A stretch of DNA of 32,000 nucleotides from Telmatocola sphagniphila (GTDB lineage Bacteria; Planctomycetota; Planctomycetia; Gemmatales; Gemmataceae). Under the pieces are notes generated by a model. It made no database searches. It saw only the letters and a program-made list of their open reading frames with translations, and was not told where the DNA came from. The position numbers were made by a program, and so were the translations under genes. The stretch is taken from NCBI RefSeq assembly GCF_018398935.1, contig NZ_CP074694.1, positions 4,830,001-4,862,000 of the forward strand. Reading direction: 5' to 3'. Shown here one piece after another: positions 1-32,000 of the stretch (the first letter of the stretch is position 1; each line of letters opens with the position of its first letter).

Positions 1-86
1 TCGGATCGAATTTGTTTCGGAGTTGGTGAAAAGTCTCTGCGATTTCTCTTTCTCAGGCACTGGCAAATAGCCAGAGCCGCCCGCCC
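1..86. repeat. Structured-repeat copy 0 (cut by window edge): central module plus short-form hairpin arm
   Basis: 1-57 differs from 893-949 at about 3 positions and from 8929-8985 at a few more. It is followed by the hairpin GCACTGGC-AAATA-GCCAGAG and the terminal box CCGCCCGCC (58-86). Confidence 0.85.
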
Positions 87-208
87 GCGACACTCGATCA
101 ACGACAACTGGCGCGTAAATGGTTCAAACTGTTCCCTTTACGAGGCTAAAAATTAGAGGTAACGGCGTTGAGTGCCGCCCTTCGCCTGGGGATTATTTTG
201 CTAATCAA

Positions 209-541
209 TTATCGGGCTTCGTTCGGAATCGCGATCGAAGGGAAGCCAAAATTCTCGAGTTCACTTTCCTGAAAGGCACTGGAGATAGTCAGTTCATTCA
301 CCATGATTCCTGCCAGAATCAGGGCGTGATATATGGCCTGTACGGAATCATCGCCTTGGGCTGTCTTGAGATCATCTTCGCCAGTGTCGCGAGTTCGTAC
401 ATTACAGGCCCAATAGTTTGATTGACCAACGTTAATGTTTACAGGCATCGATATATCGAGATACGCATAACGAGTAGTCGCGAGATCATCGACCCAAGTA
501 AAAGTCCGAGTACAGAGAAGGGATCCGAAATCGGCAGTCAT
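209..541 (-). CDS. hypothetical protein (coding strand and start uncertain)
   Basis: The minus frame is open for 154 codons (209-673) in AT-rich DNA, with an ATG at 541 (MTADFGSLL...). The plus ORF 119-421 occupies the classic antisense shadow frame, so only one of the two is likely real. No recognisable motifs. Confidence 0.3.
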   Translation of the reverse strand: MTADFGSLLCTRTFTWVDDLATTRYAYLDISMPVNINVGQSNYWACNVRTRDTGEDDLKTAQGDDSVQAIYHALILAGIMVNELTISSAFQESELENFGFPSIAIPNEAR

Positions 542-786
542 AAATGACTCCAAGTTAGAAGAGTAATAAGTATTTTTATTTCTATGGAACAAGAACTGAA
601 ACGAGTGTTCAGGCCCCGACAACACCAGTGGACACAATGTAAGCGATTCCACCAACAACCACGATTGTTCCAACTACAAATTCCGGGATCATTCGTTAAA
701 ATATCCGCAATTTCACTCGCAGTCATTACCGCGAGTTCAACAGCCTCTTGACCAACCTCCACTAGACCCCTAACAGTTGATTTTAC

Positions 787-1029
787 GGCGGCTGCACTGG
801 TAACCAAACTAAATCAACGCATGTCATTATTCAGAAACGTTTTGGGTGGCAATTACTATCTGCCCGTGCCGTTTCGATATAACTCCCGCTTTCGGATCGA
901 ATTTGTTTCGGAGTTGGCGAAAAGTCTCCGAGATTTCTCTTTCTCAGTCACTGGCAGATAGCCAGTGCCACCTAAACCGTTACCTCATAATGATTTGCGG
1001 TGACTCTAAAGGGTTACCAGTGCCACCCG
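787..1029. repeat. Composite structured repeat: L-arm (787-870), central module (871-948), R-arm (949-1029)
   Basis: The arms are imperfect inverted repeats. Termini are CGGCGGCTGCACTGG and CCAGTGCCACCCG. R-arm hairpin is CACTGGC-AGATA-GCCAGTG. The central module is near-identical to 1-57 and 8907-8985. Confidence 0.88.
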
Positions 1030-1179
1030 ACGATAGCGCGTCGCGGTCGCGGTTATCACACGGACGGCGTGTCGAGCGCTATTTGCCCGTAGTTGATCGA
1101 AAGAGACGTCAATTGGTTGAAAGCTTTAGTCAGGAAAGCTATACTTGTTCAACGAAAATGGAAGATCGTTGCGATTACG

Positions 1180-1236
1180 CATTGGCAAATAGCCAATACC
1201 ACCCAAACCTTTACCTGACAATGACTTATGGCGATT
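1180..1236 (+). repeat. Solo, degenerate R-oriented module
   Basis: CATTGGC-AAATA-GCCAATACCACCCAAACCTTTACCTGACAATGACTTATGG aligns with the first ~55 nt of the R-arms at 2131 and 8985. The terminal CCAGTGCCACCC box is missing. Confidence 0.6.
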
Positions 1237-1298
1237 TATAGAGGTTGAGTGCGATTTCCTGCTGCGTGCACATAGCACAAACCCAGAATTGGGATCGA

Positions 1299-1904
1299 AT
1301 GCTGGACACTGTTTACGAAAACTACCGGTTCACCAGAATTGCCCGGGAGTTGTTGCGAAACTCTTCTCGCGAATTCACGATCAACGAACTTCAGCAGAGA
1401 GGATATGTTTCGCGCAGAATTGCCCGCAAGATTTATCACTTCCAAAGTTTACACACTCTTTTTCACTCTTGGAACCTGCGTACTTCCGTTGTTAATGGAA
1501 TTACGGAAGCCATTGAGCTATCGACGAATTCAGACAAGCCGGAAACGACGGACGGCGTGGGAGCCTATGTCTCTTGCTTCTACCTTCTTTATGTGAGCAC
1601 CGAAGCCAACATTGATGTCAATATAATCGATTCCATGAACGCGTTCAAACTCCTGGCGAACTACTGCTTCTTCGCGGAGCATGCGAACTCAAGTCTGCTG
1701 ATGGAATTTCTTGCGATACTCCGAAAGAGGCTTTCTTCGATTAGAAAAAGCGATGCTTCCGACTATCTTTCTGCTTGTGAGCTGTGCCAGGATTTTTTGA
1801 AAAACGGTTCCGTTGATTTCTCAAAAACGGAGGATTCCGATCAATCAGAAATCACCTTCGAACTTCGGAAGCATATGAGAAGACTTATGCAAATTCGTTG
1901 CTAA
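1299..1904 (+). CDS. hypothetical protein (about 201 aa from ATG 1299; ORF open from TTG 1245)
   Basis: Long open frame in AT-rich DNA just downstream of a repeat module. No motif I can assign. Confidence 0.6.
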   Translation: MLDTVYENYRFTRIARELLRNSSREFTINELQQRGYVSRRIARKIYHFQSLHTLFHSWNLRTSVVNGITEAIELSTNSDKPETTDGVGAYVSCFYLLYVSTEANIDVNIIDSMNAFKLLANYCFFAEHANSSLLMEFLAILRKRLSSIRKSDASDYLSACELCQDFLKNGSVDFSKTEDSDQSEITFELRKHMRRLMQIRC

Positions 1905-2130
1905 TGGTTTCGGAAACTGGTTTCGTTTGGGATGACTGTCTGATTAGCGATCAGCTTTCAGCGGTCAGCAAATTGAGGAGGACTGGCTTTGTTTCGGGGG
2001 CCTGTTCCCATACGTGTTTCGACATTACTGTACTTCCCGAAAATTGTTGATGTTTCGTGAGATCAGGGTGGCGCTACTTTTAGAATTGGAAATAGGTCAC
2101 ACGTTATGAAAAGTGGATTGTTTCAATACG

Positions 2131-2213
2131 CACTGGCGGATAGCCAGTGAGACCCAAAACATTACGTGACAATGACTTGCGGTAACTCTAAAGGGTTACC
2201 AGTGCCACCCGCC
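2131..2213 (+). repeat. R-oriented module (long form), preceded by a degenerate central-like segment (about 2020-2130)
   Basis: CACTGGC-GGATA-GCCAGTG...GGGTTACCAGTGCCACCCGCC. About 85% similar to 949-1029 by eye. Confidence 0.85.
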
Positions 2214-2391
2214 GGGACTAAGGTCGAAGATTACTTGCGGCGGTTCAATGCTGTCCCAGGGCGAGATATGGCCAAATACAAAGACATGACATTGCACGTT
2301 GTCGATGAATCTGGCTCTGTGCTGCACCATGGTCCGATTACGTAGTAAATCGCTAAGTCGATCTGACACAAAATGCCGAAAGAGGTTGCTT

Positions 2392-2691
2392 ATGAGTCGT
2401 TATGCTTATCTAGTTTGCGAAGAAACCAAGCATGTGATTTGGCTTGGCAAGATTTATAATGCAGAAGCTATTGGTCGCTACTTTCAAATTGGAGCAGGAG
2501 TTCGAAACTCCGAAAATCCTCTTCTGATGAAGGCAGTGATGAAATTTCTAGCCGAACATCTAGGCAAAACTGTAAGCATCCTTCCCGAGGAGGAGTACGA
2601 TTCAATTCTTGATGAGACCTTCATTGATATAGGAGGCGATGGCCCTCCTGGTATTTCACTTGAAGCTTATATAGAGGATTTTGCTGGTTAA
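2392..2691 (+). CDS. hypothetical protein (99 aa from ATG 2392)
   Basis: ATG at 2392 is preceded by AAGAGG 8 nt upstream. The longer ORF from 2299 has an implausible Cys/Arg-rich leader. No recognisable domain. Confidence 0.6.
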   Translation: MSRYAYLVCEETKHVIWLGKIYNAEAIGRYFQIGAGVRNSENPLLMKAVMKFLAEHLGKTVSILPEEEYDSILDETFIDIGGDGPPGISLEAYIEDFAG

Positions 2692-2800
2692 CGAGATCGG
2701 ATGTCGTGTACAGTAACTTTTATTTATGAGCACTAAGTTCGTGCCTCCGAAGATTTGTCTCAAGCGAAGGATGACAAAAAAAACCAAACCGTGTCGATCG

Positions 2801-3062
2801 CGGCGGGTGGCACTGGCAAGCATTCTCAATCAACGCAAGTCATTAACCAGTAACGGCTTGGGTGGCACTGTCTATCTGACAGTGCCATTGTGAGATAAAG
2901 CGTTCTTCTGGCTCGAATTTGTGCCTGAGATGGTGAAAATTTCTGGCACTTTTTCTCCCACGCACTGGCAGTTAGCCAGTGCCTCCCGGAAATTGGACGA
3001 GGATGGAGTCCTACAATTCACTAAGATGAACAAAAATAGCAGGTGACCAGTGTCACTCGCGG
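2801..3062. repeat. Composite structured repeat: L-arm (2801-2888), divergent central (2889-2962), divergent R-arm (2963-3062)
   Basis: Termini are CGGCGGGTGGCACTGG and CCAGTGTCACTCGCGG. Hairpins are GGCACTGTC-TATCT-GACAGTGCC (L) and GCACTGGC-AGTTA-GCCAGTGC (R). Confidence 0.8.
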
Positions 3063-3110
3063 TCGGATGTGGTTAAAATACTGGTGAAAGCCTCATCCAT
3101 CTCATGAGGA

Positions 3111-3758
3111 GTGCCCGTGCCCGAATCCAGTTCGCAGCCGCAAGCCTTGAGCAAATCCCAAGTCGTTCGACTGTTAATCTGCGTGATCGTGACGGTCATC
3201 TTCGGCTACCTCTACTTTCATTGTTTTAAGATCTGGTTCGGACTGAATTCTGGATTCCAGAGCTATGAGGATAACTGGTACAAGCTTCTCTTCTCTGAAG
3301 AACAGCGTGAGGATTTGCGGATCTATTCCCAGGTGATTTTCTGGTTAAGCTGCGTCTACCTTGCGATAGTAACTCTATTGGCAATTCAACTCTACAGAAA
3401 AGGTTACACGAAATACACCTTGATACGTCGGGGTCTCTATGGCAAGGCACATTCCCTAGTCTTCTTGCTTATGTTGTGGTCCTGTTTCCCCGGATTCGGA
3501 TATTACTTGACCGATGAATATTGTTTTAGGGCCTCGATGGATACCGGAGGCAACCCAGAGATTGTTTCGAAGCTGAATCTCAGTTGGCAAAGAACTTCTC
3601 AATTCATGATGGTGCTGTCGAATTTGCAAATTTCGTTTGTCATCATTTTGATCTGGTGGACGTACGAGGTGCTGCTGATCGTACGGCGTAGTGAAAACGC
3701 GTCTCAATCGAAATTCGGCCATGAGATAGTTCCCTCGGACAAAAGTGGTAGAATTTAA
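3111..3758 (+). CDS. hypothetical multi-pass membrane protein (paralog A)
   Basis: 215-aa ORF with several hydrophobic segments. GTG at 3111 or 3117, with GAGGA at 3106-3110 favouring 3117. Clearly paralogous to the IS-split gene downstream (shared IFW.S..YL......LY.KGY and YY..D.(D/E)Y.F blocks). Confidence 0.7.
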   Translation: MPVPESSSQPQALSKSQVVRLLICVIVTVIFGYLYFHCFKIWFGLNSGFQSYEDNWYKLLFSEEQREDLRIYSQVIFWLSCVYLAIVTLLAIQLYRKGYTKYTLIRRGLYGKAHSLVFLLMLWSCFPGFGYYLTDEYCFRASMDTGGNPEIVSKLNLSWQRTSQFMMVLSNLQISFVIILIWWTYEVLLIVRRSENASQSKFGHEIVPSDKSGRI

Positions 3759-4109
3759 AAGGAGATTTTTTCGAGCCAAATGAGGATAGGCCGTGCCCAA
3801 ATCTACAGCTGAATTCACGACAGCCGAACATGTCAAAATCTATCGGATTTACGTTCTGAGTTTGGCATTTGGAGCGCTTCTCATTTTCGAATATTTCCCG
3901 GACTTCTTCAACCAATTCTTTAATTATTTCGATCAAAAAGAATTTTTGCAGAAGGAGCTGATCTTCACGAAACAGCAACAGGCGAATTTAAAGTTGTTTT
4001 CTGATATAGTCTTCTGGTTCAGCTGGATATATCTTTCAGTACTCCTAATTGGCGGAATTCGACTCTACAAAAAAGGTTACTTTAAACTAAATTGGGTGGG
4101 CGTCTTATG

Positions 4110-4117
4110 TATGTATA
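4110..4117. repeat. Left copy of 8-bp target-site duplication TATGTATA
   Basis: Identical octamer at 5867-5874, directly abutting the inferred IS ends. Confidence 0.7.
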
Positions 4118-5866
4118 GTAGTCGACAATTCCCTGATTTTGGTATTTTCTCGATTTTGCGGATCGGTTAGAAATTGGCAATGGATGCCAAGGAGCAACTC
4201 AAGGAAGATGTCCGGACGGGAAAGGTCAGCACCGATTACCTGATCGACTTGATTTTTTCCCTCCAGAACCAATTGCAAGCAGCTCTCCAAGAAATCGCAG
4301 ACCTCAAAAAGCAAATCGCCTCCTCTCCTACGCCCAAGGTCGCTGAACCGTATTCGATAAAGGCGGAAGAGAAGCGCCAAGAAGCCAAGAATCCGAAAAA
4401 AAAGCGTAAGCAGAAGAATGGCAAGAAACGCGGTCGCATCACCTCGGCGGAAAAGATCGCTCAGGCCGAACGCAGCGAAGCGATTTATCCTGAAGGCCTG
4501 GACAAGAACGCATGTCATTTGTCGCACACTCGACCGGTGTGGCGAGTAGAAAACGGTCGAGCGGTGCTGATCGCCTACCAGATTTATCGGGGCCCTAAAA
4601 ACCGCTACGGCCAAATCCCTGGCGTGATAGGCCGCAGCGAATTCGGCATAGAAATCTTCGTCGAGATTGCTTTCCTGGTCTACACCGTCGGGATGTCATT
4701 CGACAAAGTCTGTCTGTCGCTCCAATTCTTTCAGAATATGACTCTGCGAAAAGCGCAGGTCGATGCGTTGCTGCACCGGTTGTCGCGTCATTGGGAAAAG
4801 GAATTCGATACGCTGTGCACGCTGGTGGCCAACTCATTGGTTGTCTGGACCGATGAGACGGGCTGGAGCTTGAACAGCGTGTGGGCGTTCCTCTCGGAGA
4901 AAGCCCGGATCCTGTTGTTCGGAGTCAACAAGGATGCCGACACGCTGGCGAAAATTCTCGACCCGTCCACGTTCAAAGGTCTGGTGGTCAGCGACGATGC
5001 GGCGGTTTACGGGCACTTCACTCATTCGCAAAAGTGCTGGGCGCACCTGTTGCGGAAGGCCATCAAGCTGACGTTGCTCGAACCGGACAATGCCGAATAC
5101 CGCCGCTTCACCGATCGGTTAATCGAAATCTATCGGAAGGCTGTTCGCGTCAAGCGCGACGGACGACTGGGCGAGGCGGGTCGTCTCCAGAAAATTGCCG
5201 AACTGGAGGACGAGATCGTCGTCTTGTGCAGGCCCCTGTGGTCTCAGAATTTGCCGAAGTTGGCCGGAACGCAAGACGATTATCGCAAGCTGAACAACGA
5301 AATCATGACGCTGGTGATGAGGGAGGAGTTATTCGCGTTCGTGACGACCGAGGAGGTGGAGCAACCCAACGGGGTAACTGTGGAAGTCGGGGCGACGAAC
5401 AACGAAAGCGAACGGACGCTGCGGAAGCCTGCAGAAGCCCGCAAGACGGGCCGGACCAGCAAGTCGCTGTTCGGGGCTCGTCGGCAATCGATTTTGACCA
5501 GCGTGCTGGAATCGCTCCGCTTGTACCTGAAACAGTTCACCTTGGCGAACGTAATCGAAGAGATCAACAGTTGGACCGAGGAAGGGATCAGCTGCTTTAC
5601 GAAATTGTTGAATAAGATGAACTTGTCGCTCCCCAAAATCTCTGTCCTCAATGGACTGTTTCCCAAGGTTGAAGCAGAGCCCAAACTCAAACCAAGCGGG
5701 TAGATAAAAGGTGTCGCCTGTCCTCCTCCAATACAACGGTAAAAACCAGACCCAATCAAGCGCTAAGCAACGAGTTTTCACCTGTGCCGATAACCCATCT
5801 GTCGGCAAATTCAAAAGCCGAGTCAACCTCAGCATGCTCCATGCTGCGCACAGATATTGCGGCTAC
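4118..5866 (+). mobile_element. IS66-family insertion sequence, single-ORF type (1749 bp)
   Basis: Flanked by the 8-bp direct repeat TATGTATA. Imperfect terminal inverted repeats GTAGTCGACAAT / GTAGCCGCAAT. Encodes an IS66-type DDE transposase. Excision restores the host ORF. Confidence 0.82.
4174..5703 (+). CDS. IS66 family transposase
   Basis: 509 aa. N-terminal coiled-coil/Lys-rich region, then WTDETGW, VVSDDAAVYG and QKCWAHLLRK blocks typical of DDE_Tnp_IS66. No tnpA/tnpB-like accessory ORFs. Confidence 0.9.
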   Translation: MAMDAKEQLKEDVRTGKVSTDYLIDLIFSLQNQLQAALQEIADLKKQIASSPTPKVAEPYSIKAEEKRQEAKNPKKKRKQKNGKKRGRITSAEKIAQAERSEAIYPEGLDKNACHLSHTRPVWRVENGRAVLIAYQIYRGPKNRYGQIPGVIGRSEFGIEIFVEIAFLVYTVGMSFDKVCLSLQFFQNMTLRKAQVDALLHRLSRHWEKEFDTLCTLVANSLVVWTDETGWSLNSVWAFLSEKARILLFGVNKDADTLAKILDPSTFKGLVVSDDAAVYGHFTHSQKCWAHLLRKAIKLTLLEPDNAEYRRFTDRLIEIYRKAVRVKRDGRLGEAGRLQKIAELEDEIVVLCRPLWSQNLPKLAGTQDDYRKLNNEIMTLVMREELFAFVTTEEVEQPNGVTVEVGATNNESERTLRKPAEARKTGRTSKSLFGARRQSILTSVLESLRLYLKQFTLANVIEEINSWTEEGISCFTKLLNKMNLSLPKISVLNGLFPKVEAEPKLKPSG

Positions 5867-5874
5867 TATGTATA
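5867..5874. repeat. Right copy of 8-bp target-site duplication TATGTATA
   Basis: Identical to 4110-4117. Confidence 0.7.
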
Positions 5875-6200
5875 TCGTTGCATTGCTCATTGTCTATTAC
5901 ATGCAAATATATTATATGCTAAACGACCGCGACTATTTCTTTGCACATGTAGACAACAAATATTATTCCCTGACAATAAGTGAGCGGAATGGCGAATGGG
6001 GCAAAACACTCCAGCAAATTCGAAAAGCCACGGGATGTATTCTCGGTTCCGTTTGGTTAGCGTTCTGGCTGACCTTCCTAGTCTGGCGGTTCCCTCTGAA
6101 GGAAGAAAATCAGACTTTGCCGGAAACCGTGAGTACCGACCTCTAAGGCTGCGAATGCGATGGGGGTATCCATTTCCTCGTCTACTTCAGAATATTCCTT

Positions 6201-7001
6201 CTATTCCTGTGTCCGAATCTGCGATTTTTGATTCGAACTCTGCCAAGCTTGAAATTGTTCCAAGGTTTCTCGTATTCGGCTGTCGAGTCTCGAGACTGCT
6301 ACCGTTACAATCTCCTCGGGAACGCCGCCATAAAATGCTTCAGCGATGCCACCCGCAATACAAGCCATGGTATCGGCATCACCACCCAGCGAAATTGCAT
6401 TGCGGACTGCGTCTTCGTAACTACTCGATTCCAGAAAAGCGATGATCGACTCCGGAACAGAACCCGCGCAAGAAACATCGAAAATATACCCCGCTCGAAT
6501 CTCTCTCAAGGATCTCGAGAGCTCATAATGAAATGTCGTTTCGATGTACTTCTTTATCTCCGGCTTCGCATGCCCCGTTCGTGCTAAAAATATCGCGGCG
6601 GCCGTGGCCTGGGCACCGACAATCCCTTTGGGATGATTATGCGTTACCTCGGCGGACTCTCTGGCCTTTTCCAAGACCGAATCAAGATCCGAAAAAGCCC
6701 AGGCCACGGGACTGACCCGCATGGCCGAGCCGTTCGCCCAACTGTTGTATGGCTCGCGATTTTTCTGCAGAGCCCAGGAAATAAACATACCGCCATAACC
6801 CGCGTTGGGATATCGCAAGAACCAGCTTTGCAAAGTGTTGATTAAATCACCACCGGTCATCAACCAGTCTGCTACCGCCACGGTTAAAACGGTATCGTCA
6901 GTAAAGCAGGAATGCGGTACGAATAAATCGAACTTCTTGAACTTCGTTCCTTTGCCTTCATGGACGGAACCGATAATATCCCCGACGATTGAACCCAGCA
7001 T
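6201..7001 (-). CDS. ADP-ribosylglycohydrolase family protein
   Basis: 266 aa. GDIIGS..E, CFTDDTVLT and GGDADTMACIAGGIAEAFYG are hallmark ARH/DraG-family metal-site motifs. GGAGG lies 7 nt upstream of the ATG. Confidence 0.9.
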   Translation of the reverse strand: MLGSIVGDIIGSVHEGKGTKFKKFDLFVPHSCFTDDTVLTVAVADWLMTGGDLINTLQSWFLRYPNAGYGGMFISWALQKNREPYNSWANGSAMRVSPVAWAFSDLDSVLEKARESAEVTHNHPKGIVGAQATAAAIFLARTGHAKPEIKKYIETTFHYELSRSLREIRAGYIFDVSCAGSVPESIIAFLESSSYEDAVRNAISLGGDADTMACIAGGIAEAFYGGVPEEIVTVAVSRLDSRIRETLEQFQAWQSSNQKSQIRTQE

Positions 7002-7112
7002 CTCGAATCCTCCCCGTTGGGAAAGGACAACACCAGTGACTAATCTCGGCTTGATTTTACTCGCGAAAGGAACCTGTTAGGTACCTCCGGCCGCCTATCG
7101 AATAATCGAAAG

Positions 7113-7461
7113 CGACGGGTGACACTGGCACCCCATCTCAATAAACGCAAGTCCCTGTACAATCTAGACTTGGGTGGCACTGTCTATCTGACAGTGCCAT
7201 TGAGAAATCCTCGATTTTCAATAACAAAGGACCTCTTTTCAACTCAAAAGAAATTCACGCCCTGGCAGTTCGATTCCTCTCCAATCCCCAGGAAGACCAT
7301 GAACAACTGGCAAATCTTGATCTCGCTTTTCAGAGTCTCCTGGGAGTAAAACTTAGCCGAGGACCACTTCCAATCGGCGGGTGGCGGATAGCCAGCTGGA
7401 CCCAAAACATTACCTGCCAATGACTTACGGTGATTCTAAAAGGGTACCAGTGCCAACCGCC
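7113..7461. repeat. Composite structured repeat: L-arm (7113-7199), ~180-nt spacer, long-form R-arm (7378-7461)
   Basis: The L-arm is nearly identical to 8617-8704, and the spacer aligns with 8705-8880. Termini are CGACGGGTGACACTGG and CCAGTGCCAACCGCCG. Confidence 0.88.
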
Positions 7462-7539
7462 GTCGATTCGAAATATAATTTGATAAGTCGGAATAAGGCC
7501 TTACGATCTGTGTCCAAGGCAACAAACTAGGTAAGTGTT

Positions 7540-8358
7540 ATGATCACAGAGACTTTGTTCTTCAACAGGCAACAAAATACTGGGTGGCATCGTGCCTTTC
7601 TGTCTGAATTTCTTCAAGCTCACGAGATGCGAATTCTCTCTAGAATCGAGTCCACAATTTCTGAAGAGATATTCGAGGAATCGTACCTCGTAGGGTTGCT
7701 CGAAGAGGCAACTATCATCAAGCCTCTCCGACTTAATTTCGACGATATTGAACGTGAAAATCCGAGACTGGAAGCATTTCTAGCATCGCCAAATTCGACA
7801 GGATTTAATTTTTATCCAGGCCACCTGCCAGCGCCTCAACGATACGTAGTCCGATGCAAAATTAAGTATGAAGGCACGGCTGATTTATTGTTGCTCTCCC
7901 CTAGAAATGGCACCTCAGTCTTGCCTGTAGGTCGAATCGATGGGAATAAGATTCTATTCGATCTTCCACTACCAGTGGATATGTCAAAAAAGAAACAGTT
8001 TGAACATGATCTAAATCAGCGTAAAGAGGCTTTTCGCAAATACTCTGAATTCGCTAACGAAGATCTCTTCATTTCGCAAAGAGGTCTTAGCCAGAGAATC
8101 AAGGTCTGTTATGAGTCGAAATTCACAGAGTTGCATGCAGTATATGGCTTAATAAATTCCCCAGGACTAAAATTGTCAGAGGTTAGGCAGCCATCCCAAC
8201 CAAATGGATCCCAACCGTTTACAAAGAATGCTTTTGAGCCTCAACCCTCACAAGTTATCGTGAATAATATCACTGTGATTTACAATACTATTGAAAAGTT
8301 TTTTAAAATTGATCAGACAAACAACACCTCGGGGGGAGATGTGAATAATGCATATTAA
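7540..8358 (+). CDS. hypothetical protein (272 aa), probably the 5' part of a frameshifted longer gene
   Basis: Long ORF with ATG start. It ends 8 codons after the peptide repeat DQTNNTSGGDVNN, which recurs in the next ORF in a different frame. Confidence 0.65.
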   Translation: MITETLFFNRQQNTGWHRAFLSEFLQAHEMRILSRIESTISEEIFEESYLVGLLEEATIIKPLRLNFDDIERENPRLEAFLASPNSTGFNFYPGHLPAPQRYVVRCKIKYEGTADLLLLSPRNGTSVLPVGRIDGNKILFDLPLPVDMSKKKQFEHDLNQRKEAFRKYSEFANEDLFISQRGLSQRIKVCYESKFTELHAVYGLINSPGLKLSEVRQPSQPNGSQPFTKNAFEPQPSQVIVNNITVIYNTIEKFFKIDQTNNTSGGDVNNAY

Positions 8359-8530
8359 CCAAACAAACAATACCTCGGGAGGAGATGTGAACAATAACTT
8401 CTCTTTCGAAGGAAATTCTGTCCAAAGCCAAGGCGATCATAGCAAGATCGAGATCCAAAAAGAGGAAGGGCTTGTCGAGAGTATCAAGAAAATATTTCGC
8501 TCGATTAAGGCATTCTTTGGTAAGAAGTAG
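8348..8530 (+). CDS. hypothetical protein (60 aa), or the 3' part of the preceding gene after a +1 shift
   Basis: Starts at ATG 8348 and overlaps the upstream stop by 11 nt. Begins with INQTNNTSGGDVNN (second copy of the repeat) and ends in the cationic amphipathic tail SIKKIFRSIKAFFGKK. Confidence 0.45.
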   Translation: MHINQTNNTSGGDVNNNFSFEGNSVQSQGDHSKIEIQKEEGLVESIKKIFRSIKAFFGKK

Positions 8531-8616
8531 TCTCGAAATCTTCGAGCTTGGATATCAAAAATACAAACTATTTCGCGATACGTTTTTTCTTATCTTCTCC
8601 AGGCTGGCTAGCATCA

Positions 8617-9068
8617 CCGCGGGGTGACACTGGCATCCCATCTCAATAAACGCAAGTCCCTGTACAATCTAGACTTGGGTGGCACTGTCTATCTGACAGT
8701 GCCATTTAGAAATCATCGATTTTCAACAACAAATCACCCTATTTCAACCCAGAAGGAATTCACGCCCCTGAAAGTCGTACCCACGCCAATCTCCAGGAAG
8801 ACCATGAAAACTGGCAAATCTTGATCTCGCTCTTCCGGACTTTGCTGTGTGTAAAACTTGGCCGAGGACCACTTCCAATCGTTGGGGTAGCAGATAGCCA
8901 CCCGCCGTTTCGATATAACTCTCGCTTTCGGATCGAATTTGTTTCGAAGTTGGCGAAAACTCTCTCTGATTTCTCTTTCTCAGGCACGGGCAGATAGCCA
9001 GTGCCATCCAAAACATTACCTGACAATGACTTACGGAGATTGTTTCGGTGCATCAGTGCCTTTGCCAC
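8617..9068. repeat. Composite structured repeat: L-arm (8617-8704), spacer, short-form arm (8881-8906), central module (8907-8984), degenerate R-arm (8985-9068)
   Basis: 8617-8880 aligns with 7113-7377. 8907-8985 aligns with 871-949. The R-arm is CACGGGC-AGATA-GCCAGTGCCATCCAAAACATTACCTGACAATGACTTACGG. Confidence 0.85.
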
Positions 9069-9898
9069 ACAACTCACTTTGCCAGTCACTCCTCTCTCGA
9101 TTACTCTACAGCGTGCAGGGAATCGGTCCATTTCAGGATTACAAAAGCCTGCACGCGAGCTTCGTCAGTTCGATCCTCGCAGTGATCCTACCAGCAGTTC
9201 AGAACTTTCCAGAAAGGGAGGTCATCGATTGGGTTCAAAATCGGTTTACGACGAATCACCCCAAAACAGGCGTATTTCCCAAGAAATAACCTAAGGTCAT
9301 CAAAATCGCGTTTTCCACTATGTGAAAAATGATGATCTGATGACCTCTCTAGGGAAATCCCGGAAAGAAAGGCCCTTCTTGACCCCAAAATGTCCGGAAT
9401 TTCTGAGATATCTCGTCAAAATCGAAGTGTCGTATGCACTCTAGATCACTGAGGAATCCACACGAAGCTTTTCTTGGTCTCCGGGCTCGCCGTGAGTGTT
9501 CCAACCGCCCCAAATTGCAACAGTTCCTGGAGTTCCCAATCGCGGTGAATTCCAGCGGTCGTCCCTCGGCAACGAAAAAGCGGAACCGGTCCTCAAGCTC
9601 CAACGGAATTGATCGATCTGATGCAACGCCGTCCTCCCGAGTGAATTTCAGTGATCACAAATAGCCCTATCGTCGCTGACTGGCATCCAGGAAAGATCAC
9701 TCTCTTCCGGTACGAACGGCCTCGGAAACTTCGGCCCGTTAGCACTCTCGAAGGATTTTCTTTATCGCCCTCAACCTTGAGCCCCGGCTTAAAATCACTC
9801 GCCGGGCACACTCCGGCGCCTAAAATCACTTACAGGCAGTAGCGAGAGCGGATTCGTTATCCCATCGAGATTTTCAATTCCGATACTTAGGCTTTTCC

Positions 9899-11869
9899 AT
9901 GCTGGTAGGTCAGACCATCGGTGAAGGTGACAAGTCGCTGTACATTGAGAAAGAACTCGGCAGCGGGGCCATGGGCTCCGTTTTCCGGGCTCGCTTTCTC
10001 AAGGACAACACGCTGACGGCCCTGAAAGTCATCGCCTTCGGTCTGGCCGACAACGAAACCGCCCGGGCCCGCTTCGACCGCGAGGCCAAAATCCTCAAAC
10101 AGCTCAAGCACCCTAACATCACCCGCTACTACGGCAGCGGCCACATTCGCAAAACGCCGTTTTTCATGATGGAATACGTCGAAGGGGAATCGCTCGATCA
10201 CCTGCTCGAGCGGCGCGGCAAACTCCCCTGGGAAGACGTGGTCATCTTCGGCAAGCAGCTGGCGGCCGCTCTCGAGCACGCGCACGAAAAAGGGATCATC
10301 CATCGCGATCTGAAGCCCTCGAACATCATGCTCACCAAGGGGGGCACGGTCAAGCTGACCGACTTCGGGATCGCCAAGGATGTCGATCTGACTGCGCTCA
10401 CCGGAGCCAACAACACCATCGGCACCGCCGCTTACATGTCGCCCGAACAATGCCGGGGAGAACGCAACCTCGGCCCCAAATCGGATATCTATTCGTCCGG
10501 GGTGGTTTTCTACGAACTGCTCACCGGCCGAAAGCCCTTCGTCCGGGAAACCTCCATCGATCTGTTCATGGCGCATGTGAACGATCCTTTCGAGCGTCCC
10601 AGTCGGCTCGTTCCCAACCTGCCGATGTGGCTGGATACGCTCGTCTGCCAGATGCTGGAAAAGAAGCCGGAATTCCGACCGCTGGACGCCGCGACGGTGG
10701 GCCGGGCGCTCCAGGAAATCGAAGATAAAGTCGCTTCGCATAAGAGTGTGGGGGCGGAAGTGGCCAACGCCCGGGTGATCGACCGAATTCAGATGACTTC
10801 GCCGCCGGATGAATCGGATCGGGAAGCCACCCGGGTCATTCGATCTTCTTCCAAAAAGAAGAAGGTCAAAAAGAAAACCATCCCCTTTTATCGCAAGCTC
10901 TGGTTTGCGCTAACTCTCATTGGCCTGTTCGTGATCGGAGCCGGGATCGGCCTCTACCTGGTAACGCGGCCTGGCGATCCCAAGATCGCTTTCAACCAGG
11001 CGATGGAAGAAAAGGACGAGGCCACCAAGGAGCAATTGCTCAGCGCTTATCTCAAACGGCAATCCGGTAACAAGGATGCCGACTGGCAGCGCGCCAATGA
11101 TGAGTTGTTCGGCCTGAAGGCCAAGAAGATCGATCAGGCGATGTGGAATCGCGTTCGGGCGAAACGGCTGAACCCGGAAGAGGAATACGACAAGCAGGCG
11201 TATGCGCTGGTTATGCAGGGCTACAAACTCGAAGCGGAGGGTAACACCAACGGCGCGCTCGAACAATGGATCGATCTGGAGAAGAACTGGGTGAAACAGG
11301 AGAACGAAGAGCTAGCTCTCTGGGGCTGGATCGGCCGCCGTCATAAGCAATTGATAAGCGAGGCCGACGGTCTGGAAAAGAGGATGCTCGCCACTCTGCT
11401 GAGGGCCCGGGTCGATGAGGAGGAAGCGACACTCGAAGGCGACGACACCAAGCGAACCTACGAAGCCCTGCGACTCGAACTTCTTGGCGATTTACGCGCC
11501 GAGCTGAGCGAAGATAAAAAAGGGCCCGTCGGCGATCTGGCGGGGGCGAAGCAGGCCTGGAAATCCCTGCGTGACGATCGGGAAAAGGATAAGCCGATCG
11601 ATCAGCGCGTTTACTTGATTCTGGCCGCCCGTCATTTCCGCGATCTCGATCCGCAAAAAGCTTCCGAAGCGACCCCGGAACAGCGCGAAGAGATGGTCCG
11701 CGGCTTGCTGAAGTGGGCCCTCTCCGTTCAGAAATCGGAGAATCTCATCGTACTTCGGGATATGCGCAATACACTTCGGGATATTCGCGACCTCTACAAA
11801 AATGCCCCCTCCCCGCTCGATAAAATCGCTATCGAAGCGGATAGCGAACTGCGTAAACTCAAAAAATAA
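9899..11869 (+). CDS. Serine/threonine protein kinase with TM segment and helical-repeat C-terminal region
   Basis: 656 aa. GSGAMGSVF glycine loop, ALKVI lysine, HRDLKPSNIML, DFGIAK, SPEQ. Hydrophobic segment LWFALTLIGLFVIGAGIGLYLV after a Lys-rich linker. Confidence 0.92.
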   Translation: MLVGQTIGEGDKSLYIEKELGSGAMGSVFRARFLKDNTLTALKVIAFGLADNETARARFDREAKILKQLKHPNITRYYGSGHIRKTPFFMMEYVEGESLDHLLERRGKLPWEDVVIFGKQLAAALEHAHEKGIIHRDLKPSNIMLTKGGTVKLTDFGIAKDVDLTALTGANNTIGTAAYMSPEQCRGERNLGPKSDIYSSGVVFYELLTGRKPFVRETSIDLFMAHVNDPFERPSRLVPNLPMWLDTLVCQMLEKKPEFRPLDAATVGRALQEIEDKVASHKSVGAEVANARVIDRIQMTSPPDESDREATRVIRSSSKKKKVKKKTIPFYRKLWFALTLIGLFVIGAGIGLYLVTRPGDPKIAFNQAMEEKDEATKEQLLSAYLKRQSGNKDADWQRANDELFGLKAKKIDQAMWNRVRAKRLNPEEEYDKQAYALVMQGYKLEAEGNTNGALEQWIDLEKNWVKQENEELALWGWIGRRHKQLISEADGLEKRMLATLLRARVDEEEATLEGDDTKRTYEALRLELLGDLRAELSEDKKGPVGDLAGAKQAWKSLRDDREKDKPIDQRVYLILAARHFRDLDPQKASEATPEQREEMVRGLLKWALSVQKSENLIVLRDMRNTLRDIRDLYKNAPSPLDKIAIEADSELRKLKK

Positions 11870-11886
11870 TAGCTGCCCTTTGAACC

Positions 11887-11922
11887 GCCGGTTACGATAA
11901 ATTTCGGACCGGCGAATTTTTC
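11887..11922 (+). terminator. Rho-independent terminator candidate after the kinase gene
   Basis: CGCCGGT (11887-11893) pairs with ACCGGCG (11909-11915) and is followed by AATTTTT. Confidence 0.55.
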
Positions 11923-11940
11923 CCGGACGGACGCTCTACC

Positions 11941-13239
11941 ATGTCATCTACCTATATTCCTCGCCCGAAAAGTCAGGCCGCTTTCGAACGCGCTCAGAAA
12001 GTGATTCCCGGTGGAGTCAACAGTCCCGCTCGAGCTTTCGGTGGAGTGGGTGGAACCCCCTTGTTCATCGCGCGAGCCGAAGGACCGTATCTCTACGATC
12101 TCGACGGCCATCGCTACCTGGATTACATCGGCTCCTGGGGGCCCATGATTCTGGGGCACTGCCATCCCAAGGTGGTGGCCGCCGTGCTGGAGGCGGTGCA
12201 CAACGGCAGCAGCTACGGCGCCCCATGCGAAAAAGAATCGGAACTGGCCGAGCTGATCTGCAGTCTGATGCCGAGCATGGAAATGGTTCGGATGGTCAGT
12301 TCCGGCACCGAAGCAGCCATGAGCGCGGTACGGCTGGCCCGCGGCTACACCGGCCGCAATCTGATTGTGAAATTCGCCGGCTGTTACCACGGCCACGTCG
12401 ATGCCCTGCTCGTCTCGGCCGGCTCCAGCGCCTTGACGCTCGGCGTGCCAAGCAGCCCCGGAGTACCGGCCGGCTGCACGCAGGATACGGTTGTGCTGCG
12501 CTACAACGACTGTCAGGCGCTGCGCGATCTCTTTGCCACTCGCGGGAACCTGATCGCCGGGGTAATGCTGGAACCCTTTGTCGGCAACATGGGACTCGTC
12601 AGCCCTTCCAAAGAGTTCCTCGACGAACTCTGGAAACTGACACGCCGTCATGGTAGCCTGCTGATATTCGATGAAGTAATGACCGGCTTCCGGCTGGCAC
12701 CAGGCGGTGCCCAGGAACTGCTGGGCATCAAGCCGGACGTCACCGTCCTGGGCAAAATTATCGGCGGCGGTTACCCGGTCGGCGCCTATGGGGGCCGGGC
12801 GGAAGTGATGAAGAAGATCATGCCGGCCGGGCCGGTTTTCCAGGCGGGCACGCTTTCGGGAAATCCGGTGGCGATGGCGGCCGGATTAGCCACTTTAAAA
12901 GAGTTGCGGGATAATCCACCCTACGCTCAACTCGATCAGCTATCAAAACGGTTGTGCGACGGACTCACCCAATTCGCGACAGCGAGGAATATTCCTCATC
13001 AGATTAATCGCATCGGCAGTATGTGGACGCTGTTTTTCACAGGTACGCCGGTGGTCGATCTGGATACCGCCAAGACCAGCAATACGGAAAAATTCAGCCG
13101 GTTCTTCTGGTCGATGATGGACCGCGGAGTTTACCTTCCCTGCAGCCAGTTCGAAGCCGCCTTTACCTCCGCGGCCCATACGCCGGAGATGATCGATACT
13201 ACTCTGCAAGCGGCCCGCGAAGCCCTGAACAAGCTGTAG
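11941..13239 (+). CDS. hemL: Glutamate-1-semialdehyde 2,1-aminomutase
   Basis: 432 aa. KVIPGGVNSPARAF, GSWGPMILGH and the PLP-lysine region VLGKIIGGG give an end-to-end HemL-like pattern. Confidence 0.96.
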   Translation: MSSTYIPRPKSQAAFERAQKVIPGGVNSPARAFGGVGGTPLFIARAEGPYLYDLDGHRYLDYIGSWGPMILGHCHPKVVAAVLEAVHNGSSYGAPCEKESELAELICSLMPSMEMVRMVSSGTEAAMSAVRLARGYTGRNLIVKFAGCYHGHVDALLVSAGSSALTLGVPSSPGVPAGCTQDTVVLRYNDCQALRDLFATRGNLIAGVMLEPFVGNMGLVSPSKEFLDELWKLTRRHGSLLIFDEVMTGFRLAPGGAQELLGIKPDVTVLGKIIGGGYPVGAYGGRAEVMKKIMPAGPVFQAGTLSGNPVAMAAGLATLKELRDNPPYAQLDQLSKRLCDGLTQFATARNIPHQINRIGSMWTLFFTGTPVVDLDTAKTSNTEKFSRFFWSMMDRGVYLPCSQFEAAFTSAAHTPEMIDTTLQAAREALNKL

Positions 13240-13351
13240 TCGCCGAGGTTTTTTCGATTTGAGACGCGAAACTTGGACGCCCCGATGAGCCTCGCTACAT
13301 TAACTGCACAGGCATAGTTTCCTCTCCTCAACCATCTACAAGGTCAACTGC

Positions 13352-14455
13352 ATGCAACGTATCTTCCTCGCATTGGGATTGCTGTTGCTCACCACCGCGG
13401 GTGCAACCGCCGGTCCCAAGATCGAGCGCGTCAAATTCGGCACCCTGCCGGACGGTACCGAAGTCGATCTCTACACCCTGACGAACGGCAACATGGTGGC
13501 CAAGATCACCAACTACGGAGGCATCGTCACTTCGCTGATGGTTCCCGATAAAAACGGCCGGCCGGTCGACGTCGTGCTCGGCTTCGACAACCTCAAAGAT
13601 TACGTCGATAGCAGCCCGTACTTCGGGGCCATCATCGGACGGGTCGGCAATCGCATCGCCAATGCCAAGTTCTCGCTCGATGGCAAAGAATACAAGCTCG
13701 ATGCCAACAACCCCCCGCACAGTCTGCACGGCGGCAAAAAGGGCTTCGACAAGCAAGTCTGGAAAGCCTCGCCGCGAATCATCAAGGACAACCCCAAACT
13801 GACTTTAAGCTACGTCAGTAAAGACGGCGAAGAGGGCTATCCCGGAACTCTGACGGTCACCGTTGAATATACGCTGAAAGATAATGCCCTGATGATCGAT
13901 TACACCGCTTACACCGACAAAGCGACTCCGGTGAATCTCACTCATCACAGCTATTTCAACCTCAGCGGCCACAACGCGGGCGAAATTCTCAATCACGATT
14001 TGATGATCTTCGCCGACAAGTACACGCCCGGAGATAAAACGTTGATTCCGACCGGCAAAATCGAACCGGTCGAAGGCACGCCGCTCGATTTCCGCATGAG
14101 CACTCCCATCGGCAAACGACTGAAAGACACCGGCCTCGACCCGGTCGGCTACGACCACAACTACGTTCTGCGCGGCCAAAAAGGACTGGTGGAAAAAGCG
14201 GCGGAAGTCTCTTCACCGGTGACAGGTATCAAGATGCTGGTGCTGACCACGGAGCCGGGTCTGCAATTCTACACCGGGAATTTTCTCGGTAAGGAAGTGG
14301 GCAAGGGCGGATCCAAGTACCCCAAGTACGGCGCGTTCTGTCTGGAAGCTCAGCACTATCCCGATTCGCCCAACAAGCCGGAGTTTCCGTCGATCACACT
14401 GAAACCGGGCCAGGTCTACAAGCAGAAGACCACTTATGAATTCGGCACGAAGTAA
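13352..14455 (+). CDS. galM: Aldose 1-epimerase (galactose mutarotase family), secreted
   Basis: 367 aa. N-terminal signal-like MQRIFLALGLLLLTTAGATA. HGGKKGFDKQVW and NLTHHSYFNLSG motifs. Confidence 0.88.
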   Translation: MQRIFLALGLLLLTTAGATAGPKIERVKFGTLPDGTEVDLYTLTNGNMVAKITNYGGIVTSLMVPDKNGRPVDVVLGFDNLKDYVDSSPYFGAIIGRVGNRIANAKFSLDGKEYKLDANNPPHSLHGGKKGFDKQVWKASPRIIKDNPKLTLSYVSKDGEEGYPGTLTVTVEYTLKDNALMIDYTAYTDKATPVNLTHHSYFNLSGHNAGEILNHDLMIFADKYTPGDKTLIPTGKIEPVEGTPLDFRMSTPIGKRLKDTGLDPVGYDHNYVLRGQKGLVEKAAEVSSPVTGIKMLVLTTEPGLQFYTGNFLGKEVGKGGSKYPKYGAFCLEAQHYPDSPNKPEFPSITLKPGQVYKQKTTYEFGTK

Positions 14456-14471
14456 AACAGTTTGCAAGATC

Positions 14472-14496
14472 GATCAGGCTCCTCGCGAGCCTGATC
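14472..14496. terminator. Perfect 10-bp hairpin between convergent genes (bidirectional terminator candidate)
   Basis: GATCAGGCTC-CTCGC-GAGCCTGATC, with no clear U-tract on either side. Confidence 0.45.
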
Positions 14497-14510
14497 CCAC
14501 ATATCTACCG

Positions 14511-15527
14511 CTAATTCAGCGTTCGTCCCAGCGGCCCCGCCAACATTTTCAACGAATCGATCAACTTCGAAAAGGCTGCGAAATTCAGCGATTGCGCGCC
14601 ATCGCTCATTGCCTTGTCGGGATCGGGATGGATTTCGATCAAGAGGCCGTCGGCCCCCGCCGCCAGGGCCGCTAAGGCCATTGGAGGGACATACGGCCGT
14701 TTACCGGTGCCGTGACTGGGATCGACGAAAATGGGAAGGTGGGAAAGCGATTTACAGGGTGGGATGACCGAAAGATCGAGCGTGTTTCGCGAATGGTCTG
14801 AAAAGGTACGTACGCCCCGCTCACAGAGGATGACCTGATAATTGCCCCCGGCCATGACGTACTCGGCGGACATCAGCCATTCTTCCAAGGTCGCACTCAT
14901 GCCGCGTTTCAACAGGACCGGCTTGCGGGCCAGACCGACGCGTTTCAACAAGGCAAAATTCTGCATGTTGCGGGTGCCGATCTGGATGATGTCGGCCGCT
15001 TCTTCCACGATATCGGCGTTTTCGGTATCCATCAGTTCGGTGACGATGCCAATACCGGTATTCTTGCGAACGCGTTTGAGAATCTCCAAGCCTTCTTTGC
15101 CCATCCCCTGGAAGGAATAGGGACTAGTACGAGGTTTGAAGGCTCCGGCCCGCAACATCTTCACGCCGATGCCCATCAGAAACTCGGCGGTCTGTTGAAT
15201 CATCGCTTCGTTTTCCACGGAACAGGGCCCGGCAATCATGGTGAAATGACCCGGTCCGACCGTGGTTTGCGGGAATTCAATTTTGGTGTCCGTCGGGTGC
15301 ATTTCCCGCGAGGCGAGTTTGAACGGCTTGGTGACGCGGATACACTCCTTGACCCCCTCGAGCACTTCGAAGGAACGGGAATCGACGGCTCCCGTATTGC
15401 CGGTGATGCCGATAGCTGTCCGGGTGGCTCCTGGTAAAGGATGGGCCGTCAGCCCCTGCGCGGCAATGGCTTTCAGTACGTGCTCGATCTGATCCTTGGA
15501 AGCGCCGGATTGCATCACTACCAGCAT
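14511..15527 (-). CDS. aroF: 3-deoxy-7-phosphoheptulonate (DAHP) synthase, type I-beta with N-terminal ferredoxin-like regulatory domain
   Basis: 338 aa. N-terminal [17 protein letters not shown]... domain, then the [13 protein letters not shown] and VDPSHGTG motifs of the KDO8P/DAHP I-beta family. Confidence 0.92.
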
Positions 15528-15626
15528 GGAAGAACTCGTTTCCGCAAAAACAAGAAAACACGACCGCGAGCGAAAACCTATTATAGTCTCTCAGGGCGCA
15601 GGATCATCCCATAGGACAATCCGGTA

Positions 15627-16631
15627 ATGGCCGAAGTTCGCGATTCAGAACCCGTTTCTCAAGACTGGCCGGAGGAATACCAGCCGGCCGTCGACCGACT
15701 GGGCAAACCGCTGGCGGAACATCACTTTCCGGAGAACGAGTATCGCCGACGCATGCGCCGCGTCTGGCTGATGCTTATTACGTCGATTCTCTGGCCGATT
15801 TTCAGCTGCATTGGCGGCTTTCTCATCGGCTTGGGCTTCAACGCCAGCTTCCTCACCCTCTATCTGGTTGTGTTCGTCTTCAGCGTCTGGCAGTTCCGGG
15901 TGACCCGGCTCAACCGCCGGGCGCGAGTATTGCGCTTTGAAACCGGGCTCTTGATCTGGCAGAAAGGCAAACTGGTCAGCTTTCCCTGGAGTGAAATTCA
16001 ATCGGCTTTCATTCACTCGGATAATCTCTCCCGGCTGACCTTGCAGGCCGGGCCCGGCTATCACTATCTGAATATTGAACCCCGGGATTCCCATTGGCTG
16101 CGACGCTTCACGCTCCTGTTCCGGTTGTCGCACACGCAGATTCAACTGGTCCGGGACGATGGCGCGGAGATCAAACTCCCCGGCTACCTGACCAATTTTT
16201 CCGAGTTGCTTCGGGAAGTGCAGATGCACATCTATCTGAAGAACTGGGATCGGCTCTGGGACGATTTTATGCAGAATCAGATGGCCCATTTCGAGCGAAA
16301 GTATTACCACCTGGGTTTAGGTTATAGCACTCTGGTGAAACTGAAAAAACTCGAAGATCTCATCACCCTGAACTGGCAGGGATTCCGGTTCGCAGTGTTC
16401 GGAAAGAACAACGTCTGGCGCACGGTCGCTTGGTCCGATTACAAGAGTTTGAGAATCAGCAACTTCCTGATTGTAGAAACGCCCAGCCGCTGGCGCGTTT
16501 ATAATTTAGGAGCGCTGGCCACTCTCGAGAATCCCCACATTCTGATTCATTTTTTTAATGAAGCTTACAACTGGTACTGCCATCTGCGTGAGAGCGAAGA
16601 TCCTTCCTCGGCGGTGGAACTGCAGGACTAA
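15627..16631 (+). CDS. hypothetical membrane protein (two N-terminal TM helices; possible bacterial PH-like region)
   Basis: 334-aa ORF with ATG start. Hydrophobic hairpin WLMLITSILWPIFSCIGGFLIGLGF...LYLVVFVFSVW followed by a soluble region. Family not recognised with confidence. Confidence 0.7.
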   Translation: MAEVRDSEPVSQDWPEEYQPAVDRLGKPLAEHHFPENEYRRRMRRVWLMLITSILWPIFSCIGGFLIGLGFNASFLTLYLVVFVFSVWQFRVTRLNRRARVLRFETGLLIWQKGKLVSFPWSEIQSAFIHSDNLSRLTLQAGPGYHYLNIEPRDSHWLRRFTLLFRLSHTQIQLVRDDGAEIKLPGYLTNFSELLREVQMHIYLKNWDRLWDDFMQNQMAHFERKYYHLGLGYSTLVKLKKLEDLITLNWQGFRFAVFGKNNVWRTVAWSDYKSLRISNFLIVETPSRWRVYNLGALATLENPHILIHFFNEAYNWYCHLRESEDPSSAVELQD

Positions 16632-16715
16632 AACCGCCCGGCTTCGCTGTGAAAAAACCGTCGAAATGGTACTATAGAGTTGTCATTCAGAAGAAATTTT
16701 TTTGCGGAAATACTC

Positions 16716-17312
16716 GTGAGCCAACCTTTACCAATTATCTATCTCGCCCGCCACGGGGAAACCCCCTGGACCCTGACCGGCCAGCATACCGGCATGAACG
16801 ACATCGCCCTGACCGAACGGGGCGAACGAAACGCCAAGCGCCTGGGCGAACGCATTGCCGGGCTGAAATTTCCGCACGTCTTTACGAGCCCGTTGCAGCG
16901 GGCCCGCAAAAGCTGCGAACTGGCCGGATTTGGTTCCGTGGCTAAACTCGATGCCGATCTGGTGGAATGGAACTACGGTCAGTACGAAGGGAAAACCCGC
17001 GCGGAGATTCGGGCCGGCCGACCCGATTGGAACCTGTTTCGCGATGGCTGCCCGGGAGGAGAAAACCTCAGTGATGTGGTCGTACGAGCCACCCGGGTAA
17101 TCGAACGCCTTAGGGCAATAGATGATGTCGTACTACTGTTTTCCAGCGGCCATTTTCTGCGCGTCCTGAGTGCCTGCTGGTGCGGTTTCGATCCTCAAGC
17201 GGCCGGTCATATGGTTCTGAGCACCTCGTCGCTCAGTATGCTGGGTTACGAACACGATCGACAGACTCCCGCCTTGGCGTTGTGGAACGAGACGCGACAC
17301 GTGGGCGACTAA
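16716..17312 (+). CDS. Histidine phosphatase (phosphoglycerate mutase) family protein
   Basis: The RHG motif IYLARHGET lies immediately after GTG 16716. The ORF is open from TTG 16680, so the start is uncertain. Confidence 0.85.
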   Translation: MSQPLPIIYLARHGETPWTLTGQHTGMNDIALTERGERNAKRLGERIAGLKFPHVFTSPLQRARKSCELAGFGSVAKLDADLVEWNYGQYEGKTRAEIRAGRPDWNLFRDGCPGGENLSDVVVRATRVIERLRAIDDVVLLFSSGHFLRVLSACWCGFDPQAAGHMVLSTSSLSMLGYEHDRQTPALALWNETRHVGD

Positions 17313-17324
17313 AGCGAGTCCCGA

Positions 17325-17756
17325 TTAACTCACGGCGGAGGCCCCGAGGTCGGTGTGAGTAATGGCCCGGCTCGCTCGCCGACGGGGTGGACACAAAATC
17401 AGCGTCAGTAAGACCAGGCTGCCGAATCCCAGGTAGCCGACGGTGAATACCCAGTGCGGGGCGTCGTAGAAAATCAGGCTGTGCAGCAATCGGCCGAGGA
17501 AAGTTTCACCGGTCGTTTCCTGACCGGCCAGCACCCGAAAATGCTCTTCCCAAACCGAGAGCGGACAGCGAATGTCCTGGATTTCCTCGTAAACCACAAT
17601 CGCCATCATGATCAAATGTGACGAACGGAACCAGATATTGCGTATCCACTTCCAGCCTAGAACCCAACCCAGCCAGATGAGGAATTGACCCAGCACCACG
17701 TAAGTGACATAAGCCACATGGACGCCAACAATCAGATCGGCGAGGAATCCGTACAT
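17325..17756 (-). CDS. Small integral membrane protein (DUF2784-like)
   Basis: 143 aa with four hydrophobic segments and a CPLSVWEE block reminiscent of DUF2784. The family call is from memory only. Confidence 0.7.
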   Translation of the reverse strand: MYGFLADLIVGVHVAYVTYVVLGQFLIWLGWVLGWKWIRNIWFRSSHLIMMAIVVYEEIQDIRCPLSVWEEHFRVLAGQETTGETFLGRLLHSLIFYDAPHWVFTVGYLGFGSLVLLTLILCPPRRRASRAITHTDLGASAVS

Positions 17757-17824
17757 AGTATCTCCAAGGTCTGAGGAGCGCAGAAGCGCCCACGGCCGTG
17801 CGAGGACAAATTAAGGGAGTTAAA

Positions 17825-17845
17825 GATCCTTAGAAAAAAAGGATC
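17825..17845 (-). terminator. Terminator candidate downstream of the amidohydrolase gene
   Basis: GATCCTT / AAGGATC 7-bp stem. On the minus strand it has a T-rich loop and is followed by TTT. Confidence 0.35.
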
Positions 17846-17961
17846 CCGGTAAGATCGCGATCTGAAGTTAAGATGCCGGGGGTCTAAAATTATTCCCGGC
17901 CAGTCCAAAAATGACAGCCATTTTCTTAGAAGCGCTGGTTAAGCGAATTGGAAATCGGTTT

Positions 17962-19242
17962 TTACCTGGACGCTTCCTGTTTATAGATTTTGCCTCCCTT
18001 CATCACAAAGGAAACCTTTCGCAACGCTTTGATGTCCTGAACTGGATCGCCTTCCACGGCGATCAGATCGGCCAGCAGTCCCGGCTTGAGGTTCCCTCGA
18101 TCTTTCAGATGCAGCGTGCGCGCAGCTACCGAAGTCGCGGCCTGCAAAGCCGCGGGCGACTTCATGCCATATTCCACCAGTAGTTCCAGTTCGCGATAGC
18201 CTTCGCCGTGCGAGAACACGCCGACATCGGAACCATTCACTATCGTCACGCCGGCGGCCAACGCTTCCTTAAAAGCCGCCTTGACGCTTCGAAGCCTCGC
18301 TGGCTCCGGAGAGGTACCGGGCTGCCAGCCCGCATAACGCGAGGTGGCATCGTAAGCGGCCAGGGTCGGGCAGAGCGCGACATTCTTGGTAACCATCAAG
18401 CGGAAGATTTCGGCATCGCCGCCATAGCCATGCTCGATGGTTTCCACACCCCCTTCGATGGCCCGCCGCATCCCCTCTTTGGTAGTGGCATGTGCAACCA
18501 CCGGAACTCCCGCGGAACGCGCGGTTTCCACGATCAATTTCAACTCTTCCACTGAGAAGGTGGCGCGGTTGCCATAATCCGAGTAGATCTTAATGCAATC
18601 GGCCCCTTTACCTAACTGATCCCGAACCACTTTTCGAAGCGATTCTCCATCGGCCTCTTCCGCTCCTTGCGGGATGTGCCATTCCGGGGCAAATCCCTTC
18701 GGAGCGTAAGTCCCCGTGGCGACGATGGCCCGGGTGGTTACCAGCATATGCGGACCCGGAATAATCCCCTGCTCCACCGCCTGCTTCAAGCCCACATCGG
18801 CATAGCCTGCTCCTTCAGTTCCCAGATCGCGAATGGTGGTGAAACCGGAAAGCAGTTGGGCCTTCAAGTGATTGGTCGCCCGGCAGACTCGCAAGGCTTG
18901 CGCTTCTTTCAGCACCTGATCTTCCCAGGAGGTCTCGTTATAAGCGTGCAACAAAACGTGCGTGTGAGCATCGATCAAGCCGGGCAGTAAAGTTGTGCCA
19001 GGCAAGGGAATCGATTTAACCTCCTCTTTCGTGGCCGTTTCCTTGGGTGGACCCACATACTCGATGCGTTCGCCCCGGACACGTACCACCCATCCTTCGT
19101 GCATCTCCACTCCATCGAAGACTCGCGCGGGAATCAGCAGCAGAGCCTCTTTCGGAGCCGTCGGTTTTGTGGCCGGGGGCTGAGCCGGGAGAAAGGCCGT
19201 GATCAGAAGTGAGGAAGCGATAACACAGAAAAGACGAAACAT
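17962..19242 (-). CDS. Amidohydrolase family protein (metal-dependent hydrolase), secreted
   Basis: [10 protein letters not shown] metal-binding motif. The likely start is ATG 19242 ([21 protein letters not shown] signal peptide) with GGAGG 8 nt upstream. The ORF is open to 19338. Confidence 0.88.
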
Positions 19243-19351
19243 GGCCGAACCTCCAGGGAAGCTTTGTCCGAGAGTTAATTTATCAGATTCACCTCCTCTG
19301 GAAGGCTTCGGAAATTCCGCTCTATGTCGGTCTGTCATATTTTGGAAATAT

Positions 19352-19406
19352 TAAACCGAATGGTTTATAATTATTCCGAGGTCGATATACTAAACCAAAT
19401 GGTTCT
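19352..19406. promoter_or_regulatory. Two palindromic operator candidates upstream of, and overlapping, the ArsR start
   Basis: TAAACC-GAAT-GGTTTA (19352-19367, perfect 6+6) and TAAACC-AAAT-GGTTCT (19391-19406), with centres 39 bp apart, in the divergent intergenic region. Confidence 0.4.
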
Positions 19407-19776
19407 AGATAAATCTCCAAAATTGGATCGCGTCTTTCACGCTCTGTCGCACCCGGCCCGGCGGGCCATCCTGCGCCGCTTGACCGATCGCGAGCAGAAT
19501 CTGAGCGAATTGTCCGCTCCGCTGCGGATGTCGTTCCCGGCTGCTTCAAAGCATATTCGCGTACTGGAGCGAGCTCAACTGGTTCGCCGCCGTGTGGTCG
19601 GTCGGAATCATCTGTGTCGCATTGAAGGAAAACCGCTGGCGGAAGCCAGCGCCTGGCTGGAAGGCTACCGCCAGGTTTGGGAAGAAAACTTCCAGCGCCT
19701 GGACACCCTGCTGGAAGAACTGAAAGCCCAGGATACGGAACCGGGTGTTCATGCCTCGAAAAGGAAACGCCAGTGA
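19399..19776 (+). CDS. ArsR/SmtB family transcriptional regulator
   Basis: HPARRAILRRL...NLSELSAPLRMSFPAASKHIRVLERAQLV winged-helix pattern. ATG 19399 is chosen because the longer ORF would run through the operator-like palindromes. Confidence 0.85.
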   Translation: MVLDKSPKLDRVFHALSHPARRAILRRLTDREQNLSELSAPLRMSFPAASKHIRVLERAQLVRRRVVGRNHLCRIEGKPLAEASAWLEGYRQVWEENFQRLDTLLEELKAQDTEPGVHASKRKRQ

Positions 19777-21020
19777 ATTCAAACTCTCAACTCCAAGTGG
19801 AACTTCAAGGGGATCGTGAAATCCGGATCACCCGGGAGTTCGATGCCCCGCGCCAGCTCGTCTGGAACGCGCTCTCTAAACCGGAGTATCTGAAGCGCTG
19901 GCTACTCGGTCCACCCGGCTGGACGATGACTCAGTGCGAAGAAAACCAGCAGGTCGGGGGAGAATTTCGCTATGTCTGGGTCGGGCCGGATAACATGCAA
20001 ATGGCCATGCACGGTAAATATCTGGAAGTTGTGGCACCCGAGCGTATTGTTCGGACCGAAAGCTTCGATTTGGGCTGCGCACCCCAGGCGGGGGAGCAGC
20101 ACTGCACTTTGACTTTAAAAGAAATCGGCCTGAAAACCTTGCTGCGCATTATCGTTAAGTATCCTTCGAAAGAAGCCCGCGATGCAACTATCGCATCGGG
20201 TATGGAAAAAGGTATTGCTGCCAGCTACGACCGGCTCGAAGGTATGATTTGCACGAAGGGCTTCCGCAAACCGGGGCAGTTCTGCTGGATCAATATGCTG
20301 ACACCGCAACCGGACGAAGCGCGGGACTTTTTCGGCAAAGTGTTGCAGTGGACCTTCTTCGAGATGCCGGGGGTCGGACACGGTATACGGGTGGCCGGTA
20401 AGAACATCGGCGGGATATTCGATATCCATTCGCCTCAAACGCCGCCGGGCACTCCGCCGCATATCGGCGTGATGGTGAAAGTGGAAAACGCCGACGCCAT
20501 CAAGGACCGGGTAAACGAACTCGGCGGTAAAGCTCAGACCCCCTTTGATGTTTTTGATGCCGGCCGGATGGTGGTTTGCCAGGATCCCGCCGGCGGTCGC
20601 TTCGATGTCTGGGAACCGAAAAAGATGCAGGGTACCGAAGTAGATGCCAACGAAATCGGCGCGCCGAGCTGGTTCGAATTGATGTCTAATGAAACTGTGG
20701 TCGCCGCGAAGTTTTATTCAGATCTGTTCGGGTGGACCTCCGAAGCAGTACAGGGAGGACCGATTCCTTACACGGTTTTTCGCCAGGAGGCTGTGGCGGT
20801 GGCCGGGATGCTGCAGATCACCCCGGAAATGGGGAGCATGCCGTCGAACTGGGCCACATACTTCACGGTGAAGAATCTGGATGAGTGTCAGTCTCTTGCC
20901 CGCGAACTGGGCGGCAACATCTGCATGACGACGAAACAGGCACCGGGGGTAGGCCGCTTCTGTGGACTGGTCTCGCCTCAGGGAGTCTACTTTTACATGA
21001 TGGAATTCGAGCATGCTTGA
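19773..21020 (+). CDS. SRPBCC (AHSA1/START-like) domain fused to two VOC (glyoxalase/bleomycin-resistance-like) domains
   Basis: GTG 19773 overlaps the ArsR stop (GTGA). N-terminal ITREFDAPRQLVWNALSKPEYLKRW is typical of AHSA1-like SRPBCC. The C-terminal half has two beta-alpha-beta-beta-beta VOC-like repeats (FCWINMLT..., SWFELMSN...). Confidence 0.8.
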   Translation: MNSNSQLQVELQGDREIRITREFDAPRQLVWNALSKPEYLKRWLLGPPGWTMTQCEENQQVGGEFRYVWVGPDNMQMAMHGKYLEVVAPERIVRTESFDLGCAPQAGEQHCTLTLKEIGLKTLLRIIVKYPSKEARDATIASGMEKGIAASYDRLEGMICTKGFRKPGQFCWINMLTPQPDEARDFFGKVLQWTFFEMPGVGHGIRVAGKNIGGIFDIHSPQTPPGTPPHIGVMVKVENADAIKDRVNELGGKAQTPFDVFDAGRMVVCQDPAGGRFDVWEPKKMQGTEVDANEIGAPSWFELMSNETVVAAKFYSDLFGWTSEAVQGGPIPYTVFRQEAVAVAGMLQITPEMGSMPSNWATYFTVKNLDECQSLARELGGNICMTTKQAPGVGRFCGLVSPQGVYFYMMEFEHA

Positions 21021-21044
21021 TCAAAATTTGGTCAACCTCAGTTA

Positions 21045-21074
21045 GAGCCCAACGCTTTTCCGTGCGTTGGGCTC
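21045..21074 (+). terminator. Terminator hairpin after the SRPBCC-VOC gene
   Basis: Perfect 11-bp stem GAGCCCAACGC-TTTTCCGT-GCGTTGGGCTC. The downstream CCCACTTTTA is only a weak U-tract. Confidence 0.5.
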
Positions 21075-21230
21075 CCCACTTTTACCCGTATTGCCCCATA
21101 TTCTGTCCCACTTCGCTTCTCCCGTTCAAATCTCATCAAATTTGAATTTTAAACTCTTCAATTATTCGCTATCGGGGATAATGAGGTTTGATAGAGTGAA
21201 CCCGTATTCCTCCCTCGAGGTCGCGCCATC

Positions 21231-22445
21231 GTGACTACTTCCGCTTCGACACCCGCCGCCCTGCTTCCGATAAGTCACGTGCTGACAATCAACGGAGGCT
21301 CCTCAAGTATCAAATTCGCCCTCTTCGAATCGGGAGAGCCCCCACGGCGAGTACTCAGCGGATCGGTGGATCGCATCGGAAGTCCTAACAGTATTCTGAA
21401 AATCCAAAAACATTCCGAGCCAGCGGAATCGATTTCCGTGCCGGAGATGAAACCGCCGCAAGCTCTAGAACTGCTTCTAGATCGGTTGGAAGCGATCTTT
21501 CCTCTCCATTCGCTCTCGGGCATCGGCCACCGGATTGTACATGGCGGACCAGATCATCTGGAACCGCAACGGATCGGCGCAGAGTTGCTGGCCGACTTGA
21601 AAGCGGTAGTACCTCTCGATCCCGATCATCTCCCCTCGGAAATCGCTCTGATCGAATCACTTCGCCAGCGACTGCCGGAAATTCCTCAAATCGCCTGCTT
21701 CGACACGGCCTTTCATCGCCATATGCCGCTCGTGGCCAAATTGTTGCCCATCCCCCGAAAGTATCTGGATCGCGGCATTCATCGCTATGGTTTTCACGGT
21801 CTCTCTTTCACCTACCTGATGGAAGCACTCAGCCAGCATGGTGCCGAGAGCCAAGGAAAAGTCCTCCTCGCCCATCTCGGATCGGGCTGCAGTCTGGCGG
21901 CCGTGCATCGGGGACAATCGCTGGATACCACGATGGGTTTCACACCGACCGGCGGCCTGATGATGGGCACCCGTACCGGCGATCTCGATCCGGGGATTTT
22001 GATTCATCTGGCTCGAGCGGAGAATTTGTCTCCGCGCGATCTGGACCGGCTGGTGAATAAAGAATCGGGACTGCTAGGGGTATCCGGCGCTAGCTCCGAT
22101 CTGCGCGATTTACTCTCCCGACAGGAGCACGAACTGGGAGCGGCCGAAGCCGTCGAATTGTTCTGCTATACGATTCGCAAAGAAATTGGCGCTTACGCGG
22201 CAGTGCTCGACGGGTTGGAAACATTGGTTTTCGCCGGCGGCATCGGCGAGCACTCACCGGAGGCGCGTAGACGGATTTGCGAGGGGTTGAAATACCTCGG
22301 TGTCGAACTCGACGCCGTGGAGAATGCGAAGAACGCCGCGGTGATTTCAACCGAAAAAAGCTCGGTCATCGTTCGGGTGATCCCGACCGATGAAGAGAGT
22401 GTGATCGCGAAAATAGCGTTTAAGCTCATTGCGGAAAATCGTTAA
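21231..22445 (+). CDS. ackA: Acetate kinase
   Basis: 404 aa. VLTINGGSSSIKFALFE N-terminal ASKHA motif, with colinear acetate/propionate kinase pattern throughout. GTG start. Confidence 0.93.
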   Translation: MTTSASTPAALLPISHVLTINGGSSSIKFALFESGEPPRRVLSGSVDRIGSPNSILKIQKHSEPAESISVPEMKPPQALELLLDRLEAIFPLHSLSGIGHRIVHGGPDHLEPQRIGAELLADLKAVVPLDPDHLPSEIALIESLRQRLPEIPQIACFDTAFHRHMPLVAKLLPIPRKYLDRGIHRYGFHGLSFTYLMEALSQHGAESQGKVLLAHLGSGCSLAAVHRGQSLDTTMGFTPTGGLMMGTRTGDLDPGILIHLARAENLSPRDLDRLVNKESGLLGVSGASSDLRDLLSRQEHELGAAEAVELFCYTIRKEIGAYAAVLDGLETLVFAGGIGEHSPEARRRICEGLKYLGVELDAVENAKNAAVISTEKSSVIVRVIPTDEESVIAKIAFKLIAENR

Positions 22446-22490
22446 GTCGCCTCGAACAACGTTCGGAATTCCTGGGGGAGGAACAAAAAA

Positions 22491-24899
22491 ATGATCGCGC
22501 CGGTTACGGATGAATTTCTCGCAAAAATGGATGCTTATTGGCGAGCGGCCAACTATCTCTCCATCGGCCAGATCTATCTGCTCGATAATCCGCTGTTGAA
22601 AACGCCGCTGACGCATCAGCACATCAAGCCGCGCCTCTTGGGTCACTGGGGCACCACGCCCGGTTTGAATCTCGTCTACGTGCATTTGAATCGACTGATT
22701 CAGGAACGCGATTTGAATGTTCTGTACATTGCCGGGCCGGGGCATGGCGGGCCGGGGATTGTCGCGAACGTCTATCTCGAAGGAACCTATACCGAAGTTT
22801 ACCCTCAGATTTCCCGCGACGAGGCCGGCCTGAAAAAGCTGTTCAAACAATTCAGCTTCCCCGGCGGCATCGGCAGCCATTGCACTCCCGAGACGCCCGG
22901 TTCGATTCATGAAGGGGGGGAGTTGGGCTATTCTCTCTCGCACGCTTTCGGCGCCGCGTTCGATAATCCCGATCTGTTGGTGGCCTGCGTGGTCGGGGAT
23001 GGCGAAGCCGAAACGGGCCCCTTGGCAACCGCCTGGCATTCGAACAAATTTCTCAACCCGGCTCAGGACGGCGCGGTCCTGCCCATCCTGCATCTGAACG
23101 GCTATAAGATCGCTAACCCGACGGTGCTCTCGCGGATTCCCAAAGAGGAATTACAGTCGCTCTTTCAGGGCTACGGCTACGCCCCGATTTTCGTCGAAGG
23201 CGATGATCCGATGATCGTGCATCGCACTTTCGCCATCGCCCTGGAATCCGCCGTGCTGGAGATTCAGCGAATTCAACGGGAAGCGCGCGAAAAAGGTAAC
23301 CGCCAGCGCCCCGTCTGGCCGATGATCGTTCTGAAAACTCCCAAAGGCTGGACCTGCCCCAAGGAAATCGACGGTAAACTCACCGAAGGTTCGTGGCGCA
23401 GCCATCAGGTGCCGATGGGGGATATGCGTTCCGATGAGCATCTGAAAACCCTGGAAACCTGGCTGAAAAGTTATCGCCCGGAAGAACTTTTCGACGAGAA
23501 GGGCGCCTTCAAACCGGAACTGGCCGCTCTGGCTCCCCAGGGCACCCGACGCATGGGGGCCAATCCCCATGCCAACGGCGGCATACTCCTGAAGGACCTT
23601 CAACTTCCCGATTTCAAAAAGTACGAAGTGAAAATCGGTCAGCCGGGCGATACCAATTCGGAAGCCACCCGCGTGCAGGGAATGTTTCTACGGGATGTGA
23701 TGAAGCGGAATGCGGAGGCGAGGAATTTCCGCTTATTCAGCCCGGATGAACTGGCTTCCAATCGCTGGCAGGATGTTCTGGAGGTGACCGATCGCGCCTT
23801 CGATGGGATTATCGATCCCAAAGATGGCACTCAGGAGTCCCCCGAAGGCCGCGGCATGGAAATGCTCTCGGAGCATCAGTGCCAGGGCTGGCTGGAGGGT
23901 TACCTACTAACGGGTCGGCACGGCTTCTTCTCCTGCTACGAGGCCTTTGTTCACATCGTCGATTCGATGTTCAACCAGCACGCCAAGTGGTTGAAAGTCA
24001 GCCGCGACATCGCCTGGCGCAAACCGATCGGAAGCCTGAACTATCTGTTGAGTTCGCACGTCTGGCGGCAGGACCACAATGGCTTCAGCCATCAGGATCC
24101 CGGCTTTCTGGATCACGTGATCAACAAGAAGGCGGAAGTCGTGCGCGTCTATCTGCCGCCCGATGCCAACTGTCTGTTGAGCGTGACCAACCACTGTCTG
24201 CGCAGCCGGAATTATGTGAACGTAGTTGTGGCCGGGAAGCAACCGGCCCCGGTCTGGCTGACCATGGAGGAAGCCGCCGAGCACTGTACGAAAGGGATCG
24301 GCATCTGGGAGTGGGCTTCGAATGATAACGGCACCGAACCCGATGTGATTATCGGCTGCAGTGGCGATGTGCCCACCCTGGAAGCTTTGGCGGCCATTGC
24401 TCTGATACGCGAGCAGCTACCGAAGTTGAAAGTGCGGCTGGTTAACGTCGTCGACCTGATGAAACTGCAGCCGGCGAGCGAACATCCGCACGGGTTATCG
24501 GATGGCGAATTCGATCAATTGTTCACTCGGGACAAACCGGTGATTTTCGCTTTCCACGGCTACCCGTGGCTGATTCACCGCTTGACCTATCGCCGAACTA
24601 ATCACGGTAATCTGCACGTGCGTGGCTACAAGGAAGAGGGCACCACCACCACGCCGTTCGATATGTGCGTGCTGAATCAGATCGACCGTTACAATCTCGT
24701 GCTCGATGTCATCCACCGCGTTCCCGGATTGCGGGATCAGGCTCAGAGTACCGTTTCCTATATCCTGGGAAAACTGGTAGAGCATCGAAAGTACATTACC
24801 GAACATGGGATCGACTTGCCGGAGATTCTGAACTGGCAATGGAGTGGTCGAGCTGCGGGCAAGCCGGGCCGCGGAGATACCTCCGCCGATAACGTGTAA
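22491..24899 (+). CDS. xfp: Phosphoketolase (xylulose-5-P/fructose-6-P phosphoketolase)
   Basis: 802 aa. [26 protein letters not shown] and [15 protein letters not shown] motifs. GGGGGAGG RBS upstream of the ATG. Confidence 0.95.
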
Positions 24900-24923
24900 A
24901 AATCATCGCGAAATCTAATAAGT

Positions 24924-24954
24924 CATTAGCTCTAGAATGTATTGAGAGCTAATG
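24924..24954 (+). terminator. Hairpin after the phosphoketolase gene
   Basis: Perfect 10-bp stem CATTAGCTCT-11 nt-AGAGCTAATG in an AT-rich spacer, with no tight U-tract. Confidence 0.4.
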
Positions 24955-25156
24955 CGAAATTTATATGGGCGCTATTTTTTTCGCGCTGTCTATTCGCTTT
25001 CCAATATCGAGTGATCAATTTCTGATATCTAGCAATCAAAATGCTGTTTTTTCGAGCCTAGAGACTTCTTTTCCGACTTGCTACTTTGGCACAATTGCTG
25101 CCTTGATATTGGCGACGCGTTCCGGACAATGAATAAGCTGTTGGTTGACTTACTCG

Positions 25157-25954
25157 ATGACGCGCTTAGACGATATCTCTCGTATTCCCGCTTTGAAACC
25201 GCCCCAGGACTGGCTATTTCGCTTGCAGTGCGATCTGGAGCAAAAACATTGCAATGGAATCAAAAATCTTCATCTGGCCCTGCGAAAAGGCGTCATCGAA
25301 GTTTTTGGTCAAGCGAACAGTTTTTACGACAAACAGCTACTGGCAGAATCGCTCCGCAAAAGTTCCCGTTTCCCCATTTCCACTCAAGGTGTGTCGGTCA
25401 TAAAGCCCACCGGCTTATCGCAGCCGGTCAACTATTTTCCATTACTTCTCCTGAGGGAATGGATGGTCGCTCACGGGAAGCCGAACAAAATGGCTAAATC
25501 TGATCAGTTCCCGGGATCGGGGTCGAATGTCCTGATCGCGGGAAGCGACGATTTCTGGCGCAGCGAATCCGCCAACCGCCTCCGACGCAATGGGTTCCGG
25601 GTCTGTATGGCCAAGAACGGTCTGGAATGTCTGGAAATTCTTCGCAAGCAACCGACCGAAATTCTGGTGTTGAGCGATCGGCTACTCTGGGGAGGGATCG
25701 CCGGGGTCGTCGAGGCGATGGACCAGGAAGAGCTCCATCCCACCGTCTGCACACTCTACTGCGGTTTCGCCGGCAAAACTTCCGATGCGGTCATCCACAT
25801 CCCCACACTCATGCTGGATGTTTATCTGATGCCGACGGATGCCGTGGAAGAAGTGGTTTCCTTTGTACGAAAAATGCTCAGTTCGAAAATTTCCGGTCCT
25901 TCCAAACGCGCTCCAGGCGATTCCGGGGAAGATCGACCCAGCAAACCCCGCTAG
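25157..25954 (+). CDS. hypothetical protein with BON-like N-terminal segment and atypical receiver-like C-terminal domain
   Basis: IKNLHLALRKGVIEVFGQANSFYDKQLLAE resembles a BON domain. VLIAGSDD...EILVLSDRLLWGG resembles REC beta1/beta3, but the conserved Lys before Pro is absent (YLMPTD). Start is ATG 25157 or TTG 25145. Confidence 0.6.
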   Translation: MTRLDDISRIPALKPPQDWLFRLQCDLEQKHCNGIKNLHLALRKGVIEVFGQANSFYDKQLLAESLRKSSRFPISTQGVSVIKPTGLSQPVNYFPLLLLREWMVAHGKPNKMAKSDQFPGSGSNVLIAGSDDFWRSESANRLRRNGFRVCMAKNGLECLEILRKQPTEILVLSDRLLWGGIAGVVEAMDQEELHPTVCTLYCGFAGKTSDAVIHIPTLMLDVYLMPTDAVEEVVSFVRKMLSSKISGPSKRAPGDSGEDRPSKPR

Positions 25955-26027
25955 ATTTAGGACGCGTGGCCTAAAGCGTTCTTCGTAAAAAAAAGAAGTG
26001 CCTCGCCGCGGATACTAGCGAGCGCGA

Positions 26028-27986
26028 ATGGGAGATTGTGCCATGGCCGAGCCCCGAGAAATGCACCCGGAAGGGCTTCTTCTGAAATTGAAGCATCTGC
26101 GCAGCGATCTCATTCAGCTCGAAAACGATCTCGGCGGTTCGCTCGGTCAGATATCCCCCTCTTATACGCTCAGCGCTCTCAACCTATTGCATTACATCGC
26201 CCTGCGGCGCAACGATCTGCGGGAAATTCAGGAATCATTGACCGCATTGGGTTTATCTTCGCTGGGTCGTTCGGAAGGTTCCGTACTCGCCAATCTCGAC
26301 AAGGTGCTGCTGCATCTGAGTCGAATGGTCGGCGATAAAAACGAAGAATTCAGCGGTTCGCACCTGAGCAATGCCCAGGCTCGGGCACTACTGGACGAGC
26401 ATACCCGGGAACTTCTCGGCTCGCCGCGCGGCGACCGACTGGTTCGCATTATGGTCACTATGCCAGGCGAAGCCGCTACCGATTATAACTTGATCCGCGA
26501 TCTGCTCGCGCAGGGCATGGATTGCATGCGGATCAATTGCGCCCACGACGATCAGGAAATTTGGGGCAAAATGATCGAACACCTGAAGAAAGCGCGAGAA
26601 GAACTCGGTTTGGAATGTCGAATACTTATGGATTTAGCAGGTCCGAAGCTGCGCACCGGCCCGATGGGAGAAGGCCCGCGCGTTGTGAAGTTCCGTCCGC
26701 ATCGCAACGAGCTCGGAAGAGTCACCGCCCCGGCCCGCGTCTGGCTCTGGGCCTCGGAGCATCCGAAGCCGCCGAGACTCAAAGCCGATGAGTCAGCCCC
26801 CGACGCACAGATTCCAGTTCCCCTCGACTGGTTGAAAAAAATCCGGCGGGGTGATCGCATCGAATTCCGGGATAGCCGACGAAAAAAGCGTTCTCTCAAA
26901 GTCAGTCGGGTCACCGTACAGGGAGTCTGGGCCGAATCGAATAGCACCTGTTACCTGACCACCGGAACCAAGCTCCACCTGCTCCACAAAAAGCCGGAAA
27001 GTCGCAAGGAGAGTAAGCACCTCGGCTTGGTAGGTGAACTGCCCGAGAAGCCCGTGCGGATCCACTTGAATAAAGGCGATATTCTGGTGATGCGGAAGGA
27101 CATTCTTCCTGGTACGGCGGCCAAGGTCGATCCGGATACCGGTAAAAAATTGCCCGCCCGCATCAGTTGCACACTACCGCAGATCTTCGAAGACGTTCAG
27201 GAAGGGGAATCGATCTGGTTCGATGACGGAAAAATTGGCGGTGTCATTCACAAGGTGCACGCCGAGACGATCGACATCGAAATCACCCAGACCTCTCCCG
27301 GGGGCGATGAACTGGGGGCGGACAAAGGAATTAATTTACCCGATACGCATATCCGACTGCCTGCTTTGACCGAGAAAGATATTGAGGATTTGCGCTTCGT
27401 GGCCTCGCATGCGGATCTCGTTGGCTATTCGTTTGTGAACGATGCCGAGGATGTTCGCTCGCTGCAAAAACATCTGGGCGAGTGCGGCGGTTCTCATCTG
27501 GGCATTGTCCTGAAGATCGAAACCAAGCGGGCCTTCGAGCACCTCCCCCTGCTGATCCTGACGGCCATGCGCTCCAAGCACCTGGGAGTGATGATCGCTC
27601 GCGGTGATCTGGCCGTGGAGTGCGGCTTTGAAAGACTCGCGGAAGTGCAGGAAGAAATCCTGTGGGTGTGTGAAGCCGCACACGTTCCGGTGATCTGGGC
27701 CACACAAGTTCTGGAAAATCTGGCCAAGACCGGCCGGCCCTCCCGAGCGGAAATCACCGATGCCGCCATGGGCGAGCGGGCGGAGTGCGTGATGCTCAAC
27801 AAAGGGCCGCACATTCGCGAAGCGGTGCAACTGTTGGCCAATATTCTGATGCGAATGCAAGCGCATCAATTTAAAAAGCGAGCTCAGTTGCGTCGACTCA
27901 ATGTGGCCGATCTTTTTTCACTAGCCACGAAACAGGCCCAGGATTTGCAAACAGTGCTGGAGGAACCACCACAAACTGTTAAATGA
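26028..27986 (+). CDS. Pyruvate kinase family protein, atypical long form
   Basis: 652 aa. MRINCAHDD, DLAGPKLRTG, KIETKRAF and MIARGDLAVECG match the PK barrel. It has an extra ~130-aa N-terminal region, an enlarged inserted domain and no canonical C-terminal regulatory domain. An alternative ATG lies at 26043. Confidence 0.8.
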   Translation: MGDCAMAEPREMHPEGLLLKLKHLRSDLIQLENDLGGSLGQISPSYTLSALNLLHYIALRRNDLREIQESLTALGLSSLGRSEGSVLANLDKVLLHLSRMVGDKNEEFSGSHLSNAQARALLDEHTRELLGSPRGDRLVRIMVTMPGEAATDYNLIRDLLAQGMDCMRINCAHDDQEIWGKMIEHLKKAREELGLECRILMDLAGPKLRTGPMGEGPRVVKFRPHRNELGRVTAPARVWLWASEHPKPPRLKADESAPDAQIPVPLDWLKKIRRGDRIEFRDSRRKKRSLKVSRVTVQGVWAESNSTCYLTTGTKLHLLHKKPESRKESKHLGLVGELPEKPVRIHLNKGDILVMRKDILPGTAAKVDPDTGKKLPARISCTLPQIFEDVQEGESIWFDDGKIGGVIHKVHAETIDIEITQTSPGGDELGADKGINLPDTHIRLPALTEKDIEDLRFVASHADLVGYSFVNDAEDVRSLQKHLGECGGSHLGIVLKIETKRAFEHLPLLILTAMRSKHLGVMIARGDLAVECGFERLAEVQEEILWVCEAAHVPVIWATQVLENLAKTGRPSRAEITDAAMGERAECVMLNKGPHIREAVQLLANILMRMQAHQFKKRAQLRRLNVADLFSLATKQAQDLQTVLEEPPQTVK

Positions 27987-27998
27987 AAGGGCCCAGCT

Positions 27999-28385
27999 AT
28001 GAGGTTGAATACTCAGGAAGTGAAAAACTTGCAGCTTCGCCTGCAAAAAATGGTCTCCCATAACCGTCAACTTCAGTCGGAACTCGATCGGGAACTGACA
28101 CACGAAACGGTGGATAGCTCGCGCGAAACAACGGTCGATCCTCTTTCGAGTGAGATCAACGATCTGCGTGGCCACCAGGGCGATGATGAAGTGACATTGG
28201 GATCGCTGCGCATTGAACAGGACATGGATCGGGAAATTCAATCCGCACTCGATCGAATCGAACAGGGAACATACGGAATTTGCGAGCACTGCAGTAAGCC
28301 GATCAGCAAACGCCGTTTAAACGCTCTGCCTTACGCCCGACGCTGTCTGCACTGCGAAGCGGCGGAAAATTTCGTACGAGCTTAA
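27999..28385 (+). CDS. DksA/TraR family C4-type zinc-finger protein
   Basis: 128 aa. Coiled-coil N-terminus, then CEHCSKPISKRRLNALPYARRCLHCEAA. Confidence 0.85.
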   Translation: MRLNTQEVKNLQLRLQKMVSHNRQLQSELDRELTHETVDSSRETTVDPLSSEINDLRGHQGDDEVTLGSLRIEQDMDREIQSALDRIEQGTYGICEHCSKPISKRRLNALPYARRCLHCEAAENFVRA

Positions 28386-28403
28386 ACTCGATCTGACTGC
28401 GAT

Positions 28404-28441
28404 AGGTCGGGCTCCGTTCATTGAGTCCGACCTCCATTTTT
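28404..28441 (+). terminator. Rho-independent terminator after the DksA/TraR gene
   Basis: AGGTCGGGCTC-CGTTCATT-GAGTCCGACCT (one mismatch), followed by CCATTTTT. Confidence 0.6.
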
Positions 28442-28616
28442 AGTGATAAATAGTTATCCACTCTGTCTAGCCACTTGCCGCGCTTTATCGTCGAAAAATG
28501 CATTTCCCCAAGCAATTGAGAATTATTTGAACAGGTACGAAGCTTGCAATTGCGAGTGCGAAGCCCGTGCACCTGGATACCGGGATTTTAATAACTCCAG
28601 ATCGATAGGATCCTTT

Positions 28617-29810
28617 ATGGATATTTTCAAAAACTCCGATCTTAAGGAACTGATTGCCGATCGGAATGCTCCCTGCGTTTCGATCTATGCCCCCACTCAG
28701 AAAGGCGGCAAAGGCCTCGACCTCAGTCACTGGAAGCACCTGCTCGAAAACGCCGAGCGGCAACTGACTGCCTGGAATTGCCCGGCCGAACAAAGGGATA
28801 GCCTTCTGGACCCGGCTTATTCCCTTTTGAAAGACGAGGAATTCTGGAAGTATACTTCGGAGGGATTGGCTCTATTTATCGCTCCCGAGTTCCTGCGTGC
28901 GTATCGCCTACCGTTTCCTTTCGCCGAAAAAACGCAAGTCTCCCACTCGTTCTATATCAAGCCGCTGATTCCCTGGGTGCAGGACGATGGCCGCTTTTAC
29001 ATTCTGGCTTTGAGTCAGAATCACGTTCGACTTCTGGAAGCCACGCGACATGCCGTGCACGAATTGAAGCCGGGGGCTCCGACCAGCAAGGCGGAGGCGA
29101 ATCAGAATCACGAACATGAAAATCTGCTGAACCTCCACACCCATCACGATGCGGCGGGCAAAGCCATGCACGCGGTCTTCCACAGCCAGGGCGGCGACGA
29201 CACTCGAAAGAAAGAACTGCTGCACTTCTTCCAGAAGATCGATCATTCGATTTGCGGCTATCTCGGGAATTCCCAAGCGCCTTTGATCGTCGCTACAGTC
29301 GAATACATGTTGCCGATCTATCGGGAAGCCAGCAAATATCCCCATCTGCTCAACCAGGGTATAGCGGGAAATCCCGCTCATTGGAATGCAACTGAATTAC
29401 AATCTCGTGCGCTTCCGTTAGTGGAACCGATCTTTGAAGCGCGGACAACAAAAGCTGTAGCGAAGTTTCACGAATGGGCCGGCTCCGGCTTGACGACCCC
29501 GGAACTGGACGTGATCCTCCCGGCTGCTAAGCAAGGCAACCTGCAATCGTTACTCCTGGTCCCTGATCAGGACATCTGGGGTAATTACGATGCCCAGACC
29601 CAAACCGTGGAAGTGCACCAGACACCGGAACCGGGCGATGCCGAGCTCGGCAACCTCGCGGCCATCTACACGCTGCAGCACAACCACGCCGTGCATAGCG
29701 TGGCTCCTCAAAAGTTCTTCGACGGTTCGCCGGTCGTGGGAGTTTATTTCTACGCCGGCTTGAACAATGCCCAGTCGCGAGCGAAACGCGTCGAGAAAAA
29801 TTCGGTCTAA
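28617..29810 (+). CDS. hypothetical protein (397 aa); N-terminus reminiscent of bacterial eRF1-like (baeRF) proteins, unverified
   Basis: ATG 28617 has AGGA 8 nt upstream. The longer ORF from 28443 starts inside the terminator region. The N-terminal pattern DLKELIADRNAPCVSIYAPTQKGG resembles one I recall from baeRF families. This is memory only, not a search result. Confidence 0.7.
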   Translation: MDIFKNSDLKELIADRNAPCVSIYAPTQKGGKGLDLSHWKHLLENAERQLTAWNCPAEQRDSLLDPAYSLLKDEEFWKYTSEGLALFIAPEFLRAYRLPFPFAEKTQVSHSFYIKPLIPWVQDDGRFYILALSQNHVRLLEATRHAVHELKPGAPTSKAEANQNHEHENLLNLHTHHDAAGKAMHAVFHSQGGDDTRKKELLHFFQKIDHSICGYLGNSQAPLIVATVEYMLPIYREASKYPHLLNQGIAGNPAHWNATELQSRALPLVEPIFEARTTKAVAKFHEWAGSGLTTPELDVILPAAKQGNLQSLLLVPDQDIWGNYDAQTQTVEVHQTPEPGDAELGNLAAIYTLQHNHAVHSVAPQKFFDGSPVVGVYFYAGLNNAQSRAKRVEKNSV

Positions 29811-29837
29811 AGCCTTTGGATGGAAAGTAGTTGAACC

Positions 29838-30977
29838 GTGACCTGGATAGCCGTGAAAATGCTGATGGGAGATCGTAGCAAATACTTCGCTCTGATCTTC
29901 GGCATCACCTTCGCCTGCTTTTTGATCACCGAGCAAAGCGCCATTTTTTGCGGCGTGATGCTGCGAACCACCGGTATGATTCGCGACACCCGCGGTGCGG
30001 ATATCTGGGTCATGAATCCGGAAGTCCGCTACTTCGACGACGTCAAAGCCATTTCCGATAACGATGTCTTTCGCGTTCGCAGCGTTCCTGGCGTCGCCTG
30101 GGCCGTGAATCTCTATCGCGGTTCCGGCCAGGCCCAACTCGAATCGGGCAAATATCAGCAGCTCATTCTGATGGGTGTGGATGACAGCAGCCTGACCGGC
30201 GTACCGATCGATTTAATTGTCGGCGATATCGGCGATCTGCAAAATCCCGATGCCATTCTCGTGGACGAAGCGGGCTTTAAACAGATGTGGCCCAACGAAC
30301 CCATCCACACAGGCAAAGTGATCGAGATGAATGATCGGCGGGCGGTCGTTGTCGGCGTCTTTCGAGCTTCCCAAACTTTCATGACCATGCCGGTCGTCTA
30401 CACCCGCTTCAGTCAGGCGACCCTGTTCGTTCCGCCGGCCCGCCGGATGATGCCGTTCGTGCTCGCCAAATGTGAACCCGATATTCCGCCCGAACAGGTA
30501 GCTCGGTCTATTCACGAACAAACGGGGTTAAAAGCGCTGACTAATCAAGGCTTCGGCAAATTAACGATGTTCTACTATCTGGCCCACACCGGCATTCCGG
30601 TGAATTTTGGAACCACGGTGATTCTCGCTTTTCTGGTGGGCTGCGCGATCGCCGGTCAGACGTTTTATCTGTTCACAGTCGAAAATATCAAGCAATTTGG
30701 CGCCCTCAAGGCGATGGGAATGAGCGATCGCCGGATCGTCGGCATGATTCTGATCCAAGCTTCTATCGTCGGCGGCATCGGTTTCGGGTTAGGTATCGGC
30801 CTGGCAACTCTCTACGGCATGTTCGCGGTGAAAAGCATGCCGCTGCTGGCCTTTTTCCTGCCCTGGCAGGTCCTTGGCATCACGGCCCTGGCGATGGTCT
30901 TTATTTCACTGCTCGCCAGCTTCCTCAGCATCCACAAAGTGCTGGTTCTCGAACCGAGTATAGTTTTCCAAGGTTAA
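29838..30977 (+). CDS. devC: ABC exporter permease, DevC/FtsX-like
   Basis: 379 aa. N-terminal TM, a large periplasmic loop, and a C-terminal FtsX-type bundle with GALKAMGMSDRRIVGMILIQA. Confidence 0.85.
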   Translation: MTWIAVKMLMGDRSKYFALIFGITFACFLITEQSAIFCGVMLRTTGMIRDTRGADIWVMNPEVRYFDDVKAISDNDVFRVRSVPGVAWAVNLYRGSGQAQLESGKYQQLILMGVDDSSLTGVPIDLIVGDIGDLQNPDAILVDEAGFKQMWPNEPIHTGKVIEMNDRRAVVVGVFRASQTFMTMPVVYTRFSQATLFVPPARRMMPFVLAKCEPDIPPEQVARSIHEQTGLKALTNQGFGKLTMFYYLAHTGIPVNFGTTVILAFLVGCAIAGQTFYLFTVENIKQFGALKAMGMSDRRIVGMILIQASIVGGIGFGLGIGLATLYGMFAVKSMPLLAFFLPWQVLGITALAMVFISLLASFLSIHKVLVLEPSIVFQG

Positions 30978-30979
30978 GC

Positions 30980-31732
30980 ATGCGAACCCAGGACACTAGT
31001 GCTGAAGGAGTGAAGTGCCGGGCTCTGACCAAAGAGTACAGCAGCGGCCCCTCGCGCGTCCTGGCGTTGCGGGGTATCGAAGTCGAAATCCAACCGGGAG
31101 AATTGACTCTCCTGGTCGGACCCAGCGGCTGCGGCAAAACGACGCTGATCTCGATCATGGCCGGGACGCTGAACCCGACGGCCGGGCAAGTTTCCGTGTT
31201 CGGCACGGAGCTCACCCAGCTTTCCAAAAAAGAGGTCACTGACTTTCGCGCCAAAAATATCGGCTTCGTCTTTCAACAGTTCAATCTGCTTCCTTCTTTA
31301 ACGGCCGCGGAAAATGTCTCGGTGCCGCTAGTCATCAATGGCTGGTCCAAAGCGGCCGCGATCGAAAAATCGGCTGCCGTGTTAAAAGCGGTTGGCCTCG
31401 GAGATCGATTGCACAGTCTCCCCTCGCAAATGTCCGGTGGCCAACAACAGCGCGTGGCTATCGCCCGGGGTTTGGTCCACGAACCTCGACTGTTGGTTTG
31501 CGATGAACCGACCTCGGCCGTCGACGCGGCTTCCGGGCACGCCATTATGCAGCTGATTCGCTCGGTGGCGATGCAACCCAATCGCGTCGCCCTGGTGGTC
31601 ACGCACGATCCGCGTGTGTTCGATTTTGCCGATCGCATCATCACTCTGGAAGATGGTCGCGTGCAAGGTGAAAAGCGCCAGTCGGTCGATCCGCAATTGC
31701 TTCAGACGAAACATGAGGTGGTTCATGCTTAA
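30980..31732 (+). CDS. devA: ABC transporter ATP-binding protein (DevA/MacB-type)
   Basis: Walker A GPSGCGKTT, signature MSGGQQQRVAIARGL, Walker B LLVCDEPTSAVD. Confidence 0.93.
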   Translation: MRTQDTSAEGVKCRALTKEYSSGPSRVLALRGIEVEIQPGELTLLVGPSGCGKTTLISIMAGTLNPTAGQVSVFGTELTQLSKKEVTDFRAKNIGFVFQQFNLLPSLTAAENVSVPLVINGWSKAAAIEKSAAVLKAVGLGDRLHSLPSQMSGGQQQRVAIARGLVHEPRLLVCDEPTSAVDAASGHAIMQLIRSVAMQPNRVALVVTHDPRVFDFADRIITLEDGRVQGEKRQSVDPQLLQTKHEVVHA

Positions 31733-32000
31733 CAAATTGACCAAATATGTGTTTCCGATGCTGGCCGTAGCCTTTGGAATATTCGCCCTCCTGCACGCCC
31801 TGGCCATGCAGAAACCGGAACCTGAAGGGCATCCGCCCGTCAGCCCATCGCTATCCCCCTTTGGCAATACCGTCGCGGGTGTTGGGATGATCGAATCGAA
31901 TTCGGAAGCCAGCGGTACCAGTGTGATTTCCATCGGTTCGCAATTGGCGGGGGCGGTCGACAAAATCTATGTTCGGATGCAACAGGAAGTCAAAGAGGGT
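31725..32000 (+). CDS. HlyD-family periplasmic adaptor (membrane fusion protein), 5' part only
   Basis: ATG 31725 overlaps the ATPase stop by 8 nt and the frame is open to the window end. N-terminal TM (YVFPMLAVAFGIFALLHALA), then VAGVGMIESNSEASGTSVISIGSQLAGAVDKIYVRMQQEVKEG, typical of MFP lipoyl-like starts. Not in the ORF track because it has no stop in the window. Confidence 0.7.
   Translation, partial: MLNKLTKYVFPMLAVAFGIFALLHALAMQKPEPEGHPPVSPSLSPFGNTVAGVGMIESNSEASGTSVISIGSQLAGAVDKIYVRMQQEVKEG

Follow-up and report, generated by a model that had tools for sequence, protein, structure and literature searches.

The window, that is, the whole 32,000-nt stretch of DNA analysed here from Telmatocola sphagniphila, a planctomycete of peat bogs, contains an island of ≈ 9 kb with a GC content of 45%, beside core genes at 55–58% GC. 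Its cargo comprises small orphan genes, DUF6968, an ADP-ribosylglycohydrolase and a PADLOC PDC-S54-like protein. The kinase–hemL locus is conserved in Tuwongella immobilis and in a Gemmataceae MAG, where it lacks the island. The island is foreign-looking, as a horizontally acquired, low-GC segment would be. Its cargo genes are separated by units of a repeat that occupy nearly all intergenic gaps of ≥ 100 nt in the island and none in the adjoining 23 kb.

The repeat family

We found 10 full copies (≈ 85–95 nt) and 2 short copies of the repeat, all between positions 1 and 9068. The initial annotation had listed twelve copies, and repeat-family, inverted-pair and alignment evidence placed every one where it had been reported or a few bases off. 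As that annotation had held, this is a genuine repeat family, well beyond what chance would give. An 11-nt box, CCAGTGCCACC, was found 12 times with ≤ 1 mismatch (0.43 expected; 12 reached in 0 of 100 shuffles), and the hairpin pattern 9 times with ≤ 3 mismatches (0.02 expected). A profile search had been proposed as a check. The nhmmer profile built from the copies and run over the window recovered the ten full copies at 60–98 bits (E 1e-17 to 1e-30) and the short copy at 58–86 (E 6e-07), and it gave no family copy at positions 9100–32000. The other short copy, 8881–8906, was not significant by profile (E 4.8) and was recognised by eye. Weak further remnants lie at 1078–1102 and 266–295. A public Logan contig (L158) carries an additional L arm 23 nt outside the window, at −78 to −23, and the array therefore extends past the upstream end.

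The initial annotation described modules in both orientations. The copies stand, but their organisation is different: L and R are two differentiated arm types within a larger unit. This unit is an imperfect two-armed palindrome of 190–350 nt, composed of an L arm, a centre (75 or 178 nt) and an R arm. We counted five or six units of this kind and, in addition, lone R arms, which are partial units. An R arm follows every L arm after 75–180 nt, and all units and lone arms face one way. At the inner edge of each 85–95-nt arm is a hairpin of 9–10 bp whose AGATA loop is conserved; the hairpin's 3′ stem arm is the first box copy. A conserved stretch follows and, at the outer edge, a direct second copy of the box, 55 nt from the first, and a terminal CGCCG. 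The 55-nt spacing (≈ five helical turns) is constant in 7 of 8 full copies. The direct box pair ascribed to every module was seen in most copies but not in R1180 and R8985, in which the outer box has decayed. The proposal that opposed copies combine into long palindromes was borne out. C1 (z = −9.1) and C2 (z = −4.0) fold as long hairpins. Target-site duplications were absent at all four complete units.

The first unit, C0, enters the window with its right part (1–86, + strand; repeat families D3 and D5), consisting of a 'leader' centre (1–54) and a short R arm (55–86); its L arm is the one on the Logan contig. In the short arm, the hairpin GGCACTGGC-AAATA-GCCAGAGCC is joined straight to the terminal GCCCGCC, indicating that the stretch from box 1 to box 2 was deleted. 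Unit C1 has an L arm with a degenerate hairpin (L787; 786–877, − strand; nhmmer 83.5 bits), which clusters with the L arms and is also seen in alignments. Its 'leader' centre of ≈ 78 nt (871–948, +; repeat families D3, D4 and D6) is homologous to 1–57 and 8907–8984 and ≈ 75% identical to 2889–2962. The R arm of C1 (R949; 942–1032, +), identified by nhmmer and fold, is the reference copy of repeat family D1, with hairpin CACTGGC-AGATA-GCCAGTG, box 1 at 962–972, box 2 at 1017–1027 and terminal CGACG. Downstream, a weak remnant of an L-arm hairpin half (1078–1102, −; inverted pair I21; E 0.9) pairs with a degenerate R arm that has lost its outer box (R1180; 1173–1263, +; nhmmer 74.7 bits), forming the degenerate unit C1b. 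The stem of R1180 has a C-G to T-A double change. A lone R arm follows (R2131; 2124–2214, +; repeat comparison, nhmmer and alignment), whose similarity to other copies ends ≈ 6 nt 5′ of the hairpin.

Unit C2 has an L arm with a perfect 10-bp stem, TGGCACTGTC/GACAGTGCCA (L2801; 2800–2895, −; nhmmer 98.4 bits; fold), a diverged 'leader'-type centre (2889–2962, +; repeat family D6, 75%) and the most diverged copy of all as R arm (R2963; 2956–3062, +; nhmmer 59.9 bits), in which a 17-nt insertion changes the box spacing from 55 to 72. The L arm of C3 (L7113; 7112–7206, −; nhmmer; fold z −4.7 and −5.3 on the two strands) is 95% identical to L8617. The 178-nt centre of C3 (7200–7377, +; repeat families D2, D7 and D15) is non-coding because it has frame-shifting indels relative to its C4 copy, and the R arm (R7378; 7371–7462, +; alignments; repeat family D7) is 78% identical to R2131. 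C4 consists of L8617 (8616–8711, −; nhmmer, identity grouping), a 178-nt centre (8705–8880, +; D2 88%, D7 81%, D15 96%) and a short R arm (R8881; 8875–8906, +), where the sequence reads GGGGTAGC-AGATA-GCCA joined to CCCGCCG, again a box 1–box 2 deletion. Its outer end directly abuts a further block (8907–9068, +; D3 and D4, 83% to 868–1024; nhmmer 86.4 bits) made up of a 'leader' centre (8907–8984) and R arm R8985 (8978–9068) without an L arm.

Conservation and exchange of the arms

In an alignment of the hairpin, 82% of the cells pair, against 28–42% in slid controls, and 6 of 10 pairs show two-sided change. On four of five measures the observed values were reached in 0 of 500 shuffles, and on the fifth in 21. 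Stem pairing and loop are conserved at 50–80% overall identity. The hairpin is thus kept through two-sided changes, as originally noted, and three L copies do carry the reported compensatory double change (G-C to T-A) in their stems. This covariation is largely a fixed difference between L and R plus two single-copy events, and is too thin as an argument for structured RNA. For a second helix, the exchange cited (G-C to A-T, 979/1004 versus 7409/7434) does exist, but the helix did not hold across copies: 74% of the cells pair, many as G-U, and it was not among the RNAalifold predictions. The 9-bp AGATA hairpin, the sole helix predicted by RNAalifold on the copies, is the only supported structure in the arms.

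L arms are 64–95% identical to each other, and R949, R2131 and R7378 are mutually 73–80% identical, whereas partners within one unit share 57–64%. L and R arms are thus separate sequence groups, which indicates that the unit multiplied whole, with distinct left and right ends. The inner sequence to which arms are joined is of at least three unrelated kinds, and homology stops at the hairpin base. R7378 shares its 5′ stem arm, GGGTGGC, with R8881, and its loop and everything 3′ are closest to R2131. This puts a homology breakpoint inside the hairpin and makes R7378 a chimeric arm. After multiplication the units decayed, leaving R arms on their own and forms shortened from box to box. The decay products are those usual in repeat families of this kind: single arms, units in tandem and two box-to-box deletions that arose independently.

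Relation to known repeats

No Rfam family matched the repeats, even at E ≤ 1, as expected from the initial annotation, which had matched them to no ncRNA family. Searches of metagenomes, viruses, plasmids and predicted protein sets gave no relatives. The attC core pair (RYYYAAC ... GTTRRRY) occurred 0 times in the island (0.64 expected by chance), and the REP tags GTAG and CGTC were absent beside the hairpin. In the window we found no transposase or recombinase fit to act on the repeat ends; the one transposase there, an IS66, is unrelated to the repeats. The 178-nt centre contains DWKWSSAKFY, which might be what is left of a tyrosine-transposase C-terminus, but Pfam, NCBIfam, PDB and a protein database did not support this. 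The earlier statement that the repeat matches nothing named stands; the kind is nevertheless recognisable. The family is unnamed, yet resembles known DNA repeats: REPIN/BIME elements, MITEs and attC-like sites.

As in REP, BIME and REPIN elements and in TIR repeats, the conserved core is a short imperfect palindrome (here a 23–25-nt hairpin), copies pair head to head into larger hairpin-forming dimers with a few types of conserved linker motifs, and the elements are clustered, non-coding and intergenic, without target-site duplications. The TIR repeats are long inverted repeats, some partly self-complementary, that flank RAYT-like transposase genes (TIRtrons; Di Nocera et al. 2013, PMC3733652). 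Some are moderately abundant families found as dimers or clusters, and one planctomycete has many such genes with flanking repeats (PMC3733652). The island repeats are likewise long, partly self-complementary inverted repeats in a planctomycete. Unlike REP, BIME and REPIN elements (20–40 nt), they have a conserved arm of 85–95 nt that includes another box at a distance of 55 nt, their linkers measure 75–178 nt, and neither a GTAG nor a CGTC tag adjoins the stem. REPs and REPINs are genome-wide, whereas all copies here lie in one island within the 32 kb examined; unlike for RAYT-associated repeats, no RAYT gene was found in the window.

Probable mobile DNA and its alternatives

Most likely the repeats act as DNA, either mobile or as recombination sites, and are not RNA genes. 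We tentatively favor non-autonomous mobile or recombining DNA of REPIN/BIME/MITE type, recognised through the hairpin. The main rival, which we find doubtful, is an integron-like cassette array, in which each same-facing L–centre–R palindrome would be an attC-like site that folds and marks the limits of gene cassettes. A site-specific recombinase, with its gene at the upstream end of the array outside the window, would recognise the sites, and cassettes would be captured, excised or shuffled. Like attC and CALIN arrays (PMC4889954), the island has imperfect palindromes able to fold in single-stranded form; these all face one way between small, mostly same-facing orphan genes of atypical GC, and their boundaries are free of duplications. 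The presence of a unit in nearly every island gap and in none outside, the type of cargo, the absence of the island at the related loci and the continuation of the array upstream fit this reading too. The units, however, lack attC cores, are two to three times as long as usual attC sites (57–141 nt; PMC4889954) and have an internal hairpin and box repeat in each arm. There is no IntI or other recombinase in view, and some 'cassettes' hold several genes, one spanning 4 kb with three or four genes and no site inside it. The lone arms and the tandem units resemble the decay of selfish repeats, and novel integron-like systems are a priori rare. A non-IntI precedent exists in the rAID-1 clusters of Bacteroidales, which combine a XerD-like recombinase and skewed GC with repetitive sequence between the genes (bioRxiv 10.1101/471110). 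rAID-1 immunity-gene arrays and pdif modules share with the island small accessory genes, skewed GC and repeated sequences between them, but here no recombinase was seen, the repeat sequences are unrelated and the cargo, the ADP-ribosylglycohydrolase excepted, is not recognisably immunity genes. In pdif arrays of Acinetobacter plasmids, the recombination sites that border a module have alternating orientations, and so do the island hairpins; the pdif sites measure 28 bp (11-6-11), and the island arms 90 nt.

It is unlikely that the units are classical cut-and-paste MITEs of a DDE transposon, with ends of ≈ 90 nt on which the transposase would bind several boxes (two direct, one inverted), like the ends of IR-DR, Tn7-like or IS21-like elements. 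The long terminal inverted repeats, whose termini match over 16 nt, would suit such elements, as would the constant box spacing and the differentiated ends. Bacterial MITEs (Correia/NEMIS, ERIC, RUP, Nezha) are similarly 190–350 nt long, non-coding, intergenic and strongly folding, with subfamilies that have common ends and different cores. But their inverted repeats are 15–30 nt, not ≈ 90 nt, and the island units lack target-site duplications and are extremely clustered. Their uniform orientation would be expected of independent insertions in ≈ 0.4–3% of cases, depending on the number counted as independent. A double-stranded binding site would not need stem complementarity to be kept despite sequence change, and lone arms are sharply bounded internally at the hairpin.

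RNA-level roles have been proposed for many REPs. UTR hairpins that stabilise, terminate or bind protein, or alternatively operators of one regulator, seem improbable here. R arms do lie 50–180 nt upstream of four + strand genes (at 1245, 2392, 3111 and 7540) and two L arms upstream of − strand genes (541 and 7001), the hairpin shows double changes, and two copies have a −35-like hexamer in box 2 that stands 18 nt from a −10-like hexamer in the flank. Against this, two L arms have no gene to serve on the side they face, promoter-like (13 versus 11.8) and terminator-like sites (14 versus 9.9) are no commoner than in shuffles, no T-tract follows the hairpin, a single short helix is supported with no Rfam match, and regulon operators would not have 95 nt plus a 75–178-nt centre in common. 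Passive relics of local segmental duplication and unequal recombination inside the island, without present function or mobility, are equally hard to credit: known copies all lie within 9.2 kb, partly in larger duplicated blocks (868–1024 with 8904–9060; 7117–7381 with 8622–8886), and the indel-to-mismatch ratio of the arms (0.062) is no lower than that of the centres (0.067–0.069), but the cargo between units is unrelated, so that duplication would need to copy units alone, and arm boundaries are sharp on both sides around a conserved loop and stem.

Family significance, long-hairpin folds, whole-unit copying and hairpin conservation favor the mobile-repeat reading, as do the lack of target-site duplications, the single orientation, the varied inner contexts, the R7378 chimera and the decay products. 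Weighing against it are the lack of a suitable enzyme gene in the window, of REP tags and of relatives in our searches, the unsupported tyrosine-transposase remnant, and the extreme clustering in intergenic gaps, which is more what cassette boundaries than random insertions would produce; mobility would show chiefly as dispersal, which goes beyond the 32 kb covered here of a 6.59-Mb genome. HUH tyrosine transposases handle REP/REPIN and IS200/IS605 ends by recognising hairpins on a single strand, cutting and rejoining. For the island repeats, an enzyme encoded elsewhere in the genome would recognise hairpin and box on one strand while the DNA is transiently single-stranded, and would cut and rejoin at the arm boundaries. 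Such a mechanism would account for the missing flanking duplications, the uniform orientation and the homology breaks exactly at the hairpin. The units probably both accumulate in the island and promote its rearrangement.

Arms and units

The repeated module is an arm of 85–95 nt, named R in the consensus orientation and L as its reverse complement, with a number for the start position. All copies named in the initial annotation are present. With a profile built from the copies, the ten full ones scored 60–98 bits and the short copy at 58–86 gave E 6e-07; the short copy at 8881–8906 was recognisable by eye only. The same profile found no copies in 9100–32000. The 11-nt box CCAGTGCCACC occurs 12 times at ≤ 1 mismatch (0.43 expected), and the hairpin pattern 9 times (0.02 expected). 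A weak hairpin-like match, GGCACTGGAGATAGTCAGT at 266–295 (+; profile E 0.023), lies inside the DUF6968 gene (209–541, −) and is either due to chance or a decayed copy absorbed into that gene.

In R orientation, the arm starts with a few conserved bases (CAAT/ATAC). The hairpin is 23–25 nt long and has a stem of 7–10 bp, in which GGCACTG(G/T)C leads into the AGATA loop and then into G(C/A)CAGTGCC as the return arm. After it come ACCCAA and a moderately conserved 40-nt stretch (...AATGACTTGCG..GAT...). The outer part carries a second direct copy of CCAGTGCCACC and, at the point where similarity stops, a terminal CGCCG. The 3′ stem arm of the hairpin is box 1; box 2, the outer copy, is 55 nt further downstream in 7 of the 8 full copies, the exception being R2963 with a 17-nt insertion.

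Each L copy is followed by an R copy 75–180 nt later. The centres between them are themselves repeated and of two types: a 'leader' of 75–78 nt (1–57, 871–948 and 8907–8984; diverged at 2889–2962) and a 178-nt type (7200–7377 and 8705–8880). Both arms and the centre make up a palindromic unit of 190–350 nt, of which there are five or six, with hairpins 75–178 nt apart (C0, 1–86; C1, 786–1032; C2, 2800–3062; C3, 7112–7462; C4, 8616–8906). On a Logan contig reaching 79 nt past the window start, the leader at 1–57 also has a preceding L arm, and the array therefore extends upstream of the window.

The partner arms of a unit are inverted, with 57–64% identity and a 16-nt terminal match. L arms are 64–95% identical to each other, and R949, R2131 and R7378 are mutually 73–80% identical. 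Diagnostic positions read TGCGTTGAT in L arms versus (G/A)CGGTGAT in R arms. Because L and R arms are distinguishable groups, the repeating entity, as judged by sequence comparison, is the L–centre–R unit with differentiated ends, copied whole. Of the initial description of modules in two orientations, the copies stand and the organisation is revised: the units face uniformly. This facing holds for all five or six units and for the lone arms R2131, R8985 and R1180 (remnant partner at 1078–1102).

The units separate genes. One interval contains three or four genes, and lone and tandem units occur. The two short forms are precise box 1-to-box 2 deletions. In the lone R arms, homology ends a few bases short of the hairpin on its 5′ side. 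R7378 is chimeric, with the 5′ stem arm and left flank of R8881 and the loop and all 3′ sequence of R2131. Since the switch from R8881-like to R2131-like sequence occurs there, the hairpin is a breakpoint of homology.

Pairing within the arms

The hairpin is the only robust structural element of the arm. Here 82% of cells pair, as compared with 28–42% in slid controls, and 6 of 10 pairs show changes on both sides. The observed values were reached by 0/500 shuffles on four of five measures and by 21/500 on the fifth. Few of the double changes are independent; they comprise the G-C/T-A difference between L and R arms, a single one in R1180 and several in R7378, the chimeric arm. The hairpin was also the only helix predicted by RNAalifold. 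A second helix proposed in the initial annotation did not hold up: 74% of its cells pair, mostly via G-U, and RNAalifold does not predict it. Single arms fold only marginally better than shuffles (z ≈ −1.6 to −2.2), with the exception of L7113. Whole units form long hairpins, with fold z of −9.1 and −4.0 for two units. A constraint on arm length, considered from an indel deficit, was rejected since the gap-to-mismatch ratio is the same in the centres.

The island and its genes

GC content is 43–52% in 1–9300 and 51–61% in the remaining window (9300–32000). The genes of the low-GC stretch comprise several small orphans, a DUF6968 protein, an ADP-ribosylglycohydrolase, a match to the PADLOC candidate PDC-S54, and membrane-protein paralogues in a tandem pair, one of them broken by an IS66-family element. 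Downstream lie a Ser/Thr kinase, hemL (exact match to WP_246539349.1) and other ordinary core genes. The kinase–hemL pair is conserved in Tuwongella immobilis and in a Gemmataceae MAG (loci L154 and L155); upstream of it are ordinary large genes, and island and modules are absent there in both. Because these neighbours are conserved without the island in two relatives, the repeat-bearing region is a lineage-specific accessory island. For the neighbouring kinase, even the nearest homologues share just 47% identity, too distant to supply orthologous filled or empty sites.

The IS66-family element has a single ORF and spans 4108–5876 (transposase, 4174–5703; inverted ends, ~4110–4124 and ~5860–5874). 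Its insertion splits the second membrane-protein paralogue (flanks, 3793–4170 and 5784–6146). Compared with the intact first copy (3111–3758), the N-terminal part of the broken paralogue gave E 2e-12 and the C-terminal part E 5e-03. The 272-aa product (7540–8530), an exact match to QVL31008.1, matched PDC-S54 with E 6.7e-11, covering just profile positions 9–223 of 410. A 42-nt near-tandem duplication (8308–8349/8354–8395) runs across its stop codon into the beginning of the following 60-aa ORF; the two ORFs are probably one longer gene split by this duplication. No recombinase domain was found in the ORFs scanned across 1–9900, and PF01797 (Y1 transposase) had no match in the window.

Module-spanning ORFs yielded no protein matches (six-frame concatenate, exhaustive HMMER search and exact look-ups), and the modules therefore do not represent conserved coding sequence. 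Stops, present in frame a of R2131 and the L copies, together with frameshifts and zero protein matches rule out a coding repeat. The centres also contain frame-shifting indels. On the minus strand of the 178-nt centres (7244–7420 and 8734–8901, in mutually shifted frames), we noted the peptide ...(P)DWKWSSAKFY...FMVFL.IG. DWKWSSAKFY resembles DYPWSSY, the C-terminal motif of RAYT-like tyrosine transposases. A transposase remnant found no backing in Pfam, NCBIfam, PDB or the protein database, and we treat it as a lead only. Of the 10 outer ends, only 1 fits GGGGWSAS, the motif of TIRtron repeats, and this was not counted as evidence.

No relatives of the modules were found in viral contigs or plasmids. 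A two-box pattern gave 6 matches in JGI metagenomes, all of them unrelated coding repeats or a chance direct repeat. The latter, in contig Ga0314816_1003931 (L129, 121–195), repeats the 22-nt GGCATAGCCAGTGCCACCCAGC perfectly in direct orientation, with the copies 53 nt apart; only the box is common to it and the modules, and we judged the likeness coincidental. A scan of the genome collection was uninformative, as its 17-nt hairpin pattern is too short: among the matches listed (120), all were due to chance.

In the Logan short-read assembly of the same strain (SRR14506984; L121, L123, L131 and L158), contigs break inside modules at ~938, 2886, 7139, 7193 and 8651. A further break, at ~5837, falls near the IS66 right end (~5860–5876), and the island is split into contigs of 1–2 kb. 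The repeats within the island could by themselves explain these breaks.

Possible readings: mobile repeat or gene capture

Structured palindromic intergenic DNA repeats are a known kind. For every named class, the island repeats fail the tests that define it; their arm design is unusual and their deployment cassette-like. The explanation that we favour, with a little less than even confidence, is a non-autonomous mobile or recombining DNA repeat acted on by an enzyme encoded elsewhere. The two-armed unit has been copied whole, hairpin pairing and loop are conserved, both arm boundaries are sharp and decay forms are present. Working on single-stranded DNA, the candidate enzyme would recognise the hairpin and the box of one strand, and might cut and join at the arm edges by analogy with HUH tyrosine transposases at REP/REPIN and IS200/IS605 ends. 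Such a single-strand mechanism would explain why duplications are missing and why homology breaks at the hairpin, as well as the strand bias. Families of long inverted repeats, some partly self-complementary and clustered, have been described around RAYT-like genes, and one planctomycete is reported to have many RAYT-like genes and flanking repeats (PMC3733652).

Like REPINs, the units are head-to-head inverted dimers able to form a larger hairpin. REP/REPIN sequences comprise tens to hundreds of copies dispersed through extragenic DNA and a RAYT gene that they flank. Within the 32 kb covered here, the repeats occupy one 9-kb island. A REP is defined as an imperfect palindrome of 20–40 nt with a GTAG (or CGTC) tag at one end (PMC3733652). 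Beside the stem, one strand has the four bases CAAT, AAAT, ATAC, TTAC, CCAC, TCAG or AAAC and the other strand GGGT; canonical REPs were rejected, as the stem-adjacent tag is missing. IS200/IS605-derived elements lack inverted repeats and have a subterminal hairpin at either end, the two sharing one strand orientation. In contrast, the hairpins of our units are mutually inverted, with the AGATA loop on opposite strands, inside long inverted arms.

In the main alternative, itself fairly unlikely, the units would serve as attC-like sites in a cassette array of the integron kind. This would better fit the saturated intergenic gaps, the island context and the unit polarity, and rAID-1, the recombinase-associated immunity-gene arrays of Bacteroidales (bioRxiv 10.1101/471110), is a precedent; unit length, multi-gene intervals, the decay forms and a low prior count against it. 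Integron attC sites lie all on one strand between mostly single promoterless ORFs, in an array headed by an integron integrase (IntI). They carry complementary R″ (RYYYAAC) and R′ (GTTRRRY) cores 50–150 nt apart with paired L″/L′ boxes. Our custom scan of both strands of 1–9100 found 0 core pairs versus a shuffle mean of 0.64, and attC was rejected. It is unlikely that the island is a new gene-capture array of Planctomycetota, an independently evolved integron analogue whose same-facing palindromes of 190–350 nt would be recombination sites folded from a single strand. In that reading, the cores of these sites, made up of the hairpin and the direct box, would be unrelated to attC, and a putative recombinase at the array head would act on them.

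It is improbable that the units are DDE-type MITEs. They resemble MITEs in having terminal inverted repeats, small size and no coding capacity. No consistent target-site duplication was found at C1–C4: the best candidates were 3–4 nt at variable offsets and were equalled by 9% of random flank pairs. Together with the uniform orientation, this led us to reject a classical, DDE-derived MITE.

An RNA-level or operator role of the modules seems very unlikely. Sigma-54 or sigma-70 promoters and intrinsic terminators were rejected since none was enriched over shuffles; TGGCAC lacks a correctly spaced GC element. Rfam gave 0 matches at gathering thresholds across the window and, for 1–9900, also 0 at E ≤ 1; the repeat family was likewise not found in the literature searched. 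Passive duplication relics are an equally unlikely account of the modules.

In practical terms, the repeats fragment short-read assemblies of the T. sphagniphila genome and mark an accessory island with a candidate defence gene. If mobile, they would represent the first REPIN/MITE-like family to be described from a Gemmataceae planctomycete, and their unusual ends, in which the hairpin is on the inner side and the repeated box on the outer, would point to an uncharacterised transposase specificity. If instead they are cassette boundaries, integron-like gene capture would have emerged on sites of a wholly different kind, in a phylum, Planctomycetota, whose accessory-gene dynamics have barely been studied.

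Follow-up and report, generated by a model that had tools for sequence, protein, structure and literature searches.

Hairpin-bearing extragenic repeats with conserved spacers in the AT-rich accessory island of a planctomycete (Gemmataceae)

Genome-wide dispersal is a hallmark of REPs and MITEs. REP dimers and BIMEs have a heterodimer-plus-conserved-spacer anatomy, and reports of numerous Y1 transposase genes flanked by repeats, as well as of clustered TIR-repeat families, extend to the planctomycete R. baltica (PMC3733652). The rAID-1 arrays are a non-integron precedent in which repetitive intergenic sequences occur with a XerD-like recombinase (10.1101/471110). The repeats described here populate an AT-rich accessory island of ~9 kb (1-9069) in a Gemmataceae planctomycete genome, at the left end of the 32,000-nt stretch that was analyzed (the window), and their L and R arms around a conserved spacer match the anatomy of the REP dimers and BIMEs, although the repeat module has two to three times the length of a classical REP and carries no GTAG or CGTC tag. 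Our reading, to which we assign a probability of roughly 0.5, is that they form a lineage-specific, non-coding, structured extragenic mosaic of the REP/BIME/REPIN or "TIR-repeat" (MITE-like) kind.

The island and its hairpin module

The GC content is 0.43-0.52 in the block and 0.51-0.61 in the flank, as expected from the original prediction of an AT-richer block, which also rightly had the array running beyond the left edge: contig L002, assembled from short reads of the same genome, reaches 78 nt farther left, with an L-type module on this extension upstream of position 1, and carries the missing left part of the first spacer B. A repeat search recovered the family at the predicted coordinates as direct families D1-D7 and inverted pairs I1-I7, and the basic unit is a module of 85-90 nt present in nine full and three partial copies. 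All 12 copies are intergenic and fall within 9.07 kb (1-9069), versus none in the remaining 22.9 kb; if copies were independent and uniformly spread, 12/12 within 28% of the window would have p ~3e-7. The predicted module-to-ORF distances agree with the ORF coordinates, but the repeats do not occupy every gap, as had been proposed, being present in six of the nine intergenic gaps and missing at 3759-3792, at 6147-6200, and at the IS flanks. A covariance model (CM) built from nine module copies and scanned over the window gave the matches in Table 1 and no convincing match in 9070-32000.

Each module consists of a hairpin with a 9-bp stem (GGCACTGGC-AGATA-GCCAGTGCC) followed by a ~60-nt tail; the arm motif CCAGTGCCACCC recurs at the end of this tail, just ahead of GCCG. 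The hairpin loop ATAG is invariant among copies, and the hairpin core has eight matches at ≤3 mismatches where 0 are expected, and the 3' motif six where 0.02 are. The stem shows changes on both sides in 6/9 pairs with 87.7% of cells paired, its covariation score was reached by 0/500 shuffles, and pair counts reveal several compensatory stem changes in the R module at 7374-7464; the hairpin is under structural selection, with compensatory changes. Single modules have no end-to-end fold, the conserved part being the 23-nt hairpin only. The predicted 16-nt termini are real in the module alignments (CGGCGGGTGGCACTGG / CCAGTGCCACCCGCCG), homology ends sharply, within ~2 nt at ...CCCGCCG, in all copies, and no target duplications were found at the repeats in the window. 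Searches of Rfam, GTDB genomes, JGI metagenomes, viral contigs, plasmids, and phages returned no match to the repeat, and the family is previously undescribed. Its copies are mostly 52-88% identical, and mostly old.

Table 1. Repeat modules, spacers, and cargo of the island, in window coordinates
Feature	Position	Strand	Basis or remark
Spacer B, right part (rest left of window)	1..55	+	First of four co-oriented copies
Short R module, hairpin fused directly to terminal GCCCG	56..86	+	CM 56-82, 16.7 bits
Cargo gene, 110 aa	209..541	-	Weak DUF6968, Pfam 1.1e-05, under curated cut-off
L-type module, left arm of composite B1 (786-1032)	784..873	-	CM 82.5 bits
Spacer B, 77 nt, invariant TCGAATTTGT and TGGYGAAAA motifs	871..947	+	Alignment
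R-type module, right arm of composite B1	944..1034	+	CM 98 bits
Solo R-type module	1175..1265	+	CM 80.7 bits; ends 36 nt before ORF 1299-1904
Cargo ORF, 201 aa	1299..1904	+	Matches no family
Inverted copy of left part of spacer A	2033..2128	-	Adjoins hairpin of module 2126-2216
R-type module upstream of ORF 2392-2691	2126..2216	+	CM 99.3 bits
Cargo ORF, 99 aa	2392..2691	+	Matches no family; gene-called on Logan contigs L087, L088
L-type module, left arm of composite B2 (2798-3062)	2799..2889	-	CM 100.9 bits
Diverged spacer B	2890..2960	+	75% identity (D6), alignment
Diverged R module, 17-nt insertion	2961..3064	+	CM partial, 2961-2987 and 3033-3064
Cargo membrane-protein-like ORF, 215 aa	3111..3758	+	BLASTP 2e-12 to next gene (paralogue)
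Cargo paralogous ORF split by IS	3793..6146	+	3793-4117 plus 5875-6146 = 198 aa in frame
IS66-family element, 1749 bp	4118..5866	+	Pfam, NCBIfam; 8-bp target duplication TATGTATA
Cargo ADP-ribosylglycohydrolase	6201..7001	-	Pfam 1.6e-35, PHROG 2.8e-51
L-type module, left arm of composite A (7110-7462)	7111..7201	-	CM 95 bits
Spacer A, ~180 nt	7200..7378	+	88% identity (D2)
R-type module, right arm of composite A	7374..7464	+	CM 91.2 bits
Cargo ORFs, 272 aa and 60 aa	7540..8530	+	
L-type module, left arm of composite A+B (8617-9068)	8616..8706	-	CM 92.7 bits
Spacer A, second copy	8705..8884	+	Repeat families D2, D7, D12
Collapsed R module, homologous to 7374-7464	8885..8906	+	D7 alignment, weak CM match (8885-8903)
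Spacer B, fourth copy	8907..8982	+	Alignment
R-type module, degenerate 3' end; final repeat before core genes	8980..9069	+	CM 87.5 bits

Composite elements, their derivatives, and the cargo

The R and L modules are not independent sites but the two arms of L arm-spacer-R arm composites, in which the two subtypes, with hairpins facing inward, surround one of two conserved spacers (B or A) to give foldback elements of 245-452 bp. One diagnostic column splits the L arms (4/4, GCGTT) from the R arms (5/5). Spacer identity is 75-91% versus 52-84% for the arms, with the exception of one near-identical pair of L arms (96%), and spacer B at 1-55 shares 91% identity with 892-947 and 88% with 8928-8982. 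Complementarity between partner arms does not exceed that between non-partner arms, and the single-stranded DNA folding of composites is strong (z = -8.45 for composite B1, which forms a long hairpin, and -4.23). All four copies of spacer B and the two full ones of spacer A share one orientation, so that 6/7 are co-oriented, the inverted one being the partial spacer A at 2033-2128, whose local alignment to spacer A (z = 8.8, 0/200 shuffles as high) is colinear across module and spacer. In the diverged spacer at 2890-2960 an internal stem appears, by eye, to be kept via changed bases.

Rearranged derivatives occur at the repeats' own motifs. The short module at 56-86 and the collapsed one at 8885-8906 both result from a deletion between two direct repeats internal to the module, and at 2033-2128 a spacer lies inverted next to a hairpin. 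Beside the solo module, no L arm or spacer was detectable in 1033-1179. Breakpoints of short-read contigs imply that further identical copies exist outside the window. For example, contigs break off at 897 and 938, which implies an outside copy identical to 868-967, contig L001 ends at 7139, 29 nt inside an exact repeat shared with no in-window copy, and a breakpoint sets the outer terminus of composite A at exactly 7110, implying that another genomic copy has this same terminus but a different flank. Because the in-window copies are mostly old, it is these implied copies, and only these, that would speak for current mobility.

The ORFs between the repeats had been called mutually unrelated and unassignable, but they include an ADP-ribosylglycohydrolase (also weakly matching the Tri1 family), an IS66-family transposase (4180-5703), a pair of paralogues, a weak DUF6968 match that is gene-called on contig L002, and, in the 272-aa orphan ORF (7540-8358), a weak PADLOC match to PDC-S54. 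Their description as mostly co-oriented needs the correction that two cargo genes lie on the minus strand. The IS66-family element is a separate, recent insertion outside the repeat family; its collapsed Logan contig is exactly 1749 nt, and its in-silico removal restores the interrupted ORF.

Origin of the repeats

A primarily regulatory role is possible but unlikely, in which the repeat would be a promoter with a 5'-terminal hairpin leader and/or a bidirectional terminator/insulator, akin to the PeSL cassettes (promoter plus stem-loop) of T4-type phages, that travels with, or is recruited by, accessory genes that inter-copy recombination shuffles. Six genes or operons, with starts at 541(-), 1299, 2392, 3111, 7001(-), and 7540, have a same-sense module 36-253 nt upstream, four arms have outward-pointing sigma-70-like hexamers just inside the hairpin (1117-1145, 7242-7214, 8747-8719, and, by eye and unreported by the scan, ~2084-2112), and GTGCCA of the 3' motif is a -35-like hexamer at 3050 and 7450. 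The scan found TTGAAA-17-TATACT at 1117-1145, just upstream of the solo module, and spacer A at 7200-7378 holds TTGAAA-17-GAAAAT on the minus strand, directed out through the L arm. The stem covariation is compatible with RNA or DNA structure. However, promoter-like sites number 13 against 10.4 expected from shuffles, which is no enrichment (planctomycete promoter rules being poorly known), and the L arms at 2799-2889 and 8616-8706 are directed into the 3' ends of convergent genes. A mobility mechanism is required anyway by the sharp ends and identical termini in different flanks, so that regulation is largely complementary to a REP/MITE-like origin rather than exclusive of it. As for the repeats deriving from pieces of a protein-coding gene that had been duplicated (such as parts of a pseudogene, or orphan toxin/immunity modules), several frames do remain open through single copies (ORFs 846-1241, 7119-7349, and 8760-9131 among them), but no reading frame is conserved across copies, the stops, frameshifts, and scattered 1-nt indels varying from copy to copy; Pfam, NCBIfam, and PADLOC searches gave no match, nothing similar turned up when peptides from all six frames were queried against 5.8 billion proteins, and conservation tracks the hairpin rather than codons. 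By these inconsistent frames, missing protein matches, and hairpin-patterned conservation, a protein-coding origin is effectively refuted.

The resemblance to an integron or CALIN array raised in the original prediction holds for the array-like layout but failed, as a specific identity, in the tests run, and we doubt the broader proposal that each composite or hairpin is a site of an unseen site-specific recombinase, in an integron, a pdif-module array, or rAID-1-like capture, with the gene segments between inserted, excised, or shuffled. The block is AT-rich and does interleave conserved repeats with inserts that are the size of genes (0.6-4 kb) and for the most part unique, the repeat-to-unique junctions are sharp and free of target duplications, the spacers are co-oriented (6/7), the hairpin is under structural selection like attC, two deletions and one inversion end at repeated motifs, and the cargo has an immunity/defence flavor (the weak Tri1-family and PDC-S54 matches); the basic unit, thought to be two to four times longer than attC, is in fact within the attC length range. 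Yet no RYYYAAC...GTTRRRY core pair occurs anywhere in the island, as had been noted, modules lack end-to-end folding and point in alternating directions, partner arms show no co-adaptation, and within one composite the two arms have different hairpin loops and stems, which would be an obstacle to strand exchange by a recombinase of the tyrosine or serine type. A single "cassette" would comprise three genes and the IS without an internal site, sites are missing from two gaps, and, in line with the predicted lack of an integrase in view, the 32 kb contain no recombinase other than the separate IS66 transposase. It is also improbable that the true units are R arm-cargo-L arm, as non-autonomous passenger transposons ("mobile insertion cassettes") or tandemly integrated relics with the 85-nt arms as terminal inverted repeats. 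Inverted arms flank four gene segments (56-873, 2126-2889, 2961-7201, and 7374-8706) with cargo in both orientations, but spacers A and B, which would lie between units, are themselves conserved repeats that exceed the arms in conservation and so are not random target DNA; moreover, arms around the same cargo are merely 52-74% alike, the segment from the solo module (cargo 1299-1904) has no L arm and is followed by an R repeat, and target duplications are absent.

The REP/MITE-like origin accords in part with the MITE alternative originally raised, which fits better than an integron, though not as a DDE-type MITE: the 85-nt structured arms and the lack of target duplication place the repeats closer to REP/BIME/REPIN or "TIR-repeat" families. 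The extreme clustering of copies in the window and the common spacer orientation, array-like rather than random, run against such an origin, and no Y1 transposase or other candidate enzyme for the repeats is present in the 32-kb window. Under the REP/MITE-like reading, the hairpin would form on single-stranded DNA and be recognized by an enzyme encoded elsewhere, most likely a HUH/Y1 transposase of the RAYT/TIRYT type, which would cut and rejoin at precise ends without target duplication. Only intergenic copies would survive, building up in a dispensable AT-rich island, where the internal repeats and palindromic hairpins would then become substrates of local deletions and inversions, and some arms may secondarily give a neighboring gene an outward promoter and 5' hairpin. 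Should a recombinase instead prove to drive the exchange of these segments, the island would represent a new capture system.

A structured repeat family in the AT-rich island

The accessory stretch at positions 1-9069, here called the island, carries a repeat family whose basic unit, the module, is 85-90 nt long (module alignments A1 and A2) and has the consensus GGCACTGGC-AGATA-GCCAGTGCC ACCCAAAAC...AATGACTTGCG...GGTTA CCAGTGCCACCC GCCG. Each module consists of a hairpin with a 9-bp stem followed by a tail, which closes with a second, directly oriented copy of the hairpin's 12-nt right arm, placed about 63 nt farther downstream. The family noticed in the original prediction is real, with counts far beyond chance: the hairpin core CACTGGCAGATAGCCAGTGCCACC has 8 matches at three or fewer mismatches against 0 expected, and the 3' motif GGTTACCAGTGCCACCCG has 6 against 0.02 (both pattern counts). 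A covariance model built from nine copies and run without filters across all 32 kb finds 9 full and 3 partial modules, all within 56-9069 (seven matches lie on the plus strand and four on the minus strand), and no credible module in the 22.9 kb that follows on the right, where the core genes lie; by our arithmetic, which assumes independent and uniform placement, the presence of 12 of 12 copies in 28% of the window has p ~3e-7. The GC content of the first 9.07 kb is 0.43-0.52 compared with 0.51-0.61 in the remainder, confirming the AT-richer block that had been described, but the statement that repeats fill every gap is too strong: they are strictly extragenic in location and are present in six of the nine intergenic gaps of the island.

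The hairpin stem is under structural selection. Six of its nine pairs have changes on both sides, 87.7% of alignment cells are paired compared with 25-41% in slid controls, and the covariation score was reached by none of 500 shuffles. The loop bases ATAG are invariant, and the conserved hairpin flank ACCCA reads TGGGT on the opposite strand. Folds of single modules contain only the 23-nt terminal hairpin, with z of -1.6 to -2.2 for most, and neither these nor the consensus fold give consistent folding elsewhere in the module.

Two subtypes can be told apart, with GCGTT in four of four minus-strand copies (L type) and xxGGx in all five full plus-strand copies (R type), and the L copies group together in the identity matrix. 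The earlier division of the modules into L and R sets therefore stands, but their placing has to be revised, as they are the facing arms of composites in which an L arm, a conserved spacer and an R arm follow one another with the hairpins pointing inward. Spacer B (77 nt) is present in four copies in a single orientation and spacer A (about 180 nt) in two full copies of 88% identity, and in the rightmost composite of the table an A-type composite is joined to a B spacer and R arm. The composites are 245-452 bp long, their 85-nt arms include 16-nt perfect-consensus termini, and composites and spacers are co-oriented in six of seven cases. In single-stranded DNA they fold as long hairpins (z = -8.45 and -4.23), though partner arms are 57-68% similar and non-partners up to 78%, so that partners are not co-adapted, and the long fold follows from homology rather than from selection. 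An anatomy that combines a hairpin and a distal half-site with two subtypes of arm and with spacers that can be interchanged is unusual and merits attention.

Rearranged copies, ends and copies outside the window

Not all modules belong to regular composites. The module at 1175-1265 is solo, and the proposal of a decayed L arm and spacer upstream of it was not supported by alignment. The module at 2126-2216 has its hairpin side joined to the inverted left half of spacer A (z = 8.8, in a colinear alignment), and the short modules at 56-86 and 8885-8906 each show a clean deletion between the two direct repeats of the module. In invertible promoters (invertons), inverted repeats enclose a promoter segment that is present in both orientations at one locus. 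Here the spacers are enclosed by inverted arms, and spacer A is inverted in one paralogous copy; by our reasoning, the contig breakpoints do not fit a population of mixed orientation at 868-967. The aligned copies provide evidence of past deletions and an inversion at motifs belonging to the element itself.

The similarity of the copies breaks off at ...CCCGCCG, to within about 2 nt. No target duplication is seen around these ends, where flanking direct repeats are only 3-4-nt chance matches even when ±4 nt of boundary slack is allowed, and there is none at the copy for which one terminus is placed to the exact base. This isolate is represented by fragmented Logan contigs (SRR14506984 and SRR14506983), of which the short-read ones map to the window at 100% identity and break off 29-30 nt within exact repeats. 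The rule is borne out at 2886, where the adjoining in-window repeat begins at 2857, and at 5837, where the end of an IS is at 5866 and its collapsed contig has a length of exactly 1749 nt. By this rule, the contigs that stop at 897, 938 and 7139 imply further copies beyond the window. These would have different flanks and be identical to 868-967 (spacer B and R hairpin) and to the L-arm terminus that begins precisely at 7110; the repeat family therefore has more members than the window shows, and some of these outside copies are recent and share the same base-precise terminus. One contig reaches 78 nt to the left of the window and bears the next L arm there, which upholds the view that the array runs past the left window edge.

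On the right, a 35-kb Logan contig starts at 9340, implying a further exact repeat, common to another genomic locus, that stops close to 9369. The interval 9069-9369, which separates the last module from the kinase gene, includes an imperfect palindrome (9294-9346) and has no in-window copy and no ORF with a family match. Contigs L086 and L088 of the second run, SRR14506983, differ from the window by single-base indels only (2 gap openings, no substitutions), which suggests a noisier, possibly long-read, data set.

Cargo, insertion sequence and neighbouring genes

Composites, cargo genes and insertion sequence of the island
Feature	Position	Strand	Remark
Composite	straddles left window edge
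Composite	786-1032
Composite	2798-3062
Composite	7110-7462
Composite	8617-9068
Cargo	209-541	-	weak DUF6968 profile match
Cargo, orphan ORF	1299-1904
Cargo, orphan ORF	2392-2691
Cargo, membrane-type protein	3111-3758		paralogue of the next
Cargo, membrane-type protein	3793-4117 + 5875-6146		paralogue of the preceding
IS66-family element	4118-5866		splits second membrane-type paralogue
Cargo, ADP-ribosylglycohydrolase	6201-7001	-
Cargo, orphan	7540-8358		weak PADLOC PDC-S54 match

The genes between the composites had been held not to be assignable to families, which is incorrect for the ADP-ribosylglycohydrolase and the IS66-family element, and the island also contains a pair of tandem membrane-type paralogues (25% identity, E 2e-12) that have no family assignment. 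The orphan to the left of the last composite encodes 272 amino acids; the one relative in the databases is this very protein, recorded for the same isolate, and it matches the phage-defence candidate PDC-S54 weakly (6.7e-11). Two 42-nt tandem repeats are present at 8308-8395, at the 3' end of this ORF. In the case of the orphan at 1299-1904, the public gene call on contig L087 (window 939-1904) runs through an in-frame TAG at 1239-1241 to give a 321-aa product, and its fusion of repeat sequence to the ORF is probably artefactual, a short contig having been read with a recoded-stop gene model.

The IS66-family element is exactly 1749 bp long, ends in GTAGTCG...CGGCTAC and is flanked by a perfect 8-bp target duplication, TATGTATA (4110-4117 and 5867-5874), and its removal in silico restores a 198-aa membrane-protein ORF. 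It is multi-copy in the genome, because it collapses to a single 1749-nt Logan contig. As a parent of the repeats it was rejected, its ends and its 8-bp duplication being unrelated to them.

The core genes to the right of the island include those for a Ser/Thr kinase, an aminotransferase, DAHP synthase, acetate kinase and phosphoketolase. The Ser/Thr kinase lies beside the class-III aminotransferase (window 9899-13239; 10001-13287 in locus L084), an arrangement kept in Tuwongella immobilis, and one database homologue, P0108, is a kinase-aminotransferase fusion. Farther into the core region, a bacterial archaeo-eukaryotic release-factor-like domain of baeRF family 3 (1.3e-40) is encoded at 28443-29810, adjoined by a DksA/TraR zinc-finger protein at 27999-28385. 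The best named relatives of the kinase, from Tuwongella, Zavarzinella and Gemmataceae MAGs, are about 46% identical, and the nearest GTDB aminotransferase, from a Fimbriiglobus MAG, shares 74% amino-acid identity, so the host is a poorly sampled Gemmataceae planctomycete; one metagenome fragment is 99% identical over only 1.1 kb.

Affinities of the repeats and competing explanations

A coding or pseudogene origin was rejected for the repeats: the open frame is not the same from copy to copy, stops and frameshifts are scattered, repeat ORFs have no Pfam, NCBIfam or PADLOC match, and six-frame translations of all repeats, concatenated, found nothing among 5.8 billion proteins. Rfam gave nothing relevant at gathering or at a permissive E-value, and no tRNAs were found. 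Strict and relaxed forms of the module pattern had 0 matches in GTDB species genomes, JGI metagenomes and viral contigs, collections that do not include the source genome itself; the relaxed pattern matches nine of nine in-window copies. Searches of plasmids and phages with the composites (blastn) gave no match, and the module model found no copy in those planctomycete loci that were retrieved. To the extent of these searches, the repeat family is lineage-specific.

BIMEs are reportedly the work of Gilson, and REPINs that of Bertels and Rainey. REP dimers, BIMEs and the "TIR repeats" associated with RAYT/TIRYT, including clustered families, have been described, and the planctomycete R. baltica has many of them (Di Nocera et al. 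2013, PMC3733652). The modules resemble REP, BIME, REPIN and TIR repeats in being extragenic and non-coding, in having a palindrome conserved as structure, a stem-loop kept by compensatory changes (the six double-changed pairs), and in lacking a target duplication. They also resemble them in pairing two subtypes in inverted, mosaic heterodimers around conserved spacers, and in occurring as solo and collapsed modules as well as in clusters; some of the described families are gathered at a few loci, and such families are reported in Planctomycetes (PMC3733652). They depart from REPs in that the module is 85-90 nt long, with a long tail and a distal second half-site, compared with 20-40 nt; in that no copy has a GTAG or CGTC tag at the stem foot; in that the module flank is GGGT/ACCC, the TIRYT motif GGGGWSAS being fitted by one copy only; and in their extreme local clustering with co-oriented spacers, with island genes lying between successive composites. 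REPs number tens to hundreds of copies dispersed through extragenic space; for the modules, the contig ends are indirect evidence of copies beyond the window. No gene for an HUH Y1 transposase (RAYT/TIRYT), which in REP systems is flanked by the repeats, is present in the window. With DDE-type MITEs (Correia, ERIC) the composites share small size, terminal inverted repeats, a non-coding intergenic foldback structure and possible outward promoters, though no copy has a target-site duplication, each arm has a selected internal hairpin, left and right arms are distinct subtypes, and no parent IS is known, the IS66 element having unrelated ends. The MITE alternative raised earlier thus holds for the non-coding foldback with its 16-nt termini but not for target duplications or for the structure of the arms.

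We consider it about an even chance (roughly 0.5) that the repeats are a REP/MITE-like non-autonomous element, which a hairpin-recognising enzyme acting in trans would move. This reading is favored because the compensated hairpin, two subtypes, interchangeable spacers, singletons and collapsed forms, precise ends and extragenic location match what is described in PMC3733652, and the element most likely joins the extragenic palindromic repeat/MITE kind as a new member. The position of the repeats and their promoter-like hexamers suggest a regulatory role, with an outward promoter followed by a 5' hairpin, that would be compatible with either mechanism; this role is unlikely. Promoter and terminator consensus sites are not enriched over shuffles. 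A transposon of the form R arm, cargo, L arm is highly improbable, since the spacers that would separate such units are conserved too.

An integron-like or pdif/rAID-like capture system is quite unlikely, though clustering, co-oriented spacers, sharp junctions and rearrangements at the element's own motifs speak for it, as does the precedent of rAID-1. As in an integron or CALIN, repeats sit between the genes of an array, which are small, mostly unrelated and often orphan, the sites are conserved in structure and divergent in sequence, and an AT-skewed block adjoins core genes; the basic module falls within the attC length range, contrary to the earlier estimate of two to four times that length. 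In contrast, the available attC tests are negative: no RYYYAAC...GTTRRRY core pair 50-150 nt apart occurs on either strand of 1-9200, relaxed AAC...GTT pairs are no more frequent in the island than in the core region, and single modules do not form an end-to-end hairpin with paired R and L boxes and extrahelical bases. No tyrosine recombinase or IntI, the latter being absent from CALINs as well, is encoded in the 32-kb window, in agreement with the original prediction that attC cores and integrase are missing. An integron has its attC sites in a single orientation, one for each cassette and placed at the 3' end of the ORF; in the island the modules alternate in orientation, and composites and spacers mostly share one. 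The composites are 245-452 bp long, and the island has multi-gene segments with no internal sites. Membership of attC/CALIN is therefore not supported; planctomycete attC sites have their own profile (PMC8352920). The rAID-1 immunity-gene arrays of Bacteroidales group small accessory genes, have a skewed GC content and carry repetitive sequences between the genes (10.1101/471110), all of which the island shares. These arrays and pdif modules are defined by an Xer-type recombinase and/or 28-bp XerC/D sites, but the window contains neither an Xer gene nor dif/pdif sites (11-nt XerC and XerD arms with a 6-nt spacer), its only palindrome being 9-5-9, with covarying arms. Alternating sites are a likeness to pdif, as Acinetobacter pdif modules are bounded by sites in alternating orientation. 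That the island is the visible end of a new, integron-independent gene-capture array in Planctomycetes is distinctly improbable. On that view a hairpin-specific recombinase encoded to the left of position 1 would act on foldback sites of 245-452 bp, each made up of two arms with hairpins, and gene segments would be inserted, excised and inverted precisely at those hairpins or where the ...CCCGCCG junctions lie.

If the reading as a REP/MITE-like element holds, the family is one more lineage-specific extragenic palindromic repeat and not a conceptual advance, but it would help in the annotation of Gemmataceae genomes, mark a fast-evolving accessory island and explain why short-read assemblies shatter at this locus. 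If instead the repeats were confined here and linked to a recombinase, they would represent a second, structurally different cassette-capture system beside integrons, and in a phylum such as Planctomycetes, in which the biology of mobile elements is poorly known, such a system would matter all the more.
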